Virus record (IMG/VR): IMGVR_UViG_3300028392_000029 | Coordinates: 124,001-188,000 of that record | Strand: one strand, 5' to 3' | Length of the DNA stretch: 64,000 bases | Made by a program: the position numbers and the translations under genes | The notes under the pieces: generated by a model | Seen by the model: only the letters and a program-made list of their open reading frames with translations | What the model was told of the DNA's origin: nothing | Databases searched by the model: none | Shown: piece by piece, positions 1 to 64,000 of the stretch | Position numbering within the stretch: the first letter of the stretch is position 1 | Layout of the letters: the number at the start of each line of letters is the position of its first letter

Positions 1-3000
1 TATGATTCATATCCGGTGGGCGCACTTGTTACCTACAATGATGTACAGTATCGTGCTATACTTCCAACTTTTGGTAACACAACTGTCATTATTACAGCAA
101 TAGACGGATTTACTGGACGATTAACAACAACATCGACAGCAAGTCTTGAGCCCGGACGACTTTTAAAATTTGAAAGCACTGGAGCATTTGGAGGAATTAT
201 CCCAACACAAAACTATTATGTGTTAAGCATAGATAATAGCACTCAATTTACAATTACTGATACGTACAACGGCACTAATTTTGTTTTATTAACATCGGGT
301 AAAGGTCGCATGACGGTTACACAAGAGGCCCCTAGTGCCCCATCCGCTGGTGTATCATCATGGACAAGAGTAAAAGATCAAATTGGACCTTCAGCACACG
401 GAGTAGTGTCTTTATATTCTAAAGACACAAATAATATCTATACATTAGTTGATACAATTATCAGCCCTAACATCACAGCTAACGAGCAATTTGGATCAAC
501 TATTACATTTGGTAATAACAACTTGTTCATTGGAGCTGTTGGAAACAATAACAATACAGGCGCAGTTTATGGCTTAGTCTATACAGAGTTTTTAGAAGCT
601 ACTACAGGCTACAATCCAGTTGGTAGTAGTTTTAGTACAATTGTTGTAAGTTCAACAGTGGGAATCCGAGAAGGTATGTATGTTCGAGGAATTGGATTTA
701 CCGGAGACCAGCAAGTTGAAGCTGTTATTAATTCAGTAACTTTAGTGCTAACTGGTAGTCCTAATTCTACACCTAGCGGCACACTAAACTTTATTTCTAT
801 AGGTTGGAGATACCAACCCGTACTGCCGATTACTGGAACAGTTGCAGGTAGCAACTTTGGAAGCAGTATTGCAGTTAGCGGGGACAACTCGGTACTGGCT
901 ATTGCGGCAGCAGGCGGCACAGTTGGCGGCTCAGTAACTGTATTTTTTAATATAAATGAAGTTGCAGGGTCTCAGCAATTAATCAGTAATTCCGACATAA
1001 ATTTTGGACAAAGTATTTCTTTGTCTGACTCTTCAGAATATTTGATTATCTCAGATGACAGTGCTAGTAAAATATTACGTCCGCAAATTGGAAATGTATA
1101 CATTTACAAATTTAATGGTATTAATTACGGAACTACTCCGTACCAGACATTAGTTGATCACCACCCTGAACCAAATGGCAGGTTTGGAAATAAAGTTTCG
1201 TTCATGAATGATTACAAAACTATAGTCGTTTATAGTTTATATGGCGATACCGCTAATGCTATGACATTTAATACAGGAGGTGTTACGACATTTGACAAAA
1301 ATTCAACGACTTTCTCAACTAAAAATTCTGATAGCGGTAGAATAGATATCTATGACAATTATTTTACTAAATGGGTGTTTAGTGAAAGTTTAGCCACAAC
1401 AAATCAGTCATCTGACGGATTTGGAACAGGATTTGCTGTAGGTAACGATCATGTGTTTGTTAGCGCACCAAATGCTGTAGATTATGATAATTTACAACAA
1501 CCATATATTTCTGGCAGAGTATATTATTATGGTAAACAGCCTAATACTCATACTTGGGAAACATACAAACAAGAAATTGAAAAACCTAATATTAGCAGAG
1601 TTAAAAAAGCATTTTTGTATAACAGAACTACGAACCAACTAATCAGATATTTAGATGTAGTTGACCCTGCCCAGGGCAAAATTCCCGGGCCAGCTGAAGA
1701 AGAAATTAAATTTAAAACATTTTATGATCCAGCCCATTATTCAGTTGGAGATGATAGAGTCAATATAGATGCAAGATCTGCCTGGTCAAAAGACCAAGTA
1801 GGTACATTATGGTGGGACTTGCGGACTGCAAAGTTTATTGATAGTTACTCAAGCGATGTTGTATACAGAAATAGTACTTGGAATTCTTTAGCAATTGGAG
1901 CCAGTATTGATATCTACGAGTGGGTATCGACTACTAATTTGCCATCTGCCTGGGACAAAATAGCTGATACTGGTGCCGGAGTGGCCTTAGGTATCAGCGG
2001 AAAGTCTTTATATGGAGATAGTTGTTATTCAACTAGACAAGTATATGATAATGTTAGTAAAAAATTTAAAACTACTTATTTTTATTGGGTAAAAAATAAA
2101 AAAATAACTCCGGATATTCCGGGCAGAAATAAGTCTGCATTAGATGTATCTAAATTAATTGGTAATCCTAGAGGAGAAGGATATACATTTTTAGCACTAA
2201 CTGGGCTAAATTCGTTCAGTCTAATAAATGCTAAACAATATTTAAGCAACACTGATGTAGTGTTAAGTGTCGAATACTGGACAGTTGACAAGACTGATCA
2301 AAATATACACAGCCAATGGAAGATGATTAGCAACGATTCTGCAGTCACATTACCAAGTGTCATCGAGAAAAAATTATTTGATAGTTTATGCGGTCGTGAT
2401 GAAGCTGGTAGACTGGTTCCGGATCCTACATTACCAATTAAATTAAAATACGGAATTGAGAATAGACCTCGACAAGGCATGTTTGTTAATAGATTTGAGG
2501 CTCTTAAACAGTATATAGAGCATGCAAATAGTATTATGTTATCTGAGCAAATTGTCAGTAATTGTGACATAAGTGCTTTAAAATCATACGATCCTGAGCC
2601 AAATATGGATAAGGGTTTATATGATGTTGTGTTTGATACTGACTTAGAATTAAGATTTGCAAATATTGTAAACTTTGTAAGAGCATCTGCAAGTCCTGTG
2701 ATATCAAACGGCAAAATAGTCGGAGTCACAATTACTAATCCAGGTAAAGGATACCTAATTGCCCCATATATTTCTATAGTTGGAACCGGAGCAAATGCAA
2801 TAGTTAGATCAATAGTTAATAATCTAGGACAAATTACCGGCACTGAAATTATCAATGGCGGCTCCGGCTATTCTGATGCAACAGTTTGTTTGATTAGAGA
2901 TTACTCAGCACTGGTTCATAGCGATAGCCAGGCAAGTAATAACTGGAGTATATATTCATATGACGGATATAATCAAGTATGGTCGCGTATTATTACCCAG

Positions 3001-6000
3001 GCATACGATGTTAGGAATTTTTGGACGTATGCAGACTGGTATGCTCTAGGCTACAGCCAATTTAGTGCGGTTGACTACTCTGTATCGACTCTGGCAGATC
3101 TGAATAGTATCACAGTTCTTATTGGCCAAGTTGTTAAAGTTAGAACAACAAATTCTGGTGGTTGGGAGTTATTATTAAAATATAATGAATCAACATCAGT
3201 TGATTGGACGTTATCTTATAAAGTAGTTGGTATTCAAAACGGTACTATACAATTTAGTTCTACACTTTATGAATTTGTTGATACTGGAATAGGATACGAT
3301 GGATCTACATTTGACGGTAGTTCGTTTGATATTGTAGCCGCAGTTGAATTACGTATCATTTTAAAAACTATAAAAAACAAGATTTTTATTAATACATTAA
3401 AACAAGAATATTTAAATTTATTTTTTACCGCGGTACGATATACACATAGCGAACAATCTTATATTGATTGGATATTTAAGACTAGCTTTATACGAGCTGA
3501 ACACAATGTTGGTACGTTAAATCAACCAGTAACATATACACCAGACAATCTAGGTAATTTTGAAGATTATATCGCAGAAGTGAAACCTTATAGAACGAAG
3601 ATCCGAGAGTACATAAGCAATTATGATAATATCGATAACGGTAGTTTAGCTGTTACTGACTTTGATCTGCAACCAGTATACGAAAATAATCAAATTTCGT
3701 TAATTAATACCTATGTCGCAGATGGAGTAATCCAAGCCTCAGATCCCTTAATAAGATCGTATCCTTGGAAATTTTGGTTAGATAATGTTGGATATATTGT
3801 AACTGAATTGCGGATAGTGTCTGGCGGCAGTGGATATGTAACTGAACCTACAGTTGTTATTACAAGTAATAGCGGCAAAGGAGCTACAGCTAAGGCATTA
3901 TATACTAACGGCGTGATCAATAGAGTAATACTGTTAACACCTGGTTCTGGATACTTGTCAGCCCCAACAGTAACAGTAAACGGCGGACTATCAGCCACCG
4001 GGGTACCGGCAGTTGTAGTAGCGGTCATTGGCGATAGTCCTGTTCGATCAACGCTAGTTAAAATAAAATTTGATAGATTAACACAAACTTATTATATTAA
4101 TCAGTTAGAAAACACTGAAACATTTACCGGATCAGGAGCCAAGTTACAATACAAACTACAATGGGCTCCCGATATTCGAATTGGAAAATCTAAAGTAATT
4201 ATAAATGGTGTGCCTGTGTTGCGTGAATTATATAAATTTGCCACTGTAACATCTAAGACTAAGGGGTATACAACATATGCAGGGTCTATAACATTTACAA
4301 CACCCCCGGCAATCGGGGCCGTTATAGAAGTTTCTTATATAAAAAATTGGGATCTTCTAAATGCGGCAGACCGTGTGCAGTATTATTATAATTCTTCGTC
4401 TGGTAATCTAGGTAAAGACCTTGCACAGTTAATGACAGGAATTGATTATGGTGGTGTGATCGTAACCGGGCTAGGATTTGATTTAAGTTCTGGATGGGAT
4501 GCTCTACCGTATTTTTCAGACAAGTGGGATAGTGTTGATCCAACATTTGACGATTATATAGTAACAGCATCTGCCAATCAAAAGGTATTCACATTACCGT
4601 ATAATCCACCTGCTGGCACACAAATCAATGTGTATCATTTACAAAGTCATATAGATTCGTATGTTTCTGACGGTGCAAAATTAGAATATATTTACAGCGT
4701 GTTGTCAGAATTGCCAGTGGTGACGGTAGTTCGCACAGTATCTAGTGCAACACAATCGTTGTTAGTTAATAGCGCAGGGCTCCCTACGCTTACTATTGCA
4801 AGTACAGTCGGATTAAAAATTGGCGATGTAGTTACATGTAGCTCAACGGCAGCATTTAGCTATAACACAAAAATAACAGCAATACCATCGGCAACAACAG
4901 TTAGTCTGAGTCAAATTATATTTGTTGATGTCCCATCAGCTAGTTCAATAGTATTTACTAGAACATTAGTATCACCGATTGATGTTACTATAAACAAGAA
5001 TGGATCTATCATCCTGGTAAATCCAATTGCTGCCGGCAGTACTATAAAAATATCTGGCAGCTTGGCTCCGGTTAGAATTGATGATCCGGCATACAGCACC
5101 CTTCAACAAAAAAATCTCGATGCTGTGATGTATACTCCTATAGTAGGAAGTCCGGGACAGACTATTACTCCACTTGATAACGGAACTGCAAGCGTTGTAA
5201 CTCCGAGCCAGATATATGATGCTGGACAAGCATCAACAGTATATACCTCCTCGGATACTACCGTTGATGGTGAAATAATTAACAATAGTATTTCTAATAT
5301 TATTGAACTACCTCCAGAGTATTCAGTACTAGCAGGCGATAGATTTATATTCCGTAAGAGTACAAGTGATGGTGCAATAGTTCCACAGAATGTTGATTAC
5401 GATACTGCCATCACCGGCGGAACAACTGCACACGATCTTAGCGGAGCGTTCACCACAGCAACTGGATTTGCAGCCGACGATATAATTATGGATGGAGATG
5501 GATTAGTAACACCTACGTCTAGCCCAGCTCCTGAAGAAGTCGTACCTGGACAGATTGTAGATACCTTAGCAATAAAAGTGTACGATCAATTTAGTTCGGG
5601 TAGTGCAAGGTTCAAAGTAGATAGGTACTTTAGTGACGGAGTAACATCATCATACTCGATATCACAGCAGCCTAATAGCCCACAAGCAGTGGTTGTAAAA
5701 TTAGGAAATGTAATAGAAACTCAGGTTGATAATTATACTGTTGATTATCGTAATAAATTAATTAAATTCAACACTGTACCGCCCGCCGGACAAGAAATTG
5801 GAATATTCAGTGTAGGATTTAATGGTAATAATATTTTAGATATTGACTATTTTGTTGGAGATGGAGTAACGCAAGAATTTGTCACTAGAGCAACCTGGTT
5901 AGATACTATTACCACATTAGTTTATATCGACGGAGTTGTTGCTAATGCAGAGTTGTTTAAGACTGATTCTAGCTATTCGTTTACTAATGCAGTTGGCATT

Positions 6001-7863
6001 AGATTTATTACACCTCCGGTAGCAGGCGCTCTAATAAATTTTGTTATTGTTAGCGGAAATCAACATACATTCTCAATTACTAAAGCTGAGCGTATTACAC
6101 CTAATGGGAGTTCTACATCGTTTATACTAGCAAATCCTATAGGTACAAGTATCCCGAACGAATCTAATATTATTGTTAGAGTTGGATCTAATATTCTTCG
6201 AGCACCAACTAATAGTTACTTTACTATAGGCGGTAACAGATTAAACTATACAATCGATGCTACTAAGTTTAGACCATATGAACTTACGATTGACAACATA
6301 CAAGTTATCGCTGATGGTAAACTACTAGTGCTGGGTAACGATTATATTGTTGACATTGGCGGGATCGCTATTAAATTGAGTAGACCTACTTATAAATTTT
6401 ATGCCGGTAAACAACTAGTTGTTAGTGTAAATGTAGGAGCAGATTATTCGTATAATCCTCTTAACAATACAATTACATTTAATACAGCTCCTGCACTTAA
6501 CAGTGTAGTAGAAGTGATCAGTAGTTATCAGCATAACATTTTAGATGTTGAAAGAACCACAACAACTATTTCTTCAGATTTAAGTATAACACCTGATACT
6601 TTAGAATTTTATACGTATACTGCCCTGAGTACTGGTCGTATAGAGCTAGACAGACCGGTCATAGATGACAATTATGTTTGGGTAATGAAGAACAACACAT
6701 TACTGATTCCAAGTTCTGATTATAAAGTCAATGATGATAAAATCAGTATTCAGTTGGCAGCAATACCAACAGATGCTGATAATATATCAGTAATGCTTTT
6801 CAGTAGCAGAATAATAACATCTAGCATTTCTTATATGCAATTTAAAGATATGTTAAATCGTGTAATATACAAACGACTAAGTCTTAACAAACAAACATCG
6901 TTAGTTAATGATTTGCTTTGGAACGATACTATAATCACTGTCAAAGATGCTAGTAATTTTGATATTCCTAATCCATCACAAAATAAACCCGGTATCATTG
7001 AAATCCGAGGCGAACGAATCGAATATTTCGCTCTTACTGGAAATGTGTTAAGTAGATTACGTCGGGGTACTTTAGGAACAGGAACTCCGGAAATCCATAT
7101 AATTGGATCAAAAGTTCAAGATATCGGTCGATCAGAAACAATTCCATACAGTGATAAATTAACAGTTGACCAAATATTGTCAGATGGTACAAATATTGTA
7201 AATCTAGGGTTTACACCAATGACCAGTGTGGTTGCTACTGGAAAGTACACAAGCACATCAGAATGGACATATGCTACAGGATACACATCTTCAATCCCAG
7301 TAGGGTATGTACAAGCAGACGACATTGAAGTATTTGTCGGTGGATATGATTCTAGCTTATCATGGGCCGCAGGAGTTGTCTATAATGTTGGAACAGTAGT
7401 AACTGTGGGTAGTTATACCTACAGATGTATTACACAGCATACTAGTAGCTCCAAATTTAGCACAGACAGTAGTAATTGGACTTTCTTTATTGGAAATATT
7501 CGACTAAAGAAAACTCCTTATAAAGTACACAATGTTAATATTGCTCCTTACAGCCCCGAAGGTGATGTGCAACTAGATGCAGATTTTGCAGTTAACGGTA
7601 CTTTATCTAGTATTCGTCTTACTAATAAATTAGCAGTAGGAACTCAAGTTACAGTTGTTAGACGTACTGGCACAGCTTGGGACGGTTCTATTAATATTCT
7701 AAATGACGATGGCGATATCTCTAGATTCTTAAAAGCTACTCCTGGAGTATGGTATACTGATTACAATAAATATTTGCAACAAACAACAACATCCAATTCT
7801 ACATTTGATTCAACAATTGGAACATTTGATGCAACAAACACTACATTTGACCAAGGAAACTAA
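1..7863 (+). CDS. Giant baseplate wedge-like virion structural protein (5'-truncated at window edge)
   Basis: Frame 1 is open from base 1 (YDSYPVGALV...). FG-GAP-like repeats near the N-terminus, repeated Ig-like GxGY..P.V segments, and a CBM5/12-like motif near the C-terminus. Heads a tail gene cluster. Confidence 0.75.
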   Translation, partial: YDSYPVGALVTYNDVQYRAILPTFGNTTVIITAIDGFTGRLTTTSTASLEPGRLLKFESTGAFGGIIPTQNYYVLSIDNSTQFTITDTYNGTNFVLLTSGKGRMTVTQEAPSAPSAGVSSWTRVKDQIGPSAHGVVSLYSKDTNNIYTLVDTIISPNITANEQFGSTITFGNNNLFIGAVGNNNNTGAVYGLVYTEFLEATTGYNPVGSSFSTIVVSSTVGIREGMYVRGIGFTGDQQVEAVINSVTLVLTGSPNSTPSGTLNFISIGWRYQPVLPITGTVAGSNFGSSIAVSGDNSVLAIAAAGGTVGGSVTVFFNINEVAGSQQLISNSDINFGQSISLSDSSEYLIISDDSASKILRPQIGNVYIYKFNGINYGTTPYQTLVDHHPEPNGRFGNKVSFMNDYKTIVVYSLYGDTANAMTFNTGGVTTFDKNSTTFSTKNSDSGRIDIYDNYFTKWVFSESLATTNQSSDGFGTGFAVGNDHVFVSAPNAVDYDNLQQPYISGRVYYYGKQPNTHTWETYKQEIEKPNISRVKKAFLYNRTTNQLIRYLDVVDPAQGKIPGPAEEEIKFKTFYDPAHYSVGDDRVNIDARSAWSKDQVGTLWWDLRTAKFIDSYSSDVVYRNSTWNSLAIGASIDIYEWVSTTNLPSAWDKIADTGAGVALGISGKSLYGDSCYSTRQVYDNVSKKFKTTYFYWVKNKKITPDIPGRNKSALDVSKLIGNPRGEGYTFLALTGLNSFSLINAKQYLSNTDVVLSVEYWTVDKTDQNIHSQWKMISNDSAVTLPSVIEKKLFDSLCGRDEAGRLVPDPTLPIKLKYGIENRPRQGMFVNRFEALKQYIEHANSIMLSEQIVSNCDISALKSYDPEPNMDKGLYDVVFDTDLELRFANIVNFVRASASPVISNGKIVGVTITNPGKGYLIAPYISIVGTGANAIVRSIVNNLGQITGTEIINGGSGYSDATVCLIRDYSALVHSDSQASNNWSIYSYDGYNQVWSRIITQAYDVRNFWTYADWYALGYSQFSAVDYSVSTLADLNSITVLIGQVVKVRTTNSGGWELLLKYNESTSVDWTLSYKVVGIQNGTIQFSSTLYEFVDTGIGYDGSTFDGSSFDIVAAVELRIILKTIKNKIFINTLKQEYLNLFFTAVRYTHSEQSYIDWIFKTSFIRAEHNVGTLNQPVTYTPDNLGNFEDYIAEVKPYRTKIREYISNYDNIDNGSLAVTDFDLQPVYENNQISLINTYVADGVIQASDPLIRSYPWKFWLDNVGYIVTELRIVSGGSGYVTEPTVVITSNSGKGATAKALYTNGVINRVILLTPGSGYLSAPTVTVNGGLSATGVPAVVVAVIGDSPVRSTLVKIKFDRLTQTYYINQLENTETFTGSGAKLQYKLQWAPDIRIGKSKVIINGVPVLRELYKFATVTSKTKGYTTYAGSITFTTPPAIGAVIEVSYIKNWDLLNAADRVQYYYNSSSGNLGKDLAQLMTGIDYGGVIVTGLGFDLSSGWDALPYFSDKWDSVDPTFDDYIVTASANQKVFTLPYNPPAGTQINVYHLQSHIDSYVSDGAKLEYIYSVLSELPVVTVVRTVSSATQSLLVNSAGLPTLTIASTVGLKIGDVVTCSSTAAFSYNTKITAIPSATTVSLSQIIFVDVPSASSIVFTRTLVSPIDVTINKNGSIILVNPIAAGSTIKISGSLAPVRIDDPAYSTLQQKNLDAVMYTPIVGSPGQTITPLDNGTASVVTPSQIYDAGQASTVYTSSDTTVDGEIINNSISNIIELPPEYSVLAGDRFIFRKSTSDGAIVPQNVDYDTAITGGTTAHDLSGAFTTATGFAADDIIMDGDGLVTPTSSPAPEEVVPGQIVDTLAIKVYDQFSSGSARFKVDRYFSDGVTSSYSISQQPNSPQAVVVKLGNVIETQVDNYTVDYRNKLIKFNTVPPAGQEIGIFSVGFNGNNILDIDYFVGDGVTQEFVTRATWLDTITTLVYIDGVVANAELFKTDSSYSFTNAVGIRFITPPVAGALINFVIVSGNQHTFSITKAERITPNGSSTSFILANPIGTSIPNESNIIVRVGSNILRAPTNSYFTIGGNRLNYTIDATKFRPYELTIDNIQVIADGKLLVLGNDYIVDIGGIAIKLSRPTYKFYAGKQLVVSVNVGADYSYNPLNNTITFNTAPALNSVVEVISSYQHNILDVERTTTTISSDLSITPDTLEFYTYTALSTGRIELDRPVIDDNYVWVMKNNTLLIPSSDYKVNDDKISIQLAAIPTDADNISVMLFSSRIITSSISYMQFKDMLNRVIYKRLSLNKQTSLVNDLLWNDTIITVKDASNFDIPNPSQNKPGIIEIRGERIEYFALTGNVLSRLRRGTLGTGTPEIHIIGSKVQDIGRSETIPYSDKLTVDQILSDGTNIVNLGFTPMTSVVATGKYTSTSEWTYATGYTSSIPVGYVQADDIEVFVGGYDSSLSWAAGVVYNVGTVVTVGSYTYRCITQHTSSSKFSTDSSNWTFFIGNIRLKKTPYKVHNVNIAPYSPEGDVQLDADFAVNGTLSSIRLTNKLAVGTQVTVVRRTGTAWDGSINILNDDGDISRFLKATPGVWYTDYNKYLQQTTTSNSTFDSTIGTFDATNTTFDQGN

Positions 7864-7865
7864 CA

Positions 7866-8732
7866 ATGTCACAGCAACTTATTAATTTAGGATCAGCACC
7901 TAACGATCATTCGGGCGATTCATTGCGTACCGGTGCCCAAAAAATAAATGCTAATTTTACTGAATTGTATACTAGTACAGTAATTCCCTCGCAAGTTGGA
8001 AGTGCTGGCTTGTTTTTAAGTACCAACGGTACAAATTTATCTTGGCAAGCCCCTACAATCAATAATGTAGTGTTAACAACTAATTCTTATGCAGATCCCA
8101 CATGGATTACCAGTCTAAGTTACGCTAAAATAAATGGAGCTCCCGCACAATATACATTGCCAACCGCTAGTACAAGTGTATTAGGTGGCGTTAAAGTTGA
8201 CGGTATATCGGTGGTAATTAGTGGTGCAGGAGTTATCAGTTCTCCAGCACAGGTTATTCCTACTGCAAGTGCTAGTACATTAGGCGCAGTAAAGATTGAC
8301 GGCGTTACGGTTACCTTAAACGGTAGCAGCCAGTTAGTTGCCGCACAAACAACTATAGTAAGAACTACTGTGTCTGGAACAACACAAACAATTGCCGCAG
8401 GCTCCTTTGACATTATTACTATTACTGGTTTTAAAAGTTATGCATTGCTATCTATAACAACCAGCGCGGCAGCCTGGGTATCAGTATATACCTCCACAGC
8501 AACGCAGGCAGCAGATGCAAGCAGATCAATAACAACAGATCCAGTTCCGGGCAACGGAATCGTAGCTGAGATGATTTCAACTACTGCAAAAACACAAAAA
8601 TTTACCCCAATGGTTATGGGATTTAATGACGAAGTGGTTCCAAATAACAACATACAATTGAAAGTATACAATAATGGTGTTGCATCTGCCGCTATAACAG
8701 TAACTCTTGCTCTAATCCAGCTAGAACGTTGA
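7866..8732 (+). CDS. T4 gp9/gp10-like baseplate/fibre protein
   Basis: N-terminus MSQQLINLGSAPNDHSGDSLRTGAQKINANFTELY matches the gp9/gp10 N-terminal motif; two LPTASxSxLGxVKxDG fibre repeats. Confidence 0.75.
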   Translation: MSQQLINLGSAPNDHSGDSLRTGAQKINANFTELYTSTVIPSQVGSAGLFLSTNGTNLSWQAPTINNVVLTTNSYADPTWITSLSYAKINGAPAQYTLPTASTSVLGGVKVDGISVVISGAGVISSPAQVIPTASASTLGAVKIDGVTVTLNGSSQLVAAQTTIVRTTVSGTTQTIAAGSFDIITITGFKSYALLSITTSAAAWVSVYTSTATQAADASRSITTDPVPGNGIVAEMISTTAKTQKFTPMVMGFNDEVVPNNNIQLKVYNNGVASAAITVTLALIQLER

Positions 8733-8762
8733 TAACATTAAACTAGCACATTATAAACATTG

Positions 8763-8769
8763 ATAAATA
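8763..8769 (+). promoter_or_regulatory. T4-late-like promoter motif
   Basis: Intergenic ATAAATA, 20 nt before a structural gene. Confidence 0.55.
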
Positions 8770-8789
8770 CCATATAAAGAGAGACCATT

Positions 8790-9398
8790 ATGCAGAGTAA
8801 AGACGTAACTGGAATACATATAGAAGGGCATATTAAGATATATAACCCTGAATCCAAAGAAATTTATGTTAACAAACGTAATGCAATCCATTACGAAAAC
8901 ATTAGTATTGCTCTAGCACAAAGCATGGCTAACAGCGGACAAGGGTTTGTCTATCAAATGGCGTTTGGCAATGGCGGTACAGCTATCGATCCTACAGGAA
9001 TTATCACGTATCTAAGCCCAAATAGTTCAGGATCAAACGCTAGTTTATACAATCAAACTTATTCTAAAATAGTTGACGGGCGTTCAAGCAATAATATTGA
9101 TCCAACCCGCAATTATATTGAAACTCGACATGTGACCGGTACAAATTATACTGATATATTTGTAACTTGTTTATTAGATTACGGCGAACCTGGTTCACAG
9201 AGTGCGTATGATACAACGTCTGATGGCGCTAATGCATTTTTATTTGATGAGTTAGGATTACAAAGTTATAGCCCAACTGGTCAAAGTTTATTGTTAACAC
9301 ATGTTATTTTCCATCCTGTACAAAAAAGTTTAAACAGATTGATTCAGATCGATTATACTGTGCGTATACAAAGTTTGACTGGCCTGGTAGGAGTTTAA
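8790..9398 (+). CDS. Virion structural protein (baseplate/tail)
   Basis: 202 aa ORF in the tail cluster, preceded by an ATAAATA motif. Confidence 0.5.
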   Translation: MQSKDVTGIHIEGHIKIYNPESKEIYVNKRNAIHYENISIALAQSMANSGQGFVYQMAFGNGGTAIDPTGIITYLSPNSSGSNASLYNQTYSKIVDGRSSNNIDPTRNYIETRHVTGTNYTDIFVTCLLDYGEPGSQSAYDTTSDGANAFLFDELGLQSYSPTGQSLLLTHVIFHPVQKSLNRLIQIDYTVRIQSLTGLVGV

Positions 9399-9401
9399 TA
9401 A

Positions 9402-11504
9402 ATGACGTATCAAGTAACCTACTCTGAGCCGAACAATCCTGCTAAAGCTCCAATTGTTGTAGCCGATCAAACCCTCAACACTCAAACTAGTATTACGTTT
9501 GTTGGTAAAAATTATGCAGGATACGGCCCAGTAATTGCAACAGACTTATTGCATCTATTAGAAAATTTTGCTAATAGTTCGCCACCCTCAAACCCAGTTC
9601 AAGGCCAGTTGTGGTATGATACCGCAGGCAGCATTAATACACTTAAAGTCTATGATGGTACTACTTGGGGCGCCGCTGGTTCGTTAAAAAAATCAGCGAC
9701 AGCTCCCGATGTTGCCAACAGCAGTCCTGGTGATTTGTGGTCTAACACAGATACAAGCCAATTATATCTATTTTCTGGATCAAACTGGTTATTAGTTGGC
9801 CCTCAATTCTCAACAGGAACTTTAACCGGTCCGATTGTTGATGAAATTATCGATGTGAACAATGAAACTTATTCGGTAATTTCTTTATATGCTAACAATT
9901 ATAGAATTGCTATAATCAGTAAAGATACATTTATACCTAAAGCATATATCGCAGGTTTTGCTAATATTAATCAGGGTATTAATTTAAGTACTACTGATAC
10001 AACAAGTTCTACATCTTTGTCAAGAATTTGGGGTACAGCAAGTTCTGCAGATGCATTACTAGTTAATAATACTGTAGTTCCGTCTTCTAGCTTCTTACGT
10101 AATGACCAAGTTAGCTTAACGAGTAACGCTATTAATATCAAGACTGACGCCGGTATCAGTCTAGGTAATAGTTTAAATTTTAATATTGGAGTTAACGGCA
10201 ATTCAACGGTATTTTATTCTAAGGGTAGTTCAAATAGTATCGAGTTTAATTTAAATAGTTCAATTTTAATTCATGTATCGCCTCTTGGAAAAATAGGAAT
10301 TGGTTTAAACAACATATCTCCAGCTTCTACACTTGATGTAGATGGCACTATAACAACCAGTGCCGGTTTAAATGATTTAGGAACTTCGGATATTAGCGAT
10401 ATAGCCGGCGCAAGCATAAAAACTTTAGGCGGACTGTCGGTATCTAAATCAACAAGTCTAGGTGATGATACTACAATAAGCGGCCAACTATATCTAAATT
10501 GGTTGCATGAAGGTCAGCCAGTAACTGGCCCAGCCCTACTTCCTTCAACAACTGGCATATATGATATTGGTTCAGCTAGTGCAACATTTAGAAATATCTA
10601 TGCACAATCGTTTGTTGGTAACTTTAATGGTGTGTTTACTGGACAGCTTACTGGGAGTATTAGCGGCGCCGCTGCCAAATTACAAAGCCCAACAAATTTT
10701 AGATTAACCGGTGACGTTTCTGCACCGGATGTGAGCTTTGATGGACAAACTCAGACTGGAGTTGCACTGTTTAATACATCTATTAGTCCTGGTATTATCA
10801 CATCTAAGGCTGCCGCCGATGATTCATCACTAACCGATCAATTTTTAGTTTATAGAGCTGGATCTGGTTTGTTAAGCATGACTAAACAAACTTTATTAAA
10901 TCACGTTGCTACTGTTCCTGTGGGCACATTATTTCCGTTTGCAGGTACAACCATACCCGACGGGTACTTGCTATGCGATGGCAGTGAGGTAAGGGTTTCA
11001 GAATATACCTTATTATTCCAAGTTATTGGGTATGTGTACAAACCTGCACAGCTATTGCAAGGTCTAGGAACATTTGGATTACCTGATATGAGAGGCAGAT
11101 TTGCATTGGGTCGTGACAACATGGATAATGGTATTACTGTACCTAGTAAAGATGGATCCGGAACACAAATTCAAACTGGCGGCGGATCAGCTAACAGAGT
11201 AACAGACATTACAGCAGACACGATTGGTACAGGCTTAGGAAGTCAAACTCAAACACTAGCATTAAACAATCTTCCGGATCACTTTCATAATTTAAGTAGT
11301 GGAAATGCCCAATATTATGCAGCCGGACTACCGGGCGCAGGCCCCGATCCAAATGCAGTTCCGGGACTAGGCTTGCCAACTACTAGTTCTGGGTCAGGAT
11401 ACCCCAGCAGTGGATCAGTTATAGCAAACTCATTGGGTGAAGGATTTTCAACAATGAACCCTTATGCAACAATTAATTACATAATCTTTACTGGTGCTTT
11501 ATAA
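9402..11504 (+). CDS. Tail fibre with tail-collar domain
   Basis: Collar motif VPVGTLFPFAG...GYLLCDGSEV...FGLPDMRGRF; N-terminal GKNYAGYG...LLENFAN...GQLWYD module; C-terminal NPYATINYII. Confidence 0.8.
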   Translation: MTYQVTYSEPNNPAKAPIVVADQTLNTQTSITFVGKNYAGYGPVIATDLLHLLENFANSSPPSNPVQGQLWYDTAGSINTLKVYDGTTWGAAGSLKKSATAPDVANSSPGDLWSNTDTSQLYLFSGSNWLLVGPQFSTGTLTGPIVDEIIDVNNETYSVISLYANNYRIAIISKDTFIPKAYIAGFANINQGINLSTTDTTSSTSLSRIWGTASSADALLVNNTVVPSSSFLRNDQVSLTSNAINIKTDAGISLGNSLNFNIGVNGNSTVFYSKGSSNSIEFNLNSSILIHVSPLGKIGIGLNNISPASTLDVDGTITTSAGLNDLGTSDISDIAGASIKTLGGLSVSKSTSLGDDTTISGQLYLNWLHEGQPVTGPALLPSTTGIYDIGSASATFRNIYAQSFVGNFNGVFTGQLTGSISGAAAKLQSPTNFRLTGDVSAPDVSFDGQTQTGVALFNTSISPGIITSKAAADDSSLTDQFLVYRAGSGLLSMTKQTLLNHVATVPVGTLFPFAGTTIPDGYLLCDGSEVRVSEYTLLFQVIGYVYKPAQLLQGLGTFGLPDMRGRFALGRDNMDNGITVPSKDGSGTQIQTGGGSANRVTDITADTIGTGLGSQTQTLALNNLPDHFHNLSSGNAQYYAAGLPGAGPDPNAVPGLGLPTTSSGSGYPSSGSVIANSLGEGFSTMNPYATINYIIFTGAL

Positions 11505-13318
11505 TGAGTTACAATATATTAAAAACCAACGGCACAACATTAACTCAATTGATTGATGGTACGATTGACCAAACAACGACTGACTTAACTTTAATAGCAA
11601 AAAATGCTACAGGTTACGGAGTTTTTTTTAATGATAACTTTGTACATCTACTAGAAAATTTTGCTAATACTAGCCAACCAAACTATCCTATAACCGGACA
11701 ACTTTGGTTTGATACTAATGATAATCGATTAAAAATATACGACGGAGTACAGTTTAAAGTCACCGGCGGAACAACAGTATCTCCGACAGCTCCCAGTAGT
11801 CTAACAACCGGGGATATCTGGATAGATAGTTTACGCCAGCAACTGTATTTTAATGACGGTAACTCGACAAAATTAGCAGGCCCTATATACACTAATGCTC
11901 AGGGACAAACAGGATTTATTGTTGAAGATATAGTAGACACTAATAAAGTTAGCCATACAATCTGTTATCTCAAAGTTGCTAGTACGATACTTGGTATTTT
12001 TAGTAAAGACAGTTTTACACCACTTACAGCAATTACTGGATTTTCCGGAGCAATTACTTCTGGATTTAATGTCGGCAACAAGCCTGGAATATCGTTTAAT
12101 GTTCCAGTAAGTTCTTCAAGTGCATTAATCAGCCCAACTGGCACACTATTATCATCGTCAAATTTTGTAACAACAGTTGGTGATTCTTCAACCGTAGGCT
12201 CATTGACAATACAAAATAGTACGCCGTTGGTATTAGGACAAGCATCTAGTACTGAAATAAATGTTAACTACTCGTTATTTGAAATTAAATCAAATTCTAC
12301 AAATCAGAATTTTTCGCTTAACATGCTAAATTCAACGAGCCAAACTTCGGCATTATATGTTAATGCGTCTGGCAAGTATGTTGGTATATATACAACGGTC
12401 CCAACAGCAACTTTAGATGTAAATGGTAGTGTTAGAGTTCGTGGAGATTTAACGATTGAAGGCACCACTACTACTATTAATTCTGCAATAATTAATGTTA
12501 GTGATAAAACTATTATTCTAGCTAAGACAGCAAGCCCGTCAAATACTAGTGCTAACGGCGGCGGCTTAGAAATTGCTGCCGGTACAGATGTTAATAAAAC
12601 ATTTCTTTGGTATTCAGCTAATACTGCGTGGACAAGTTCAGAAAATCTAAGCCTAGCTTCGGGTAAAAGTTACAAAATTAACGGTATAGATGTTGTAACA
12701 GCAAATTCACTAGGCACAGCAATTACCAGTGCGCCTGGACTAACTAGTATTGGAACTCAAATATCATTCCAAGCTGGGTATATATCTCTCACTGGGTCAA
12801 CAATTTCATATCTAAATGCATCGGTTGCAAATGCTAATTTAACTTTGACACCAAAAGGAACTGGATCAGTTGACGTAAGTAATTCTAAAATAACCAGTGT
12901 TGCAACTCCTACAGTTAGCACTGATGCCGCATCTAAAGGATATGTCGATACTGCAATACAAAGTTCTCCGCTTGCAATATCGTTGACCACTACTGGTTTT
13001 ACAAATTTACAAATATCATCAGGTATTTTACCAAAGATTTTTCCAGCCAGTGAGCATCAAAATAACACAATAGCTAGAGTAGTATGTATAGATGCGGGTG
13101 CTACACAAAGTATCCCCGCAGGATCATTTGTGACCGGCGCAATATATACTGTTGCGGCACCGGGAACTACAAATTTTACAGCAATTGGAGCAGGAAATAA
13201 TACTAGCGGAACAGTATTTGTGGCATCAGGCCCGGGAGCCGGAAGCGGAACAGCAAACCCGTATGTCCGACAATTTCAGCTATCAGCTGGAATATGGACT
13301 TACCAGTCATATTCTTAA
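11504..13318 (+). CDS. Tail fibre-like protein (paralog)
   Basis: Same N-terminal module (AKNATGYG...LLENFAN...GQLWFD); Ser/Thr-rich beta repeats; DAASKGYVD fibre motif. Confidence 0.7.
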   Translation: MSYNILKTNGTTLTQLIDGTIDQTTTDLTLIAKNATGYGVFFNDNFVHLLENFANTSQPNYPITGQLWFDTNDNRLKIYDGVQFKVTGGTTVSPTAPSSLTTGDIWIDSLRQQLYFNDGNSTKLAGPIYTNAQGQTGFIVEDIVDTNKVSHTICYLKVASTILGIFSKDSFTPLTAITGFSGAITSGFNVGNKPGISFNVPVSSSSALISPTGTLLSSSNFVTTVGDSSTVGSLTIQNSTPLVLGQASSTEINVNYSLFEIKSNSTNQNFSLNMLNSTSQTSALYVNASGKYVGIYTTVPTATLDVNGSVRVRGDLTIEGTTTTINSAIINVSDKTIILAKTASPSNTSANGGGLEIAAGTDVNKTFLWYSANTAWTSSENLSLASGKSYKINGIDVVTANSLGTAITSAPGLTSIGTQISFQAGYISLTGSTISYLNASVANANLTLTPKGTGSVDVSNSKITSVATPTVSTDAASKGYVDTAIQSSPLAISLTTTGFTNLQISSGILPKIFPASEHQNNTIARVVCIDAGATQSIPAGSFVTGAIYTVAAPGTTNFTAIGAGNNTSGTVFVASGPGAGSGTANPYVRQFQLSAGIWTYQSYS

Positions 13319-13330
13319 ACCAAAACTAGC

Positions 13331-13337
13331 ATAAATA
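13331..13337 (+). promoter_or_regulatory. T4-late-like promoter motif
   Basis: Intergenic ATAAATA before a tail fibre gene. Confidence 0.55.
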
Positions 13338-13359
13338 CTACGAATAAGGAACGAGCCAG

Positions 13360-14838
13360 ATGTCATATACAATAACAAGATATAACGGTAATCAAATTGC
13401 TGTTATTGCCGACGGCACAATAGATGCTACTCTTGATCTGAAATTAATCGGCAAAAATTATGCTGGATACGGATCAATTCAGAATGAAAATTTTGTATAT
13501 CTATTAGAAAATTTTGCTAATACTACACAGCCTCCTAAGCCATTACCAGGACAAATTTGGTTTGACAGCGGAAAAAGCAAGTTAAAATTTTACGACGGCA
13601 CAAAATTCCGTACAACAGGTGGTGCAGAAATTGGCGGAACTGCTCCTTCAGGATTAACACAGGGTGATTTTTGGTACGATACTAATAATAATCAGTTATA
13701 TGCGTGGAACGGCACTACATTTACATTGATTGGTCCTCAAGGTGTTGCAGGCGCAGGTACAACACAAATGCGCTCTATCAGTCTAAAAGACAGTTTCGGT
13801 GTGTCTCATCCAGTAATCCAGGGTGTTGATAACGGCCAGGTTATATTTACAATTAGTGCAGATAGTGATTTTATTTTAGATAACACTCAAAACGCAATCA
13901 CAGGCTTTACTACAATTCACCAAGGTATTACATTAGTTTATACTAACAATAATGCGGCTCCGGGTGTAACATCAAGTGCTCACAGATTTTACGGAACAGC
14001 TACAAATGCTGACCAATTAGGCGGATTGCCAGTATCAGCATTTGTACAAACAGGTAGCGCGGCATTTAGTACACAGGTTAACTTTGCCGATGTAGGATAT
14101 ACCGTTGGTAATCCTATTGCTAGGTTAGTTGTTTTTAACCAGTCAGCAACAACTCCTACTATTAGAAATCAATCAAACAACACAATTGTATTTCAAACTA
14201 CCGTTTCAGCGGCAACAAAAACTCCACTTCAATTAGTAGGCAGTGACATGTTACCGGGTACAACACTGACAAACAATATAGGAAGTCCGTCTTTACAGTG
14301 GAATCAAATTTATGCTAGTTATATTAACGGCACATCATCTCAAGCAGATGCGCTTAATGTAGGTGGAGTTTATAGAACAGCTAGTATTGCTTCAAGCCCT
14401 AATACTGTTGTAGCTCGTGACGGCAGCTCAAATATTGCCGCAAACTTATTTCAAGGAATTGCATCTAGTGCTAACTACGCTGACTTGGCAGAGAAATATT
14501 TAACCGATGTTGAATTAACACCGGGTACAGTGGTAAAAGTTGGTGGCTCAGCTGAAGTATCAACAGCCACTCTTGGTGATCGAGCAATAGGTGTGATATC
14601 TACAAATCCAGCTTACATGATGAATAGTGAATTAGAAGGTGGCACATATGTTGCACTAAAAGGTCGAGTACCTTGCAAGGTAGTTGGGCCTGTCGCCAAA
14701 GGCGATCGATTAATAGCATACGGACAAGGGCGTGCAGTTACCTCGATACAGGCGAACGGGGATGTATTTGCAATAGCTCTTGAGGACTTTGATACTGTAA
14801 GGGGTGTTGAAGGTGTAATTGAAGTTGTAGTACTATAA
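13360..14838 (+). CDS. Tail fibre with C-terminal intramolecular chaperone (peptidase G2-like)
   Basis: Same N-terminal module; C-terminal YADLAEKY...GVISTNPAYMMN...VALKGRVPCKV signature. Confidence 0.75.
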   Translation: MSYTITRYNGNQIAVIADGTIDATLDLKLIGKNYAGYGSIQNENFVYLLENFANTTQPPKPLPGQIWFDSGKSKLKFYDGTKFRTTGGAEIGGTAPSGLTQGDFWYDTNNNQLYAWNGTTFTLIGPQGVAGAGTTQMRSISLKDSFGVSHPVIQGVDNGQVIFTISADSDFILDNTQNAITGFTTIHQGITLVYTNNNAAPGVTSSAHRFYGTATNADQLGGLPVSAFVQTGSAAFSTQVNFADVGYTVGNPIARLVVFNQSATTPTIRNQSNNTIVFQTTVSAATKTPLQLVGSDMLPGTTLTNNIGSPSLQWNQIYASYINGTSSQADALNVGGVYRTASIASSPNTVVARDGSSNIAANLFQGIASSANYADLAEKYLTDVELTPGTVVKVGGSAEVSTATLGDRAIGVISTNPAYMMNSELEGGTYVALKGRVPCKVVGPVAKGDRLIAYGQGRAVTSIQANGDVFAIALEDFDTVRGVEGVIEVVVL

Positions 14839-14847
14839 GGAATAACA

Positions 14848-15750
14848 ATGTCTGGTCAAAATACATCAATCCTAGCCACTGATTATAATACTATACAGTC
14901 AAAAATTGCTACGGTTCTAGGAGTTGGTTCCGGCACTAGCGGATACGGTCAACCAGTCACTAGTATCCAAGTAACACAAGGTACTCCGATCCTAGTAAGT
15001 CAGTGGACTGCATTGCGAAATGATTTGCTAAAGGCACGTAATCATCAAACAACAACAGACCAAAGCGGACAACTTACTGTTATTACAAATACTACCCAGG
15101 TAAAAGAGTCAGACAGAGCCGCTTACGATTCAATGGCTGAGCTAATTATTGTAAACAAGCTGATAACTCCACCGAGCGGGCAAGGCACATTAGCTGATGT
15201 TGCTACCAGCAGTAGAACTAGTGCATGGAACGGTACTATTAGTCATGTAGTAACTGCAACCTTTCCTAATTATGATTCCGCAAGGGCATTTTTTAACAGC
15301 GGCGGCAATTTTCAATTCTCCGGTAGCCAAAGCGGCGGATCAAATACTGCAATCGGCAGTAAAAATGACTCGTGGAATAAAATGCTGTCTAACATGGGTA
15401 CTATTACCTTTGACTACGGCAGTACTTCTGATGCAGGAACTACTCCGGGAACAGTGGCCAGTAGTATCGGGTACTATCAGCTGACCACAGTAAACCAATT
15501 GATTTTTACAAAAAGCACTGAGAATAGTTCATACTCTCCAAATCAGTACGATATTTCTGCTAAAATAAATGCGGCAGGATCAGTGATAACTTTTACCATA
15601 CATTTTGCAGACCTATCCGGACAACCAAATGCACCGTATGGTACCGACGAAAACGTTGACGGAACTTTGATCAGCCAAGTCCAGGCATACTATGCTACTG
15701 GAACCAATGTAGCAGTTTCTTTACCTGCTGTATCGTCAGTTGGTCCTTAA
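14848..15750 (+). CDS. Virion structural protein
   Basis: 300 aa Ser/Thr/Gly-rich ORF at the end of the tail cluster. Confidence 0.5.
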   Translation: MSGQNTSILATDYNTIQSKIATVLGVGSGTSGYGQPVTSIQVTQGTPILVSQWTALRNDLLKARNHQTTTDQSGQLTVITNTTQVKESDRAAYDSMAELIIVNKLITPPSGQGTLADVATSSRTSAWNGTISHVVTATFPNYDSARAFFNSGGNFQFSGSQSGGSNTAIGSKNDSWNKMLSNMGTITFDYGSTSDAGTTPGTVASSIGYYQLTTVNQLIFTKSTENSSYSPNQYDISAKINAAGSVITFTIHFADLSGQPNAPYGTDENVDGTLISQVQAYYATGTNVAVSLPAVSSVGP

Positions 15751-15820
15751 TCAGGACTGCACTCCACGCTTCACTCAACATGATAACTAACATAGTGTAC
15801 AATACACTATGGAGTCGTCT

Positions 15821-16171
15821 ATGGATGAAAGAATCGAAAAAGCATTTAACGTTGCTAATTATATGGCAACTCTGTCTAATCAGCGCAAGGTCGCATTAGA
15901 AGAATTTAATCAAAAATTATTGTTTTACATAAATGGTGCAACATTTTTAATTACACTAGAGTTAATTAATTTTACAAAAATGTCACTAGATCTCGGACGT
16001 AATAGTGATGTTCCGTTTTTGGACATAAACAATTTACCTGTTAATATCGTTGATGTTACAGAATTTTTTACAACTATCACTGATCAGTATTTTGAAGCGT
16101 TAAACGAGTATTCAGTTAAGTTTAACGAAATTAAATCTAAAAGAAAAATTTCGGATATCGTTGAACTATGA
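15821..16171 (+). CDS. Hypothetical protein
   Basis: Start moved to the ATG downstream of GGAG (15811-15814); ATGA overlap with the next gene. Confidence 0.6.
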   Translation: MDERIEKAFNVANYMATLSNQRKVALEEFNQKLLFYINGATFLITLELINFTKMSLDLGRNSDVPFLDINNLPVNIVDVTEFFTTITDQYFEALNEYSVKFNEIKSKRKISDIVEL

Positions 16172-17013
16172 AAGGTGCAGTAATATTTGCTCAAAATAAT
16201 AGCAAAATTGATTACATCAAAATGGCAGTATATTCTGCTTCTAAAGTTATTGAACATTTAGATATTCCGGTATCAGTTGTAACTGACGACAAAAACTTTT
16301 TGCTATCTAAATATCCGGATAATCCTTTTGATCAAATTATTGAAATTCCTAAAGATAGTTCGACCCAGGTAAAAAAATTCAGCGACGGAGCACTAGCATC
16401 GACTATGCTAGAATGGAAAAATTCCTCAAGAGGACAAATTTATAATTTATCTCCGTATGAAAAAACTCTAGTAATCGACAGCGATTATATTATAAATTCT
16501 AGCATACTAAAACCTGCTCTTGACAACGATCAAGATTTACAATTATATAAAAGTTCCTTCGACTTAGCTGGATGGAAACGTTCAAATGAATTTGATAGAA
16601 TAACACAATACAGTATTCCTTTTTACTGGGCTACGGTATTTGTATTTCAAAAAAACGTATTTACAGAAGCATTCTTTAATATTGTTGCGTATATAAAATC
16701 AAATTGGCATTACTATAGAATGTTGTACAATATTGAATCTAATAATTTTAGAAATGATTTTGCATTTAGTATTGCAATCCATATTATGAATGGAAGCACA
16801 AATGGTACATTTGCAACTAATCTTCCGGGAACAATGGTATACACTTTGGATAAAGATGTGCTAGTTAGCACTGATGCAAATAAGATGAAATTTTTAGTTG
16901 AAAAGAAAAATCATCTTGGAGAATATACACTTGTTAAAACTCATGGCCTTGATGTCCATGTAATGAATAAATCAAGTCTAACTAGATTTATTGATGGAGG
17001 TTCTGGTGTCTAA
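16168..17013 (+). CDS. Nucleotide-diphospho-sugar transferase-like protein (GT-A)
   Basis: KTLVIDSDY DxD motif; RNDFAFSIA and HVMNK motifs; paralog of the next gene. Confidence 0.55.
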   Translation: MKGAVIFAQNNSKIDYIKMAVYSASKVIEHLDIPVSVVTDDKNFLLSKYPDNPFDQIIEIPKDSSTQVKKFSDGALASTMLEWKNSSRGQIYNLSPYEKTLVIDSDYIINSSILKPALDNDQDLQLYKSSFDLAGWKRSNEFDRITQYSIPFYWATVFVFQKNVFTEAFFNIVAYIKSNWHYYRMLYNIESNNFRNDFAFSIAIHIMNGSTNGTFATNLPGTMVYTLDKDVLVSTDANKMKFLVEKKNHLGEYTLVKTHGLDVHVMNKSSLTRFIDGGSGV

Positions 17014-17845
17014 GGGATTTTTAGTACTAGCTCAAAATACTGATACTGTTGACTATGTACAACAGGCTTACGCATTGGCCCTATCAATTAAGTATAGTCA
17101 AACAGATATAACGGCAATATCAATTGCAACCAACGATCCAGTTCCTAAAAAATATCAAAAAGTATTTGATCAAATAATCCCAATACCTTGGGTAGATGAT
17201 ACTGCTACTAGATTTCGAAGTGAAAACCGTTGGAAACTGTTTCATATAAGTCCCTATGAAGAAACAATTGTATTAGATACTGACATGCTACTATTAGGCG
17301 ATATTAAATCCTGGTGGGATTTTTGCAGTAATTTTGACTTACAGTTTTGTTCACAAATAACTAATTACAAACTAGATACAGTAGTTGATACTTATCACAG
17401 GAAAGCGTTCATTGCCAATGGATTGCCTAGTCCATATTTTGCGTTACATTATTTTAAAAAAACAGAACTAGCATTAAATTTTTATAAAACATTAGAATTT
17501 GTAGTGAATAATTGGGAACTATGCTATGGCAAATTTGCTCCTAAGGAATACCAAAATTGGTTAAGCATGGATCTAGCTTCAGCAATTGCCATTGATATGC
17601 TTGGCATATCTGAACAAGTAATTAATAATAAAAACCCAATGGAGTTTGCACATATGAAAACACCAATACAGGGAATAATACCTATACCTAAAAGTTGGCA
17701 GGACGTTGTTACATGTTATTTAAATAATAACGGTGAGCTAATTGTTGGAAACATCAAACAAAATAAATTGTTTCATTATGTAGAAAAAGACTTTATTGAT
17801 AATCGCATGTTATCTAAATTATCGGGATTAGTGTATGGTTCGTAA
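17006..17845 (+). CDS. Nucleotide-diphospho-sugar transferase-like protein (GT-A)
   Basis: ETIVLDTDM DxD motif; probable GTG start after GGAGG. Confidence 0.55.
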   Translation: MSKGFLVLAQNTDTVDYVQQAYALALSIKYSQTDITAISIATNDPVPKKYQKVFDQIIPIPWVDDTATRFRSENRWKLFHISPYEETIVLDTDMLLLGDIKSWWDFCSNFDLQFCSQITNYKLDTVVDTYHRKAFIANGLPSPYFALHYFKKTELALNFYKTLEFVVNNWELCYGKFAPKEYQNWLSMDLASAIAIDMLGISEQVINNKNPMEFAHMKTPIQGIIPIPKSWQDVVTCYLNNNGELIVGNIKQNKLFHYVEKDFIDNRMLSKLSGLVYGS

Positions 17846-18410
17846 GTACAAAGCTCCTGTGCCTAAATTTTACTTGCATTATGATAAATCTACCGGCAGG
17901 ATTTTTTCAGCGTCAAACGAAAAACAAAATGAGAATTTCCTTGAAGTACCTCAAGCCGAATATAACGATTTTATAACAGGTAAGAAAAAGTTTTTTGACT
18001 ATATTATTGGCAATATAAAAGTTCCAGGCAAGCGAGCTTACACTGGATTAATACCAAAAGCTGATCATACTGTTGTATCTAGAAACAGTGTATTAGAATG
18101 GATTATAGATGCTCCTAATAAATCAACTGATTTAACAGTAACATGGGATAAAAATCGTTGGGGATTTAGTTTATCGGACAAGTGTAAAAAATCTATAGGA
18201 ACTGATCCGATTGCTAATTTAGTTTTTTTTGTTATGTTAGAAAACAATTTTAATTTTTTAATTAGAACTATTGTATTAGATTCTAAACAATTATTAGAAC
18301 AGCCTATAGTAAATATTGCATTTGACACTAAATTTGAAAATGATATAAAACTGATTACGATTGCATCAAAGGCAGTCTTTGATTCGTATGGATTATTAAT
18401 TAATGATTAA
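17835..18410 (+). CDS. Hypothetical protein
   Basis: 191 aa ORF overlapping both neighbours. Confidence 0.6.
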   Translation: MVRKYKAPVPKFYLHYDKSTGRIFSASNEKQNENFLEVPQAEYNDFITGKKKFFDYIIGNIKVPGKRAYTGLIPKADHTVVSRNSVLEWIIDAPNKSTDLTVTWDKNRWGFSLSDKCKKSIGTDPIANLVFFVMLENNFNFLIRTIVLDSKQLLEQPIVNIAFDTKFENDIKLITIASKAVFDSYGLLIND

Positions 18411-19293
18411 AATTATAGAACAAGATATTATTTTTCTCAGCTATGATGAACCTAATGCTGAAAAAAACTATGCCGATTTGTTGACCAAAGCACCTTGGGC
18501 AAAGCGTGTACACGGAGTAAAAGGCAGTGATGCCGCACACAAAGCCTGCGCCGCGTTGAGTGAGACTGAATACTTTGTTACTGTAGATGCAGATAATATA
18601 ATAGATCCTAAGTTTTTAGAAGTTGAAATTGATTTAGAAAAGTTAGGATTAACTAATAAAAATGTGTTTAGCTGGTGCGGGCGAGTTCATGTTAACGGAC
18701 TTATGTACGGCAATGGCGGGCTTAAATTATGGACACGTGAGTTTGTCAATAATATGCGCACACACGAAAATAGTGATCCTACTGATGTCAAGGGATTAGT
18801 TGAATTCTGCTTTGATGACTTGTATGTACAATTTAATGAAAACTACAGCGAGAGTTTTACTAATGCCACTCCGTTCCAGGCATGGAGAGCAGGATTCAGA
18901 GAAGGTGTAAAAATGTGCTTATTGCAGGGTGCAAAAGCTAACCATTTAAAAGACATCTGGTGGCAAAATTATCACAGATTATTAATTTGGTGTAATGTAG
19001 GCGCTGATGTAAAAAATGGGCTGTGGAGTATGTACGGTGCTAGAGAAGGATGCTATCGTACCATGTGTACTGATTGGGATTATGCTAATGTTAGAGATTT
19101 CGAGTGGCTCACATCTGAGTGGGAAACTACGTACAGTAAAATTACCGACAAAATGTTGCCTTATGAAATAATGGGAATTGGCGAAACTTTAAAACATGAA
19201 TACAATTTAGAAATGTCTGATTTAGATAGCGACAGCAGTAAATTTTTTAAATTAGTTTACAGCAACATCCCAAGGAACTTAAGGCGACTATAA
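18403..19293 (+). CDS. Glycosyltransferase family 2-like protein
   Basis: IIFLSYDEPNA start, FVTVDADN DxD motif, GNGGLKLW. Confidence 0.6.
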   Translation: MIKIIEQDIIFLSYDEPNAEKNYADLLTKAPWAKRVHGVKGSDAAHKACAALSETEYFVTVDADNIIDPKFLEVEIDLEKLGLTNKNVFSWCGRVHVNGLMYGNGGLKLWTREFVNNMRTHENSDPTDVKGLVEFCFDDLYVQFNENYSESFTNATPFQAWRAGFREGVKMCLLQGAKANHLKDIWWQNYHRLLIWCNVGADVKNGLWSMYGAREGCYRTMCTDWDYANVRDFEWLTSEWETTYSKITDKMLPYEIMGIGETLKHEYNLEMSDLDSDSSKFFKLVYSNIPRNLRRL

Positions 19294-19985
19294 TGTACGA
19301 TATTATTTTTATTTCATACAATGAACCAGATGCAGATGCCAACTTTAATGCACTAAAAGAACGATTTCCTTTAGTCAAGCGTGTTAATGGTATTAAGGGT
19401 ATACATCAAGCTCATATTGCCGCTGCCAAAAAAAGTTTTACTAAAATGATGTGGGTAGTAGATGCAGATGCAGTTGTATTGAATTCTTTTAAATTTGATT
19501 ATCTAGTACCAGAGTGGGAAACAGATGTAGTACATGTTTGGCATAGTATTAATCCTATCAACAGTTTATCATATGGATATGGTGGGATAAAGCTATTGCC
19601 GAGATCGTTAACAGCAAGAATGAATGTTAACAATCCAGATATGACTATGAGTATAAGTAAGAAATTTAAAGTAATGAAAGAAGTTAGCAATATTACTGCA
19701 TTCAATACTGACGAGTTTACCACTTGGCGATCGGCATTTCGCGAGTGCGCAAAATTAGCATCTATTAAGGATTCTGAAGCTACTGAACGTTTAGACACAT
19801 GGTGTAATGTTAGTAATGGACATTACGGAATCTATGCAATTGCAGGTGCAGTTGCAGGTAGAAAATACGGTGAAAAAAATGCTGGCAATATACCAGCATT
19901 AAGTAAAATCAATGACTTTAAATGGCTAGCTGATCAATTCAAGAGTCATAGGGAAAATATCAGCAATAACCTTAGCACAGGCTAA
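19293..19985 (+). CDS. Glycosyltransferase family 2-like protein (paralog)
   Basis: IIFISYNEPDA start, WVVDADA DxD motif, GYGGIKLL, WRSAFRE. Confidence 0.6.
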   Translation: MYDIIFISYNEPDADANFNALKERFPLVKRVNGIKGIHQAHIAAAKKSFTKMMWVVDADAVVLNSFKFDYLVPEWETDVVHVWHSINPINSLSYGYGGIKLLPRSLTARMNVNNPDMTMSISKKFKVMKEVSNITAFNTDEFTTWRSAFRECAKLASIKDSEATERLDTWCNVSNGHYGIYAIAGAVAGRKYGEKNAGNIPALSKINDFKWLADQFKSHRENISNNLSTG

Positions 19986-20591
19986 TGCTACTTCTTGATG
20001 CTCTTTTTGTGTACCATTAGCACTGCGTAGTTCAATAAAATGAATCCAACTGCGTAGTGTACCATTCATATAAATTCTGCTTTCTATAAGACCTTCTGGC
20101 AATACTGCTCGAGCTTGTTCTTTGGCAATGCCACGCTCTATTGCTTCTTGGTAGATCAAACGGCTATGTTCAATGATGAACTTTTGCTTGGCATCCCACC
20201 ATGCTTGTAACTCTGTATCGCTTGTGGAAATACTGTTCTGTCTATTTTTTGTATCTTGGAGTCGTGCTTCTCGCAGTACAAACGACAGGTCTCGAGTAGG
20301 ATCAGCATATCGCTGACTGAATTCTTGAAAGCTGAAGCTACGATGTCTGAGGATCTGTCGTGCAATATCTCTTGTTGTGGAGATTTCAATACAGGCTGAG
20401 ACCATTTCGAGTGGTGACCAGTGCTGGTGTTTGATGAGGTATCGGATGAGTTTTTCGGATGTTTCTGTATTGAGTTGATTGGAGGGATTAGACACACGGG
20501 CGCAATACGCAATGAGTTCCTGCGCATCTGTGAGGCCCAAATCTCTAAATTCCGGTGTAGGTTGGGAGTAACTGAGTAGTTGAACATGCAT
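19926..20591 (-). CDS. thyX: Flavin-dependent thymidylate synthase
   Basis: RHRSFSFQEFSQRY ThyX motif; HWSPLE; QARAVLP. Confidence 0.95.
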   Translation of the reverse strand: MHVQLLSYSQPTPEFRDLGLTDAQELIAYCARVSNPSNQLNTETSEKLIRYLIKHQHWSPLEMVSACIEISTTRDIARQILRHRSFSFQEFSQRYADPTRDLSFVLREARLQDTKNRQNSISTSDTELQAWWDAKQKFIIEHSRLIYQEAIERGIAKEQARAVLPEGLIESRIYMNGTLRSWIHFIELRSANGTQKEHQEVALACAKVIADIFPMTLELIS

Positions 20592-20594
20592 TAT

Positions 20595-20915
20595 TTATAA
20601 CTTCTTTTTTTTAAGGAATTTTTGAGTACTACGTTCAATATCTCTTCTAACTTTAACGGTATCTAGTTTAAAATCGACGTTATCTACTTTATCTTCATAA
20701 TTAACAACTAGTTCAGATAAATTCTTTTCAAAAGCAGGCCACCCATCACGTTTAATTTCTGGGGTGATTCTTATCTCCCAAGTCTTACCATCTTTAAAAT
20801 TGACCAGAACGGCATGGAGATACCTAAGAGGTAACACATTAAGTTTTACCTCACTGAATACTTCTGGCCAATTTTCTATAAGATCTTTAGAAAGTGATTT
20901 ACCTAAGTTAGACAA
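20595..20915 (-). CDS. Hypothetical protein
   Basis: 106 aa ORF tiled within the operon. Confidence 0.6.
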   Translation of the reverse strand: MSNLGKSLSKDLIENWPEVFSEVKLNVLPLRYLHAVLVNFKDGKTWEIRITPEIKRDGWPAFEKNLSELVVNYEDKVDNVDFKLDTVKVRRDIERSTQKFLKKKKL

Positions 20916-21552
20916 TTTTTTTCTTAGTCGGCGATAGTTCTTCAGCTCGTCGTCTCATTGCAGCCGCTTCTTTGGCTAACTTATCTGCTTGGCTACGATA
21001 AAACTTTGCTTCAGCATCTGGACTATCAAACGATGTTGGTGTAGCTGTAACAGCTTCAACTTCATTTACACTTGCCGACGTAGTCTTGGCAGCACTATTA
21101 TCTTTAACTGTCTCAGTAGACTTTGCGACAGTTTTAGCTGCCTCAGATTCCTGTTCGTCAAATTGTGGCTTGAGAGCAAGATCGTCAACTGACACTCCGC
21201 GCTGTTCAGCAATAATTTGATTTAATTCACTCAGTTGTATAGTGACACCAGGACTTGGATTCATCTCGATAGAGCTAGTACCCATCTTGAGAAGACGTCC
21301 ATTTGCATGTAACCATTTAAGCATATTGTTACCATCGCTGAATGTTGTACGCATCAGTATGTCAGCAAATTCATAAGAATCTTGTCCAGCATGTCCTTCG
21401 ACTAAATTGATAATACTATTATGATAACTATCATTTAATGTATCTGTAGGGATAACCAAGCAACTGCTAGATTCGCCGGGTAGTGTACGATATGCTACTA
21501 AACAACGCTGTTTAGTTGATATTACACGACCTACGTGTTTAAGTTCAGCCAT
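20908..21552 (-). CDS. Hypothetical protein
   Basis: Start moved to MAELKHVG, downstream of AGGAG. Confidence 0.65.
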   Translation of the reverse strand: MAELKHVGRVISTKQRCLVAYRTLPGESSSCLVIPTDTLNDSYHNSIINLVEGHAGQDSYEFADILMRTTFSDGNNMLKWLHANGRLLKMGTSSIEMNPSPGVTIQLSELNQIIAEQRGVSVDDLALKPQFDEQESEAAKTVAKSTETVKDNSAAKTTSASVNEVEAVTATPTSFDSPDAEAKFYRSQADKLAKEAAAMRRRAEELSPTKKKIV

Positions 21553-21553
21553 A

Positions 21554-21799
21554 TTATGCTCCTGTTGGTGCGGCAGCTTTCTGTGCTTCTGCTTGTTTAG
21601 CAACTGTTGCTAAAAATGATTCTAGCTTGGTGTATGTTTGCCCAACAGCTACCATTTCATTTGGTTTAAATGCACCACGTGAACTAGCAATATCGATAAT
21701 GATTTTCATGGCATTAAGGTCATTAATTGTTAGTTCATTTGAATTTTCTCCGCCTTGAGCTTGTGATTGCTCTTGCGTATCTTGTACTGTATCAGTCAT
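21554..21799 (-). CDS. Hypothetical protein
   Basis: Start moved to MTDTVQ, downstream of AGGAG. Confidence 0.65.
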   Translation of the reverse strand: MTDTVQDTQEQSQAQGGENSNELTINDLNAMKIIIDIASSRGAFKPNEMVAVGQTYTKLESFLATVAKQAEAQKAAAPTGA

Positions 21800-21812
21800 A
21801 ATATCTCCTTTG

Positions 21813-21833
21813 AATGTACGTATATAATTATCT
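21813..21833 (-). promoter_or_regulatory. 21-bp repeated upstream motif, copy 1
   Basis: AGATAATTATATACGTACATT, upstream of the SD of the 21799 gene. Confidence 0.65.
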
Positions 21834-22115
21834 CTGTTGCAAATACGGACATGCGATTGTGAAGAAACTGAGTTCTTTCTCTGACTCAAATCCAATATGC
21901 GTATTATAGACTATTGTGTTAGTATTGTCTAGGGCAATACCTTGCCCTATATAATACCTGTTGTTTAGATTGGATATAATCCAATGGTCGATCTTTTTAA
22001 TCAACCCTGGATTATATCTGTCTAAGTTTGTATATTTAAAATGCGGGCAGGCAAAATCAACCCTTCTTAAATTAAAATAATTTAAGGGATTTGGCTTACC
22101 ATTTTTTAAACTCAT
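21828..22115 (-). CDS. Hypothetical protein
   Basis: 95 aa ORF with ATGA overlap to the upstream gene. Confidence 0.55.
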   Translation of the reverse strand: MSLKNGKPNPLNYFNLRRVDFACPHFKYTNLDRYNPGLIKKIDHWIISNLNNRYYIGQGIALDNTNTIVYNTHIGFESEKELSFFTIACPYLQQR

Positions 22116-23287
22116 GCGGTTTCTACCGCTTCTTCATAATATGCATGTTCGCCCCAAGGCGGCACGATTTTATCATTGCCGTGGATGATGAACACTGTAT
22201 CACAGTAATTTTCATCTCCCCAACTACTATAAGGATAACCATCTGTAAACATGATAAACTTTTTAGGGTTAATATCGTGTTCCTTCATATAATTCCAATT
22301 GGCATCAAAATCGGTACCACCGCCACCCATCACTTCGTAGTCATCGAACTCGTCCATTGAGTAGCCGTCAAAATCTGCTTCGTTGTACACACGGGTATCA
22401 AAGCACCAAACTTTAATTTTAAAGTCTTTGTATTCTTGCATAATACCTTTGATCTCTGACAAGAAATCTTTTGCCTGCTCGTCTCCAATTGAACCTGACA
22501 TATCAATTGCAATACAAATATCAATAGTTTCTTCGTAGTTAGTTCCAGGCAAAATTGCACTCATGTGCCATCCCTTACGGTTAGGGCGCATAAATGTGTA
22601 GTCATTCTTAATTGTACTTTGGATTTGTTGACGCAGAATCTCACGCCAGTTCATTTTTGCTTCTGTAAGTTCTTTAATCATGCGCTGTACACTAGCCGGA
22701 GTATTTCCCGCACCCGCTGCCTGTGCCGCTTGCATAGTTGCTTCGCGAACCTCGTCACGAATCTGCTTCATTTCTTCTTTAGTGTACTTTGGCTGTCCGT
22801 CTTTACCTTTAGGTCCAGTCCAATCAATGTGATCATCTAGCAATTGACCAATATCAATCTTATCAGCATTATCATACAACTCGTCGTAGATTTCTTCAGC
22901 ACCTTTGCCGTAGTATTTTGGATCGTTGTAGATATTAATCTCTGGAGGTTGTTCTCCAATACGATCTCGAGTCAATTGTCCGTTTACGCAATAGTCAGCC
23001 GCGGCATTCCAAATCTTACGGTCTCTATTTTCCACACGACCCATGTGATCAAAAACATTATGAAGAATCTCGTGTGCAATAACGAACTCTACTTGCTTAG
23101 TAGTCATTGGTGCAAAAAAATCACGATTAAAATAGATAGTACGGCCATCTGTTGCCGCAGTCATACACCACTCGGTGGCTTCTTCAATTTTAAGACGTGT
23201 AGCCATATTGCCAAAGAACGGATGACGAAGTAGCAAACCTACTCGTGCTACAATAATTTTATCGATGATTGGATCTACATGTGACAT
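22112..23287 (-). CDS. Metallopeptidase-like plus VWA domain protein (DUF2201-like)
   Basis: TAATDG, HEILH (HExxH), DMSGS MIDAS motif, GGGGTDF, MFTDGY. Confidence 0.85.
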   Translation of the reverse strand: MSHVDPIIDKIIVARVGLLLRHPFFGNMATRLKIEEATEWCMTAATDGRTIYFNRDFFAPMTTKQVEFVIAHEILHNVFDHMGRVENRDRKIWNAAADYCVNGQLTRDRIGEQPPEINIYNDPKYYGKGAEEIYDELYDNADKIDIGQLLDDHIDWTGPKGKDGQPKYTKEEMKQIRDEVREATMQAAQAAGAGNTPASVQRMIKELTEAKMNWREILRQQIQSTIKNDYTFMRPNRKGWHMSAILPGTNYEETIDICIAIDMSGSIGDEQAKDFLSEIKGIMQEYKDFKIKVWCFDTRVYNEADFDGYSMDEFDDYEVMGGGGTDFDANWNYMKEHDINPKKFIMFTDGYPYSSWGDENYCDTVFIIHGNDKIVPPWGEHAYYEEAVETA

Positions 23288-23317
23288 ATCTGCTCCTAAA
23301 TGTTTTACTATGTATAT

Positions 23318-23346
23318 AGTATAACACCTCCCGAAGGAGGTGTCAA
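23318..23346 (-). promoter_or_regulatory. sigma70-type promoter of the VWA gene
   Basis: TTGACA-17 nt-TATACT; the spacer is an inverted repeat. Confidence 0.75.
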
Positions 23347-23361
23347 ATACAGCTAACTCGA

Positions 23362-24453
23362 TTACTTCTCAGTAGCGGCGCTAATGTACTTACCAAACTT
23401 GGCGTGGAATGCATCAAAACATTTGATCTCGTCTGGATCCAGTGGCAATTTGTAAGTGCTCAATGCCAATTTGGTACCCATAATAACCAATTCTGTTTCA
23501 AAGTTATTCATCATAAATTCGAAGAAGTTATTAACTTGATTATTCCAATTCTTTGCGTTTTTGTCGCAAGCATCTTTGAGCTCGTAGCACAACGAAATTG
23601 TCAAAGAATACATAGCTGAAATTTCTTTGGATTCCATTTTCTTAACAGAACCTGCCAAAATATCTGTAGGGTTAGGCATCTTGCTAGAAATTTTGCGGTG
23701 TGCCATAAAGCTAACAGCAAGTCCTTCACCTACCGAACCACTGATCAAATCAGTCAACGTATCAGCATCGCAGTCGTCGTCTGTGAGCAATTCGCTGACA
23801 AAAGACCAAGAGCGTGGAGTAGCAAACGCACGTGAGCTAGACTTTGGATCAAAGTCGTACAAGCTCTTCTTACTGAAGCTCAAGAAGCCGACTACATCTT
23901 GATGAATCTTGTTTTCAACAGCCCACTCAAAGTAGTCATCCCACTCAACAGTCATTTCCAAGTGAACAAAACGGTTAGCCAACGGAGCAGGCATACGGAA
24001 TGTAACACCCTTGTCAGTTTCACGGTTACCAGCCGCAACCATTACAACATTGTCAGGCAGTTTGTAAGTACCAACACGGCGATTCAAAATAAGCTGATAT
24101 GCCGCAGCCTGTACAGCAGGCGCCGCACTATTCATTTCATCTAAGAACAGTACAATCTTCTTGTGCTGTTTTGCCATCTCATCATCAGGCAATTCCGAAG
24201 GAGGAGCCCAAACCATTTTATTTGTGTTTGAGTCAAAATATGGAATACCTTTGATATCAGTAGGTTCCCACAAGCTCAAACGAACGTCAATTACATGAGC
24301 GTCGAGTTCTGTGCCCAACTGTTTAATAATGTCGGACTTACCAATTCCGGGAGGACCCCACAAGAAGATTGGACGCTTGTTTTTAAATGCTTTACGCAGG
24401 GATTTTTTAGCACCTTTAGGGCCAACTGTACGAGTAATTAGTTCCGAAGCCAT
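23362..24453 (-). CDS. MoxR-like AAA+ ATPase
   Basis: Walker A GPPGIGKS, Walker B LFLDE, AAGN, PLANRF, TPRSW. Confidence 0.9.
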   Translation of the reverse strand: MASELITRTVGPKGAKKSLRKAFKNKRPIFLWGPPGIGKSDIIKQLGTELDAHVIDVRLSLWEPTDIKGIPYFDSNTNKMVWAPPSELPDDEMAKQHKKIVLFLDEMNSAAPAVQAAAYQLILNRRVGTYKLPDNVVMVAAGNRETDKGVTFRMPAPLANRFVHLEMTVEWDDYFEWAVENKIHQDVVGFLSFSKKSLYDFDPKSSSRAFATPRSWSFVSELLTDDDCDADTLTDLISGSVGEGLAVSFMAHRKISSKMPNPTDILAGSVKKMESKEISAMYSLTISLCYELKDACDKNAKNWNNQVNNFFEFMMNNFETELVIMGTKLALSTYKLPLDPDEIKCFDAFHAKFGKYISAATEK

Positions 24454-24508
24454 TTTATTTCCAATCTTAGTTAAAAAGTGTTGTTGAGTTAACGCTGTCT
24501 ATGTATGT

Positions 24509-24537
24509 ATTATACAGGGCTCTTTGCTGGTTGTCAA
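24509..24537 (-). promoter_or_regulatory. sigma70 consensus promoter of the MoxR gene
   Basis: TTGACA-17 nt-TATAAT. Confidence 0.85.
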
Positions 24538-24545
24538 CAGTATTT

Positions 24546-24956
24546 TTACAAATTATTGGTTATTTTGGCTAGATCTTTTTCTCTTTCTGTCATGGCTTTG
24601 ATCAGTCCAAATTTTCGAATATCGTCCGAAAACAAATAGAGCTCAAAACTTTTACGTTCTGAAAAAACGGAAATACTTTGGTTTGTAAGATAGTAAGGAC
24701 AGTCAATATATCTTTCCAAAAAGATAATTGTTTGGGGACTTAGCTCAATCGGCTCAGTGAAAGGTACTTCATACATTTTGATTTCTAACGTAGTAGTTAG
24801 GAATTCAAATCCATTTTCAGTTAATCGAAAAGCATTTGGTTTGTTAACTCTATTAGATTGCCACCAGATCCTATTGTACAGTTCTACATTTGCATCATCT
24901 GTACTTTTGCCCCATTCTTGTAAGAATATTTTGGTTAGGCAATCTCTGGTTATCAT
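24546..24956 (-). CDS. Hypothetical protein
   Basis: 136 aa ORF tiled within the operon. Confidence 0.65.
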   Translation of the reverse strand: MITRDCLTKIFLQEWGKSTDDANVELYNRIWWQSNRVNKPNAFRLTENGFEFLTTTLEIKMYEVPFTEPIELSPQTIIFLERYIDCPYYLTNQSISVFSERKSFELYLFSDDIRKFGLIKAMTEREKDLAKITNNL

Positions 24957-25237
24957 TTTACAACAGTACCTTGAGTTAATTTTATTACTTGGAAATCTTC
25001 ACAACTAAATGTAAGATTTAATTTTTTAGCTAAGTTATGCGCATGCCCGGGATTACTAAAACTTACTTTCTTATATTTAGGTCCAGGATAACTTGTTAGG
25101 CTATTAAAACTTTTCAAATTGAATGGCTCGTTTTTATAAAAGACAGCCCAAATAGCTTCGGCTTCTAGGATTTGTTCTGCTTTATAAGTTTTCTTGTTAA
25201 CATGTTCTAATAAAACTGCTGGTTTTGGTCTTGACAT
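24953..25237 (-). CDS. Hypothetical protein
   Basis: 94 aa ORF downstream of the repeated 21-bp motif. Confidence 0.65.
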   Translation of the reverse strand: MSRPKPAVLLEHVNKKTYKAEQILEAEAIWAVFYKNEPFNLKSFNSLTSYPGPKYKKVSFSNPGHAHNLAKKLNLTFSCEDFQVIKLTQGTVVK

Positions 25238-25255
25238 AATATGCGCACCTTCAAT

Positions 25256-25276
25256 AATGTACGCATATATTTATCT
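25256..25276 (-). promoter_or_regulatory. 21-bp repeated upstream motif, copy 2
   Basis: AGATAAATATATGCGTACATT, upstream of the 25237 gene. Confidence 0.7.
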
Positions 25277-25522
25277 CTATTTGTCTGCAAAACCGCCGCC
25301 GTCCATGGTCACAGTTACTACTTCGTTGTTAGTGCTATTTTTGATAGCATTAAACATGGTCTCGTAGTCTTGTAGCAGTTTATCTTGGATTTCAATTAAT
25401 GCTAAGTTAAGCAATCTAGCCTGCTGAATAGGTAATTTAACTTCCTTTTGCTGGCTTAATTCTGCCGCTCTTAGCGTGTGCGAAAATTGAGTAATGGGAG
25501 TTAGATTAATCTGATTTTGCAT
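25277..25522 (-). CDS. Hypothetical protein
   Basis: 81 aa ORF. Confidence 0.6.
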   Translation of the reverse strand: MQNQINLTPITQFSHTLRAAELSQQKEVKLPIQQARLLNLALIEIQDKLLQDYETMFNAIKNSTNNEVVTVTMDGGGFADK

Positions 25523-25985
25523 TTGCTAATATCATTTTCATTTCTAGTTCGGATTTAAAAGGACCCTTGCTTGGGTAGCGTTCAATTGTAATTGCTTTGG
25601 GACAAAATGATTTAACCCAACCCTTGTCAAATTTAATTACATAGTATCCTGCACAATATAAACTTTTGCTAGCATTGCTTTTAGTAAACAACGGCAACTT
25701 TCTACGAACGTCGTACATGGCATTAAACGGACTACATGACGTAGGATATCCGTGACATTCGTGCTCTTCTAATTGTGTAACCTTTACTTTGGTATTATTT
25801 AAAAAGAATCCTTCCCCAAATTGTTTTGTTAGATCCTGTTTTTTATTAAACATCACCTCACCGTTTGTACTGCTTAGTACAAATCGATTGTTTTCTTTTT
25901 TGTGTAGTGTAGCAATCTTAGTACCGTCTTGTTCGACGATCCAAAATTTTCCATCGACGATGGGTTTAGCGTGTATTTCTGTCAT
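25506..25985 (-). CDS. Hypothetical protein
   Basis: 159 aa ORF downstream of the repeated 21-bp motif. Confidence 0.65.
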   Translation of the reverse strand: MTEIHAKPIVDGKFWIVEQDGTKIATLHKKENNRFVLSSTNGEVMFNKKQDLTKQFGEGFFLNNTKVKVTQLEEHECHGYPTSCSPFNAMYDVRRKLPLFTKSNASKSLYCAGYYVIKFDKGWVKSFCPKAITIERYPSKGPFKSELEMKMILANAKSD

Positions 25986-26024
25986 TTTTAGTCCCCTTTA
26001 TAAGAGCCCCTAAGGCACTCTATT

Positions 26025-26045
26025 AATGTACGCATATATTTATCT
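26025..26045 (-). promoter_or_regulatory. 21-bp repeated upstream motif, copy 3
   Basis: AGATAAATATATGCGTACATT, identical to copy 2, upstream of the 25985 gene. Confidence 0.7.
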
Positions 26046-26186
26046 TTTAAAAACACTCTTAATCCACTGGGCTAGATTAAGGTATCTAAAATGATACTCT
26101 GTTAGCATTGGAGTTAGATGCGGGCACCGTCCTTGATTCCAATTGCAATTTCCAATAATTTCTTGATTACAACCATTACACTTCAT
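26040..26186 (-). CDS. Small Cys/His-rich protein (48 aa, absent from the ORF track)
   Basis: Hand translation MKCNGCNQEIIGNCNWNQGRCPHLTPMLTEYHFRYLNLAQWIKSVFKR; GAGG SD; fills the gap exactly. Confidence 0.6.
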   Translation of the reverse strand: MKCNGCNQEIIGNCNWNQGRCPHLTPMLTEYHFRYLNLAQWIKSVFKR

Positions 26187-26195
26187 TATTCTTCC

Positions 26196-26879
26196 TCAAA
26201 ATTTATAAATTTCTATTGTGTATGCAGGATCTTTAAATATTTTTTCTTTGATTCTAATTTCTAATCTTGTCTTTCCACTATAGACTTTAACATTGGCTAA
26301 AGTAGGGTCGATGATTGATGTTACTACCATTGATTTATTTTGTTTACTAAATGTACATGCAGTATCTAAATACCTTAGTGCAGTATTACTAATTTTAAAT
26401 CCTGCTAGCGAACAATTCAATGTATTTGAATCTCTAAAAATAGACAACAAATAGTATTCTTTAATAGCCGATACTTTTTTCATCCAACCATTAACATACA
26501 GATTCCACACTTGCTGTTTATCTTTATTTTTAAAATACTCTGATGACAGTTCTGTTTCCGATAATGGTTGATACATACTTGCCTCGGTAGTAGCAGTTTT
26601 CAGAGTTTGTACACTCTTAACGTCAATGCCAATATTACTACCAACACTTACATCGGCAATACCTTTGCCAGCACCGCACCATTTACCCCCGGCGATACTA
26701 TCTGCAACTGCATATTCCCATAATTCTTTACCCATGCTAGCAGGCCGACCTAATGCAATATGTTTACGTAACGGCTGTATAACAGGATCAATTTCTTTTT
26801 GAAACTGTGCTATAAAATCCTTACCGACTAATATTTTTAATTCGGAAGCCAGCATAGGAGTAAGACAGTAGTTGCTCAA
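26196..26879 (-). CDS. Putative PD-(D/E)xK restriction-like nuclease
   Basis: GKELWE...GIADVSV...GIDVKS arrangement of acidic residues and Lys. Confidence 0.45.
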   Translation of the reverse strand: MSNYCLTPMLASELKILVGKDFIAQFQKEIDPVIQPLRKHIALGRPASMGKELWEYAVADSIAGGKWCGAGKGIADVSVGSNIGIDVKSVQTLKTATTEASMYQPLSETELSSEYFKNKDKQQVWNLYVNGWMKKVSAIKEYYLLSIFRDSNTLNCSLAGFKISNTALRYLDTACTFSKQNKSMVVTSIIDPTLANVKVYSGKTRLEIRIKEKIFKDPAYTIEIYKF

Positions 26880-27895
26880 TTAACATCCTTAAATAAATTT
26901 AGGGCCGCTTTAGTGGTTGGATATTTTGCTTGGAATGGCTCGGCGTACGATTGTATATTGTCTGCAATTTTCTTCATATCCCAAGCATTGCAGAATTTTA
27001 GCATACGAATACCTACTTGATCTACTGTCTTAGGTACAGAGTTGGCTTTAATAGTTTCTGTAATCTTTACTTTAACATCTGCCGGTTGTGCTGTTAAGTC
27101 GCATAGTTGTACATTACGCTGATAGTCTTCTAAAACTCTGTGTTCTTGTCCATTATGGTCGACCCATCTCTGCAACATGAGATTGTTCCACGCATATCCG
27201 CGGCTTTTACGATCTTCGAATGCTTCAGTAAGACCCACTTTGTTTTTTGTACCTTTAGTACGCACACCTGGATACGCCGAGAAGACATTATCACTGGTAT
27301 CACCGCGCATACATTTCTCGAACAGCATCCACTCTGGATCTTGTGCTGGCTTTGGCTCTCCCGTCTTTTTGTCTTTAACAGGTTTGCCCTTGGCATCAAA
27401 GATACCGTTGTGTGTGATATGTAAATCACCTACACCGTTATACTGGCTAACGGTAGGACTTACGAGCTGTGCAAAATCTCCGTCTGTTGAAATAATAACA
27501 TGTTTTGCTTCTGGATGGCTTTGAATCCAGCCAGCAATCAAATCATCAGCTTCTAAGTTAGGATGTTGCATTACAGTAGCATTGGTCTTTTCTGTAATAA
27601 AATCTTTAAACTGATCAAACGCTTCCCAGAACAATTTGTCTTCTTCTTGTTCTCGAACAGTCATAGCACTACGAGTTTCTTGTCTATTAGCCTTGTAAGG
27701 CTTGTAATAGTCCTTACGCCAGCTTCGACCCTCGAGGCAGAATACTACATGGGTGCCTCCGAAGTCGTTCCATGCTTTTTTGATACTGTTAAGTGTAATA
27801 TGAAATGCCATGCCCAATTTAATATCGGCAGAGCCTTGAACCACGTGTCTAGCACGAAAGAATGTATTTGCAGTGTCGACAATGATATATGTCAT
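26876..27895 (-). CDS. rnh: T4 RNase H-like 5'-3' exonuclease
   Basis: IIVDTAN, YKANR, LEADDLI, ISTDGDF, MRGDTSDNV. Confidence 0.9.
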   Translation of the reverse strand: MTYIIVDTANTFFRARHVVQGSADIKLGMAFHITLNSIKKAWNDFGGTHVVFCLEGRSWRKDYYKPYKANRQETRSAMTVREQEEDKLFWEAFDQFKDFITEKTNATVMQHPNLEADDLIAGWIQSHPEAKHVIISTDGDFAQLVSPTVSQYNGVGDLHITHNGIFDAKGKPVKDKKTGEPKPAQDPEWMLFEKCMRGDTSDNVFSAYPGVRTKGTKNKVGLTEAFEDRKSRGYAWNNLMLQRWVDHNGQEHRVLEDYQRNVQLCDLTAQPADVKVKITETIKANSVPKTVDQVGIRMLKFCNAWDMKKIADNIQSYAEPFQAKYPTTKAALNLFKDVN

Positions 27896-28584
27896 TTTAG
27901 ATTTTCTGTTATAGTATTAAAAATAGATTGATCCATGAATGGCACAGATTTTGTTATGCTAACATAGTTGTTTACTTTTGGTCTAAGATCAAATGCTATG
28001 CTAACTCGAGGAGTGTCGCCTTGATATGCGTCACTCCAATGTGGAACACAACTAGGAAATAGTGTAATGTCGCCTTTGTTATTTCCAATAACAACATTTG
28101 ATGTAGAATCAAATGGTGACTTATATGTATTTGTGGTGTTGTATGTATCTAAGTGCATATTACCACTTAGATAGGATTCTGGATCTGCACCATGCCCGTG
28201 TTCGCCGATAGACTCCCCAGCTCTTGCAATGTTAAACCAAGAATACAGTTGAAGTTCTCGCCAATTACCATCTTGACTAGCCATGAATTTTAGGTATGCA
28301 ATTCTAATAAAATTTAACATGTCATCTAACTCTGGACATTCTTTGTTAAACTGAAACAGATTATATTTGCCATGCCTTGCGGTCACACTTGCGTCTCCAA
28401 GACCAGTTCCGCCATCGTGATGTACGGGATACCTGTTTATAAAAACTTGTTCTTGTGAAATAAGCCAATTGCGAATGGTATCAATTTTATCATGATCAGC
28501 CCACGTATCCATTCCTATTGGAAAATTCCATGTTGGTGCAAATTCAGTTTTTGCATCGGGACTTTTTATCTTAGCAATTCTCAT
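27892..28584 (-). CDS. 2OG-Fe(II) oxygenase-like protein
   Basis: SWFN...EHGH...YLSG, LFPSCVPHWS, RVSIAFD. Confidence 0.75.
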   Translation of the reverse strand: MRIAKIKSPDAKTEFAPTWNFPIGMDTWADHDKIDTIRNWLISQEQVFINRYPVHHDGGTGLGDASVTARHGKYNLFQFNKECPELDDMLNFIRIAYLKFMASQDGNWRELQLYSWFNIARAGESIGEHGHGADPESYLSGNMHLDTYNTTNTYKSPFDSTSNVVIGNNKGDITLFPSCVPHWSDAYQGDTPRVSIAFDLRPKVNNYVSITKSVPFMDQSIFNTITENLK

Positions 28585-29015
28585 TTAACTTCGGCTTTGC
28601 CGCCACCTATTTTACTTACATTAATATACCCAGCACTAGCTCTTCCCGGGTCTTGTCCAGCCTCAGCCAACATATTTGATGCTAGATCTCTGAACCAACG
28701 ATCTACTATTTGTTCTTCTGGATCACCATCAAATCCGTAGCCTGCTTGCTTCAATTGTACTATAAATTCCTGATTCCAGTCAAGTTCAAAAAAGCCATTT
28801 CGAATATTATCTTTATTCACATGCGTATCCAAAACACTAACCCAAGGTTCACCTCGTGCAGTAGCACGTTCCTTAGGAGTAGCTTTGGCTTGTTCTTCTG
28901 CTTTTTGTGCTAGTACTGTCTCTGCAACTGCCTTGTCTCTAACAATTTGAAGTGCATCTTTTTCAGCTTGTAGTTTATCGATGCCAAGCCATTTTCTAAA
29001 TAAATTTTTAATCAT
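28581..29015 (-). CDS. Hypothetical protein
   Basis: Start moved to MIKNLF, overlapping the queE stop (TAATG). Confidence 0.65.
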   Translation of the reverse strand: MIKNLFRKWLGIDKLQAEKDALQIVRDKAVAETVLAQKAEEQAKATPKERATARGEPWVSVLDTHVNKDNIRNGFFELDWNQEFIVQLKQAGYGFDGDPEEQIVDRWFRDLASNMLAEAGQDPGRASAGYINVSKIGGGKAEVK

Positions 29016-29860
29016 TAAGTTCCCCACTCGTTTTTAAAGAGTGGAACTTGTAAACGATCGCTATAGCGCCACCCACGTTTCATAGCCGATAGTGCTACAT
29101 TTTTTGCGTTCAATGTATAAACACTTTCCACACCGCCTACTGGCATTAGATAAACATGTCCTTTAAATCCTGCCGACTTAAATTCTGTTACTGCACGTTC
29201 TGCATCTAAAATGTCATCCTCTGTTGCCACAACAAATTTAAGATATGCAGTACCAACTTGTTCATATTCACGAACTACTTCTGGAAGAATTGCTTCTTCC
29301 CACTTTTCACCACTTGCTGGTAATTTGGCACTGACGCTAAACGTAAGTTCTTTACCAACTTCGCTATTCCATTTAGCTAGATAGCTTTTAAATTCTGGAG
29401 TAAGTTTTTGAGTACCATTTGTTTCAAATGTAATTTCTTTCAATGCTTTCATTTTGGGATTGTTAAGCAAATCTGGATAAGCACGTTGCCAACCTAACAA
29501 AGGCTCACCGCCTGTGATAACCAAGTGTTCATCTTGCCATTCATTATGTGGAATAATTTCCATAATACGATCTGTAATTGCTTCGCTTGTAAGCATTGGA
29601 CTTAGATCTTTAAAACTTGGATGCCAACTGGCATAGCTATCACACCCGGTGCTTACTAACGGCAAGTGTTCGTATTTTTCAAACATATGAGCAACCGTTG
29701 CAATCTCTTCAGCTTCTTCGCTGAACATGCCTCGACTCATGCCAAATCCAGCACATTTAAAGTTGCAACCAAATGTACGCAAGAAAACAGACGGTACACC
29801 CATGTAACGTCCTTCGCCTTGAATTGAATAAAATAATTCTGCTATTTTAATTTTGCTCAT
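29015..29860 (-). CDS. queE: 7-carboxy-7-deazaguanine synthase (radical SAM)
   Basis: ELFYSIQGEG, VFLRTFGCNFKC...CDS, ITGGEPLL, FETNGT, SVSAKL, RLQV. Confidence 0.88.
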   Translation of the reverse strand: MSKIKIAELFYSIQGEGRYMGVPSVFLRTFGCNFKCAGFGMSRGMFSEEAEEIATVAHMFEKYEHLPLVSTGCDSYASWHPSFKDLSPMLTSEAITDRIMEIIPHNEWQDEHLVITGGEPLLGWQRAYPDLLNNPKMKALKEITFETNGTQKLTPEFKSYLAKWNSEVGKELTFSVSAKLPASGEKWEEAILPEVVREYEQVGTAYLKFVVATEDDILDAERAVTEFKSAGFKGHVYLMPVGGVESVYTLNAKNVALSAMKRGWRYSDRLQVPLFKNEWGT

Positions 29861-30083
29861 CTTCGCCTCTTTCTAAAAATTGTGATACTTGGTGTTCGGC
29901 ATCTTGAATACTTTCGGCCCATATCTCAAACGTAGCAATGCCGTTACTAGCATGAATATCAAAAGGCACAGTACCTCTAGGTAACCAGTTAGGCCCAACT
30001 TCTCGTTTAATCTCAAACTTATTTAGGTCCGTGGTTTTCATACGGTAAATTAATTCGTCAGTTAGTTGTTTAGCGTTTGTCAT
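29847..30083 (-). CDS. Hypothetical protein
   Basis: 78 aa ORF. Confidence 0.55.
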   Translation of the reverse strand: MTNAKQLTDELIYRMKTTDLNKFEIKREVGPNWLPRGTVPFDIHASNGIATFEIWAESIQDAEHQVSQFLERGEDEQN

Positions 30084-30414
30084 CTTGCTGTTTCCTAAAC
30101 TCTTCTACATCTATTATAGCACTCTTTAATGTTTCTGCATAGTTCAAAGCACCTTGCGATTTCAAACAAACAGTTGATTGGGTATCTATATAACCTTTAG
30201 TAAGCAAGGTCCAAATATGATACCATCGTGTTTGAGTCCAAAAATTAGTTCTAACTGTAGTATAGATAGTTACTTCAACGCCAGTATCGTCTGCTTCTAC
30301 CCATACGTTATGATCGCATTCAGAACTACCACATTCACATGTAACGCGATAAACTTTTGAGTCTCCCCAATCGTTATGCTTTAAAATGCCTTCCGCCGGC
30401 GCCTGAACTTTCAT
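30070..30414 (-). CDS. Hypothetical protein (CECG...CDH motif)
   Basis: 114 aa ORF. Confidence 0.6.
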   Translation of the reverse strand: MKVQAPAEGILKHNDWGDSKVYRVTCECGSSECDHNVWVEADDTGVEVTIYTTVRTNFWTQTRWYHIWTLLTKGYIDTQSTVCLKSQGALNYAETLKSAIIDVEEFRKQQDDKR

Positions 30415-30584
30415 AGTGCCATTATCCTTGCAATAACTTGTTTAGCTTCTGTGCAATCGTTACGTTCTACTTGTGCTTCAATCGCACGTTCAACAGCCTC
30501 ATGCAATTGACGTAGGTAAGGACGCTCGTTAATAGTTGAATAGGGTTGTGTCCAGCGTAAGGTATACAAGTGTCGAGAGTTCAT
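30411..30584 (-). CDS. Small hypothetical protein (57 aa, absent from the ORF track)
   Basis: Hand translation MNSRHLYTLRWTQPY...VIARIMAL; ATGA overlaps at both ends. Confidence 0.6.
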   Translation of the reverse strand: MNSRHLYTLRWTQPYSTINERPYLRQLHEAVERAIEAQVERNDCTEAKQVIARIMAL

Positions 30585-31318
30585 TTTGAAGCATACTCCT
30601 GTTGCATTTTGATATTGTCAAAAAATTCTTTCTTTGTACTCTGGTCGTCTTTAAACGCACCTTTCAACACTGTGGTCTGTGTTAGACTAGAGTGTGCCAT
30701 AATGCCACGATTTTCACAGCAACCATGTGTAGCTTGAATGTATACACCTAAGTTTTCTGCTCCAGTTGCTTTTTGGATTTCTCTAGCAATGTCGTTGCAA
30801 AGTTCTTCCTGGAGAGTCCCGCGACGAGCACACCACTGAGCAATACGAGTGTACTTGCTAAGACCAATAAGTTTTTCTGCGGCGATGATGCCAATGTAAG
30901 CGACACCGCTAACGGGCTGATGATGATGACTGCACATAGAGCGCAACTCGCTACGTACCACCAACATACCTTCGTAACGGTCCGCTGAATCGTTTGGAAA
31001 TGCTGTTGCGTCTGGTGCTTGTTCATATCTTCCTGCCATAACTTCATTAAAATACATTTTAGCCAATCGCTTGGCTGTGCCTTTGCTGTTAGGATCAGTT
31101 TCACGATCGATTAGCAGTGTGTCTAATACTTTTTCAAAAGCTTCTGTAGCTTCATTGATTAAGATTTCCTTGTCACCTTCGTGTAGGTAATCGCTAATGT
31201 TATCTCCAGCCCAGAAACGTTTGTTATCACGTTTCATTTTAAAGCGGATAGCATCTGCAAGGTTACATTCCTCGTAGCCTTTGTCGTCAATATTTTTGTA
31301 TGTTACGGATTCAGTCAT
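30581..31318 (-). CDS. folE: GTP cyclohydrolase I
   Basis: TAKRLAKMY, SMCSHHHQP, IGLSKYTR, LQEEL, HGCCENRG. Confidence 0.95.
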   Translation of the reverse strand: MTESVTYKNIDDKGYEECNLADAIRFKMKRDNKRFWAGDNISDYLHEGDKEILINEATEAFEKVLDTLLIDRETDPNSKGTAKRLAKMYFNEVMAGRYEQAPDATAFPNDSADRYEGMLVVRSELRSMCSHHHQPVSGVAYIGIIAAEKLIGLSKYTRIAQWCARRGTLQEELCNDIAREIQKATGAENLGVYIQATHGCCENRGIMAHSSLTQTTVLKGAFKDDQSTKKEFFDNIKMQQEYASK

Positions 31319-31336
31319 TATTACTCCTATGTTAGT

Positions 31337-31365
31337 ATTATATAGGTTTATTTAGGTTTTTGCAA
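31337..31365 (-). promoter_or_regulatory. sigma70-type promoter of folE with embedded TAAATA
   Basis: TTGCAA-17 nt-TATAAT followed by AGGAG and ATG. Confidence 0.7.
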
Positions 31366-31376
31366 ATTTTTCGAGT

Positions 31377-31478
31377 TTATTTTGTTAGTTGGGGTACTAT
31401 AATAAATCCTAGTCCAAACCAAAAAATTAGATATTCAATCCAATATTTTTCTATCAATTCTGTAATTTGTTTTTTCAT
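31377..31478 (-). CDS. Small membrane peptide (33 aa, absent from the ORF track)
   Basis: MKKQITELIEKYWIEYLIFWFGLGFIIVPQLTK; ATGA overlap. Confidence 0.5.
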   Translation of the reverse strand: MKKQITELIEKYWIEYLIFWFGLGFIIVPQLTK

Positions 31479-31681
31479 TTTATTTTATCTGCTCGAAGTT
31501 TGCGACAGCCTTCTTTGACCGCAATAGGATAATCGGGACTTATTTCGGCAATTGAGCAATCGTATTTTACAGTAATATGAGGATGCTCGATTACATAAAA
31601 TACAGTGTAAGCACAGGCTATCAACGCACAAACTAAAGCAGTGATTACATCGTAATTTTGTCTGATAGTAGAATTTTGCAT
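31475..31681 (-). CDS. Small membrane protein
   Basis: N-terminal hydrophobic segment. Confidence 0.55.
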   Translation of the reverse strand: MQNSTIRQNYDVITALVCALIACAYTVFYVIEHPHITVKYDCSIAEISPDYPIAVKEGCRKLRADKIK

Positions 31682-31848
31682 AATTGATAATCTTTTTTTG
31701 ATTTAAAATTAAACGACATATCTTCGAAGCTCGGATGATATGTATATCGTTCTCCAGGCAATCCAAATACTTCTACTACATCTGCGCACATTTGATTCCA
31801 CCAATTATTATCTTGGTCGTGCCAGGGAATTACAATTTTATAATCCAT
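31645..31848 (-). CDS. Hypothetical protein
   Basis: Start moved to MDYKIV. Confidence 0.5.
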   Translation of the reverse strand: MDYKIVIPWHDQDNNWWNQMCADVVEVFGLPGERYTYHPSFEDMSFNFKSKKDYQLCKILLSDKITM

Positions 31849-32215
31849 TACGATAATTGCCCTTGCTGGGAATGACATGACGAACTCCTCCACGTGGATC
31901 TGGCATATCTCCTTGACGTCTTGGGATCATATGCACATGTGGATACATTACTGTTTGTCCAGCAACTTCGCCGACATTTTGCCCAATGTTGAATCCTGCC
32001 CATTTTTCCGATTCAACCCCGTCGTAACCAAATTGGTATGCGGCTTTGAAGCAGTCATATAAGTTTTCAGCTCTTTTGTAGGTAGGCACAAATAACAAAT
32101 GCCCTTCGGTAACTGGATATGCATCTTTAAACACCCAAAAAGTTTTTGTTCTATATTCAATTTCAGTCCACGGTGCAGACTTGTCAGCTAATTCACGTTC
32201 AAGATCTGTTAGCAT
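31838..32215 (-). CDS. HIT family hydrolase
   Basis: YPVTEGHLLFVP, GFNIGQN.G..AGQTV, variant triad YPHVHMIPR. Confidence 0.88.
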   Translation of the reverse strand: MLTDLERELADKSAPWTEIEYRTKTFWVFKDAYPVTEGHLLFVPTYKRAENLYDCFKAAYQFGYDGVESEKWAGFNIGQNVGEVAGQTVMYPHVHMIPRRQGDMPDPRGGVRHVIPSKGNYRNGL

Positions 32216-32393
32216 TTTCTAAATTTTTTAATTCGTCTATTAAATAATCTTTATACTCAGCTAACAAGGTACTTTTGCGGTCATTGCCGGCTTCACCTTG
32301 CAATTTTATGATGTCAGCCTCTACCATAGCAATCTTATCTTTCAAATCTTGCATAGATAATGGCTGATTATTTAATTGGTCTACTTGTCTCAT
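32199..32393 (-). CDS. Hypothetical coiled-coil protein
   Basis: 64 aa ORF. Confidence 0.55.
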   Translation of the reverse strand: MRQVDQLNNQPLSMQDLKDKIAMVEADIIKLQGEAGNDRKSTLLAEYKDYLIDELKNLENANRS

Positions 32394-32590
32394 GATCTGC
32401 GTGATCCAAAACTTAATCCACTAGCACCGCCTAGCAGGATTGCAAATGCCGCCCAAGTTTCCCAAGTCAACGGAATGTGTAGCACTGGAAACAGTGTGTT
32501 CAAAGCCCATATACCTAGTATGGGTCCGAGTGCAATGGCAATTACAATTAGAGTAAGGCCAAATATTAATTTAATTAATGCTGATGTCAT
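32390..32590 (-). CDS. Small membrane protein
   Basis: Two hydrophobic segments; start moved to MTSAL. Confidence 0.55.
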   Translation of the reverse strand: MTSALIKLIFGLTLIVIAIALGPILGIWALNTLFPVLHIPLTWETWAAFAILLGGASGLSFGSRRS

Positions 32591-33078
32591 AACCAAAATT
32601 CCTCCCAAGGATAAACTAACCAGCAGTCTTCCTCTGCCTTATTTACAGTCCAGACATAGTAATCTGGATCTTTAAACTGACTTGACTGATTGTGTGTCAA
32701 TACTGCAAAGCGAACTGAGTCTCCCCAAATAGTTTTCCAATTAGGATGACCTGGTAATGCACTTGACTCCCAGTCTTGCTTGATCCAAGCAACAGTGGAT
32801 CCTTGATCGTTAATATCATCAACGATCAGTATCTTTTTACCTTCAAATGCATCTTCTGCCATGCCACAGTTACTTACACAATCTCCGCCGTCACGTAGAC
32901 TAACATCTAAACTTAGCATTTTAATGCCAGTATATTGACTAAGAAGATTGGCAGGAACAAGCCCGCCCCGGGTAATGCCCACAATGTAGTCAGGTCGCCA
33001 ATTGTGTGCTGACATCTGTCGAGCAATATCTAAACAAGCACCTTCTACTTGAGACCAAGTATAATAAACTTTTTTCAC
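32587..33078 (-). CDS. Purine phosphoribosyltransferase-like protein
   Basis: VGITRGGLVPA and the PRPP loop ILIVDDINDQGST; C-terminal WLVYPWE. Confidence 0.85.
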   Translation of the reverse strand: MKKVYYTWSQVEGACLDIARQMSAHNWRPDYIVGITRGGLVPANLLSQYTGIKMLSLDVSLRDGGDCVSNCGMAEDAFEGKKILIVDDINDQGSTVAWIKQDWESSALPGHPNWKTIWGDSVRFAVLTHNQSSQFKDPDYYVWTVNKAEEDCWLVYPWEEFWL

Positions 33079-33305
33079 GCAACTAGTCCGTTTGCAAGTA
33101 CTTGCATCTCTTGCTTGGTCATAAAGAAGTTATATGTTTGCGAGTCAATAACATCACCGTCTTTTAATGACTCCTGTAACATGTTAATACTAAACAAACC
33201 TTTAGGGCTTAGTACTTCATGCTTTTTAAGCGTCAAACGAAATCCTTCGTTTTCTTTAATAACCATTTCTTTATAGGTATCTTTAACTGATTCATGTAGT
33301 TCCAT
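33075..33305 (-). CDS. Hypothetical protein
   Basis: Start moved to MELHES, 6 nt after AAGGAG. Confidence 0.55.
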   Translation of the reverse strand: MELHESVKDTYKEMVIKENEGFRLTLKKHEVLSPKGLFSINMLQESLKDGDVIDSQTYNFFMTKQEMQVLANGLVA

Positions 33306-33729
33306 CTTCATCTCCTTTAATTGCTTCAAATGTTCTATACTTACCCAATGCATTGATGTATTCATCATACAGTTTCTTTAGCTTTGGATGCTTCTTCTCT
33401 AGTTTAACATCTCGTTCTGGAATTTGCAACACCTTTTCGATTGTATCTAACCGTTCTTCCAAGTCACGGCCGTTGATAACCATTCGACCTTTGACTTCTA
33501 ATTCTGGTGGATTATTTTTGGCAACCAATACATTGTCGCCGGGAAAATTTCTCCAACTAGTTCCGTTACCAGTTGATGTTAAAAACTGTCCTGCGGATCC
33601 AGTATTATTAGTTGTATAAACTGTTCCAACTGTTAGTGGAGTTGCCGGCGGAACGGCATTACCGTACCCAATAGATACAGTGCTTCCAATCAAGCCATTA
33701 CTGACGGCGTTCTTCAAGATAGTTGTCAT
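33292..33729 (-). CDS. Hypothetical protein, Thr/Gly-rich N-terminus
   Basis: 145 aa ORF. Confidence 0.6.
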   Translation of the reverse strand: MTTILKNAVSNGLIGSTVSIGYGNAVPPATPLTVGTVYTTNNTGSAGQFLTSTGNGTSWRNFPGDNVLVAKNNPPELEVKGRMVINGRDLEERLDTIEKVLQIPERDVKLEKKHPKLKKLYDEYINALGKYRTFEAIKGDEDGTT

Positions 33730-34168
33730 TGTGTATCCATTTGTTGTTTACCCAGAATCCCCATTCTTGCTGTTGCGGCCCAGGCATAAACAAGGTCCAA
33801 GGTGTAACACCGGGTTTCAATTCAATACGGTGATAGCTGTTGGCACTGCAAAATCTAAAATGCCCAGGCCCCCGCCAGTGTTTGGTTTCACTGACCATTT
33901 TGCCGTATTCAAAATTAGGGGTATATTCGTAATAGCCGCCTGCTAATATTAAAGTAAAATACGGCCACGGATGATCGTGTACATCTCCGGGATCACCTTT
34001 ATGGAATTTATGTAGGAACGCATTAAACGGAAATCTCTTACGATCTTTTAAAAACAGATAATAACGAGTTAGCAACGGCTCGTTACATTGACGATCCATA
34101 ATAATACGTTTGCGGTCATTCCGCTCTAGACAGTTAAGGCTTAGGTCTTTGATCTTCTGGAGTATCAT
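33698..34168 (-). CDS. Cupin-fold protein
   Basis: LHKF...HDHPW...GGYYE...HRIEL...WTLF cupin-like pattern. Confidence 0.6.
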   Translation of the reverse strand: MILQKIKDLSLNCLERNDRKRIIMDRQCNEPLLTRYYLFLKDRKRFPFNAFLHKFHKGDPGDVHDHPWPYFTLILAGGYYEYTPNFEYGKMVSETKHWRGPGHFRFCSANSYHRIELKPGVTPWTLFMPGPQQQEWGFWVNNKWIHNDNYLEERRQ

Positions 34169-34520
34169 AGTGATTTTTTACAAGTAGGTAAGTTGTTTTA
34201 AATTTTTCAAAAGCTATTGCTAGACCTGGATATTCTTTACACATTTTCTGTATCCGATTCCAATCCGGGAATGTGTCAGCCCATTCTTCTGTAGAAGGAT
34301 TAAATGTAAATGCAGAAATGCTAGCAGAGGATAATGTCGAAATAGTTCCAGTAGTTAATCCGATACCAGTACCTAATGTAACTGTACCCATATTATTGCC
34401 ATAATAATATGAGCTACCGTTACCTATATTAGCCCCTATATTAGCAAATGTAGAAGTATCTATAGTAATAGTGTCATTTGATGTTATTGAGTAAGTTGTT
34501 GGCACTGAAGAATTGGTCAT
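34134..34520 (-). CDS. Hypothetical protein, Thr/Ser/Gly-rich N-terminus
   Basis: 128 aa ORF. Confidence 0.6.
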   Translation of the reverse strand: MTNSSVPTTYSITSNDTITIDTSTFANIGANIGNGSSYYYGNNMGTVTLGTGIGLTTGTISTLSSASISAFTFNPSTEEWADTFPDWNRIQKMCKEYPGLAIAFEKFKTTYLLVKNHYDTPEDQRPKP

Positions 34521-35571
34521 ATAAATCCTTTGCTTGTTTACGTATGGCAGGTATCCTTGTGGAATAATTGTCCATGTGTTCTATTATTGCACGGCATAGA
34601 TCTGGTCTATAAACAGTGTAAGTGTCATAGTCGTTGGTCCATACACTGGGATACTTGAATGTATCATAATACATCTCTGAGTAGCTGAGTCTATCTGGAA
34701 CCATAGGTATAGCATCGACTACCGCACCTTCATAACAACTGATACCTAGTGTTTCTTGTAAGTTGGCACTGAACACCATCTTCGCTTCGCCTAACAAGTT
34801 ATGATATTCATTTTTTGTTAGCTGTTGATCCTGACACACTACAAATTCATACTGCGGTAAATGTGCGGCCAAGTCTCGAAAGATATCTACCTGCTTCTCT
34901 GGTGCAATACGATGTGGGAACAAGATAAGATCACGCTTGGGCATATTCTTATACATGGTCAAGGTATCTTCCATATACTCCATGGGCCAACCGGTGCGTA
35001 CAAATCTAGGATCTTCGCCGGCAATAATGTCTGCCAGATCTTCTTCTAACCACGGATTTTCTGTAGGATAATCGTTTAGAAGATTAGTAACAAACATTCG
35101 GATATGAAAATCGGTGGCAAAGTAGTTGTGATCAAATGCGTGAAAGAAACTCTTCTCAGCATTTCTGACCCAGGGCTTATTGCCAACCAGTCGACCTAGA
35201 AAGTCTTGAGGATCATATGATCCAGCATGCCACAGGCCATGTGTAACTACTGGAATATTCAATAGCTCACTCATGTACTTTAAGTTGATGATGCCAGGGT
35301 GCCAAGCGTCAGTAAACAAAAAATGATCCCCAGGCTTAACTGCTCCGGAGCAAAATAAACGACCCATCTGCTCAACTTGACTAGCTTTATATATGTTAGT
35401 TCCACCAAAATTGAGAAAAGCGCCAGGGGTGGTAGCAGTCGGAATATCTGTAGGTCCGGAAATAATTTGAACATTGTGTCCTGCCTTTTTAAGTAACGCA
35501 GGTACATGAGTCTTCCATTGACCCGTGTACCTTGTCTCAACTGATTCTAAGTCGACTAAGAATACGTTCAT
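34474..35571 (-). CDS. GT-B (GT4-like) glycosyltransferase
   Basis: LFPHRIAPEKQ and the Ex7E signature QETLGISCYEG...PDRLSYSE; HAGSYD. Confidence 0.75.
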   Translation of the reverse strand: MNVFLVDLESVETRYTGQWKTHVPALLKKAGHNVQIISGPTDIPTATTPGAFLNFGGTNIYKASQVEQMGRLFCSGAVKPGDHFLFTDAWHPGIINLKYMSELLNIPVVTHGLWHAGSYDPQDFLGRLVGNKPWVRNAEKSFFHAFDHNYFATDFHIRMFVTNLLNDYPTENPWLEEDLADIIAGEDPRFVRTGWPMEYMEDTLTMYKNMPKRDLILFPHRIAPEKQVDIFRDLAAHLPQYEFVVCQDQQLTKNEYHNLLGEAKMVFSANLQETLGISCYEGAVVDAIPMVPDRLSYSEMYYDTFKYPSVWTNDYDTYTVYRPDLCRAIIEHMDNYSTRIPAIRKQAKDLYDQFFSANNLLNNIK

Positions 35572-35822
35572 TATTCTACAGTAGCATACTTTGGATTTTT
35601 GCCCTGATATGGCTTGCGCTCACGAGAGCTGTCCAGACGTTTAGGTCTACGTGATTTTTCAAAGTTTCGCCATGCCCAACTTTCTCTGTTATAAAGATGG
35701 GACTCATCAAACGGAAACATTTCCAACCGACAGAAATTGTGATATGCTTCTAGATCATCAAAGATCTTAACAACATCAGGACGGTTTTCGAAGTAAGCGT
35801 AGTCTTTGTAATTTTTAGCCAT
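35571..35822 (-). CDS. Hypothetical protein
   Basis: Start moved to MAKNYK, after AGGAAAG. Confidence 0.6.
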   Translation of the reverse strand: MAKNYKDYAYFENRPDVVKIFDDLEAYHNFCRLEMFPFDESHLYNRESWAWRNFEKSRRPKRLDSSRERKPYQGKNPKYATVE

Positions 35823-35841
35823 GATAGCTTTCCTTGTATTT

Positions 35842-36231
35842 TTAATACTTAATAAATGAACCATTTTCTCCGTCTTCGGAGACCTCAATCCAAACCTCAC
35901 GGCCTGGATACTTGCTGGAAATAGTATCAAACAAATCGCCTGACATCATCTCGCAACTCTTGTAGTCTAGTTGGAGTGTACCCTCTGCGTACAATTTTTC
36001 CAACCAGCGTTTAAACTGAATAAACTCAATATCGCGATCATCGTGGGTGACACTAATCCACACTTTGAAGTGGAATGTGTGGCGATGCGGATAGCCTAGA
36101 AAACTTACATCATATTCATCACCTGTAGCAAGTGCTGTATCTGTAAGTGCGGCTGGATATTTGTGAATACCTTCTTTCTGAAAGGTAACCCAAATCATTT
36201 TGTTAGGACGAATGTCTTGTTTAATAATCAT
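35842..36231 (-). CDS. QueD/PTPS-like T-fold protein
   Basis: EGIH...HRHTFHF (cf. HGH), DIEF (cf. DF), SCEM (cf. TAEN), VSEDGENG. Confidence 0.7.
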   Translation of the reverse strand: MIIKQDIRPNKMIWVTFQKEGIHKYPAALTDTALATGDEYDVSFLGYPHRHTFHFKVWISVTHDDRDIEFIQFKRWLEKLYAEGTLQLDYKSCEMMSGDLFDTISSKYPGREVWIEVSEDGENGSFIKY

Positions 36232-36803
36232 ACAGTTTCTTCAAAGAGTGAGGTATAAGTTGATATAGCCATGTTTTCAAGTGTTTTCATATCTTCATCA
36301 CTTAGTCTAAAAGAATAAGATTTAGACTTCGGTAAATGCACTTGTTCAAAATATCCGTAGAAACCTTCATAAGGTGTATACCCGATATTTTCATTCATTG
36401 TAATCAATGTTTTAGCATTGTTATATGCTTTTTCTATCAGTGCTTGAATGTGCGGAGCAGAAAAATCGTAAACTCTTGCTTCGATAATCACTCCGCCTTT
36501 AATTTTAATTCTTAACTGTTGTTGAAACTTTTTCCATACATGGGAATTCTTGTAGTCATTATTAATAATGTCTTCAGCATGCATATCTGCAATAGTTTGC
36601 GCACTAGTTGCATCAACATCTCGAGTTTTTACTTCAAGACCGTATACTAATATGTCTGCGCCATGACCTCGATTAATAGGAACACCCATAGATTCAAGTA
36701 ATGCTTCGACGGCTCTACCTGCATATCCGCCAGCACTTGCTGGTACTTTTTTGCCAATTAGTTGATCAGCAATTTTAAATACTTTTACTTTTGCCTTTAT
36801 CAT
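36228..36803 (-). CDS. MutH/Sau3AI-like PD-(D/E)xK endonuclease
   Basis: GYAGRAVEALLE...GADILVYGLEVKTR resembles the MutH-family G..vE....D....G.ElKT pattern. Confidence 0.6.
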   Translation of the reverse strand: MIKAKVKVFKIADQLIGKKVPASAGGYAGRAVEALLESMGVPINRGHGADILVYGLEVKTRDVDATSAQTIADMHAEDIINNDYKNSHVWKKFQQQLRIKIKGGVIIEARVYDFSAPHIQALIEKAYNNAKTLITMNENIGYTPYEGFYGYFEQVHLPKSKSYSFRLSDEDMKTLENMAISTYTSLFEETV

Positions 36804-37324
36804 TTGATAACTTCATCGTTTTTATATTGAGACCAGTCTGTAAACTTACTTCTATCCATTAGCGTATGTAGACTGTGGGACCATACACCGGGATTAGTTG
36901 CCTTAAAATCTTTGTCATCTATTTTAAGCATTGTATTATAATTCCACAATTTAATGTAAGGAATTGGCACTCTTATTTGCGGAATAAAGTTGTTGTAGTC
37001 ATTCAATCCACCGTCATTAAACTCTTCTACAGCACTTAATGGAATATCTAGACTGCATATATAACCTTCTCCTAGGAAGTATTCAATCATTTCTTCCCAT
37101 TTTTTCCAACCAGCATAGTCGTTGAATACTGGATTAAAACTGTGATTTGCACCAAAGAAAATATGCTCGCAATCATTGTTCACTGCATGAAATGCAATTT
37201 GATCAATTTGTTGAATACCTGTAACAAACAAAGTTTTTAATCCGTATGCAGGAGTATGTTCAATTTCTGTGCCAACAAAAAATGTCACTTGCTCGCTTAC
37301 ACCAGTTGTATAATCACGTTTCAT
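36800..37324 (-). CDS. Hypothetical protein
   Basis: 174 aa ORF inside the modification locus (HIFFGANHSF). Confidence 0.65.
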   Translation of the reverse strand: MKRDYTTGVSEQVTFFVGTEIEHTPAYGLKTLFVTGIQQIDQIAFHAVNNDCEHIFFGANHSFNPVFNDYAGWKKWEEMIEYFLGEGYICSLDIPLSAVEEFNDGGLNDYNNFIPQIRVPIPYIKLWNYNTMLKIDDKDFKATNPGVWSHSLHTLMDRSKFTDWSQYKNDEVIK

Positions 37325-37565
37325 TCTTTTCTGCCTTCGATCGTTCGTACACTTTAAACATTCTAGTTACATCTTCTATACGTTCAGCAAAATGCTCAGG
37401 AGCACCTCGAGCCGCCGCTTTCATATCATATTCTTCGGGATAGTGTCTTAAACAAGCTCGAGCACCGTCTTTGATTGCTTTTGGAACTCGAGGAGTAGTC
37501 AGGATCTCTAATAGAAATCTTTTAGTTTGTACTACTGCTCGATATCTTTCATCTGGTAACGTCAT
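37314..37565 (-). CDS. Hypothetical protein
   Basis: 83 aa ORF downstream of a TATAAT promoter. Confidence 0.6.
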   Translation of the reverse strand: MTLPDERYRAVVQTKRFLLEILTTPRVPKAIKDGARACLRHYPEEYDMKAAARGAPEHFAERIEDVTRMFKVYERSKAEKNET

Positions 37566-37571
37566 ATTTGT

Positions 37572-37599
37572 ATTATACAGTGATTGTAACTAAAATCAA
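37572..37599 (-). promoter_or_regulatory. Possible sigma70-type promoter
   Basis: TTGATT-16 nt-TATAAT, 6 nt before the ATG at 37565. Confidence 0.45.
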
Positions 37600-38816
37600 T
37601 CGTTTTGGCCAAGTTCGTCAAATATGAACGGCGAACCTTTAAAATAATTATATCCAAAAAACTCATCCATAATAGATAAACTATGTGCTGAAAACAATAT
37701 TGGGGGACCGTTTGCAGGTAATCCCATATCATATGCACGTTGGTTATAGGCCATTAGTTTTCTAAACTCGATATCTCCAGCTAGATTATCTTTTGAGTTT
37801 TGACTAGCTTGCCGCCAAAATTCTGTATCAAAATTACTACCACCGTGATAGATATAGTTAATAATACGTTCTAAAGTCTGTGCTAATCTAACTTGTTCAG
37901 CGTTGGCTTCTTCTTGATTCATTTGACCTGTAACATACTTAAAAATAATACCACATACGTTTGTATAGTGGTTAATCGATGTTGCACTAATTGGTTCAAA
38001 GAATATAGCACGATTGCCGTTCTTGATAACTCTGTTATCAACTAATTTAGTAGTATAATAGGGTTTGAATTTATACTCTTTAGTATCTAATTCGTCTATA
38101 GTTATTTTTAGCATTTCAGCCATGTCAGCTTTTGCATCTTCAACAGTAGTGATTGTGTCGTTAAACAAATAACCATATGTTTTTCTACTAGTTAACGGAA
38201 TTCCAAACATCCATCCATTCTTGGTAGCAAAGTGTTCTGTGTACTGAATAGGATCAAATCTTTCAAAGCTATGTACTAGACATCTGTTTAGAATACTGCA
38301 AGTACTCATATGATAGTCTTCAGAGTAGTCTGTAGGGAAACCTCTGCAATCTATAACATAATCAAATTCTTCATTGGTTCCATTTATTTCTACAATAGCT
38401 TTATCAGAATTATTAATAACATTAGTTACTGTGCCTTCAATTATGGAAAACTTTTGCGGCCAGCATAGAGCTAATCTTTCAAATACAAATTCTTTTAATT
38501 TAAAATTATTAAAATGTACAGCTACCCCGCCCTGTAGCAATGGGTTCAACCATTCCCACTTACGCCAGTTAATATACTTTGTTCCAAATTTAAGTGTGCT
38601 ATCTAATTTTGGAGTATCTTCAAGAGTTGTAAATCGTGTACCTTTTTCCAGTAAGCCAATAAATCCAGGATTAGTACTTTCGCCAATTCCTAAAATAGGA
38701 ATAGCTGGGTCATACAGTGAAACAATGTCCCATTCATTAGTAAGTGTTGAGCAAAGGTGCGACAATGTTAGCACCCCAGCACTACCTACTCCTAGTACAC
38801 CAATACGTTTCTTCAT
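37596..38816 (-). CDS. Tryptophan-halogenase-like flavoprotein
   Basis: GVLGVGSAG FAD motif, GIGEST, IDCRGF, GWMFGIP, FFEPISAT. Confidence 0.75.
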   Translation of the reverse strand: MKKRIGVLGVGSAGVLTLSHLCSTLTNEWDIVSLYDPAIPILGIGESTNPGFIGLLEKGTRFTTLEDTPKLDSTLKFGTKYINWRKWEWLNPLLQGGVAVHFNNFKLKEFVFERLALCWPQKFSIIEGTVTNVINNSDKAIVEINGTNEEFDYVIDCRGFPTDYSEDYHMSTCSILNRCLVHSFERFDPIQYTEHFATKNGWMFGIPLTSRKTYGYLFNDTITTVEDAKADMAEMLKITIDELDTKEYKFKPYYTTKLVDNRVIKNGNRAIFFEPISATSINHYTNVCGIIFKYVTGQMNQEEANAEQVRLAQTLERIINYIYHGGSNFDTEFWRQASQNSKDNLAGDIEFRKLMAYNQRAYDMGLPANGPPILFSAHSLSIMDEFFGYNYFKGSPFIFDELGQND

Positions 38817-40438
38817 TTAACTTCTCCCTCTAGCTCGTCTAGTTTAGACATTTGATCTTCAGAAAACTCTCCATCTTCTACTTCAATCTCTGCTGTGCTT
38901 GTTCCTACTTCTTCAAACAAATTAGTAAACATTGATTGTGAGTTTAGTGTTTTCTTACCTGTAGCACCTCGAGTTCCAATAATACTCATCCAGAATCTGC
39001 TGTATTCTTCTACCACAGCATCTGCGGTGCCCCGGTCACTAGTTGCAAAGATAGCTTCGATTACATCTTTAAAATATAATCTATCAAACTTTTCTTGTAC
39101 TAGCATATTAGGACAACTGCCTAAATCATATTGTCGATTAGCTTCTTGTACTGCGTTCACATGCATCCAAACATTATGACCCATCATAACAGCATAGGTA
39201 AAACTATCCCAACTTGTTCTATTACTGACTTTACCTAGTTTGTTAACGTCCGGCATTACTGTCCAGTGTGCGGGATTATACGGATCTAGGATTGTTCCGG
39301 GTGGAACATTTGGATTTGGAGTACCAGCGTTGTAGATACAAATTTCATTCATAAGAACACCGTCCATAATTGGACTAGTTGTAAACTTAGGAAATATTTT
39401 ATCCTGTATTACTGCGTCTTGGAAGAGTCTAGTATCTGTTGCGTATTTCTTGTCGTCAGCAGAAGCCTGCATACGGTAGACCCATTTTGTCCTATCGTCT
39501 GTTTCGACATTAGTATAGATTTGTCCGTTTGCTGTTGCAAGGAATGGACTTGCGCAGTCAAAAGAGATGGTAAAGTTTTCATTATGGTATTTCCTAACAG
39601 CACGTTGAATATCGGTTAAAAGAACTGCCCACTCTAACTTAGAGGTGCCTAGGAAGTGCATCCAATCATGTTGACCCTTTTCAAGGAGCCCATCGAATCG
39701 TAATGCCACTAATCTCTTTAGTACAAGGTGGATGTCACACATATTCTGCCCACCCATACCCCAACCGTTAAATGCACGATCGCCGTATTGCGAGCGATCA
39801 CAGTAACGTTTCATTCGTTGATACCAATCTTCGGCATCTGTATGCGTTTCACCTTGTAGTACGTTTAAGAACTTACAGTTACCATTGCGATTATTAACAA
39901 AGTAATCGTTATTGATATATGTGCCTTGCACAGCCTCTGCATATGAACTAATGCCAGTTGCCGCAACACCTGCTGGACTACGAGCAACCCAAGCTGGGAT
40001 ATCAAGACCCATGCCGTAGTCCATTAGTGTGTCCATCCAAGTAAGAACTTGCTGTCGCTTCTTCATAGCTTTAGGACAGTTAGGATCTTTCCAGTCGGCT
40101 GGCCAAACACCTTTACCAATCTGGAATCCGCCTGAGTCACCTAATACCCAACTAGTACTACGATTACGATTTCGGAACATGTCCTCGCTTTCATCTTGTT
40201 TATTCAAATCAAGATTAGCATGGCCTGCCGAATATAAACAGTGGTCATAATAAAATGCACCTTTATCTGGATCAAGATAGTTAAGACTTTCAACACCGTT
40301 TTTAAAACTTTTAGGAATACGTGTAGGATCTACGTAATTGCTATAGCGTTGTTTTCCGATAAAGGTGCTATAAAAGCCGCTAGTTGCTGGCAAGAATACA
40401 GCATAGTCGTTTTGTGTTGCGGTAAGATTTCTATTCAT
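38813..40438 (-). CDS. dpdA: TGT-fold base-exchange enzyme (DpdA-like DNA transglycosylase)
   Basis: DSGGFQ, LDIP, LNVLQG, GWGMGG, WMHFLG, SFDCASP, HNV: ordered TGT-family motifs; linked to folE/queD-like/queE. Confidence 0.75.
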   Translation of the reverse strand: MNRNLTATQNDYAVFLPATSGFYSTFIGKQRYSNYVDPTRIPKSFKNGVESLNYLDPDKGAFYYDHCLYSAGHANLDLNKQDESEDMFRNRNRSTSWVLGDSGGFQIGKGVWPADWKDPNCPKAMKKRQQVLTWMDTLMDYGMGLDIPAWVARSPAGVAATGISSYAEAVQGTYINNDYFVNNRNGNCKFLNVLQGETHTDAEDWYQRMKRYCDRSQYGDRAFNGWGMGGQNMCDIHLVLKRLVALRFDGLLEKGQHDWMHFLGTSKLEWAVLLTDIQRAVRKYHNENFTISFDCASPFLATANGQIYTNVETDDRTKWVYRMQASADDKKYATDTRLFQDAVIQDKIFPKFTTSPIMDGVLMNEICIYNAGTPNPNVPPGTILDPYNPAHWTVMPDVNKLGKVSNRTSWDSFTYAVMMGHNVWMHVNAVQEANRQYDLGSCPNMLVQEKFDRLYFKDVIEAIFATSDRGTADAVVEEYSRFWMSIIGTRGATGKKTLNSQSMFTNLFEEVGTSTAEIEVEDGEFSEDQMSKLDELEGEVK

Positions 40439-40789
40439 TTAGATCCAATGTTGTACTAGAACCATAAGACTTAACCAAGCCCACATGGTATTGAAACCGA
40501 CTAGCGTTGGTAATGACTTTTTACGACTAGCCCAAATAAGTGTTACACTAGTTAACAAGGTTAGGTAGTATAATTGCCAGATTTGAATTCCAAAGATTAA
40601 ACCTGGAATGATAATGATTGCCTTGGCCAGCCAACTGACAAATTCTACAGTATTGTAGCCAGTCCAATATTCTTTTGTAAACCACATCATATAGCAGTCA
40701 CGCATATTTGCCCAACCGCTATGTGAGTAGCAAATTACCATTAACACTAGCCATACACCTACAGCTAATAAAATTTGATCAGTAGTCAT
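40439..40789 (-). CDS. Small multi-pass membrane protein
   Basis: 3-4 hydrophobic helices in 116 aa. Confidence 0.6.
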   Translation of the reverse strand: MTTDQILLAVGVWLVLMVICYSHSGWANMRDCYMMWFTKEYWTGYNTVEFVSWLAKAIIIIPGLIFGIQIWQLYYLTLLTSVTLIWASRKKSLPTLVGFNTMWAWLSLMVLVQHWI

Positions 40790-41520
40790 TATTTGCTTAG
40801 TGCAGGTAAAATATAATTGTATTCAGCAACACCGCTGTCTACAGTAATTTGCATGGCACCTGAGTCCGAAATCTTCATAGTCAAATCTCCTGGCAATGCT
40901 AAAATACTTTGTACTTGTTGTACAGGCCATGACAATGTCTGACGCATTTTTCCAGTAATTCCAGATTGGAAAGTAAATGATCCAGCATGTGTGCTTGCAT
41001 CGCCGAAACTAAACACTAGATCGCTGCCGTCAGTTTTAACTTGGAAACTAGATTCTTCAGTATGAGCTGCCGCCTGGTATTTTAATTTTTGGATCGATGC
41101 GACTGTAGGTTGTACTTCGACATCCCAGCTAACACCTTTGAATTTGACGGTTTTAAGTTTTTCATTAATAACTTCGTTATTCATAAAACGATAATCGTTT
41201 TCAAAGTCACCGGTCGCATTTTGAAAATGCAAGCCTGTTGGAACTTCTTCACCGTTACGTTGTTGTTTAACAACTTTAATACCGGCGCCTTCTTTGTACT
41301 CCGGGCATTTCAAATGCAAATCTAATTTATTAAGTTGTGGCATTCCAAACACACCTTCGAAATTATCAACTGGGTTATGTGTTTTTGCACTGAAAATAAC
41401 TGAACGGTCTTCAGCCATTGATTCAATTGCGGTTTCTTTGTCGCTGGCACTTACTTTAACTAAAGGCAGGAAGCCCAGGTTGTGTGTATGTGCTACTAGG
41501 TCTTGTAAAAAGTCTTTCAT
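40789..41520 (-). CDS. Probable DNA polymerase sliding clamp (gp45-like)
   Basis: About 243 aa with alternating alpha/beta pattern ending AEYNYILPA; two genes from the polymerase; own sigma70 promoter. Confidence 0.55.
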   Translation of the reverse strand: MKDFLQDLVAHTHNLGFLPLVKVSASDKETAIESMAEDRSVIFSAKTHNPVDNFEGVFGMPQLNKLDLHLKCPEYKEGAGIKVVKQQRNGEEVPTGLHFQNATGDFENDYRFMNNEVINEKLKTVKFKGVSWDVEVQPTVASIQKLKYQAAAHTEESSFQVKTDGSDLVFSFGDASTHAGSFTFQSGITGKMRQTLSWPVQQVQSILALPGDLTMKISDSGAMQITVDSGVAEYNYILPALSK

Positions 41521-41540
41521 ATGATTCTCCATGTTTAATG

Positions 41541-41569
41541 ATTATACTTAGGTTTTTTGACTATGTCAA
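41541..41569 (-). promoter_or_regulatory. sigma70 consensus promoter of the clamp gene
   Basis: TTGACA-17 nt-TATAAT. Confidence 0.8.
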
Positions 41570-41572
41570 TGT

Positions 41573-42346
41573 TTATTTTCTTATTTTGTTGTTGTATTTC
41601 ACCACTTCTTCTACAACGGTTACAGGGGTATTTAGGTTTTTTGCATAATGTATGAAAGCATTTGTGTCTTTAGGAAAACACGCTCCGCCAAACCCAAACA
41701 ATCCATCGGATCCAGGCACGTTCATATGGCTTAATCCAATTCTAGTATCTGCAGAGACTAACTGTTTGACTAATTCATAGTCTGCACCGTTGGCCTGACA
41801 TACTTCATAAATTTGATTAAAAAACGCTACCTTTGTACTTAAAAAACTATTAATTGAATATTTGATCATACTAGCTTCCGTAATACTACACGGGAGAAAG
41901 AATTCGCATTTTTTAAGAACAGATGAAAATAAGTTTTCCCAGAAACTATTGAAATCTTCTCCGCCGATAATCATATATTCTTGATTTAAGAAATCTTCAT
42001 CAGCAGTTGCCGCACGTAGAAATTCTGGACTATAACAAATATGATGATTAGGATAATCGACTAATATTTGAGATAGCTGATCCGGGGGTATAGTTGACTT
42101 AATTAAAACTGGTAAATTATCCGGCGTATTTTCTAATACTGATCGTATCTGTGTGTCGTCACAACTACCGTTGGGCAAACTTGGTGTACCTACACATATG
42201 ATAACACCTTCTCCTGTTTTGTAATCAGATACACTACTAGTGTTGATCTTTGGATCAACAATGTGAATAGTATGCTCAGCCGCCAATGCTAGACCAACCG
42301 CCTTACCTACAAATCCATAACCTGCAATTATAATTTCTTTTTTCAT
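41573..42346 (-). CDS. ugd: UDP-glucose/GDP-mannose dehydrogenase family protein (short form)
   Basis: GYGFVG, ICVGTP, KSTIPP, SPEFLR, KYSIN, GFGGACFPKD; stops after the central domain. Confidence 0.85.
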   Translation of the reverse strand: MKKEIIIAGYGFVGKAVGLALAAEHTIHIVDPKINTSSVSDYKTGEGVIICVGTPSLPNGSCDDTQIRSVLENTPDNLPVLIKSTIPPDQLSQILVDYPNHHICYSPEFLRAATADEDFLNQEYMIIGGEDFNSFWENLFSSVLKKCEFFLPCSITEASMIKYSINSFLSTKVAFFNQIYEVCQANGADYELVKQLVSADTRIGLSHMNVPGSDGLFGFGGACFPKDTNAFIHYAKNLNTPVTVVEEVVKYNNKIRK

Positions 42347-42347
42347 A

Positions 42348-45017
42348 TTAGAACTCAAATAAACTGTTAAATGTGTTTTTTTCTTCTGTACTACGGACAT
42401 CCCATTTAAGTACACCGATAAGATTTTCTAGTTTTTTATCTATAATGGCTTGTTCCATTTCAGTATGGTTAAAAGGCAAATCCTTAAACCATTGCGGCAA
42501 TCTGAGCTCATCTACTGGATAAGCTACGCTTGTGAATCCCAAAGGATTGTCTTTAAGTTTGCAGACGATAACTTTTGCACCATCTGTAATAGCCATGCTA
42601 TATTTGTCATCAAACATACGTTTAAGTGTGTTCCAATTAATGCTTGCACGAACATGCCCGGGCATATTAGCCTTACCAGCCTTTACTTCCTTAGCCTGAT
42701 ATTCTGTAATGTTATTGGCACGTTTAGGACTACCTTTCTCCCAACCGGGACGAACTTTAAAACGTGTTCGGAATTCAGTGATGTGGGCTAGTACAGTATT
42801 TTCGTCAGCACCGGTTAGCACCAACTCAAGAACATCACTTAAAAAGTTTTGAATAAACTCAGGTGTATCACTACGCTTGAGATCCAGCCCCATGGCTTTG
42901 ATCTTGCCAGGCTTGCCATCTACGTCTGCACGTTTGCCTTCTTTGTCATAATACAACACTGCATAGCGTTTCTTAGTAATAAACAGACCTTTAATTGCAA
43001 CAATCTCACGACCAGCTTTGATAACTTCACCGCGTGACTTTGGCACATGGAATGTATCTAACATGAACTGTGGAAAGGTAGTATTAACTTCTTCACCAAT
43101 CTGGTCATATAGCTGAACAACACTTTCTTTAGTCCAGGGAATAACTTTTGAATTGATATCTTTTTGCAGAGTTTTATAAGCACTAAAATAGCACGAGTCT
43201 GTATCACCGTAAATAATAGCCTTGCCCCTGTAGTCATACTCGCCGGCCACAATCTCATTGACCTTGCCAGCCATGTGCTTGACAATTTGTCTGCCTGTCA
43301 GTGTGGTTGACTGCCCGATACGCTTGTCAAAGAATCTACAGCCACTATTAAGAATAGCACCATACAAACTGTTCAAGTTAATCTTCTTGACCAACTGACG
43401 TTTGTCCCAATATTCTTCTTCAATCTTGTTGCCTGCCTTGATAGCATCTTTTAGTTTGGCCTGCATCTCCTTACGTTCGGCATACCAACGTTTGAGCAAG
43501 CCGGGGATAATGCCTTCTGTTTCGTGTGTAAAGATAGTACCATTAGCACTTAACATCCACGGCTGATTGCTTTCAAATATAAGTCTATAGACTTCCGCGG
43601 CACTGAGCACATCACTATCACCGTTTTGCCAATCAATAGTAATGTCTGTGCCAATTTGTTGTTCCATTACGGCTGTATATTCTAGTGATCCGAAGATACC
43701 TTCCCATGCCGCCGCAAATGATTTACCTTTTCCAATTTGCGCTTCAATATAATCGTCAGTTAATGTCTGACGTAATTGTCCAACAATAGTTTCCGGACCC
43801 ATATTCAATGCACGAATGGCTGATGGGTAAAGACTATTAATATCTAGGGAACCAATCCAATCATGAATACCTTCTTTAGGGACAGCGACATACGCACCTG
43901 CGGCTCCTTCATTATCTTCTCGATCATCCATCTTAGTTCGATTGGGTACTTGGAATCCTCTTCGATGGGCTTCGTTGATAATTGCTTGCTCAGTTACAGC
44001 TACCGCACCCATTGTGGTCTGTAGCAACACAGTACACTCATGTGCCAGTGTGTTGGCAAGATCCATAAACTTTAGTTTCTTGTCTAGATCGTCAAGCAGT
44101 TTACAGTCGTTACGGTTGTACTCAATGAACGTTTTAAAGTCATTGTTGTATAATTGGTCGAGCGTACCTTCATATTGTGTTTTACGTTGACCTAGTTCAT
44201 ATTCCGCGATGGCGTCAAGTCTATAACTGTGGCGTTCTTCATACGTATACTTACGGTACAGCTCAAGATAGTCTAAGTGAACGCGACCAATGTAGTCATA
44301 GGTTACACTATCACGACCAAACTTTTCATATTCTCTGCGTTTAGGAAATTGGTCAAATAAACAAAAACGTCGGGTATCTTCTTTGCTTAGTGCTTTAGTA
44401 ACACGATTAGTTGTGTAGGGAATATCAAAACCTTCACTATTCCACCCACTTAGTACATCAGCATCTTTAATCAAATCAAGAAAAACATCTAGCATTTCTG
44501 CTTCTGTTTTATAAAGCATTGTGTTAGGGAAGTCTTTAACTTGCTCTAACGCTTCTTCCATGGTAATAGTCTTTGGAGGAACTGCTAGACATACCATGGT
44601 TTCCATCCACTGTAGGTAGACAGCAATCGCAGTAATTGGCATGAACGCATCGTCTGGACTTGCATAGCCACGCTCTGGATCAAAGTCTACCTCAATATCG
44701 AAAAACGCTACGTTTAGTTTAGGAGCATCTTGATTAATGTAGTTTTCGCTTAGGCAAACAAAGATGGGATTAATATCTGCTTCAAATAATTGCTTACCTG
44801 AATTAATTGCTTGTTCTTTGCGTAGTTCTTTTGTATTTTTACAGATAACCCTGTTAAGTGGGTCGCCGTAGATTGATTGATATTTGCCCTTGGGGTCTTT
44901 GTAGTAAAACGTGTGTTTGACAGGTATGTCACGGAACTCACGCTCACCTTTCTTATTGCGTTCGACAACTTTAATAACATCGTTATTACGGTCAAACCAT
45001 GCATCTACATAGCTCAT
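42348..45017 (-). CDS. Family B DNA polymerase (gp43-like)
   Basis: Exo DIEVD and GWNSEGFD; DINSLYPS; KINLNSLYG; YGDTDS; KKRYA. Confidence 0.97.
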   Translation of the reverse strand: MSYVDAWFDRNNDVIKVVERNKKGEREFRDIPVKHTFYYKDPKGKYQSIYGDPLNRVICKNTKELRKEQAINSGKQLFEADINPIFVCLSENYINQDAPKLNVAFFDIEVDFDPERGYASPDDAFMPITAIAVYLQWMETMVCLAVPPKTITMEEALEQVKDFPNTMLYKTEAEMLDVFLDLIKDADVLSGWNSEGFDIPYTTNRVTKALSKEDTRRFCLFDQFPKRREYEKFGRDSVTYDYIGRVHLDYLELYRKYTYEERHSYRLDAIAEYELGQRKTQYEGTLDQLYNNDFKTFIEYNRNDCKLLDDLDKKLKFMDLANTLAHECTVLLQTTMGAVAVTEQAIINEAHRRGFQVPNRTKMDDREDNEGAAGAYVAVPKEGIHDWIGSLDINSLYPSAIRALNMGPETIVGQLRQTLTDDYIEAQIGKGKSFAAAWEGIFGSLEYTAVMEQQIGTDITIDWQNGDSDVLSAAEVYRLIFESNQPWMLSANGTIFTHETEGIIPGLLKRWYAERKEMQAKLKDAIKAGNKIEEEYWDKRQLVKKINLNSLYGAILNSGCRFFDKRIGQSTTLTGRQIVKHMAGKVNEIVAGEYDYRGKAIIYGDTDSCYFSAYKTLQKDINSKVIPWTKESVVQLYDQIGEEVNTTFPQFMLDTFHVPKSRGEVIKAGREIVAIKGLFITKKRYAVLYYDKEGKRADVDGKPGKIKAMGLDLKRSDTPEFIQNFLSDVLELVLTGADENTVLAHITEFRTRFKVRPGWEKGSPKRANNITEYQAKEVKAGKANMPGHVRASINWNTLKRMFDDKYSMAITDGAKVIVCKLKDNPLGFTSVAYPVDELRLPQWFKDLPFNHTEMEQAIIDKKLENLIGVLKWDVRSTEEKNTFNSLFEF

Positions 45018-45029
45018 TAATTCTCCTTA

Positions 45030-45075
45030 TGTCATTTTAGGCTGACAAATACCTAGTGTGCGGTTTATGGCCCGC
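45030..45075 (-). promoter_or_regulatory. Twin-hairpin leader of the DNA polymerase gene (candidate translational operator)
   Basis: GCGG-GCCATAAA-CCGC and TGTCA-GCCTAAAA-TGACA, the latter 1 nt before AAGGAG. Confidence 0.55.
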
Positions 45076-45091
45076 CGACCCTCTATAGCAA

Positions 45092-45098
45092 TATTTAT
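45092..45098 (-). promoter_or_regulatory. T4-late-like promoter motif upstream of the polymerase
   Basis: GATAAATA at the dsbA-like stop. Confidence 0.45.
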
Positions 45099-45355
45099 CA
45101 GATACGCTTAGTGATATCCAAAATTGCTTCAATCTCTTCCCAATCTTCATTGTAAGCCGCCCAATCGCCTTTGTGTGCAATCTTGATAGCTTTGTTAATG
45201 ACACTTGGTTTGATCTGTAATTCTTCTGCTACTGCCTTAACTGTTTCTTTCAATCCTTCTTGCAAGTCTTCAACTTCGCGTAGTACTGTGCTACCTTCAC
45301 TAATCAAACGCTCGAGTTTTGCCTTTTCTTCTGCACCGTATGAACGACCACCCAT
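45098..45355 (-). CDS. T4 DsbA-like dsDNA-binding protein
   Basis: 85 aa helical protein (LKETVKAVAEELQIKPSVINKAIKIAHK...EEIEAILD) with the DsbA pattern. Confidence 0.6.
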   Translation of the reverse strand: MGGRSYGAEEKAKLERLISEGSTVLREVEDLQEGLKETVKAVAEELQIKPSVINKAIKIAHKGDWAAYNEDWEEIEAILDITKRI

Positions 45356-45380
45356 TGTAAATCTCCTAATGTATAAGCCT

Positions 45381-45409
45381 ATTATATACTAGTTATCCGG
45401 TAAATGCAA
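45381..45409 (-). promoter_or_regulatory. sigma70-type promoter of the dsbA-like/polymerase unit
   Basis: TTGCAT-17 nt-TATAAT. Confidence 0.7.
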
Positions 45410-45431
45410 CCACTAAGAAATTTTAGAGGTG

Positions 45432-45458
45432 AAAATGGCAGAACTAGTCTGCCATTTT
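45432..45458 (-). terminator. Intrinsic terminator (likely bidirectional)
   Basis: AAAATGGCAGA-ACTAG-TCTGCCATTTT inverted repeat right after the 45472 stop. Confidence 0.8.
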
Positions 45459-45471
45459 GTTGCATAACTAA

Positions 45472-47265
45472 TTACGGTGCTGGAGCCGGCGCCGCCTTTG
45501 GAAGTGAATCAATAGCAGTTTGTGCGGATTGTAATGCGGCGTTAATGCCGGCATCGTTGCCGTCATCTGGTAATTGAGCCATGATTTTTCTAATCTCGTC
45601 AACCATTGCTGTTTGTTCCGGTGTTGGTCCAACTGGCACTACAGGAGCTACTGGTTTGTTTGGATCTACTACTGGTTTATTTGGATCAACTGGTTTATTT
45701 GGATCAACTGGTTTATTTGGATCAACTGGTTTATTTGGATCAACTGATGGATCTGGACCTTGTCCTTTATTTGGAGTTAACGCAAGACCAGCGGCACCTC
45801 CTAATGCTGCCGCACCTAATGCAGTTTTAACTGGGTTCTTTGCAATTGCTGAACCTACGCCCATTCCTTTAAGTGCCGCATTTGAAGGAGCTCTTTCAGC
45901 GCCAGCTTTTGCCATTGCTTGCACCTGGGCAGGCGTATACTTTGCTACTTTGTTTGCTCCACGGCCAGTAGTTTGCGCCGCTAATTTGTCAGCTGACTTT
46001 TGAAAGGCAGCTTTGTCTACAGTATTAGCTAATCCTGGTTGGCCTTTCAACCCCTTCCAAGCCGCACTACCAAAGTCTGCTATATCACCAAAGATACCTT
46101 CATCTAGTGTTAATGGTTTGTTCTTTACACTTTCCCAGATGTGTTTTACTGTTGTAGTGTCTGTAACTAAGTCACCGTTGGTTCTATAAAAATTACCATC
46201 AGTGCCTAAGAAATATTCTTTGTCTAATGTTGACATAGCTTCTAACATTTCTAAACGATTGCGTAGACGAACAATAGACTCGGCAGCAGATTCTGCGGCA
46301 GGCATTGTGACTCCATATTGCTTCATAGCGGCTTGAGTCATCGGACCCATTTTGCCATCAGCTTTAATCTTAGCACCTTTCTTGATTAGTTCATTTTGTA
46401 CAGCAAATACTTTAGCATCTCCACCAGGTGGAACTGCAGGTTTACTATCAAACTCACCATGTTTGTAATCACGAGCTAAGTTGGCGGCATCTAATCCTAA
46501 TGATGCGGCAGTGCCAATTCCTGGAACTAAACTAGCTAGACCACTGGCACCAGCCATACCGGCACCTAACCAATCACCTTTCTTAGCGCGATTATACGCA
46601 TCGGCAGCACCGAATGCTAAACCAACACCAGGGATAGCTTTGCCTAACATTTTACCAACACCTTTAGCGCCAGCGTATGTTGCGCCACCGACGGCAGCTT
46701 GTTGTGCTAGGCTTGCTTCGCTTTCAGTTTGATAACCAAAACTCTCAATCAATCTACGCGAGTTAAAAGATTCCTTAACGGCTGCAGGAGTTTTTAATGA
46801 TGCTTGTAATTTTTGTACTAGATCTGCCAACTTAGTCATGTTGGCTTGATTTTGCTCGTTACTGTTTAGTGTAGCATTAGTTCTATCGCTTTGTGTTTGT
46901 ACATCCTTGTCGTACTTACCACCACTTACGCCAAACAGTCTACCAAGGAATGAACTCTTGTTTGCATTCTTAGGAACTAGACCTAAATTAGCTAATTTTT
47001 GGTCATCTTCTTTGCTAGCAGTAGTACTGATACGTGCTGTTGGCTGTCCGCCGTCGCTAGCCGGGTTTAATACAGCAGAAACATAGTTACCGCTTACTGG
47101 ATCATACAATCCTGGCAAGCCGTTTTTCTCAGCCATCTGTTGTAGTGTAAGTGAACGAGCTTGTTCATTACTAGCACCTTGTACGGCAGCTTCTACATCT
47201 CGCAATCTAATACCTTCGGATAGTTCGATTGCATCTAGTTTGTTCATTAATTCACGAATGTTCAT
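45472..47265 (-). CDS. Probable internal head/virion protein with peptidoglycan-binding-like segment and Pro-rich repeats
   Basis: Start moved to MNIRELM; VQNELIKKG...ADGKMGPMTQAAM is PGBD-like; DPNKPV repeats. Confidence 0.55.
   Translation of the reverse strand: MNIRELMNKLDAIELSEGIRLRDVEAAVQGASNEQARSLTLQQMAEKNGLPGLYDPVSGNYVSAVLNPASDGGQPTARISTTASKEDDQKLANLGLVPKNANKSSFLGRLFGVSGGKYDKDVQTQSDRTNATLNSNEQNQANMTKLADLVQKLQASLKTPAAVKESFNSRRLIESFGYQTESEASLAQQAAVGGATYAGAKGVGKMLGKAIPGVGLAFGAADAYNRAKKGDWLGAGMAGASGLASLVPGIGTAASLGLDAANLARDYKHGEFDSKPAVPPGGDAKVFAVQNELIKKGAKIKADGKMGPMTQAAMKQYGVTMPAAESAAESIVRLRNRLEMLEAMSTLDKEYFLGTDGNFYRTNGDLVTDTTTVKHIWESVKNKPLTLDEGIFGDIADFGSAAWKGLKGQPGLANTVDKAAFQKSADKLAAQTTGRGANKVAKYTPAQVQAMAKAGAERAPSNAALKGMGVGSAIAKNPVKTALGAAALGGAAGLALTPNKGQGPDPSVDPNKPVDPNKPVDPNKPVDPNKPVVDPNKPVAPVVPVGPTPEQTAMVDEIRKIMAQLPDDGNDAGINAALQSAQTAIDSLPKAAPAPAP
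45650..45742. repeat. 18-bp coding tandem repeat (DPNKPV)
   Basis: ACTGGTTTATTTGGATCA x4 perfect (45671-45742) plus one variant copy (45650-45667). Confidence 0.95.
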
Positions 47266-47266
47266 T

Positions 47267-48346
47267 TTATTTTCCTTTATTTGGTACACAGTTAGGTACT
47301 GACTTGCTGCCTTTTTTCTTTGTACCAACCATTTTATAACCTTTCCAGCACGGATCATTCATCATTTCATCTATGCCAGCAGGTATGTTTCTGCTGTTTG
47401 AGCCGCCGGCTCGACGTTTAGCACCCAATTCTCCTAGACCATGACTAATTTGTTCAATATTCATAGCAAGTTCGGGGAACAGCTTAGTAATATGTTGCCA
47501 TATTCTAGGATCATCACTTTGAGCCTGTTCTGCTAGATCTTTTAATTGTCTACGAGCTCGCATAATGCGATACTCGATACTACCTGGATTCGCACCTTTA
47601 TGACTGTGAATAGTACTGGACATAGGGTTTTCACGATCAAAGTCTAATGGAGTTTCTGCCACATTACCTTGTAGACCAGGGCCGCCTGGCCCAGGTTTAA
47701 ATCCCATGTTGTCAGATAACCCTTCTTGCATGGTCTTTAACAGCTCTTGGGCTTTTTCAATGCTAATCATATAACGGCCGAGTCTGTTTGGATCAGCGGC
47801 TTTTTCTAACCACTCTTTACTATAACCAGTTGGTGCTGGAGTTGGAGCCGCCGACGGCACGACTGGTTGTTTACCTTGTTCTCTTGCTGTTAGTTCAGCC
47901 TGCGCATCAGCTACACTAACCATGTATCTTCCAAGTCTGTTTGGATCGGAGGCTTTGCGCAACCATTCTGTATCAAACCCACTTAAATCGGCACCTTCTT
48001 TTATACGTTGCGTCGACTCTCTCATTAAGACACGTTCAGCAATAGTCTGAGCGTATTGTTTATACATTGTATTTTTTTGTGTCAATCTTTTGGTAGCATC
48101 TGTTTCAGCTTGATCAAAATACTTTCTGATACTCGATTCACGAGTAATATTTGAAACAGGAGTAGTAATAGGTTGGCCAACAACAGGTTGCTGATAGTGT
48201 TGCATTGCCATTTGTACTGGCAATGTTACTTTGTGTGGATTGCTGCCTTCGTTGATAATAGAAAGAAACTTGGACATGCTATCAACGCCTTCCACAGGCT
48301 TCGAAGATGCCCCATCCATCGCCTGTAGAATACGTTTCATGTCCAT
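47267..48346 (-). CDS. Probable internal head protein
   Basis: Multiple [ILV]xE sites; internal duplication; C-terminal DPCWKGYKMVG...VPNCVP motif. Confidence 0.5.
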   Translation of the reverse strand: MDMKRILQAMDGASSKPVEGVDSMSKFLSIINEGSNPHKVTLPVQMAMQHYQQPVVGQPITTPVSNITRESSIRKYFDQAETDATKRLTQKNTMYKQYAQTIAERVLMRESTQRIKEGADLSGFDTEWLRKASDPNRLGRYMVSVADAQAELTAREQGKQPVVPSAAPTPAPTGYSKEWLEKAADPNRLGRYMISIEKAQELLKTMQEGLSDNMGFKPGPGGPGLQGNVAETPLDFDRENPMSSTIHSHKGANPGSIEYRIMRARRQLKDLAEQAQSDDPRIWQHITKLFPELAMNIEQISHGLGELGAKRRAGGSNSRNIPAGIDEMMNDPCWKGYKMVGTKKKGSKSVPNCVPNKGK

Positions 48347-48350
48347 TGTA

Positions 48351-49886
48351 TTAACCTAATAGACGCTTTGTTAATGCACGAATGCTAGCAACTTCACCTG
48401 ATTCAGCAACCATAGTTCGCTCGTTTTGATTTAAACGACCTGTTAGTTCGCGCATACGTGATAAGTCAGAGGATTCGTTAGTGCCAATTGGATCTTTTTT
48501 GCCTGCTGGTGCTGGCATCATTGCTCCTAACTTCTTGGCTTCTTCAGCATCCTTAGCACCTGATGGATTTGGAACAACGGTCAAATTCTCGTCTGTAATC
48601 TTTTCTTTCTTTTTCTTTTCAGCTAGATACGCTTGAGTTTCTTTGATGTTCTTCCACATAGCGGCAGCGGCAACCTTCTCACCTTTCTCACCGCCACCAG
48701 CAGCCTTGGCCACTTTGTCAAAACTCTTACCTGGCTTACCAATGTCGCCACCTGCTTTAGCTTTCTTAACTACAGCAGATTTTTTCTCTTTGCTTAGACC
48801 TGCGCTTGGTTTTGCGGCTTCCTTAACAGACTTTCCGCCTTTTTCATCTTTGCCAAGACGTCCGGCGATAACATCACCACGTGTTACTTTGTCGTATGGT
48901 TTAGCGTTGTTGGCCAAGTTGCCATCGCCTTTCTTTTTAGCTTCGTCTAATTCAACTTCTTTTTCTTTCTTTGGCTTAGCAGGTGCACCGTCACGATTGT
49001 CAAACTTCTCGCTATCCTTCATACCCCATGTCTTAGCACTTTTAGGAGACATCTTTTGTGCAGGAGCTTTTTCTTTTTTCTCTGCGGCCGACTGCGATTT
49101 AGCATGGGTCTTAATACCCTTACCTGATTTAGCGTTCGAAGAGATTTCGTCGCCGTCGTCGTGATACGTAGTATTGGTATGCTTCATACCGGTATCAGTT
49201 TTAGTTGCTACACCTGTGCGTGTTTTAAATGTATCACCAGTCTTTGATTTGTCGGTAAATTCTTCATCTAAGTCTTCTTCACTGTCAGGAATACCATTGT
49301 GATTTTTATCTAAACGCTTGTGAGCGGCATGCATAGCTTTAGTTTTGCGATCGTAATCACCAGCCATTTTCTTAACATGATCTGGAATTGGCATCGCTTC
49401 GACATATACCATACCAGTACCACCACACTCTGTACATTGTTGCTCACCACCGCGCAACGGACCTTCCATTACTTTTTTATCTTTGGCTTTTTCAGCTTGA
49501 GTCTTTTTAAGATCTTTCATCTTAGATTTAGCTTCTGAAAGCAATTCTTTAATTTTCATACGTTGTCCTTCGCTTAATGTATCGCTGTTATCTAAGTGTT
49601 TACCATATTCACTAAATTTCATCTCATATTCTAAGTAGTGGTATACTGATGCAATATAATCAGCGGCCTTAGTGATCTTAGCTTGCACCCATGCTTCTAA
49701 CTGATCATCGTCATGAACTTGTTTGAACAATTTCATGCTATAGTTAGCTAGTTTGTATAGATCAGCTTTGGCCATTGCGCCTTCGTGATCTAATTCATCA
49801 CTGTGCAAGCCTACTACTGCTGACTGTTCAGTTGGGCTACTTTGTGGTTCCATTTCTGGGTTCATTTGGTCTAAATCTGCTGGCAT
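48351..49886 (-). CDS. Lys/Glu-rich scaffold-like head protein
   Basis: Highly charged low-complexity protein with LSEG, LDEE, LDEA, VKEA sites and one CTECGGTG. Confidence 0.5.
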   Translation of the reverse strand: MPADLDQMNPEMEPQSSPTEQSAVVGLHSDELDHEGAMAKADLYKLANYSMKLFKQVHDDDQLEAWVQAKITKAADYIASVYHYLEYEMKFSEYGKHLDNSDTLSEGQRMKIKELLSEAKSKMKDLKKTQAEKAKDKKVMEGPLRGGEQQCTECGGTGMVYVEAMPIPDHVKKMAGDYDRKTKAMHAAHKRLDKNHNGIPDSEEDLDEEFTDKSKTGDTFKTRTGVATKTDTGMKHTNTTYHDDGDEISSNAKSGKGIKTHAKSQSAAEKKEKAPAQKMSPKSAKTWGMKDSEKFDNRDGAPAKPKKEKEVELDEAKKKGDGNLANNAKPYDKVTRGDVIAGRLGKDEKGGKSVKEAAKPSAGLSKEKKSAVVKKAKAGGDIGKPGKSFDKVAKAAGGGEKGEKVAAAAMWKNIKETQAYLAEKKKKEKITDENLTVVPNPSGAKDAEEAKKLGAMMPAPAGKKDPIGTNESSDLSRMRELTGRLNQNERTMVAESGEVASIRALTKRLLG

Positions 49887-49909
49887 GAGTATACTCCGTT
49901 ATCTTTATA

Positions 49910-49916
49910 TATTTAT
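49910..49916 (-). promoter_or_regulatory. T4-late-like promoter motif
   Basis: GATAAATA before the scaffold-like gene. Confidence 0.55.
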
Positions 49917-50389
49917 CGTTTGATGCTTCCGCCAGTCATTAGATTCACATCTATATCTAGGGCGTTTTTAGCTGTGCCGTCTTTGTTTTTAGGCTGTTTT
50001 ACTGGTTTATTCTTATATACCGGGCCTACTGATACATTAGCGGCACTGGTTGCTCCAGCGGTTGCTGATTCTGACACATCTTCGGGTTTACCAAACGGAT
50101 GTACTTCAATCCACTTGCCGCCTTCATTTTTAATCCATTTTTCCTGATGAAACTTACTTTTGACAATGCCGTGCATTTTTAATGCCTGTTCAGGACTATC
50201 TCTAAATCCCTGTTGGCGAGCTTCATGTTCGCGATGGTTACTGATCATAGCTTGATGTAACCTACCATCTTTAAAAATGTATAATAGATTTGATTCGTCT
50301 TCTGCAGGATTGCGGCGCTGACTACTAAATCCTGTGCGATTGTTATCGTAATTGTTATAGTGACCTTCGTCAAGTTCGTGCATTTTCAT
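49913..50389 (-). CDS. Hypothetical (probable head) protein
   Basis: N-terminus MKMHELDEG; internal VSESA. Confidence 0.55.
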   Translation of the reverse strand: MKMHELDEGHYNNYDNNRTGFSSQRRNPAEDESNLLYIFKDGRLHQAMISNHREHEARQQGFRDSPEQALKMHGIVKSKFHQEKWIKNEGGKWIEVHPFGKPEDVSESATAGATSAANVSVGPVYKNKPVKQPKNKDGTAKNALDIDVNLMTGGSIKR

Positions 50390-50390
50390 T

Positions 50391-50684
50391 TTATTTTCCT
50401 ACAGGTTTTTCGCCAGTTAAGTACGGCTTACTAAACCACAGTTGAAACCATTCTGGGGTTCCGGGACGAATATGATGCTTACGCTCTAGCTCTTGTTTGC
50501 TCATACCAGTAACACTGATATTACTGCCTTGATTAGCACGGTATTCGTGTAGTCTAGCTTCGCCACCTAACCCGCCTAGTCCTGCTAGTGCTTTCATTTC
50601 GTGTATAGGATCACTCGGATCTAAATAGCAGTCATCTGAACTATCTTGATTTAAATCCTGCGTAGTAATTCTATACTGTTTCAT
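50391..50684 (-). CDS. Hypothetical protein
   Basis: Start moved to MKQYRIT (ATGA overlap with dps). Confidence 0.6.
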   Translation of the reverse strand: MKQYRITTQDLNQDSSDDCYLDPSDPIHEMKALAGLGGLGGEARLHEYRANQGSNISVTGMSKQELERKHHIRPGTPEWFQLWFSKPYLTGEKPVGK

Positions 50685-51121
50685 TTTAAACTTGACCTCA
50701 GCATCCAACTGTGCTTCTTATGTGCATCCTGTCGATCAGCTAAGAAATTACTCAGCCCGTGGTCACCATGCGCTTCAGCCATATCAAACGTAATGCGAAA
50801 TATCTCAGCCATTCTGTCACTATCTGTTAATAATTCTTTTAGCATACCGCTCCAATCTGGTACATGATTTTCATCTTCTACCACAGTCAGCATACTGAAT
50901 TTTTGTAAACTAGCCGGTGTATAAATCTGTAGAGCACGTAGATGTTCCGCAAACGGATCAATTGCACCATATACTTCCTCGTATATGGTTTGAAACAGTT
51001 CGTGTAACTGACCAAACAACGGTCCTTCTACATTCCAGTGAAAGTTATGCGCTTTTAGATAAAAACTAAATTCACTAGCAAAAGCTGTTTTTAATGATAA
51101 GTGATATTTGTCGTGTTCCAT
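50681..51121 (-). CDS. dps: Dps-family ferritin-like protein
   Basis: HNFHWNVEG..F..LHELF...YE, DPFAEHLR, HKKHSWML. Confidence 0.92.
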   Translation of the reverse strand: MEHDKYHLSLKTAFASEFSFYLKAHNFHWNVEGPLFGQLHELFQTIYEEVYGAIDPFAEHLRALQIYTPASLQKFSMLTVVEDENHVPDWSGMLKELLTDSDRMAEIFRITFDMAEAHGDHGLSNFLADRQDAHKKHSWMLRSSLK

Positions 51122-52416
51122 TATATACCGTATTTGTTTCTTTTGGCTTTATTTACAGGGCTAGTTTTGTTAGTGTCAGCGGGCTCTTCGCTCTTGCTAA
51201 ACTTGCTAATTGTTTTTCCATCAGTGGGGACAGTTTTCATAGCCGATCGAATCTTATTATCGTCTTCTTTGGTGTAAGGATGATGTGTATTATACTTTTC
51301 AGCCCAGGTATCTTGCGGACTGTCTACAGCTTTTATACTCTCGCCGTCGGCCATGGCCATGGCCATCATCATGCGATTCATGTGATAGATACGATCGTAC
51401 CCGCCGATATCGCGTGTTCGAATTACGCCCAGGCTGGCGGCATCGTGGTGGGGGTGTCGATGACTAGTTTTACCTTCGCGTACAAATTCGTTAGCTTTCA
51501 TTTCTCTTAATACCCTGTTAGCTTCTTTAATCAAATTAAAGGCTTTTAAATTCTTTTTTGGTGTACTACTATTTACATCAACTGTACTATTCTGTTTTGT
51601 AATAGTGCCGACCCCGGCAGCTTCTTCGTCAGTTTTAGTATATACTTGTTGCGGTTTTTTATGCCCCTCACCTCGTTCCATTTTATCAGGATCTTTGGAT
51701 TTTTCTTTTTCAAAGTACTTGCGCATTTCTTCTGCACTGGTCGTTGGCTTAGCTTTAACAGGTTTAGTCATGAATCCCATTAAGCCTTCATCAGTTACTG
51801 GTTCTGCTACAGGTTTTTCTTTTTTAGCTCGTTTTACTTTTTCAGGATGTTGGCCTACTGCGGCTACTACTGTATCAAAATAGTGTTGACCATTTACTTC
51901 TAGATTAGGATCTGTACCAGCGGCTCGATAAAATGCGTCCATGTTACCAGCACGAGCCGCATTGCGTAGATCAGTTGCTGAGCTTACTCTGGGACTTGGT
52001 ATATGGATGATTTTAGCAAAGTTAAAATAACCATGTGTACTTTCCTTGCCATTGTATTGATTTAATAATTTTCCAGCCCATGCCCAGTCAGTTGCATCAG
52101 TTATATAAGCTACAGTTGCACCATCTCCAACTTCTGCATAAATCTTAGAGGCCAGTGTGATAACTGTAGATTCACCTAACACATGTCCTTCAATGCTGGG
52201 ATCAATTGCAGACATCCATGCTGCCTTAACATCAAACGGCAACGGATCGTTGGTGCCGGTTGTACTAGGATTAGTACCTATGTACCATTGATGACCTGCA
52301 TGTTTAACAGCTTCCCAAACTTTGGCATGCCCTTGATGCGGTGGATTGAACCGACCAAAGCAGAATGCCGCAGTTACCTTAGTATGAGTTGATTCAAAAA
52401 GTTCACGTAAATTCAT
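51121..52416 (-). CDS. HxGH nucleotidyltransferase (cytidylyltransferase/NadM-like) with charged C-terminal extension
   Basis: FCFGRFNPPHQGH, NDPLPF, SSATDLR. Confidence 0.75.
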   Translation of the reverse strand: MNLRELFESTHTKVTAAFCFGRFNPPHQGHAKVWEAVKHAGHQWYIGTNPSTTGTNDPLPFDVKAAWMSAIDPSIEGHVLGESTVITLASKIYAEVGDGATVAYITDATDWAWAGKLLNQYNGKESTHGYFNFAKIIHIPSPRVSSATDLRNAARAGNMDAFYRAAGTDPNLEVNGQHYFDTVVAAVGQHPEKVKRAKKEKPVAEPVTDEGLMGFMTKPVKAKPTTSAEEMRKYFEKEKSKDPDKMERGEGHKKPQQVYTKTDEEAAGVGTITKQNSTVDVNSSTPKKNLKAFNLIKEANRVLREMKANEFVREGKTSHRHPHHDAASLGVIRTRDIGGYDRIYHMNRMMMAMAMADGESIKAVDSPQDTWAEKYNTHHPYTKEDDNKIRSAMKTVPTDGKTISKFSKSEEPADTNKTSPVNKAKRNKYGI

Positions 52417-53609
52417 TATGGTGTCCAGGCTGGTATAGTTCCAGACGGAGTTTCGATACTACTACGCGGAACTAGTTTAATATGATCATCACCTTTTTTA
52501 TCGTAGTGTACCCAGCCCTCTGGGTTGGTTACTTTAATCTCACCGGGATCTTTATCTAATTGTGCAATTACACTGTTCTTCAATTGCATAATATCGTCAA
52601 ACAAATTAAACATTGCAGGTAGTGCTCCTGGGAACATCTTTGCACGTTCTTGTACCTTAGCCAACTGTGTTGGACTTACAATTGTTGGATTAGATTCCAT
52701 CCACATCATAAAATTATGACCGACATTGTGTAATTGTCCTTGCTTACTCATAGTATTAACATATCTGTAAACAATATTTTTAAATCCACTTACTCCGGGT
52801 AGTGGTGATAAGAATTGATCAATTTCAGCTGAATGTTTTTTAATTTCTGCTTCAACAATAGATATAGCTTGAGAATCAACTTCCGGCTGCATCTGGGTAT
52901 AGTATGGACCTAGTACGATCAGTTGAGATGTTGAATTAAACTCTTCAAAACTGTCTTTGGGTTGTTGCGTATGGTCGGCGTCTCCGAATGTTTCAAATAT
53001 GCCATGACCAACAACCATTGCATGCGCTGTAGAAATTTGTTGTCCTAGATCAGTATCCTGTGCAATATGATAAACTGTTCCGCTTTTTGGATTTGGATGT
53101 AAATTATATATTCCATCAGCATCTGGGGTTGGTTGCCCTAAGAATAACCCATCGGCGTAGACAAATCCTCTAAAATCTTCAGGGGTAGCTTTTTCAAACA
53201 CTGGATGTAAGAAACTAAATTCTCTAGCAAACTCTTTACGTTGCTCTTGTTCTTCGGGGGTCTTTGGATTACCACTCTTGTTAAGAATAAAATTATAAAT
53301 TCCTTGCTGTGTGGTAAACTCGTCTAATGTACTTGTACCAGTGCCGCCACGCAACCAACCATTGTGGTTAGTCAATATAAATGTACCATTCTCATCTCTG
53401 CCCCAATACACTTGCGGAGCACCGTCCCACTTGTATCGAACACCCTTGGCATTTTTGCCTATGGCTTTGATATGTTCCAGCGCCTTAATTGCACCAGCAC
53501 TGCCATTTAAAAATGTTAGATCCTCTGGATGATTGAATGCCCTACCTACTTTTTTCTTAACTTCTTCAGCGGCTGGGGCTTCTCTTAAAAATAATTCTCT
53601 TAGTAACAC
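52416..53609 (-). CDS. Phage protein with ligase-like KxDG motif (DUF6267-like)
   Basis: FNHPEDL...RYKWDGAP.VYWG; PEGWV...IKLVPR. Confidence 0.55.
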   Translation of the reverse strand: MLLRELFLREAPAAEEVKKKVGRAFNHPEDLTFLNGSAGAIKALEHIKAIGKNAKGVRYKWDGAPQVYWGRDENGTFILTNHNGWLRGGTGTSTLDEFTTQQGIYNFILNKSGNPKTPEEQEQRKEFAREFSFLHPVFEKATPEDFRGFVYADGLFLGQPTPDADGIYNLHPNPKSGTVYHIAQDTDLGQQISTAHAMVVGHGIFETFGDADHTQQPKDSFEEFNSTSQLIVLGPYYTQMQPEVDSQAISIVEAEIKKHSAEIDQFLSPLPGVSGFKNIVYRYVNTMSKQGQLHNVGHNFMMWMESNPTIVSPTQLAKVQERAKMFPGALPAMFNLFDDIMQLKNSVIAQLDKDPGEIKVTNPEGWVHYDKKGDDHIKLVPRSSIETPSGTIPAWTP

Positions 53610-53611
53610 GA

Positions 53612-53983
53612 TTAGTCCTTATACTTGCCATCGGCAACGTGCTTACAAGTTTCATCGTGTATTTTTTTACATACTTTACTGCAAAGTTCCTCATCTAATT
53701 CGTCTGGTAGTTCGCGAATCGGAAATTTTTTAATGTACAATTTATAGCTAGCCTGTACAGGCACCTTAAACATATTTGGATGTGTTGCACGATCAGCTTT
53801 CAAACGGTCTATGCACTTGGAAATAACTGGATGGACATGACGTCGATACGATCTGTCATCGTTATGCATAAAATGAATTAAATCATCCGGAAGGTCGTAG
53901 TTAATCTCTCTGCCGTCATTCTTTGGCGAGACAAAGTCTAAATCTTTGAAGATGGTGCCTTCTAATAGCTCATTTATGCGCAT
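53612..53983 (-). CDS. Hypothetical (probable head) protein
   Basis: N-terminus MRINELLEG; first gene after an ATAAATA motif. Confidence 0.55.
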   Translation of the reverse strand: MRINELLEGTIFKDLDFVSPKNDGREINYDLPDDLIHFMHNDDRSYRRHVHPVISKCIDRLKADRATHPNMFKVPVQASYKLYIKKFPIRELPDELDEELCSKVCKKIHDETCKHVADGKYKD

Positions 53984-54029
53984 TGTTAAATCCGTTTTTA
54001 TAGACCAGCAGAATAAACTACGGTTAGAG

Positions 54030-54036
54030 TATTTAT
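54030..54036 (-). promoter_or_regulatory. T4-late-like promoter motif
   Basis: Intergenic GATAAATA heading the head-protein block. Confidence 0.55.
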
Positions 54037-54055
54037 CGATTTTGGAATCAACACC

Positions 54056-54685
54056 CTATGCTTTAACGATACGTTCAATCTTTGTTATTACGCCACCGAG
54101 ATGCATTTTAGTCAACAGTAGTGTATTGTCGCCTGTTACATAGAAGTGTGTTCCGCCCCAACTTCTTGATTTTCCTAGCTCTTTTTTGCAACTTTTAGTC
54201 AGTTTTAGTTTGTCACGGCCAGCCGCCCATTCAACAAACGCTTGATAATCTTGGTTAGTTTTACCTAAAGTCACTCGATAATCGTAATTTGTTTTAGGCA
54301 TTATTATAGTATTAGCCGCTAGAGGTGAATCTTTTGGTGGCTCAGATATATATTTCACATTGCTACTATCTAATTTAGACAGCAGAGTAACATAATCAAG
54401 GTTGTTAGTATATACGCTGACCCACGGAGATTCTACCCTAATTTCTATATCCTTCATTTTCTTCAAGGCAGTTGCAAGTCTAATAGCATAATCTAGCTGA
54501 TCTTGAGTTTTGATATTATTAATACGCCACACATCGTCGGGCTTTTGAAGTAAAGAAGTTTTACTTAGTAGTTTTAATGCAGTTTCCATATCACCGCTTC
54601 TAAACGAACTAGCGCCAGAACATATCAACACAATTTTGTATTGATATGTTCCTTTAAATAAACTTCTAGTTGTTTTGTACAACAT
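54056..54685 (-). CDS. Hypothetical protein
   Basis: 209 aa ORF overlapping the clpA 3' end. Confidence 0.65.
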   Translation of the reverse strand: MLYKTTRSLFKGTYQYKIVLICSGASSFRSGDMETALKLLSKTSLLQKPDDVWRINNIKTQDQLDYAIRLATALKKMKDIEIRVESPWVSVYTNNLDYVTLLSKLDSSNVKYISEPPKDSPLAANTIIMPKTNYDYRVTLGKTNQDYQAFVEWAAGRDKLKLTKSCKKELGKSRSWGGTHFYVTGDNTLLLTKMHLGGVITKIERIVKA

Positions 54686-56939
54686 CTTCTAAGTTGCTCT
54701 CAATAGCCAGTAATGCAATTTTAGATACTTTTGGTTTAGCAATTAACGAAATTGCATCGCCATCAACACTAATAGTGACCCAGCCGCCATTTTTAAGATC
54801 TCCAAACAACATCAATCGAGCAAGGTCGCGTTTAATTTCCTTGTCAATAACACGCTGTAACGGACGAGCACCCATCTTAGGATCAAAGCCTTTTTCGATG
54901 AGCCAATTAACTGCTTCCTTATCGATCTTAACTCGGATACCTTTATCTTTAACTTGGTCTTTAAGTTGATCTATAAACTTATTAACAATTTTTATCATTG
55001 TTTCTTTTCCAAGTTTATTAAATGTAACAACACCATCTAAACGATTGCGGAACTCCGGAGTTAAGAATTTCTTCAAATCAGCATCGCTATAGTCTTTATC
55101 TTGCTTACCAAATCCAATAGCATTTTTGTCTGCTGATTGTGCTCCGGCATTAGTAGTAAGGATAAGAACAATATTACGGCAGTCAGCTTTTTTGCCATTT
55201 GATCCGGTAATAAATCCGTTATCCATAAGCTGTAGCAATACAGTTATTACATCTGGATGCGCTTTTTCAATCTCATCTAGCAACAGTACAGCATTAGGTG
55301 CTTCTTGAATACTGGTAATTAGTTGACCCGCATTTTCTTCAAATCCAACATAACCGGGAGGGCTGCCGATCAACTTACTGATACTGTGTTTTTCTTGATA
55401 TTCACTCATATCAAAGCGCAGTAACTTAACACCCAAGTTTTTAGCAAGTGACTTAGCAGTTTCGGTTTTACCAGTACCAGTCGGCCCCATGAATACAAAC
55501 GATCCAACGGGTTTATTTTCTGTTTTAAGTCCAGCCTGTGCAACAACAATCTTATCAACGATTTCGGTGATAGCAAGTTCTTGCCCATACACTTCTGTTT
55601 CAAGTTTAGTTTGTAAACTAATTAAATTAACACTTTCAGTTTCTGAAACTTGCTCTTCCGGCATATTGACCATCTTAGCTAGTTCGAATTGAATTTCACG
55701 CTCGCCGATAATGCGCTCATCAGCTAGTTTGAGATTGAAGCGTGAGCAAGCTACATCAATTAAATCAATGGCCTTGTCCGGAAGTTTTTTATCTGTTTGA
55801 TACTTAACTGACAATTTAATTGCCGCATCAATTGCATCGTCCTTGATCTTAACATTATGGAATCCTTCGTAGTATTTCTTAATACCTTTAAGGATCTGTT
55901 TAGTAACTTCTGTTGTAGGCTCGTCAACAGTAATGCGTTGGAAACGACGCATGAGCGCACGATCCTTTTCGAAGTGCTTACGATATTCTTCCCAGGTAGT
56001 CGATGCTACAACTTTAATATTGCCTTTGCTTAGTGCAGGCTTCATCATGTTGGCAAGATCGTTCGCTGAATTGCTTGCCGACCCAGCACCACTAATCATG
56101 TGTGCTTCGTCAATAAACAAGACAGTCTTACCTTTCTTTTGTAGGGCTTTAATAACATGCTTAAAGCGTTCTTCAAAGTCTCCGCGATATTTAGAGCCAG
56201 CTAACATAGCACTGATGTCTAGATTATAAACTGTATACTCTTTCAAGAAATCAGGAACAGCACCATTTACAATATTATGAGCCATGCCCTCGGCGATCGC
56301 AGTCTTACCTACACCAGGGTCACCAACTAAGATCACGTTGTTTTTGCTACGACGACCTAGTGCTAACGCAATATTTTCTAATTCGTCAACTCTGCCAATA
56401 ACTGGATCGATTTTGTTTTTCTTAACTTCTTGATTCAGATTAGTAGTAAATGCCTGAAGGGCTTTATCACTATGCGAATCAGCTGGGCTATCGTCCGGAC
56501 CATTTTCCATATTATTATTTAAATATTCAGCAAATTTATCTTTATCGATATTAGCTTGTGCAACAAAAAAGTGCGCCCAACTACGTTTCTCGCCCATCAT
56601 AGCCAAGAATACATCCGTTGGTTCAATACGCTGTCGCCCGTTGAATAGGACTTGAGTAAACGCCCTATTAAGTACACGCTCTACACTTTGAGTTTTCTTA
56701 GGTTTAACCACTACATCTGGTACTGTAATTTCACTACATTTATTATGTAGATAATCTTGTAGGTTTGTTTTAAGGGAATTAGCATCAGCGCCGAATCCTT
56801 GAATACAGTTAGTAAACCCATCTTCTGCAAGCATAGCAAACAACAGATGTTCTATTGTTAGATATTCGTGATGAAGTTTTTTAGAAGTTTCTATAGCTCT
56901 TTCAAAGACTGCTTGAAGATTATCGCTAGGTTCGACCAT
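54666..56939 (-). CDS. clpA: ClpA-like Hsp100 AAA+ unfoldase
   Basis: HEYLTIEHLL N-domain; GDPGVGKT; LFIDEAH; GPTGTGKT; LLLDEIEKAH; IGF loop; no ClpB coiled-coil. Confidence 0.93.
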   Translation of the reverse strand: MVEPSDNLQAVFERAIETSKKLHHEYLTIEHLLFAMLAEDGFTNCIQGFGADANSLKTNLQDYLHNKCSEITVPDVVVKPKKTQSVERVLNRAFTQVLFNGRQRIEPTDVFLAMMGEKRSWAHFFVAQANIDKDKFAEYLNNNMENGPDDSPADSHSDKALQAFTTNLNQEVKKNKIDPVIGRVDELENIALALGRRSKNNVILVGDPGVGKTAIAEGMAHNIVNGAVPDFLKEYTVYNLDISAMLAGSKYRGDFEERFKHVIKALQKKGKTVLFIDEAHMISGAGSASNSANDLANMMKPALSKGNIKVVASTTWEEYRKHFEKDRALMRRFQRITVDEPTTEVTKQILKGIKKYYEGFHNVKIKDDAIDAAIKLSVKYQTDKKLPDKAIDLIDVACSRFNLKLADERIIGEREIQFELAKMVNMPEEQVSETESVNLISLQTKLETEVYGQELAITEIVDKIVVAQAGLKTENKPVGSFVFMGPTGTGKTETAKSLAKNLGVKLLRFDMSEYQEKHSISKLIGSPPGYVGFEENAGQLITSIQEAPNAVLLLDEIEKAHPDVITVLLQLMDNGFITGSNGKKADCRNIVLILTTNAGAQSADKNAIGFGKQDKDYSDADLKKFLTPEFRNRLDGVVTFNKLGKETMIKIVNKFIDQLKDQVKDKGIRVKIDKEAVNWLIEKGFDPKMGARPLQRVIDKEIKRDLARLMLFGDLKNGGWVTISVDGDAISLIAKPKVSKIALLAIESNLEDVVQNN

Positions 56940-57424
56940 TATTTAAATTTCCTTTGTTTTTTCTGTGCCATTTTTAATTTCAAATCACTTACATATTCTG
57001 TAAATGTTATTCCATCTAAGTGATCTAATTCGTGTTGAAAACAACGAGAGTCGATTCCTTCAAGTTCTATTATACATTGTTTTCCTGCGCTGTCAAGATA
57101 CATGGCAGTAATTTTGTCACTTCTTTTGACTTTAAGCCAGAGATTTGGAAAACTTAAACACCCTTCGTCAGCTTGTACATCTGCGTTGTCGCCGACTAGA
57201 ATAGTAGGATTGAAAACCCCAAGTTCTCTACCGTCTTGTAGTTTCATCACAAATACTCTACGCAACAACCCAACTTGATTGCCAGCAAGTCCGATACCGT
57301 TATGTGCTCGCATGAGTTCAAGCATTTCTCTTTCTATAACATCCGCATTAACATGGTTTTTAAAATCCCAACGTTCTGCTTTTTGTTTAAGAATTGGATC
57401 AGGATCTTGAATTAATTTCAACAT
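56939..57424 (-). CDS. def: Peptide deformylase
   Basis: GIGLAGNQVG, EGCLS, QHELDHLDG. Confidence 0.95.
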   Translation of the reverse strand: MLKLIQDPDPILKQKAERWDFKNHVNADVIEREMLELMRAHNGIGLAGNQVGLLRRVFVMKLQDGRELGVFNPTILVGDNADVQADEGCLSFPNLWLKVKRSDKITAMYLDSAGKQCIIELEGIDSRCFQHELDHLDGITFTEYVSDLKLKMAQKKQRKFK

Positions 57425-58256
57425 CTAGTGCTTTAAGTTTTTCTATTAATGATGGATCTGTAATTGCCGGTGTTTTAATATTTACAACAATTACTAGCCG
57501 ACCTTTCTGACCAGTATTAATATTAGGGAATCCGTGCCCAGAGCTTGCAAATTCAGATCCAGCTTCAATACCTGGACGAATATCAAGATCTATTTTTTGG
57601 CCGGTTATAGTTTTAACACCTTTACTACAACCGATCATAGCCTCGATCGGTGTTATGTACACTGTAGTATACATATCGTCTCCGGCACGCCTAAAGTTGC
57701 TATCAGGAAGCACAATAATAGTTACATTTAAATTTCCTCTCGGAGCATTAGGAACACTATCGTCACCTAATCCATTATATCGTATAGTTTCACCATGACT
57801 TATTCCAGCCGGAACATTAATAACTACAGTCTGCGTTTGCCCGCTCGGCATTTTATAATTTGCTTCTAGTTGTTTTCCTAGATAGCTGTCTAATATTGAA
57901 ACTTGACATTGGATGTTTAGATCTCGATTTCTGCGCATCTGCGCATGTCCGCCGCCGAACATGCTAGTAAATGGGTGCCCTTGCGGGAATCCTTGTCCAA
58001 ACATCGCGCCAAATGGATCAAATCCATCTGTAGTAAATCTTACTTGCGGGCCACCTCCGAACATACGTTGTTGGTCGTATTCAGCTTTCTTTTGTGGGTC
58101 GCTTAGGTTATCGTATGCAACGCTAATATCTTTGAATTTGGCTTGATCACCACCCTTGTCCGGGTGATGTTTATTAGCCAAGCTTCGGTATGCTTTTTTA
58201 ATTTCATCTGGGCTAGCGTTTTCGCCAACACCTAGTGTTTGGTAATAATCTGTCAT
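57399..58256 (-). CDS. dnaJ: DnaJ class B (CbpA-like) co-chaperone
   Basis: J-domain with HPD, G/F-rich linker, C-terminal domain, no zinc finger. Confidence 0.9.
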   Translation of the reverse strand: MTDYYQTLGVGENASPDEIKKAYRSLANKHHPDKGGDQAKFKDISVAYDNLSDPQKKAEYDQQRMFGGGPQVRFTTDGFDPFGAMFGQGFPQGHPFTSMFGGGHAQMRRNRDLNIQCQVSILDSYLGKQLEANYKMPSGQTQTVVINVPAGISHGETIRYNGLGDDSVPNAPRGNLNVTIIVLPDSNFRRAGDDMYTTVYITPIEAMIGCSKGVKTITGQKIDLDIRPGIEAGSEFASSGHGFPNINTGQKGRLVIVVNIKTPAITDPSLIEKLKALDVEINSRS

Positions 58257-58287
58257 AGTCGTAAAAAAGGCTCCAGTAATAGCATTA

Positions 58288-58316
58288 ATTATACTATCTT
58301 AACTGAAGCCTGTCAA
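58288..58316 (-). promoter_or_regulatory. sigma70 consensus promoter of the dnaJ-def-clpA unit
   Basis: TTGACA-17 nt-TATAAT. Confidence 0.85.
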
Positions 58317-58324
58317 GTTTTTGA

Positions 58325-58504
58325 TTACTTCTTCTTGCTGTCTGGAACTTTATCGCCCTCGACTTTTTTGTGAACTTTGATAGTTTTGCAAACTTCTTTC
58401 TTTGTTTTTGGATCAGTGTTGCAAACCTTCTTTGATTCACCGCCGGCAAATGCTGGGCTAGATAATGCTAAACATAGTCCTGCTACAAATATATAATTTT
58501 TCAT
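58325..58504 (-). CDS. Small exported basic protein
   Basis: Start moved to MKNYIFV; signal peptide ending AFA; two Cys; Lys-rich. Confidence 0.6.
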   Translation of the reverse strand: MKNYIFVAGLCLALSSPAFAGGESKKVCNTDPKTKKEVCKTIKVHKKVEGDKVPDSKKK

Positions 58505-58514
58505 TTTAACTTCC

Positions 58515-59093
58515 TTAAATTGCTGGTTGACCAAAATCTGGTACAATCTTTTTACCGCTTGCAGTTGTGCCTACTGTTGGGGTTGATCCCCAGCTTGCTG
58601 GCGGTGTGAAACTGCTTGAGCTGTTGCCGCCGAGTGGTACTGAACCAAAACCTGTGCTGGGGGCACCGAAGCTGCCTGTTTGAGGTACGCTAGGTGCTGT
58701 TGACCCACTCGCAAATCCTGTTGTTGGTGCTGTTGTTGTGCCATTTCCAAATCCTCCGCTGACCGGTGGTGTATATGTTGTACCTGAGCCTAAGCTAAGA
58801 CCTCCATTGTTTGCGCCGCCCAGCTTTTCTTGTGTACGCCCATATGCTGAAATACCAATAACAGCACCCATCGCAATGTGGAATAATCCAGCACCTTGCA
58901 AGGTTAATGGTTGCCATTGTGTATTGACTGATCCATGACTTAGGGATTGTAATAAACTCCATAGGATTGGGAATCCTACAAAGTCCATAGTACACACCAG
59001 CATATACATCCAACCCATCATGGGACGCCATTTGCTGTTCATCCAATCTTCTTTCTTTAGTTCGCTTGCGCTCTTGACTTCTTCGTCTGCCAT
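58515..59093 (-). CDS. Holin (3TM/GTA-holin-like)
   Basis: WRPMMGWMY...GAVIGISAYGRTQEK family pattern; located in the lysis cassette. Confidence 0.75.
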   Translation of the reverse strand: MADEEVKSASELKKEDWMNSKWRPMMGWMYMLVCTMDFVGFPILWSLLQSLSHGSVNTQWQPLTLQGAGLFHIAMGAVIGISAYGRTQEKLGGANNGGLSLGSGTTYTPPVSGGFGNGTTTAPTTGFASGSTAPSVPQTGSFGAPSTGFGSVPLGGNSSSSFTPPASWGSTPTVGTTASGKKIVPDFGQPAI

Positions 59094-59120
59094 GGTTCGC
59101 TCCTGTTGGCTTAATAGTAG

Positions 59121-59127
59121 TATTTAT
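59121..59127 (-). promoter_or_regulatory. T4-late-like promoter motif
   Basis: AATAAATA before the holin. Confidence 0.5.
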
Positions 59128-59396
59128 TTGATACTGTCAAATATTTTCTTTTGCTCAATATACCACTCTATCCATGCGTTATATCGCTCACGTAATTCGT
59201 AATATTTGCCAGCATTTTCGTTGGCATTTTCTATAATATCGCTTAATTCTATTTTTTTACTAGTATCCAACGGTGATAATTTTCCAGCAGGTACTTTAAG
59301 TGCTTCTGGTACTTCTGGGAATTTTATTACTACCGGAGCAGTTGTACTACATGCAGTTAGTGCAGAAATGAAAATAATTAGTAATAGTCTTTTCAT
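59124..59396 (-). CDS. o-spanin lipoprotein (Rz1-like)
   Basis: Lipobox LTAC followed by a Pro-rich segment. Confidence 0.75.
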   Translation of the reverse strand: MKRLLLIIFISALTACSTTAPVVIKFPEVPEALKVPAGKLSPLDTSKKIELSDIIENANENAGKYYELRERYNAWIEWYIEQKKIFDSIK

Positions 59397-59851
59397 TTGT
59401 TAACCTCGGTTGGATCGCTTACTGCTTTATTATAAAGTTCTATGGCAATGTCATTTATTTTACATTCAGCATTAATAACTTCTCGTTGAATTTCTATTTC
59501 TTTTTTAACAACTTCGACCTTCTTCTCTACAATTTTAACACGTTCTACAACCTTAGTTTGTATTACAGTATTAGCTTCTTGTGATTTAGTTTCGGCTGCT
59601 TTAACTTTAGCTTCTAATTCGGCTACACGTTCTAGCCAGGCTTTTTGAACACCATGCCCACCATAAAAATATGCACCGACTACTAGTAATATAACTCCGA
59701 TGATTTCTGAAGGAAATTTGTATTGCCCCATCATGGGGATCCATTTTACTAGTTTGCTAGCAATATACAATACGATACCTGCTGTCAGCATGATATAGTA
59801 TATTAGTATAAAAATACTATCAGGTACAAGGCTTAAAACCCAACCAAACAT
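59393..59851 (-). CDS. i-spanin (Rz-like)
   Basis: N-terminal TM helices plus coiled coil; overlaps the o-spanin start. Confidence 0.7.
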   Translation of the reverse strand: MFGWVLSLVPDSIFILIYYIMLTAGIVLYIASKLVKWIPMMGQYKFPSEIIGVILLVVGAYFYGGHGVQKAWLERVAELEAKVKAAETKSQEANTVIQTKVVERVKIVEKKVEVVKKEIEIQREVINAECKINDIAIELYNKAVSDPTEVNK

Positions 59852-59852
59852 A

Positions 59853-60479
59853 TCAGCCTCCTAGGACTTGTAGTGCGTGTTGATAATGCTTTTGACGATC
59901 TTCAAGGCCTAGTGTGCCACCGTTAATACGTTTGGTCATGGTTAGGATGTCACCTGAATCTGCATACTGATTTAGGTTATTAGCTTCCCAGAACCAAGCC
60001 GCTGATTGTACACAACCCTCAAAAGTTGACAGATGTTCGCTGGCTTCGTCTAAACTTTGTTCGGTTGCTTGTGCATAACGGGTATAGTTATCTTTACCAG
60101 TTAACTGGATAAGTCCGCGTCCGCAAAACTTCCAACCGTCGCCTGATGCTTCGTTACCGTTGCCCATGCGGTTAGCATAAGCTCGATTGGCAATTTTTTC
60201 TGGTTGATGAGCATAGTCATTGGCATTGCCTGCATTAAAATATTTAGGCCATACTTTGCATAGACTTTCTGCTTTGTAATTTAGATTTTCTTTGATTGCA
60301 GTATATCCGCCTGATTCGTGTGCTGTCTGTGCTAGAAAGGCTGCAACACGTTCCACAGTATCAATATCATAGTCTGGAAGTGTTTCACTCAATGCTTCGA
60401 ACCAATGATCGGCATAAGGATTATTACCAATAATTGCTTTGAATTTCTCTAATGTAAAATCAAATTTAAAGTCGCTCAT
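59853..60479 (-). CDS. Endolysin, glycoside hydrolase family 19
   Basis: AAFLAQTAHESGG, GRGLIQLTGKDNY, TKRINGG. Confidence 0.9.
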   Translation of the reverse strand: MSDFKFDFTLEKFKAIIGNNPYADHWFEALSETLPDYDIDTVERVAAFLAQTAHESGGYTAIKENLNYKAESLCKVWPKYFNAGNANDYAHQPEKIANRAYANRMGNGNEASGDGWKFCGRGLIQLTGKDNYTRYAQATEQSLDEASEHLSTFEGCVQSAAWFWEANNLNQYADSGDILTMTKRINGGTLGLEDRQKHYQHALQVLGG

Positions 60480-60480
60480 C

Positions 60481-61215
60481 TTATTTCCTTTCTAGTGCAA
60501 CGGCCCAGCCGTTGTTTTCAAATATAAATTTGTTACTAATCTTAGTAATATTATAGTTACCGATTATTTTAGTTAAGAATAATACTTCTGAAATATCTTT
60601 ACCTTCTAGCATAATAGGACCACTGATACTATTATAAACTTCTGCCCTAGGTCCACTATTAACTATATTAAACTTAATTTGTTCACCGTAGACTCTTTTA
60701 AATGTAATAGACTCGTCTATTAATTTTAATTCTTCTGCATAACTATTTTTAAAAAACTCACTAAAGTTATTTAATTTATGCTCTTCGGTTGCGATTGCAT
60801 ATGCATTTCTATCAGTGGGAACCACTGCTGATATATTTTCTTCGTTAGCAACTTCACTTTTAAAACTTTTAAAATATCTAAATCGCATGTATTCTAAACC
60901 AGTTAGTAATATTATGCCATCTACGATTTCCATTATTTGTCTAGCCACATGCCGATTGCGTTCAAGTTCTACGTATACACGATAGTTGCCATCGTCAGTC
61001 TCACCTGGAGTAGCATCGGCATCTAGAACAAATTCATAGCCCATCTCGATAAAGTTTTCTAAATCTTTAGCGGCATCTTCTTGATCTACAGTAAAACTCA
61101 ACACAACAATATCTTCATCGTCGCCAGTTTTACTTTTAAATGAATCAATCTCAAACACTTTTTTAACTAAGTGTTCTAAATCACCTGCTCTAAGATTTTC
61201 TGTAATGTATGTCAT
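60481..61215 (-). CDS. Hypothetical protein
   Basis: Start moved to MTYITE. Confidence 0.65.
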   Translation of the reverse strand: MTYITENLRAGDLEHLVKKVFEIDSFKSKTGDDEDIVVLSFTVDQEDAAKDLENFIEMGYEFVLDADATPGETDDGNYRVYVELERNRHVARQIMEIVDGIILLTGLEYMRFRYFKSFKSEVANEENISAVVPTDRNAYAIATEEHKLNNFSEFFKNSYAEELKLIDESITFKRVYGEQIKFNIVNSGPRAEVYNSISGPIMLEGKDISEVLFLTKIIGNYNITKISNKFIFENNGWAVALERK

Positions 61216-61216
61216 A

Positions 61217-61777
61217 TTATGCTGCCGGTGTAGGTGCCGCTCCTGCCGCCGGTGCGCCGGCTGCCGGTGCCGCCGCTGGTGCTCCTGCCGGTGCTCCACC
61301 CGGAGGCGGCGCCGCTGTACTTGGAGATTGTGATTCTTTATATTCGTTCTTCATCTTGTCCATGTAACCTTTGTATACATCAAATGCTAGTTTTTTTGGC
61401 ATTTTAATTTCTACAATCCAAATAGGATGGCGATCTAATTTACCTTTTTTACTATTGGGTCTTAGATCTTCTTTCGTTCGTATTTTACGGGGCTCTACTA
61501 AGAAATTCTTTTGATAGGAAATTTTACATCCTAAATCAGTTAATCGCTTGCCACCGATGGGATCGGGCATCTTTTCTTCAGGCCACATGAATCCCACGGT
61601 AATCCAATGACGATCTACTTCAGGCCCATAGGCCAATTCGCCTTCTTCCCAGTTTTTGTAAACATACACATCTAGTTCGTCCAACACCCGTTCGAAATCT
61701 TTCAAAACAGCTAAACTACTGTTGTTTTCGTATAGATCCTGTATATTTTGTATAACGTCTAATATGTCGTGGTGCAT
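61217..61777 (-). CDS. Hypothetical protein with Ala/Pro-rich tail
   Basis: 186 aa ORF downstream of a TAAATA motif. Confidence 0.65.
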   Translation of the reverse strand: MHHDILDVIQNIQDLYENNSSLAVLKDFERVLDELDVYVYKNWEEGELAYGPEVDRHWITVGFMWPEEKMPDPIGGKRLTDLGCKISYQKNFLVEPRKIRTKEDLRPNSKKGKLDRHPIWIVEIKMPKKLAFDVYKGYMDKMKNEYKESQSPSTAAPPPGGAPAGAPAAAPAAGAPAAGAAPTPAA

Positions 61778-61867
61778 GAGTTGATCCTAGAGTCTTCTAC
61801 ACTTATTTAGCTGGTTTAAATCCATAACGTATCAGTTTATAATTCTGTAGATCCGTTAAATAATAGT

Positions 61868-61934
61868 GTAGGACCTCTGTAGTTATCAAGGCCGGTCACT
61901 ACAAGTTCTACTTTTATTACAGTAAGAGTAGGAG
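61868..61934 (+). promoter_or_regulatory. Structured 5' leader of phoH
   Basis: Nested stems GTAGGAC/GTTCTAC and TGTAGT/ACTACA; alternative stem overlapping the SD. Confidence 0.45.
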
Positions 61935-61943
61935 CACAACTAG

Positions 61944-62663
61944 ATGAGTAAACAACGAGTGAAAAAGCGTTTTACATCAGAAGTTAACATAATTGACTTT
62001 CAACCATATCTTCCTCAAAAGAAACAGCGTGTGAGTCTACATGCACGAAATCCAAATCAAAAAGTATACCTTGACAAGCTACAAGATGAAACTAAAAGTA
62101 TCATTTTAGCTATCGGGCCAGCAGGCACGGGTAAAACTATGTTGGCAGTGCAAGTAGGAGTTAAGCTGTATCAAGAAGGTATTGTTGATAAGATAATTGT
62201 AACAAGACCCGCCGTCAGTGTAGATGAAGATTTAGGATTTTTACCAGGTACGCTAAATGAAAAAATGGCACCTTGGACTCGTCCTATATTCGACGTTCTA
62301 GGAGAGTATTACCAGCAAAAAGACATAGCTAAAATGCTAGAGGATGGAACCATTGAAATAAGCCCACTCGCGTACATGCGTGGACGCACATTTAAAAACG
62401 CATACATTGTTGCAGATGAATGCCAGAACACCACAGTCAATCAAATGAAAATGTTACTAACTCGTTTAGGCGATGGTAGTAAGATGGTTGTTACGGGTGA
62501 CTTGGCTCAGGCTGATCGTGTTAGTGATAATGGTTTAATAGATTTTTGTAACTTACTCTCATCTAAACCTGCTCTAAAACATATCGACATAGTACAATTT
62601 GAAGCTAAAGACATTGAACGCCATAATGCCGTGAAGGAGGTGTTAGCGGTTTATGGAGACTAA
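61944..62663 (+). CDS. phoH: PhoH-like ATPase
   Basis: GPAGTGKT, TRPAV, LGFLPG, YMRGRTF, DECQN, TRLG, GDLAQAD, RH. Confidence 0.95.
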   Translation: MSKQRVKKRFTSEVNIIDFQPYLPQKKQRVSLHARNPNQKVYLDKLQDETKSIILAIGPAGTGKTMLAVQVGVKLYQEGIVDKIIVTRPAVSVDEDLGFLPGTLNEKMAPWTRPIFDVLGEYYQQKDIAKMLEDGTIEISPLAYMRGRTFKNAYIVADECQNTTVNQMKMLLTRLGDGSKMVVTGDLAQADRVSDNGLIDFCNLLSSKPALKHIDIVQFEAKDIERHNAVKEVLAVYGD

Positions 62664-62664
62664 A

Positions 62665-62690
62665 AAATAGGAGCATGGACGCTCCTATTT
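62665..62690. terminator. Bidirectional intrinsic terminator
   Basis: AAATAGGAGC-ATGGAC-GCTCCTATTT between convergent genes. Confidence 0.8.
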
Positions 62691-62709
62691 AGAATGTTAT
62701 AGCAATTTG

Positions 62710-63465
62710 TTACTTGATGGGAAGTTCTATATCGTGGACATCAACGGTATAGGACTTCTTCTCTCTTATGTGACGTACCCAACTAGTAAAAGACATTTCT
62801 TTAAGATAAGACAGTGAGTTATGTCGTTTGATCATGGATTGTGTAAGCTCGCCTGAAAATGCAGTAATCTCTTCTCGTTTAAGAGGGATAACTTGTACTA
62901 ACGGTTCGCCCATCTTGATGACAGTTGTTTTAGGTTGCTTCAACATAATATTAATAGGTTGAATCAATGGTACCTTATCATGATCAATGATCCCGGGAAT
63001 AGCTTCCCAGTTACGTGAGTCGTCATAATAATACATAGGTTGCCAAAACAAACTGTAACCCTTTGCCGCCCACACAGTCCATGGATTATCAAGTTTAACT
63101 GGAGTGCCAAACTTAAATTTATTACCCATGAATCCCTGTAGGGCATCTTTAGGTTGAGCACCTTCTTTATATTTAGGATGGCTATAGCGGGTAACTACTC
63201 TGCCATTCGGACCCGGTTCAATTTCAATATCACACCATGCAGGAATAACAAATCCAGTACTACAGTAATCAATAATTCCAGGGCACGATTTAACAGTTTT
63301 ATCACTGTCAATGGGCTTTGCAGATTTCTTGTAGTACAGCGCCATGTCCTTAAATGCAGGCGGTAAAAACTCGCTTGCTGGACGGATTGGTGCATGGTGT
63401 CTAATAGCCCACTCGTCGCAGGCAAAGTAAATCTGATGCTCAAGTTTTTTCTTAAATGGCCACAT
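62710..63465 (-). CDS. Hypothetical protein (possible dUTPase-like beta-clip fold)
   Basis: CPGIIDY..GFVIP, PGIIDHD, IKMGEPLVQVIP. Confidence 0.45.
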   Translation of the reverse strand: MWPFKKKLEHQIYFACDEWAIRHHAPIRPASEFLPPAFKDMALYYKKSAKPIDSDKTVKSCPGIIDYCSTGFVIPAWCDIEIEPGPNGRVVTRYSHPKYKEGAQPKDALQGFMGNKFKFGTPVKLDNPWTVWAAKGYSLFWQPMYYYDDSRNWEAIPGIIDHDKVPLIQPINIMLKQPKTTVIKMGEPLVQVIPLKREEITAFSGELTQSMIKRHNSLSYLKEMSFTSWVRHIREKKSYTVDVHDIELPIK

Positions 63466-63467
63466 GA

Positions 63468-64000
63468 TTACAGATGTCCGAGTCTAATTAGTGTTGCGGC
63501 TAGGTTAATCTCTGGATCCATGACTAGTGTATGATCCACAAGACCTTGCTTGATAATGAGAATAGCTTTATCTTGCTTATCTTCTGCACCAAAGATTTCT
63601 ACATTGTCATACAGCCAGCGATAAATTTCTTCCATTTCTTCTGGACGAGCTTGACTGCATACAAGTTTACGTGCTTCAGCAATTTTTCCTGCGGTAAACA
63701 ATGCTACCATTTCGACCCGATAATCAGTACTGTCAGCCGCTGTTTCTACAATCTTTAGTCTACCGTCCATACTGTTCATCTGAGCATTATTGATTGTTTT
63801 ACGCAGGTCTGGATAAGTTGCTTTAACATAGATGTCTAATGTATCTAGATCAAATTCTACATTCTCTTCTACAAGGATTGTAGCAACACGAGCTGTAAAC
63901 TCAGTCAAGTCAGTTTTTTCAATATGCATCTTCTGGCACCTGCTGTGCAACGCCGGAAGTATCTTATTAGGATAGTTGCAAGTTAGGATAAATCTAACAG
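63468..64000 (-). CDS. Clamp loader subunit (gp44/RFC-like), 5'-truncated
   Basis: Frame is open to the window end: VRFILTCNYPNKILPALHSRC, YPDLRKTIN. Confidence 0.85.
   Translation of the reverse strand, partial: VRFILTCNYPNKILPALHSRCQKMHIEKTDLTEFTARVATILVEENVEFDLDTLDIYVKATYPDLRKTINNAQMNSMDGRLKIVETAADSTDYRVEMVALFTAGKIAEARKLVCSQARPEEMEEIYRWLYDNVEIFGAEDKQDKAILIIKQGLVDHTLVMDPEINLAATLIRLGHL

What the first reader, a model, noticed from the sequence alone, without database searches (positions are those of the whole stretch)
15821..19985. Six-gene cassette with two pairs of paralogous GT-A glycosyltransferases directly behind the tail-fibre genes
Seen: four DxD-motif ORFs forming two paralog pairs (16168/17006 and 18403/19293) plus two unknown ORFs. 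All six overlap their neighbours and are co-oriented with the virion genes, ending the + strand block. Inference: a virion (fibre/baseplate) glycosylation machine, or alternatively host-surface remodelling. The upstream fibres are very Ser/Thr-rich, so they offer potential O-glycosylation sites. Virion glycosylation is documented in only a few phage groups.
Basis: partly seen in the sequence, partly recalled or inferred. Interest (0 to 1): 0.7.

Follow-up and report, generated by a model that had tools for sequence, protein, structure and literature searches.

The report
Jumbo-phage glycosyltransferase operon behind tail fibres
A freshwater jumbo phage carries, right behind its tail-fibre genes, a conserved six-gene operon with its own promoter that encodes four sugar-transferring enzymes from two unannotated families; it almost certainly builds a glycan, but whether the glycan goes onto the virion, the host surface or something else is still open.

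Summary
Six overlapping + strand ORFs (15809/15821-19985) follow the tail-fibre genes. Both paralog pairs are real (O2/O3 E 9e-12; O5/O6 E 6e-26), and the DxD aspartates are invariant or nearly so across relatives.

No Pfam, NCBIfam or PHROG glycosyltransferase model matches. High-confidence AlphaFold models do show GT-A folds. O2/O3 are GT8-like (glycogenin, LgtC, GlyE). O5/O6 are divergent GT2-like enzymes with an unmatched helical C-terminal half.

The order fibres-O1-O2-O3-O4-O5-(island)-O6 is kept in 80 IMG/VR loci and in Ralstonia phage RsoM2USA. In 24 of 65 loci, a 0.9-8.8 kb island of N-twitch radical SAM, UDP-sugar dehydrogenase, DegT aminotransferase and epimerase genes sits between O5 and O6. 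This phage keeps homologs of several island genes elsewhere in its genome.

New here: the cassette is not simply the tail of the fibre operon. A hairpin and a near-consensus sigma-70 promoter precede O1 in 41 of 59 relatives. That promoter is the class this phage uses before its early-looking genes.

The glycan-building function is well supported; the acceptor is not. My estimates are virion protein about 0.4, host envelope about 0.28, DNA about 0.08.

The parts
9402..15750 (+). Context: four tail-fibre-like genes. They are f700 (9402-11504), f604 (11504-13318), f492 (13360-14838) and f300 (14848-15750). The first three share an N-terminal domain of about 90 aa.
   Evidence: PHROG tail fibre, collar fibre and virion structural hits. 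The N-termini of f700, f604 and f492 and the body of f300 match RsoM2USA ORF355. S+T is 18-27%.
15751..15825 (+). Intergenic control region. It holds a sigma-70-like site, TCAACA-17-TACAAT (15775-15803, 9/12 matches), and a 9-bp perfect inverted repeat (15791-15799 / 15803-15811) that covers the -10 element and the first ATG.
   Evidence: Scan, inverted repeat, RNA fold -17.2 kcal/mol with z -4.3. In 41 of 59 related loci the same gap holds an 11-12/12 match to TTGACA-N16-18-TATAAT, against 0.6% of random 90-mers.
15809..16171 (+). O1: a small acidic protein (116-120 aa, pI 4.6) of no known family. It is translationally coupled to O2 and may be an accessory subunit of O2.
   Evidence: Conserved in 64 loci and in RsoM2USA ORF354. 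No family or PDB match. The predicted O1-O2 complex has weak support: ipSAE 0.52 against a best control of 0.00.
16168..17013 (+). O2: a GT8-like GT-A glycosyltransferase, paralog of O3. DxD = D104/D106; His264 and Lys268 are invariant.
   Evidence: Paralogy. Invariant residues. The family profile hits glycogenin. Ortholog RsoM2USA ORF353.
17006..17845 (+). O3: a GT8-like GT-A glycosyltransferase. DxD = D91/D93; His257 is invariant and Lys261 is conserved.
   Evidence: AlphaFold2 pLDDT 95.2. Foldseek PDB hits glycogenin, LgtC, GlyE and LARGE1, E 1e-7, TM about 0.5. Swiss-Prot fold hits are all GT8. Profile against PDB: glycogenin E 5e-7 with the DxD aligned.
17835..18410 (+). O4: a fast-evolving protein (191 aa, pI 9.0) of unknown family with no invariant residue apart from the start Met, so probably not an enzyme. 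An ORF occupies this position in most relatives.
   Evidence: The O3-O5 gap is 400-700 nt in 68 of 72 loci. Mean column identity is 25%. No family or PDB match; the Atlas gives only weak beta-sandwich leads.
18322..18349 (+). Internal sigma-70-like site, TTGACA-16-TATAAA (11/12), inside the O4 3' end and 54 nt before the O5 start. It may be a second promoter in this phage, whose O1 promoter is degenerate.
   Evidence: It is not conserved in relatives and may be chance.
18403..19293 (+). O5: a divergent GT2-like GT-A glycosyltransferase (residues 1-155) with an unmatched helical C-terminal half (about 157-285). It is the most conserved gene of the cassette and is acidic (pI 5.3).
   Evidence: AlphaFold2 pLDDT 91.5. 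VIA-align Z about 10 to B4GALNT1, STIV A197, WrtF, ppGalNAcT and SpsA. Foldseek hits PBCV-1 A64R and TarP. AFDB GT2 proteins align at TM about 0.5. D62 and D64 are invariant. More than 8000 90%-identity clusters exist in metagenomes.
19293..19985 (+). O6: the shorter paralog of O5 (230 aa, pI 8.9), with DxD kept. In relatives it is separated from O5 by a variable sugar-tailoring island.
   Evidence: Paralogy. Weak Pfam Glyphos_transf match, E 1e-4, below cut-off. Ortholog RsoM2USA ORF348. Island survey.
19926..20591 (-). Context, not part of the cassette: a canonical ThyX gene, convergent with O6. Its terminator-like hairpin (19878-19900) lies inside the O6 3' end.
   Evidence: Pfam Thy1 E 1e-44. 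Hairpin. RsoM2USA keeps the cassette but has no ThyX.
41573..42415 (-). Possible scattered partner: an ORF similar to the UDP-glucose/GDP-mannose dehydrogenases that lie inside the O5-O6 island of relatives.
   Evidence: tblastn of the Pfam-confirmed island dehydrogenases onto the own genome at 165630-166316: 25-29% identity, E about 1e-13. Not confirmed by a family model here.

Best explanation
The region is a self-contained glycan-assembly operon. It has its own sigma-70-type promoter, set off from the last fibre gene by a hairpin.

The operon makes six soluble cytoplasmic proteins. Two are GT8-like glycosyltransferases, a family that is typically retaining (O2, O3). Two are GT2-like glycosyltransferases, a family that is typically inverting (O5, O6). 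O1 is a small acidic protein that probably docks on O2. O4 is a fast-evolving non-catalytic protein.

Each transferase keeps its metal-binding DxD. I infer that the four enzymes add sugars one after another from nucleotide sugars to build a short hetero-oligosaccharide. In relatives, an island between O5 and O6 supplies and tailors unusual sugars: N-twitch radical SAM enzymes, UDP-sugar dehydrogenase, DegT aminotransferase, epimerase and B12-radical SAM. This phage keeps homologs of several of these genes elsewhere, next to a 2OG-Fe(II) oxygenase and a carbamoyltransferase.

The acceptor I think most likely is one or more of the phage's own virion proteins (fibre or baseplate), glycosylated in the cytoplasm before assembly.

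Shown: the folds, the motifs, the synteny, the promoter and hairpin, and the island content. Inferred: sequential action, retaining or inverting chemistry, early timing, and above all the acceptor.
For: GT-A folds with conserved DxD are shown for both families.

Order and linkage to the fibre genes are kept across 80 loci and RsoM2USA at 25-50% protein identity. An independent lineage has a giant Peptidase_S74 fibre gene followed by an Anp1-like GT and then a 1789-aa protein with an O6-like domain.

Nucleotide-sugar and tailoring genes lie inside the cassette in relatives. The own genome holds homologs of them.

The O5-like domain is fused to a GT-B domain in some proteins. It lies beside Pfam GT2 or GT1/GT4 genes in bacterial chromosomes.

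The four GTs are conserved across phages of very different hosts, and O5 is more conserved than the fibres. That argues for a conserved acceptor, possibly phage-made.

The atlas clusters of both families are almost wholly viral. No TM segment is present in any of the six proteins.

XacN1 virions contain at least two glycoproteins, and its GT genes also sit in the baseplate module.

The O1-O2 complex has weak support: ipSAE 0.52 against a best control of 0.00. That mark was reached by 58 of 80 solved complexes and 2 of 110 mismatches. At a score of 0.60 or under, however, only 7 of the 80 solved complexes and both passing mismatches fall, so a pass this low is more often wrong than right unless the guess was likely beforehand. 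The three runs agree in at least 97% of contacts, and the partner's pLDDT is at least 83.
Against: No glycan has been seen on any virion of this lineage.

The cassette has its own early-class promoter and is insulated from the fibre operon. Adjacency therefore does not mean co-expression.

GT8, GT2 and GT9-like enzymes, UDP-sugar dehydrogenase and DegT are the usual content of LPS and O-antigen loci.

The fold hits to viral capsid GTs are shared by DNA-modifying phage GTs.

The fibres are only modestly Ser/Thr-rich.

XacN1 lacks this particular cassette.

The metatranscriptome evidence is a handful of read-length pieces.
Confidence: 0.4

Rival explanations
1. Host-envelope remodelling. The operon is expressed early from a host-type promoter. 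Its peripheral cytoplasmic transferases alter the LPS core, O-antigen or another surface glycan of the infected cell. This would mask the receptor that the neighbouring fibres recognise, giving superinfection exclusion or keeping progeny from sticking to debris. The receptor-masking genes would then travel with the receptor-binding genes as one module.
For: An early-class sigma-70 promoter and insulation from the late fibre genes. GT8 (LgtC/WaaJ type), GT2 and a GT9-like heptosyltransferase hit elsewhere in the genome, plus UDP-sugar dehydrogenase, DegT and epimerase, are typical LPS and O-antigen gene content. A low-GC, hypervariable island resembles O-antigen loci. Cellular homologs of O5 sit in chromosomal GT clusters. 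From established knowledge, T5 llp and the cor genes of T1/phi80-type phages are early receptor-masking genes placed beside the receptor-binding genes.
Against: No membrane protein, flippase, polymerase or ligase is in the cassette, and none of the six proteins has a TM segment. The four GTs are conserved between phages of a Ralstonia host and of unknown lake hosts, whereas host surface glycans vary. The atlas clusters of both GT families are almost wholly viral. Radical SAM and 2OG-oxygenase partners are unusual for LPS loci.
Confidence: 0.28
2. DNA hypermodification. The transferases glycosylate a hydroxylated pyrimidine in phage DNA to evade restriction, as T-even phages, RB69 and the 5mYOX-associated phage GT-A enzymes do.
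For: The early-type promoter fits. The cassette abuts nucleotide-metabolism genes (ThyX). DNA-modifying phage GT-A enzymes give the same PDB top hits, TarP and PBCV-1 A64R. RsoM2USA has a second, divergent ThyA homolog. Only about 60% of this genome is held.
Against: No ThyA homolog, TET/JBP dioxygenase or C5-methyltransferase is found in the held 223 kb, although the TET/JBP model rang in none of the control genomes either. ThyX looks canonical, and RsoM2USA keeps the cassette without it. Such pathways are usually clustered. O5 is acidic, pI 5.3. Cellular homologs lie in polysaccharide-type GT clusters with no DNA-modification genes. The R...DDD...EDY/F motif of the DNA GT-A enzymes is not among the invariant residues.
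Confidence: 0.08
3. Another acceptor. The GT2-like/N-twitch radical SAM pair, which co-occurs beyond this lineage, makes a glycosylated peptide, a small molecule or a free or stored oligosaccharide that serves the infection in some other way.
For: O5-like genes lie next to radical SAM genes in unrelated contigs and in RsoM2USA. SPASM/twitch enzymes often mature peptides. Fold matches include the S-glycosyltransferases SunS and ThuS.
Against: No precursor-peptide gene was seen. In this phage the radical SAM gene is 77 kb away. The twitch enzyme BtrN acts on a carbohydrate, so the pairing also fits sugar tailoring.
Confidence: 0.12

Closest known systems
GT8 glycosyltransferases (glycogenin, LgtC, GlyE/GlyA-F of serine-rich-repeat adhesins, LARGE, UGGT catalytic domain)
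   Same: O2 and O3 share the GT-A fold, with the DxD aligned to the glycogenin DxD and a C-terminal invariant His/Lys. Profile E 5e-7, Foldseek E 1e-7, TM about 0.5.
   Different: There is no Pfam PF01501 hit at E 0.1. Only the N-terminal 105 residues align at sequence level. The family's atlas clusters are almost wholly viral. Donor, acceptor and mechanism are untested.
GT2-type minimal GT-A enzymes, including viral ones (PBCV-1 A64R domain, STIV A197, phage TarP, SpsA)
   Same: O5 and O6 share the N-terminal Rossmann-like nucleotide-sugar domain, a beta1 motif resembling the GT2 'xxYNE' motif, and an invariant DxD.
   Different: There is no Pfam PF00535 hit. TM is only 0.3-0.5. Nucleotidyltransferases (MobA, IspD) score nearly as well over the same 155 residues. 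The helical C-terminal half has no counterpart.
Mycobacteriophage virion glycosylation (Freeman et al. 2023, cited in PMC12619734) and chlorovirus or mimivirus capsid and fibril glycosylation
   Same: The virus encodes several GTs, with or without sugar-tailoring genes, that could decorate structural proteins. The gene content varies between clades.
   Different: In those systems the glycans were demonstrated chemically; here nothing is measured. The enzymes are unrelated in sequence. Here the genes sit behind the fibre genes under a sigma-70-type promoter.
Phage DNA-glycosylating GT-A and GT-B enzymes (T4 alpha/beta-GT, RB69/DLP3 arabinosyltransferases, 5mYOX-associated GTs)
   Same: These are phage-encoded GT-A enzymes, expressed independently of virion genes, with the same PDB fold neighbours.
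   Different: No base-hydroxylating partner was found in the held 223 kb. The motif set differs. Cellular homologs lie in polysaccharide-type clusters.
Xanthomonas phage XacN1 GT genes and virion glycoproteins
   Same: XacN1 is a Rak2-like jumbo myovirus related to RsoM2USA. Its GT9 gene lies inside the baseplate module, a carbamoyltransferase plus a GT lie nearby, and glycoproteins were detected in virions.
   Different: XacN1 has no detectable ortholog of O2, O3, O5 or O6. Which XacN1 enzyme makes which glycan is unknown.

Membership tests
CAZy GT8 / Pfam PF01501 (Glyco_transf_8) | GT-A fold: a single Rossmann-like nucleotide-sugar domain | tested here: met
   O3 model pLDDT 95.2. Foldseek to glycogenin, LgtC and GlyE at E 1e-7, TM 0.45-0.56. 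All top Swiss-Prot fold hits are GT8.
CAZy GT8 / Pfam PF01501 (Glyco_transf_8) | DxD metal-binding motif at the end of beta4 | tested here: met
   D91 (at least 90% conserved) and D93 (invariant) of O3; D104 and D106 of O2 are invariant. The motif aligns to the glycogenin DxD in the HMM alignment.
CAZy GT8 / Pfam PF01501 (Glyco_transf_8) | C-terminal His metal ligand within an HxxGxxKPW-type motif | tested here: inconclusive
   His257 of O3 (invariant, with Lys261 conserved) and His264/Lys268 of O2 (both invariant) form an H-x3-K spacing. Their geometry in the model was not measured.
CAZy GT8 / Pfam PF01501 (Glyco_transf_8) | Match to the family's curated sequence model | tested here: not met
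   No Pfam or NCBIfam hit at E up to 0.1-1. Only a self-built profile reaches glycogenin, over 105 residues. CAZy/dbCAN models were not available.
CAZy GT2 / Pfam PF00535 (Glycos_transf_2) | GT-A fold with an N-terminal nucleotide-binding domain and DxD | tested here: met
   O5 model pLDDT 91.5. Z about 10 over residues 1-155. AFDB GT2 proteins align at TM 0.48-0.53. D62 and D64 are invariant.
CAZy GT2 / Pfam PF00535 (Glycos_transf_2) | Match to the curated sequence model | tested here: not met
   No PF00535 hit. Only O6 gives a sub-threshold PF04464 match (21.8 against 22.1 bits). Profile against PDB sequences: no hit at E 10.
CAZy GT2 / Pfam PF00535 (Glycos_transf_2) | Transferase rather than nucleotidyltransferase activity | not testable with these tools
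   MobA, IspD and CobY nucleotidyltransferases score Z 8.5-9.2 over the same residues. The DxD, the fusions to GT-B domains and the GT-cluster contexts favour a transferase.
Phage virion-glycosylation systems (mycobacteriophage type) | Glycans covalently attached to virion proteins and dependent on the phage GTs | not testable with these tools
   There are no virions of this lineage. RsoM2USA proteomics covered only 10 abundant bands, with no glycan stain. The XacN1 glycoproteins are in a phage without this cassette.
Phage DNA-glycosylation gene clusters | A partner enzyme that makes a hydroxylated pyrimidine (ThyA homolog, or C5-MTase plus 5mYOX/TET), usually clustered with the GT | tested here: not met
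   No PF00303, PF12851 or PF00145 match in the held 223 kb. Caveats: the genome is about 60% complete, and the PF12851 search rang in no control genome.
Seroconversion cassettes (gtrABC / Oac type) | Integral-membrane flippase or transferase components | tested here: not met
   The maximum Kyte-Doolittle 19-residue mean is 1.53 or less in all six proteins. There are no GtrA/GtrB-type Pfam hits.

The most novel reading that the evidence does not exclude
A very abundant lineage of freshwater jumbo phages, together with soil phage RsoM2USA, decorates its tail fibres or baseplate with a clade-variable complex glycan. Two previously unrecognised GT-A families would build it. One is a new GT2-like family with a novel helical domain that works with N-twitch radical SAM sugar-tailoring enzymes. 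The genes form an early-promoter operon that is deliberately insulated from the late fibre transcripts.
Probability: 0.3. Interest if true: 0.75.

Novelty: new variant of a known kind. Interest (0 to 1): 0.55.

Why it matters
Phage-encoded glycosylation of virions has been shown chemically in very few phage groups. The purposes of the many glycosyltransferase genes in large aquatic phages are mostly guessed.

This cassette gives a concrete, conserved and very widespread test case. O5 alone has more than 8000 90%-identity clusters. The O5/O6 family has 1784 50%-identity clusters. All are annotated 'hypothetical'.

A cultured member, RsoM2USA, makes it testable at the bench. The region also defines two orphan GT-A families and a recurrent GT2-like/N-twitch radical SAM partnership whose chemistry is unknown.

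If the glycan sits on the fibres, it bears on host recognition and on the stability of phages in lakes. If it sits on the host envelope, it is a new type of superinfection-exclusion module linked to receptor-binding genes.

Tried and rejected
- **Family scans.** Pfam, NCBIfam and PHROG scans of all six proteins found no glycosyltransferase family.
- **PDB sequence searches.** Searches with O2, O5 and the O5/O6 profile found nothing. Profiles of O1 and O4 gave only chance-level hits.
- **Nucleotide searches of phage records.** No close relative was found. Only RsoM2USA appears at the protein level.
- **Relation between the two pairs.** hhalign of the two GT families shows no relation, so they are two families, not four paralogs.
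- **T4-type late promoter.** TATAAATA occurs once in the window against about 9 expected, so it is not a usable marker of late genes here.
- **Generic scan.** The promoter and terminator scan showed no enrichment. The promoter became visible only by comparing relatives.
- **Ser/Thr richness.** The excess is modest and typical of fibre proteins, so I rejected it as evidence for O-glycosylation.
- **Metatranscriptomes.** Two lake runs hold only eight and six read-length pieces. That is too little to show co-transcription or timing.
- **Moraphage paper.** PMC12619734 lists four core GT orthogroups, but I could not establish that it describes this lineage. Its predicted hosts and phylogenetic placement differ from the Rak2-like/Atu_ph07 affinity seen here.

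Full report
**Setting.** The window is bases 124001-188000 of a 223-kb IMG/VR viral contig that CheckV rates about 60% complete. The DNA comes from freshwater lake metagenomes. Its baseplate protein (8790-9398) is 41-51% identical to proteins of Sinorhizobium phage Phosso, Agrobacterium phage Atu_ph07 and the Rak2-like jumbo myoviruses. The only cultured phage with homologs of the cassette is the 344-kb Ralstonia phage RsoM2USA.

**The observation.** Six + strand ORFs lie at 15809-19985 and overlap each other by 1-11 nt. They follow a baseplate-wedge connector gene and four fibre-like genes. They end the + strand block, where O6 overlaps a convergent, canonical ThyX gene by 60 nt.
- O2/O3 are paralogs: 23% identity, E 9e-12.
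- O5/O6 are paralogs: 28% identity, E 6e-26.
- The two pairs are unrelated to each other at profile level.
- RsoM2USA has one ortholog of each of O1, O2, O3, O5 and O6 in the same order, plus a positional counterpart of O4. Both duplications are therefore old.
- The DxD aspartates are invariant or nearly so in 40-sequence alignments.

The claimed Ser/Thr richness of the fibres is only a modest excess: 18-27% against a genome mean of 14.6%.

**Are they GT-A glycosyltransferases?** No curated model says so. Pfam, NCBIfam and PHROGs give no glycosyltransferase hit, and single-sequence PDB searches are empty. Structure settles the question.

*O3.* AlphaFold2 with a 40-row alignment gives pLDDT 95.2. 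The model matches glycogenin, LgtC, GlyE and LARGE1 (Foldseek E 1e-7, TM about 0.5). Its Swiss-Prot fold neighbours are all GT8. A profile of the O2/O3 family reaches glycogenin by sequence (E 5e-7), with the DxD aligned.

*O5.* The model has pLDDT 91.5. Residues 1-155 match minimal GT-A enzymes at Z about 10: B4GALNT1, STIV A197, WrtF, ppGalNAc-T and SpsA. By Foldseek it matches PBCV-1 A64R and TarP. AlphaFold DB GT2 proteins align at TM about 0.5. Nucleotidyltransferases with the same fold score almost as well. I call it a transferase for three reasons:
- the invariant DxD;
- fusions of the O5-like domain to GT-B domains;
- the glycosyltransferase-cluster contexts described below.

The helical C-terminal half of O5 has no match.

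O1 and O4 remain of unknown family. O4 has no invariant residue apart from the start Met, so it is probably not an enzyme. O1 is predicted to bind O2 with weak support: ipSAE 0.52, best control 0.00, at least 97% contact agreement between runs, and partner pLDDT of at least 83. That mark was reached by 58 of 80 solved complexes and 2 of 110 mismatched pairs, but a pass this low (0.60 or under) was shared by only 7 of the solved complexes and by both passing mismatches, so on its own it is more often wrong than right. None of the six proteins has a transmembrane segment.

**Relatives and synteny.** O5 has more than 8000 90%-identity clusters in metagenomes and O3 has 1243; all are 'hypothetical'. 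In 80 IMG/VR loci the order fibres, O1, O2, O3, O4-position, O5, O6, ThyX(-) is kept. O5 is the best-conserved gene of the region and O4 the worst.

Of 65 loci that hold both O5 and O6:
- 35 have them adjacent, as in the window;
- 24 carry an island of 0.9-8.8 kb between them.

The commonest island gene is a radical SAM protein of about 457 aa. It occurs in 20 loci, sits at the same place in RsoM2USA as ORF349, and belongs to NCBIfam N_Twi_rSAM (E 4e-96). Other island genes are:
- further SPASM/twitch radical SAM enzymes;
- UDP-glucose/GDP-mannose dehydrogenases;
- a DegT aminotransferase;
- an NAD epimerase/dehydratase;
- a GDSL esterase;
- in one ENA contig, a B12-binding radical SAM enzyme.

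The window's own phage has no island. It does encode a 60%-identical ortholog of the N-twitch radical SAM enzyme 77 kb away, next to a 2OG-Fe(II) oxygenase. It also has homologs of other island ORFs beside a GT9-like gene and a carbamoyltransferase, and a dehydrogenase-like ORF inside the window. This content marks the whole system as glycan biosynthesis with elaborate sugar tailoring.

**Beyond the lineage.** The O5/O6 family has 1784 representatives at 50% clustering, many of them multidomain. In a differently arranged phage contig (L094), the order is a 3529-aa fibre gene with a Peptidase_S74 domain, then an Anp1-like GT-A gene, then a 1789-aa protein ending in an O6-like domain. T4-like tail-completion, neck and sheath genes lie on the other side. 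The link to fibre genes therefore recurs where the link to ThyX does not.

Cellular homologs (34-39% identity) exist in isolate genomes of Tateyamaria, Ruegeria, Cribrihabitans, Rhodobacter and Parvibaculum, and in Bdellovibrionota chromosomes. In a Bacteriovoracaceae chromosome the gene lies beside three Pfam GT2 genes and a flavin oxidoreductase. In Cribrihabitans it lies directly after a GT1/GT4 gene. Neither context has DNA-modification genes.

**A separate transcription unit.** Genes O1-O6 overlap one another, but a gap of about 50-80 nt between the last fibre gene and O1 is kept in most relatives. Aligned, this gap reads as a consensus sigma-70 promoter followed by a Shine-Dalgarno sequence and the O1 start.
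- In 41 of 59 loci it matches TTGACA-N16-18-TATAAT at 11-12 of 12 positions, against 0.6% of random 90-mers.
- No other + strand gene of the region shows this.
- In the window the site is weaker: TCAACA-17-TACAAT at 15775-15803. An 11/12 site lies inside O4, before O5.

Across the 223-kb genome, perfect sites of this type crowd the first 8.4 kb before small ORFs. They also precede minus-strand non-structural genes. The structural block has none.

The same gap folds into a strong hairpin in all six loci tested (z -3.0 to -6.8). The hairpin pairs the promoter region with the ribosome-binding region, and in two loci it ends in a U-run like an intrinsic terminator. L094 likewise shows a hairpin and then a sigma-70-like promoter between its fibre gene and its GT cluster.

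I infer that the cassette is insulated from the fibre transcripts and is expressed from a host-type promoter, probably early. The timing itself is not measured. Two lake metatranscriptomes hold only a few read-length pieces of f300, O3, O4, O5, O6 and ThyX.

**What it most likely does.** The well-supported part is that four soluble GT-A enzymes of two families build a glycan from nucleotide sugars in the infected cell. They work with an accessory protein and, in relatives, a tailoring island.

The acceptor is inferred. I favour virion proteins (0.4) on these grounds:
- The link to fibre and baseplate genes persists across lineages.
- The four transferases are conserved across phages of very different hosts, which suggests a conserved acceptor, possibly phage-made.
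- The atlas clusters of both families are almost wholly viral.
- XacN1, a distant cultured relative, has GT genes in the baseplate module and is reported to have virion glycoproteins.

Host-envelope remodelling (0.28) explains the early-type promoter, the LPS-like gene repertoire and the placement beside receptor-binding genes. The last point has a parallel in T5 llp and in cor, which I cite from established knowledge. Against it, the cassette lacks any membrane component.

DNA glycosylation (0.08) is weakened in three ways. No ThyA-homolog, TET/JBP or C5-methyltransferase partner is present in the held 223 kb. O5 is acidic. The cellular homologs sit in polysaccharide-type contexts. It is not excluded, because the genome is incomplete and RsoM2USA has a second, divergent ThyA homolog. 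Fold similarity to A64R or TarP does not discriminate, since DNA-modifying phage GT-A enzymes share those hits.

A peptide or small-molecule acceptor tied to the radical SAM partner keeps 0.12.

**Novelty.** Phage glycosyltransferase clusters are a known kind. This one is a new variant because of:
- two orphan GT-A families;
- a recurrent GT2-like/N-twitch radical SAM pairing;
- a hypervariable tailoring island;
- an insulated early-type operon fixed behind the fibre genes of a very abundant freshwater jumbo-phage lineage.

A 2025 paper notes four core glycosyltransferase orthogroups in aquatic 'moraphages', without locating or characterising them. I could not tell whether that is the same lineage.

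Noticed in passing
window 15751-15825; L007, L024, L058, L067, L075 at the equivalent gap: The hairpin before O1 pairs the promoter -10 (or -35) region with the Shine-Dalgarno/start region. The sequence differs between loci but the pairing is kept (z -3 to -6.8). A transcript started at the cassette's own promoter would lack the 5' arm and leave the ribosome site free. Read-through from the fibre operon would hide the site or terminate there. This is reminiscent of the T4 gene e/soc arrangement.
   Followed up: partly
G000:C1:354-8397 (outside the window): Fourteen 11-12/12 TTGACA-17-TATAAT sites on the + strand lie within 8 kb, ten of them with a small ORF (72-287 aa) starting within 120 nt. 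This looks like a classic early-gene region and defines the promoter class that also precedes the cassette in relatives.
   Followed up: partly
G000:C1:56618-61252 and 216889-223025 (outside the window): Two further glyco-type clusters. The first holds a GT9-like ORF, two homologs of island ORFs and a NodU/CmcH-type carbamoyltransferase. The second holds a 2OG-Fe(II) oxygenase, the N-twitch radical SAM ortholog, a homolog of an island ORF and two unknown ORFs, with a perfect sigma-70 site before the 400-aa ORF.
   Followed up: partly
window 16000-18400: O1-O4 are markedly AT-rich (GC 0.29-0.32) against 0.385 for the window and 0.38-0.43 for the fibre genes. O5 and O6 are intermediate (0.35-0.38).
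   Followed up: no
window 20592-20599 (- strand): The only TATAAATA in the 64-kb window (about 9 expected by chance) sits immediately upstream of the ThyX start codon.
   Followed up: no
window 9402-14838: The three large fibre genes share an N-terminal domain of about 90 aa, which also matches the N-terminus of RsoM2USA ORF355. This suggests several alternative fibres docking on one baseplate site.
   Followed up: no
L066:9364-10005: In one relative the ORF at the O4 position is unrelated to O4 and carries a GIY-YIG-like motif by eye. It may be a homing-endonuclease insertion.
   Followed up: no
L090 (RsoM2USA 7739-8398): RsoM2USA has a second, divergent ThyA homolog (E 6e-25) next to a dCMP-deaminase gene, in addition to a canonical ThyA, and has no ThyX. 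A pyrimidine-hydroxylating or hydroxymethylating enzyme, and hence modified DNA, cannot be excluded in that phage.
   Followed up: no
L100/L130/L150, L101-L103, L105 (genome contigs): Contigs filed under bacterial MAGs carry 47-54% identical O5 homologs, one contig with two copies. The MAGs include Neomarinimicrobiota RS350 (335 kb), Rickettsiales MED657 and Gammaproteobacteria MED685. These look like mis-binned jumbo-phage contigs.
   Followed up: no
L006, L007, L020, L032, L039 downstream of O5: Some relatives carry a third member of the O5/O6 family: an extra O6-like copy at 35-43% identity before the true O6.
   Followed up: no

Follow-up and report, generated by a model that had tools for sequence, protein, structure and literature searches.

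A predicted 7-deazaguanine DNA-modification locus with a dedicated, predicted glycosyltransferase gene in a large environmental phage

Which base would replace guanine in the DNA of a phage whose deazaguanine gene set lacks QueC but includes a glycosyltransferase (GT)? The question is raised by a window of 64 kb, the whole stretch of DNA analysed here, taken from IMG/VR virus record IMGVR_UViG_3300028392_000029. In a preliminary description based on sequence alone, queE, folE, a QueD-like T-fold gene, a TGT/DpdA-like gene and a GT-B glycosyltransferase were noted on one strand without any recognisable queC, queF or Gat-queC, and it was inferred that the base may be dCDG, dDG or a sugar-decorated deazaguanine. 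That observation is confirmed, as all five genes are found on the minus strand at the positions given, and the GT is indeed two genes away from the T-fold gene, one small ORF lying between them. The preliminary description did not mention a tryptophan-halogenase-like gene, a phosphoribosyltransferase (PRTase) gene and a UGDH-like gene, all in or beside the interval. The features are as follows.

29015-29860, minus strand: QueE-like radical-SAM enzyme (CPH4 to 7-carboxy-7-deazaguanine, CDG)
30581-31318, minus strand: GTP cyclohydrolase I (FolE)
31838-32215, minus strand: HIT-family nucleotide hydrolase/transferase
32587-33078, minus strand: purine (xanthine/guanine-type) PRTase
33698-34168, minus strand: cupin-like protein conserved in the clade
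34474-35571, minus strand: predicted GT-B glycosyltransferase of 365 aa (GT4/GT5-like, retaining type)
35571-35930, minus strand: small conserved ORF between the GT and DpdL, in which a later ATG near 35822 would remove the overlap with DpdL
35842-36231, minus strand: DpdL of 129 aa, a QueD paralog proposed as CDG decarboxylase
36228-36803, minus strand: accessory insertion, possibly a MutH/restriction-endonuclease-like protein, not part of the core
36800-37324, minus strand: p174, a conserved unknown protein of the GT/long-DpdA class
37596-38816, minus strand: flavin-dependent tryptophan-halogenase-like protein, a rare accessory insertion, not part of the core
38813-40438, minus strand: predicted long DpdA-type guanine transglycosylase of 541 aa (TGT-fold TIM barrel with a C-terminal extension)
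41573-42415, minus strand: truncated UDP-glucose-dehydrogenase-like gene (N-terminal and central domains only)

The enzymes for deazaguanine synthesis are identified mainly by profile searches. The QueE-like protein matches PHROG 2076 ('QueE-like radical SAM') at 1.3e-51 and five NCBIfam QueE models at 1e-10 to 1e-16, all far below their equivalog cut-offs, and its homologs occur in PA5oct (gp162), X1, ACP17 and Vibrio phage 2.275.O. FolE is recognized by Pfam PF01227 (GTP_cyclohydroI) at 1.2e-39 and by NCBIfam FolE at 7e-41, and is 59% identical to Phosso FolE and 53% to Vibrio phage 2.275.O FolE. The T-fold protein, which has no Pfam hit, matches PHROG 17812 at 7e-32, and tblastn finds Phosso (70%), ACP17 gp125 (56%), PA5oct gp166 (56%) and phiST CGPG_00067 (30%, 2e-6). 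Because its motif L-G-Y-P-H-R-H-T-F matches the LxxxHRHxF signature of DpdL (PMC10516641), this gene is DpdL rather than QueD.

The two large proteins are recognized from their predicted structures. The 541-aa protein has no Pfam or NCBIfam hit, but its AF2 model has a pLDDT of 89.5, and its 24 PDB matches at E<=1e-3 are all tRNA-guanine transglycosylases (TGT/QTRT1). The catalytic Asp motifs are conserved: across 84 homologs D101, S102, G104, H261, G264 and D294 are invariant and Q106 nearly so; the profile aligns DSGGFQ to TGT residues 101-106, and the Asp of 'FDCASP' corresponds to the FDC motif of bacterial TGT. Its homologs include PA5oct gp168 (36%) and proteins of Phosso and Vibrio phage 2.275.O, and the family profile hits ACP17 gp123 at 3.4e-10. 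The GT does not itself reach any Pfam threshold, but its AF2 model has a pLDDT of 93.8 and yields 168 PDB matches at E<=1e-3, headed by GT-B glycosyltransferases, with glycogen synthase first (Foldseek, 4.7e-10) followed by BshA, GlgM, MshA and PglA. Its R221, K226, E273 and E281, comprising the catalytic residues of an intact EX7E motif and the Arg/Lys residues, are invariant in 55 homologs.

The remaining genes differ in how widely they are conserved. The PRTase matches Pfam Pribosyltran at 2.6e-12 and NCBIfam xanthine PRT at 5e-12, the latter below cut-off, and it recurs in the deazaguanine clusters of PA5oct (gp163), BUCT-ZZ01, where it is annotated XGPRT, and L188, L087, L173/179/189 and L197 (L numbers designate relatives examined here). 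The HIT-family gene (Pfam HIT, 7e-8) is conserved beside the PRTase in this clade and found in 35 of 80 clade loci, the same PRT-HIT-FolE order occurring in the marine relative L197. The cupin-like gene matches PHROG 4786 ('cysteine dioxygenase') at 6e-34 and is found in 65 of 80 clade loci and in L197, but not in the other lineages, while the small ORF at 35571-35930 is found in 73 of 80 clade loci and in L188 and L197. Homologs of p174 are ACP17 gp122 and proteins of L188 and L197; it shares a weak N-terminal motif with the small ORFs just upstream of the GT in X1 and BCSR5, has no Pfam or PDB hit, and gave only weak leads in the Atlas. The MutH-like gene (Pfam MutH at 0.0063, below cut-off, and no PDB hit) is found in only 8 of 80 clade loci. 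The halogenase-like gene (Pfam Trp_halogenase, 4e-30; PDB PrnA, 3e-15, and VirX1, 1.7e-8; cyanophage homologs up to 39.6% identical) is found in only 4. The UGDH-like gene carries the Pfam UDPG_MGDP_dh central domain (2.6e-23) and N domain (1e-10) but no C-terminal domain. It is found in 59 of 80 clade loci, lies next to QueD in L186/L187, and is replaced in L197 by a nucleotidyltransferase plus an NAD epimerase/dehydratase. It is a possible sugar-nucleotide supplier, although this link is inferred.

Is the route truly QueC-less within the window? When phage QueC, QueF, Gat and nine QueD sequences were searched by tblastn against all six frames, nothing better than E=0.07 was obtained, and Pfam scans of 50 ORFs found none of these genes, the plus-strand structural ORFs at 16-19300 being covered by the tblastn only. 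Likewise, no QueC, QueF or Gat was found in any of about 21 DpdL loci examined with 6-10 kb flanks. The absence extends to canonical QueD. The preliminary description had counted FolE, QueD and QueE as the makers of CDG, but the only T-fold gene here is DpdL, and a true QueD must come from elsewhere in this jumbo genome, as in PA5oct, or from the host.

Does the GT belong to this gene set? A lack of co-occurrence of the GT with dpdA in relatives had been set beforehand as a possible refutation, and the linkage holds. Among the DpdL loci, DpdL with a long DpdA has the GT in 12 of 12 contexts, three of which were found by searching with the GT alone, whereas DpdL with the phiST-type DpdA3 lacks it in 9 of 9 lineages. 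GT homologs lie beside DpdL in PA5oct, ACP17, Phosso, X1, BCSR5, BUCT-ZZ01, L181, L188, L197, L199 and L201. No homolog was found in the KVP40-like Vibrio phages or in Vibrio phage 2.275.O, which have long DpdAs plus QueC. The relative L188 carries the whole set, DpdA, p174, DpdL, GT, FolE, QueD, PRT and QueE, in about 8 kb. However, the pattern may partly reflect shared ancestry, because the DpdL tree is unresolved and only one independent contrast lies on supported branches. Sugar-nucleotide genes also recur variably, with the UGDH-like gene here and in L186/L187, a nucleotidyltransferase plus epimerase in L197, and a second GT in BUCT-ZZ01.

Taken together, the locus is best explained, with slightly better than even confidence, as the DNA-guanine modification module of a PA5oct-related environmental jumbo phage, of the QueC-less 'DpdL' type. 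In this view, FolE would convert GTP to dihydroneopterin triphosphate, a QueD encoded outside the window or by the host would make CPH4, the QueE-like enzyme would produce CDG, and DpdL would remove the carboxyl group to give 7-deazaguanine. The 541-aa DpdA would then exchange guanine in phage DNA for that base, and the PRTase would recycle the released guanine to GMP, which feeds FolE again. Finally, the GT, helped by p174 and by phage sugar-nucleotide genes, would add a sugar to the deazaguanine, either on the DNA or on the base before insertion, giving a hypermodified base. Homology, fold or motif establishes the identities of FolE, the QueE-like enzyme, DpdL, the TGT fold and the GT-B fold, as well as the absence of QueC from the window and the strict gene linkage. 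In contrast, the chemistry of DpdL, which was proposed by Cui et al. but not demonstrated, DNA as the target, the salvage role of the PRTase and, above all, the acceptor of the GT are inferred.

DNA is the likely target given that DNA of the relative PA5oct resists restriction enzymes in a pattern indicating modified G (PMC12191111), and that phiST, with DpdL, has dG fully replaced by dDG (PMC10516641). Glycosylation is less secure, being inferred without chemistry measured for any GT-bearing phage. 7-Deazaguanine has no hydroxyl or amine at C7, and a retaining GT4-like enzyme, whose known acceptors are mostly hydroxyl groups, therefore has no obvious acceptor on dDG. Moreover, DpdL activity failed to reconstitute in E. 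coli for both phiST and ACP17, and, with QueD missing from the window, CDG synthesis is not self-contained here. The earlier interpretation is thus partly supported: every part of it that can be tested by computation came out as predicted, but these data do not discriminate among dDG, dCDG and a glycosylated derivative, a true QueD is missing, and the locus type is not new.

The alternative that survives best, although doubtful, is that the DNA carries plain dDG or dCDG as in phiST, while the GT, linked to the cluster only by inheritance, acts on something else, such as another DNA base, a virion or host glycoconjugate, or a pterin intermediate. Besides the missing acceptor group and the unproven phylogenetic independence of the linkage, phiST-type phages reach full dDG replacement without any GT, and one of the 168 PDB look-alikes is a pterin glucosyltransferase (5zer, rank 24). 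On the other hand, the GT is adjacent to DpdL or DpdA in all 12 contexts, across hosts from Pseudomonas to Synechococcus; gene order varies, and in Phosso the DpdA lies about 170 kb from DpdL and the GT. In addition, no hydroxymethylase for hmC or hmU was seen in the window, where ThyX is an ordinary thymidylate synthase.

A less likely possibility is that the GT and p174 act before insertion, building a glycosylated or otherwise activated deazapurine that can be accepted by the long DpdA, whose relatives in other phages accompany QueC-made preQ0-type bases. This would explain why DpdA3 systems do not need them, and it fits the three-way pattern in which only DpdL with a long DpdA has the GT. 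Reconstitution with ACP17 dpdA and dpdL alone failed, and missing enzymes were suggested by the authors (PMC10516641), but phiST dpdA3 plus dpdL also failed in E. coli, so the failure is not specific to GT-bearing systems, and no precedent is known for a TGT-family enzyme inserting a glycosylated base.

It is unlikely that queC, perhaps with queF or Gat, lies outside the window and that the DNA holds an ordinary preQ0-derived base, with DpdL and the GT as side activities. The window covers only 64 kb of a genome likely over 300 kb, contigs of close relatives reaching 353-369 kb, and Vibrio phage 2.275.O combines the same DpdA family with QueC and QueF. Nevertheless, DpdL phages are reported to lack QueC (PMC10516641), no QueC lies in any DpdL locus examined, the PA5oct stretches read (about 150-195 kb and 211-236 kb of its 287 kb) have no QueC annotated, and published analyses of PA5oct list QueE and PTPS only. 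That the TGT-fold protein modifies tRNA as cellular TGT does is very improbable, since, although the nearest solved structures are all tRNA enzymes, identity to them is only 12-14%, the gene sits among replication genes next to PolB, PA5oct DNA is restriction-resistant at G-containing sites, and the related ACP17-type protein groups with DpdAs of KVP40-like phages, whose DNA is reported to be modified.

Among characterized systems, the Cellulophaga phage phiST dDG system (FolE, QueD, QueE, DpdL, DpdA3; Cui et al. 2023, PMC10516641) shares the QueC-less route with FolE, QueE and a DpdL carrying the LxxxHRHxF signature, next to which lies a TGT-superfamily enzyme. However, phiST uses the short DpdA3 (259 aa), which has no detectable similarity to the 541-aa protein, has no GT, p174 or PRTase, and encodes QueD in the cluster. 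Acidovorax phage ACP17 (gp122-gp126) and Pseudomonas jumbo phage PA5oct (gp162-gp168) have the same core of long DpdA, GT, DpdL and QueE-like protein, with identities of 36-56%, ACP17 also having p174 and PA5oct the PRTase. PA5oct shares wider synteny with the window, from PolB to the exonuclease, and its FolE and QueD lie about 55 kb away, whereas ACP17 has a different long-DpdA subfamily, related only at profile level. Neither phage has the halogenase-like, MutH-like or UGDH-like genes, and in neither has the modified base been identified in the papers that could be read. The preQ0/dG+ systems of Enterobacteria phage 9g, Vibrio phage nt-1 and bacterial Dpd islands likewise use FolE and QueE to supply a deazaguanine that a DpdA inserts into DNA, but they need QueC, which is absent from the window, where DpdL and the GT are present.

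For the sugar-adding step, the working analogy is glucosyl-hydroxymethylcytosine of T-even phages, in which phage GT-B enzymes (alpha- and beta-glucosyltransferases) encoded with a base-replacement pathway act after the unusual base is in DNA and protect against restriction. There, the base is a pyrimidine with a hydroxymethyl acceptor, incorporated as a dNTP, and the enzymes belong to other GT families; a cyanophage DNA alpha-GT ranks only 41st among viral fold matches. In vertebrate tRNA, QTMAN/GTDC1 mannosyltransferase, a GT4-like GT-B enzyme, puts a sugar on a 7-deazaguanine derivative, the acceptor being the cyclopentenediol hydroxyl of queuosine. A bacterial QTMAN-like cluster appears among the structural look-alikes (TM 0.74), but there is no Pfam QTMAN_N match and the score is no better than for generic GT4 enzymes, so this is a resemblance, not membership.

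The QueC-less DpdL-type system is thus a published kind (PMC10516641), present with its GT in sequenced cultured phages such as ACP17 and PA5oct, and only the role of the GT is open, whose dedication to these clusters is, as far as could be found, unreported. As the GT gene accompanies DpdL in every cluster with a long DpdA examined, the final base in such phages may carry a sugar, which has not been described for a purine in DNA.

All genes between about 20 kb and 62 kb of the window lie on the minus strand, and the neighbourhood is a replication and auxiliary-gene region of a large phage. It encodes a family-B DNA polymerase (PolB, 42348-45017), a 5'-3' exonuclease, ThyX, an AAA ATPase, a VWA/metallopeptidase, a ClpB-like ATPase, a ferritin-like protein, a peptide deformylase, DnaJ, PhoH and a clamp-loader fragment. 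No cultured phage is close at the DNA level, as megablast of the 11.4-kb region against 50,697 phage records found nothing. However, gene order and protein identities of 35-56% tie the region to Pseudomonas jumbo phage PA5oct, the shared order running from PolB, through a clamp-like 'structural' protein, the 540-aa protein, a 353-aa protein and a 125-aa protein, to the QueE-like gene and the exonuclease. The phage belongs to a very abundant uncultured clade: a protein search found more than 7,700 homologs of the 541-aa protein, the best 120 of them 78-91% identical and on contigs up to 369 kb, and an IMG/VR scan found at least 598 close copies of the 365-aa gene on contigs up to 353 kb. In addition to the deazaguanine genes, the following features lie in or around the locus or elsewhere in the window.

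16-7863, plus strand: a single 2,615-aa ORF heading a plus-strand block of large ORFs (16-19985), presumably virion or tail-fibre genes
26196-26879, minus strand: a 227-aa ORF just downstream of the locus
27892-28584, minus strand: a 2OG-Fe(II) oxygenase (Pfam 9e-10) just downstream of the locus
32587-33078, minus strand: a xanthine/guanine-type phosphoribosyltransferase (PRTase)
36228-36803, minus strand: a 191-aa ORF between DpdL and the 174-aa protein p174, with a sub-threshold MutH (GATC endonuclease) Pfam hit (0.006) and no PDB match
37596-38816, minus strand: a flavin-dependent tryptophan-halogenase-like gene (Pfam 4e-30; PrnA 3e-15; VirX1 1.7e-8), inserted between DpdA and a small ORF at 37314-37565 upstream of p174
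40789-41532, minus strand: a conserved 247-aa protein between PolB and DpdA
41573-42415, minus strand: a UDP-glucose-dehydrogenase (UGDH)-like gene with only the NAD-binding and central domains

The 247-aa protein is also conserved in Vibrio phage 2.275.O, and its annotations disagree, as it is listed as a virion 'structural protein' in PA5oct (gp170, MS-detected) but as a 'DNA polymerase III sliding clamp beta' in Phosso.

The preliminary description had named five genes, queE, folE, a QueD-like T-fold gene, a TGT/DpdA-like gene and a GT-B glycosyltransferase (GT), without queC, queF or Gat-queC, and this observation is correct, with the T-fold gene sharpened to DpdL. Single-sequence searches of Pfam, NCBIfam and PDB gave nothing for the DpdA-like, DpdL and GT proteins, for which homolog alignments and structure prediction were needed. 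FolE is unambiguous, as it matches Pfam PF01227 at 1.2e-39 with 136 bits against a cut-off of 27. The radical-SAM gene belongs to the phage 'QueE-like' PHROG (1.3e-51), but five NCBIfam QueE equivalogs hit it at only 41-61 bits against cut-offs of 200-300 and Pfam Radical_SAM is below its cut-off, so that it is referred to here as QueE-like, a member of a divergent phage clade. The 129-aa T-fold protein is not a QueD. DpdL, the proposed decarboxylase of 7-carboxy-7-deazaguanine (CDG), has been defined by the change of QueD's CxxxHGH motif to LxxxHRHxF (Cui et al. 2023, PMC10516641), and the window protein reads L-G-Y-P-H-R-H-T-F at that place, with Leu at the position of the catalytic Cys and no Pfam PTPS hit. 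It aligns with the proteins of phiST and ACP17 and with 10 other DpdLs, whereas the three QueDs in the same alignment have Cxxx-H-G-H/Y. By tblastn it is 56% identical to ACP17 gp125, the very protein that those authors expressed (8e-32), and 30% identical to the founding phiST protein CGPG_00067 (2e-6), the latter relationship being found at 7e-14 by blastp. As is the case in about 21 DpdL loci, it occurs with FolE, QueE (here QueE-like) and a DpdA and without QueC, although QueD, which Cui et al. also list, is not in the window.

The 541-aa protein has no hit in any family library, but a search of 1.8 billion cluster representatives found 954 related clusters, and in an alignment of 84 of them D101, S102, G104, H261, G264 and D294 are invariant and Q106 is nearly so. 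With that alignment AlphaFold gave a model of pLDDT 89.5, for which all 24 PDB matches at E<=1e-3 are bacterial or eukaryotic tRNA-guanine transglycosylases (TGT/QTRT1), with TM 0.46-0.56 on the target. A search of PDB with the family profile gave only sub-threshold TGT hits (E about 0.7), which were consistent but not sufficient alone, and placed the DSGGFQ motif on TGT residues 101-106; the equivalence of D294 with the nucleophile Asp in the FDC-type motif of TGT rests on comparison by eye. The protein does not belong to the DpdA3 subfamily of phiST and Campylobacter phages, because tblastn with phiST CGPG_00065 gave no match in the window better than E=0.89, and jackhmmer from phiST DpdA3 collects nine DpdA3 proteins but not the window protein. 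The 365-aa GT models at pLDDT 93.8 with a predicted two-Rossmann GT-B fold, and its top Foldseek matches are the retaining enzymes glycogen synthase, BshA, GlgM, MshA and PglA at 5e-10 to 1e-7, with TM about 0.6-0.66. In 55 homologs E273 and E281 of the EX7E motif, together with R221 and K226, the Arg/Lys pair expected to bind the donor phosphates, are invariant, the roles of these residues being assigned by analogy with GT4 enzymes. The window protein itself has no Pfam hit at E<=0.01, including Glycos_transf_1, but several homologs have a PF00534 hit on record, and it is therefore regarded as a divergent branch.

No QueC, QueF, Gat or canonical QueD was found by tblastn in any frame of the window, where the best QueC match has E=1.1, or by Pfam among the ORFs scanned, which in the plus-strand block comprised only the last one (19293-19985). 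The absence of QueC thus concerns the window only and not the rest of the genome. DpdM and DpdN both act on preQ1, which needs QueC and QueF. Neither the 520-nt gap at 31319-31837, considered as a possible degraded queD, nor the 114-aa ORF at 30070-30414 shows similarity to nine QueDs, and no Rfam family, such as a preQ1 riboswitch, is in the window. The CDG pathway is therefore incomplete here. In PA5oct, FolE (gp231) and two QueD-type genes (gp230, gp226) lie about 55 kb from the DpdA cluster, a position that by synteny would fall beyond the 64-kb end of the window, and in a roughly 50%-identical relative (locus L188) QueD sits inside the cluster. Two IMG/VR scans with QueD queries, the first not exhaustive, returned no contig that also appears among the 80 GT-bearing contigs, which is not evidence of absence, although they did yield L188, the further locus L173 and others. 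Host QueD is the alternative source.

The main finding is that the GT belongs to the system, its counterparts being gp167 in PA5oct and gp124 in ACP17. DpdL-bearing loci were collected from cultured phages, from IMG/VR seeded with QueD, from IMG/VR seeded with the GT, and from metagenome contigs seeded with distant GT homologs, and their ORFs were classified with iterative profile searches, from which two classes emerge (loci with L numbers are those collected here).

Two classes of DpdL-bearing loci
Class I, DpdL plus short phiST-type DpdA3, no GT: phiST, MA9V-3, D479, Bakedbeans, Ahp1, RHph_I1_18, L173, L179, L189
Class II, DpdL plus this GT, no DpdA3, and a long TGT-fold DpdA where one was identified. 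With the 541-aa type: window, PA5oct, L188, L197 (a marine relative), and Phosso (where it lies about 170 kb from DpdL and the GT). With the ACP17 type: ACP17, X1/BUDD, BUCT-ZZ01, L199, L201. With DpdA unresolved: BCSR5, L181

The two long types are related at profile level (3.4e-10). Long DpdAs also occur with QueC, in Vibrio phage 2.275.O and in KVP40-like phages, but the GT search found no homolog in any Vibrio phage. The GT is therefore specific to the combination of DpdL with a long DpdA, being present in 12 of 12 contexts (DpdA unresolved in two of them), against 0 of 9 for DpdL with DpdA3. The window DpdL is more similar to some class I DpdLs (68-70%) than to class II ones from PA5oct or ACP17 (54-59%), which hints that the GT moves with the DpdA type rather than with DpdL. 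However, when GT presence was compared with DpdA type on a DpdL tree, the tree was too poorly resolved to prove independent events, with only one independent pair on supported branches.

Other parts recur as well. A purine PRTase appears here and in the clusters of PA5oct, L188 (6549-7109), L087, L173/179/189, L197 and BUCT-ZZ01 (locus L171, 3468-3929), that is, in several unrelated phage lineages both with and without the GT. It is inferred to act in salvage, since complete G replacement in a genome over 300 kb would release much free guanine by base exchange, which the PRTase would return to GMP and so to the FolE substrate; alternatively, it may make a deazapurine nucleotide, as ToyH and TubE do in toyocamycin and tubercidin biosynthesis. 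The 174-aa p174, a protein of unknown fold, accompanies the GT in ACP17, L188 and L197, and probably in X1 and BCSR5; Atlas, Pfam and PDB profile searches gave only noise-level leads to its function, and the annotated 'glycosylase' of Phosso, which sits at the position of p174, is not detectably homologous to it. Sugar-nucleotide genes occupy the same loci. The truncated UGDH-like gene of the window, which has the GFGGACFPKD motif, taken to be the catalytic-Cys motif, but no C-terminal UDP-binding domain, lies next to QueD in the relatives L186/L187, whereas L197 has a nucleotidyltransferase plus an NAD epimerase/dehydratase at the same position. In Synechococcus phage BUCT-ZZ01 a second GT-like gene (L171 5385-6728; weak Glyco_trans_1_4 hit, 3e-5) lies directly upstream of DpdA, in addition to the conserved GT after DpdL, hinting at two sugar transfers in that phage. 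This variability resembles the way T-even relatives differ in the sugar they attach. A small PAPS-reductase-type PP-loop protein (Pfam 1e-13) lies two genes upstream of the GT in Xanthomonas phage X1 (L167 6197-6730), with a 42%-identical homolog in Burkholderia phage BCSR5 (L168 7137-7784); because QueC is also a PP-loop enzyme, this could be a divergent amide- or nitrile-forming step in those two phages, but it is absent from the window.

Three genes in or beside the interval, the tryptophan-halogenase-like gene, the weak MutH-like gene and the 2OG-Fe(II) oxygenase, are rare insertions in this particular genome, occurring in 4, 8 and 3 of 80 close relatives respectively, and are not part of the mechanism; the 227-aa ORF at 26196-26879, found in 1 of 80, is likewise a strain-specific insertion. 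A halogenated deazapurine was considered, but the halogenase was rejected as a core component on the basis of this rarity. At 406 aa it is shorter than the 510-550-aa solved halogenases and belongs to a family common in cyanophages and pelagiphages, also present in Campylobacter phage CP21. If the MutH-like protein is a nuclease, its place inside a G-modification locus would fit attack on unmodified host DNA, which is speculation.

In the mechanism best supported, FolE, a QueD from elsewhere and the QueE-like enzyme would make CDG, DpdL would process it, and the TGT-fold enzyme would exchange it for guanine in DNA. What the analysis establishes by homology, motif or predicted fold is the identity of FolE, DpdL, the TGT fold and the GT-B fold (and of the radical-SAM gene only as QueE-like), the lack of QueC within the window and the linkage of the GT, whereas the decarboxylation of CDG by DpdL, the base exchange in DNA, the salvage role of the PRTase and, above all, the acceptor of the GT are inferred. 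DNA as the target is supported only indirectly, in that PA5oct DNA resists restriction at G-containing sites. The interpretation in the preliminary description, that the base may be dCDG, dDG or a sugar-decorated deazaguanine, is supported in part, since the locus is of the proposed QueC-less kind but the analysis does not discriminate among the three bases. Free or DNA-bound 7-deazaguanine has no hydroxyl at C7, so the acceptor is not obvious; candidates are the carboxylate of CDG or dCDG, the exocyclic amine, the electron-rich C7 or C8, and an intermediate made before insertion. The three-way distribution is compatible with a post-insertion decoration and also with a pre-insertion step that only long DpdAs need, the first being rated higher by analogy with glucosyl-hmC.

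Cui et al. (PMC10516641) could not obtain dDG from dpdL plus dpdA of ACP17 or phiST in E. coli and suggested missing enzymes, and the word 'glycosyl' does not occur in their main text; full-text literature searches found no paper describing a glycosylated deazaguanine or the chemistry of PA5oct DNA. The locus belongs to the published DpdL-type deazaguanine systems, with a long DpdA instead of DpdA3, and the embedded GT is a conserved, apparently catalytic (as judged from sequence and predicted fold) and so far undiscussed component of that variant. It remains a tentative proposal, judged less likely than not, that phages combining DpdL with a long DpdA make a glycosylated 7-deazaguanine in their DNA, a sugar-bearing purine analogue with the sugar varying between lineages according to the sugar-nucleotide genes in the locus. 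In this view the GT, perhaps with p174, would be the missing factor that explains why the pathway could not be rebuilt from dpdA and dpdL alone.

So far as is known, the glycosylated DNA bases of phages are pyrimidines (glucosyl- or arabinosyl-hmC, and sugar derivatives of hmU), and a sugar on a deazapurine would be a new class of DNA hypermodification, bringing new enzymology because the acceptor chemistry is not obvious. It would also affect restriction, CRISPR and modification-dependent nucleases, including the END nucleases that already sense PA5oct. The family is abundant, with the at least 598 close copies of the GT in IMG/VR and the 954 clusters at 50% identity of the DpdA, and it occurs in cultured phages (PA5oct, ACP17, Phosso, X1, BCSR5 and BUCT-ZZ01), so that the question is directly testable. 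Even if no sugar is found, the rule 'DpdA3 without GT, long DpdA with GT' is a usable handle on how dDG systems work, and it also bears on why their reconstitution failed.

Follow-up and report, generated by a model that had tools for sequence, protein, structure and literature searches.

Tandem pseudoknots in the leader of a family-B DNA polymerase gene of a lake phage

The window analyzed here is a 64,000-nt stretch covering bases 124001-188000 of a 223-kb IMG/VR virus record (IMGVR_UViG_3300028392_000029) that is about 60% complete, and its DNA is found in freshwater and lake metagenomes. On the minus strand, an 85-aa, weakly DsbA-like ORF (45098-45355; Pfam Phage_DsbA E = 5e-4, below the cut-off) ends with TGA at 45100-45098, and an 889-aa family-B DNA polymerase ORF (42348-45017; Pfam DNA_pol_B 1e-37, with an exonuclease domain) starts at AUG 45017-45015. 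The polymerase is at most 49% identical to that of any named phage, the nearest being Sinorhizobium phage Phosso (49%), Agrobacterium phage Atu_ph07 and the 121Q/Rak2-like jumbo phages, and it is 25% identical to T4 gp43 over 768 aa (E = 3e-54), being a full-length homologue of gp43. A megablast of the locus against named phages gave no match.

In the 80-nt gap between the two ORFs, the mRNA strand carries a promoter-like box GATAAATA (45099-45092) overlapping the TGA stop, an 11-nt spacer, GGU-CG, and hairpin 1, GCGG-GCCAUAAA-CCGC (45075-45060). These are followed by ACACUA (45059-45054), GGU-AUU, and hairpin 2, UGUCA-GCCUAAAA-UGACA (45047-45030), after which one U (45029), the Shine-Dalgarno sequence AAGGAG (45028-45023) and AAUUA lead to the AUG. 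The original prediction had described two hairpins with unrelated stems and near-identical 8-nt loops sharing GCC..AAA, the second stem ending 1 nt before AAGGAG, and this observation is confirmed, including the coordinates, stems, loops and the 1-nt distance.

The single sequence, however, is not beyond chance. The 106-nt leader folds no better than shuffles (z = -0.02), and hairpins with a GCCNNAAN loop and a stem of at least 4 bp occur 6 times in the 223-kb record against 6.8 +/- 2.4 in shuffles, so that the case rests on comparison with relatives. The alignment of polymerase leaders from related phages for stem covariation with loop conservation, which had been named in advance as a test, was performed on 80 IMG/VR loci with polymerases 76-100% identical. 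In these leaders the two loops, the GGUAUUUG between them and a GG[U/C] before hairpin 1 stay fixed, with the loop letters GCC and AA invariant, while the stems change in a compensatory way, and the ACACUA spacer between the modules varies in length and sequence. In an alignment of 67 unique leaders, 89.4% of cells pair against 72.2% in shuffles, the covariation score is 0.518 against 0.190 (0/500 shuffles reach it), and slid controls pair only 21-38%; RNAalifold independently returns the same two hairpins. In 100 sequences aligned to a covariance model of the element (R1), hairpin 2 pairs in 100% of cells, and its two middle pairs show CG/UA/AU/UG and AU/CG/GC types, while its outer pairs and closing A-U are nearly invariant. 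All four stem pairs of hairpin 1 show changes on both sides.

The element is specific to the polymerase leader. The model R1 scores 78 bits at this leader and no more than 13 bits elsewhere in the 223-kb record, where the element thus occurs once, and it hits all 80 polymerase-matched loci at 59-83 bits, including six in which no element had been seen next to the polymerase start codon. In five of these six, a 50-63-aa Cys-rich ORF (C-x2-C ... C-x3-C-x-C, no Pfam match) lies between the element and the polymerase gene, as at L058:2813-3004, L053:2831-3004, L059:1782-1934 and L074:2843-3004 (L with a number denoting the contigs of relatives), and the same insertion recurs in further contigs such as L099, L106, L107 and L123. 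The element stays at the start of this ORF, whose stop overlaps the polymerase ATG as ATGA, suggesting translational coupling. In the sixth, L015, a 790-nt insertion separates the element (L015:125-188) from the polymerase start (L015:976) and carries an opposite-strand 247-aa ORF (L015:204-947) with Pfam DUF723 (7e-9) and a weak treble-clef zinc-finger match; the polymerase gene has its own new AAAGGAG there, and the insertion is inferred to be mobile and homing-endonuclease-like. A scan of IMG/VR with only the linker-plus-hairpin-2 pattern, blind to the polymerase, returned at least 120 stretches, and of 77 of these, 76 lie directly upstream of a PolB homologue (68-100% identity) and the last sits on a contig that ends 130 nt downstream. 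The same pattern in one genome each of 185,579 prokaryote species gave 23 hits, none near a polymerase and 22 without a complementary stem, indicating chance matches. A search of 44900-45250 against Rfam 15, including the preQ1, SAM-II/V, guanidine and fluoride riboswitches, gave at E up to 10 only three chance-level matches, to eukaryotic or viral families and far below their gathering scores. The named relatives found by protein, Phosso, Atu_ph07, 121Q and XbC2, lack the element, as does T4.

The shared loop letters were found to be pseudoknot strands. Each hairpin is preceded, 1-4 nt upstream, by GGU (or GGC), which can pair with the first three loop letters GCC as G-C, G-C and U.G (or C-G). 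Module 1 (45080-45060) consists of S1a GGU (45080-45078), L1 CG (45077-45076), S2a GCGG (45075-45072), S1b GCC (45071-45069), L3 AUAAA (45068-45064) and S2b CCGC (45063-45060), and module 2 (45053-45030) of S1a GGU (45053-45051), L1 AUU (45050-45048), S2a UGUCA (45047-45043), S1b GCC (45042-45040), L3 UAAAA (45039-45035) and S2b UGACA (45034-45030). For module 2, a scan for leaders with GCU instead of GCC, leaving the upstream base free, found a more distant clade (polymerase 51-66% identical), in which all 18 polymerase-linked hits read AGUAUUUG rather than GGUAUUUG, with A upstream of every GCU loop; the converse scan for a non-G upstream base with GCC found only five chance hits, with neither polymerase nor stem, so that no polymerase-linked leader combines A, C or U at that position with GCC. 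On the 100-sequence alignment, this S1 pair (columns 49-66) is GC in 85 sequences, AU in 13, GU in 1, which is a misaligned row, and unpaired in none. For module 1, unique leaders of the main clade read GGU/GCC (81), GGC/GCC (33) and AGU/GCU (3), and the last three (L113, L160 and L197) each have GGY/GCC leaders among their nearest polymerase relatives and represent separate events. In the distant clade, module-1 S1 reads AGU/ACU, GGGU/ACCC, GAGU/ACUC, GAGU/ACUU, AGUC/GACU and GUC/GAC, always starting at the first loop base (66 of 5000 permutations reach the observed score), although the upstream module in the leaders of the two more distant clades (L259-L338 and L205-L229) is a different conserved hairpin, GAGUC-GCNC-ACNNNAC-GNGC-AUG, which may or may not also be a pseudoknot. 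Exceptions affect only the terminal U.G position, as L004 and L260 have UCC, and L266 has ACC opposite GGU, which pairs as U-A. Because automatic hairpin parsing mis-registered many module-1 stems, such as bulged GGCGAGG stems and the alternative AUGGU/GCCAU pairing, the counts relied on come from a loop-anchored parse (main clade), a hand-anchored parse (distant clade) and the column count on the alignment.

The pairing is therefore backed by compensatory G-C to A-U double changes in both modules, in at least four independent lineages, and by no contradicting combination. Each module comprises S1 (3-4 bp), L1 (1-4 nt), S2 (3-6 bp), no L2 and an A-rich L3 of 4-6 nt, which is an H-type pseudoknot, with L1 crossing S2 and L3 crossing S1 at lengths that appear sterically adequate on general grounds, although a three-base-pair S1 is marginal on its own. 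The invariant AA of the loops sits where such pseudoknots usually lay adenines into the groove of S1, an inferred contact. The U.G wobble in S1 of module 2, present in 99 of 99 sequences, would be an A.C mismatch on the other strand and marks the folded strand as the mRNA, and G.U cells also occur in the stems. Two alternative pairings were rejected: loop-loop kissing, because GCC cannot pair with GCC, and pairing of upstream triplet 1 with loop 2, because in L113, L160 and L197 it would create A.C mismatches, while pairing within the module is compensated.

Regarding its position in the transcript, the hexamer TAAATA (45092-45097 at this locus) is the most enriched upstream of ORFs in the 223-kb record (9-fold; before 43 of 197 ORFs), usually appearing as NATAAATA[C/U] 17-30 nt before the start codon, and is probably the T4-late-like promoter of this phage, as inferred from sequence alone. 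Before the polymerase gene it lies 74 nt upstream, and the extra length is the element, so that if transcription starts a few nucleotides after the box, as in T4, pseudoknot 1 would sit at the very 5′ end of the mRNA. Metatranscriptome contigs from four lake runs cover the region at a depth of 0-10 without begin or end pile-ups, and one 255-nt contig spans 44894-45148, although DNA carry-over cannot be excluded.

Regarding its link to translation, module 2 ends 0-4 nt before the Shine-Dalgarno sequence in the main and distant clades, with a GGAG-like box following hairpin 2 at this distance in most relatives and being weaker in the small-ORF lineages. An unbiased sample around the distant member L210 revealed a third, sister clade, in which the module next to the Shine-Dalgarno sequence is of the hairpin-1 type, reading GGY, L1, S2 and then [G/A/U]CCAYAAN. 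In 32 of the 43 unique leaders of that clade carrying it, the 3′ strand of S2 contains the GG of GGAG, overlapping GGAG by 2-3 nt, and in the other 11 the Shine-Dalgarno sequence begins 1-2 nt later, so that both module types can occupy the Shine-Dalgarno-proximal place. Ten of 53 unique leaders in this clade have no module, indicating that the element can be lost. Many relatives (L012-L020, L044-L052, L060-L078 and others) start the polymerase gene with UUG instead of AUG, a weak start that fits a gene kept at low translation.

Based on these findings, we propose that the roughly 60-nt stretch from about 45081 to 45023, between the T4-late-like box and the ribosome-binding site, is the 5′ leader of the polymerase mRNA and acts as a translational operator, in which a sequence-specific RNA-binding protein would hold or cap the pseudoknots and keep the 30S subunit off the adjacent ribosome-binding site. 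The most economical candidate is free polymerase not engaged on DNA, as in T4 and RB69 gp43, with the same proposed logic of polymerase homeostasis, and two like modules would give two binding sites and a steeper response. What the comparison establishes is the structure, its conservation, its restriction to polymerase leaders, its strand and its position, whereas control of translation, binding by a protein and the identity of that protein with the polymerase are inferred. That this is a conserved cis-acting structured RNA with pseudoknots is highly likely and that it controls translation initiation is probable, but the polymerase as effector, although the leading candidate, is a tentative assignment that falls somewhat short of even. 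The near-invariant loop, L1 and stem-end letters in module 2 point to sequence-specific recognition rather than structure alone, but these letters could equally serve a small ligand, another protein or the ribosome. The element is dispensable, as shown by its loss in the sister clade, its absence from named relatives and its separation from the polymerase gene in L015.

The precedent for this gene is the gene 43 operator, as the T4, RB69 and RB49 polymerases bind an upstream hairpin plus ribosome-binding-site sequence of their own mRNA, and AA/AC loop bases matter for binding (PMC3014915), although some T4-related polymerases do not autoregulate (PMC3014915). The original prediction, that the hairpins form an analogous, duplicated protein-binding operator like that of T4 gp43, is partly supported. 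The two hairpins do form a duplicated, conserved, polymerase-specific element of the mRNA leader against the Shine-Dalgarno sequence, the placement that a translational operator would need, and hairpin 2 has the same 5-bp stem and 8-nt loop (18 nt) as the T4 operator hairpin, while hairpin 1 is 4+8+4 nt here and has 4-6 bp in relatives. Not supported is that the shared loop letters are simply free for a protein to read, since GCC pairs with the upstream GGU, whereas there is no evidence that the T4 gene 43 operator forms a pseudoknot (PMC3014915). Sequence kinship was not found either: R1 scores 4.3 bits (E = 3.2) on the T4 leader, and while the T4 and RB69 hairpins share their top 10 bases, with a -UAAC- loop, or -UAAA- in RB49, the loops here read GCC-NN-AAR and only their A-rich 3′ half (AUAAA/NNAAA) resembles the T4-type loops. 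In addition, the hairpin ends 0-4 nt from the Shine-Dalgarno sequence here against 7 nt in T4, and T4 gp43 is a monomer with one hairpin site, so a duplicated site is not predicted by that model. The element is therefore an analogue and not a homologue of the T4 operator, with the analogy resting on position and hairpin geometry.

Other systems share part of this anatomy. The autoregulatory leader of T4/T2/RB69 gene 32 also has an H-type pseudoknot near the 5′ end of the mRNA of a translationally autoregulated phage replication gene (PMC3014915), but it has one pseudoknot followed by a long unstructured A+U-rich tract that gp32, the ssDNA-binding protein, coats cooperatively, whereas here two pseudoknots fill the leader up to 1 nt from the Shine-Dalgarno sequence and the gene is the polymerase. 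The E. coli rpsO (S15) operator contains a pseudoknot (PMC3014915), and thrS has two similar stem-loops, one next to the Shine-Dalgarno sequence, read by a dimeric repressor that is the product of the gene itself; the genes, sequences and organisms are unrelated, and the tRNA anticodon-arm mimicry of the thrS loops is not evident here. The preQ1-I riboswitch is a compact H-type pseudoknot with an A-rich third loop and Shine-Dalgarno involvement, and the guanidine-II (mini-ykkC) riboswitch has two like hairpins in tandem just upstream of a Shine-Dalgarno sequence, but no Rfam family matches, covariation supports pairing within each module and not between modules, and the element is confined to a phage polymerase gene.

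Among alternative explanations, a factor-independent structural leader, in which the pseudoknots alone set a low, constant initiation rate by crowding or half-burying the Shine-Dalgarno sequence and/or protect the mRNA 5′ end from decay, survives best, though it is unlikely. It is consistent with the position a few nucleotides after the inferred transcription start, the stem overlap with the Shine-Dalgarno sequence in the sister clade, the UUG starts and the loss of the element, but it does not explain why GGU/GCC, the AUU of L1, the AA of L3 and the outer pairs of stem 2 are almost invariant while neighbouring pairs vary freely, nor why the module is duplicated. Less likely is an operator for another phage or host RNA-binding protein that represses or enhances polymerase translation, such as a dedicated phage repressor or ribosomal protein S1. 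The arguments for sequence-specific recognition apply equally to it, two like modules suit a dimeric binder, and pseudoknots were reportedly selected as S1 ligands in SELEX experiments; however, with a single copy in the genome, a dedicated regulator would have a single target, which is less economical than autoregulation. A RegA-family search of the record, about 60% complete, gave no match, but the control genomes gave no signal either. The adjacent DsbA-like gene lies upstream in 109 of 150 loci, either adjacent or about 320 nt away, and also neighbours the polymerase gene in Phosso (L084, 2351-2608, annotated as a DNA-binding protein), which lacks the element, so it is not tied to it.

A riboswitch is slightly less likely still, although it is not excluded: each small pseudoknot, or the pair together, would be a new, very small, phage-confined RNA that ties polymerase synthesis to a nucleotide-related metabolite and folds to mask the Shine-Dalgarno sequence without any protein. 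The topology is that of small pseudoknot riboswitches, with an A-rich third loop along the first helix and a second helix reaching into the Shine-Dalgarno sequence, letters at the helix junction are invariant, and tandem arrangement occurs in some riboswitches; but there is no Rfam match, each module is only about 24 nt with no L2, smaller than the smallest known aptamer (preQ1-I, about 34 nt), and restriction to one phage gene and to no cellular genome in the prokaryote scan is unusual for a metabolite sensor. A DNA-level signal (sigma-70 promoter, terminator of the upstream gene, origin or other protein site on DNA) or chance resemblance is effectively excluded, because TTGTCA-17-GAGAAT at 45048-45020 is among promoter-like matches occurring at the shuffle rate (2 found against 1.8 expected), no terminator-like site was found in 44700-45500, where hairpin 1, although it follows a stop codon, is followed by ACACUAGG, the strict covariation of stem positions and of loop with upstream triplet has no meaning for a promoter, the invariant U.G wobble is strand-specific, and conservation across more than 200 contigs excludes chance.

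Autogenous translational control of a DNA polymerase has been shown only for T4, RB69 and RB49, and it is stated to be unclear how far it extends and that no polymerase-RNA complex structure exists (PMC3014915). Here, a distantly related polymerase from a large group of uncultivated freshwater jumbo phages carries a different and much better constrained leader RNA, supported by more than 200 natural sequence variants. If the polymerase binds it, RNA binding would be a widespread and possibly old property of this polymerase family, and the natural variation would give a ready-made map of the RNA determinants and a compact, rigid RNA for structural work; if not, the element is a new phage regulatory RNA with another effector. 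Either way it is a new RNA motif, for what is inferred to be a known type of control, that annotation pipelines miss and whose covariance model finds polymerase gene starts in viromes, and no description of it was found in the literature searched, which was incomplete.

Module 2 seems to be the core unit, since in L121 (95-157) module 1 is replaced by a terminator-like hairpin with a U run (GUGGUUGA...UCAACCAC UUUUUUU) while the linker and module 2 are intact, and in L210 module 1 is degenerate. Just after the polymerase gene, the ORF at 41573-42415 (minus strand) matches UDP-glucose/GDP-mannose dehydrogenase domains (central domain 2.6e-23), and as listed from its GUG start it overlaps the polymerase 3′ end by 68 nt, so that its true start is probably further downstream.
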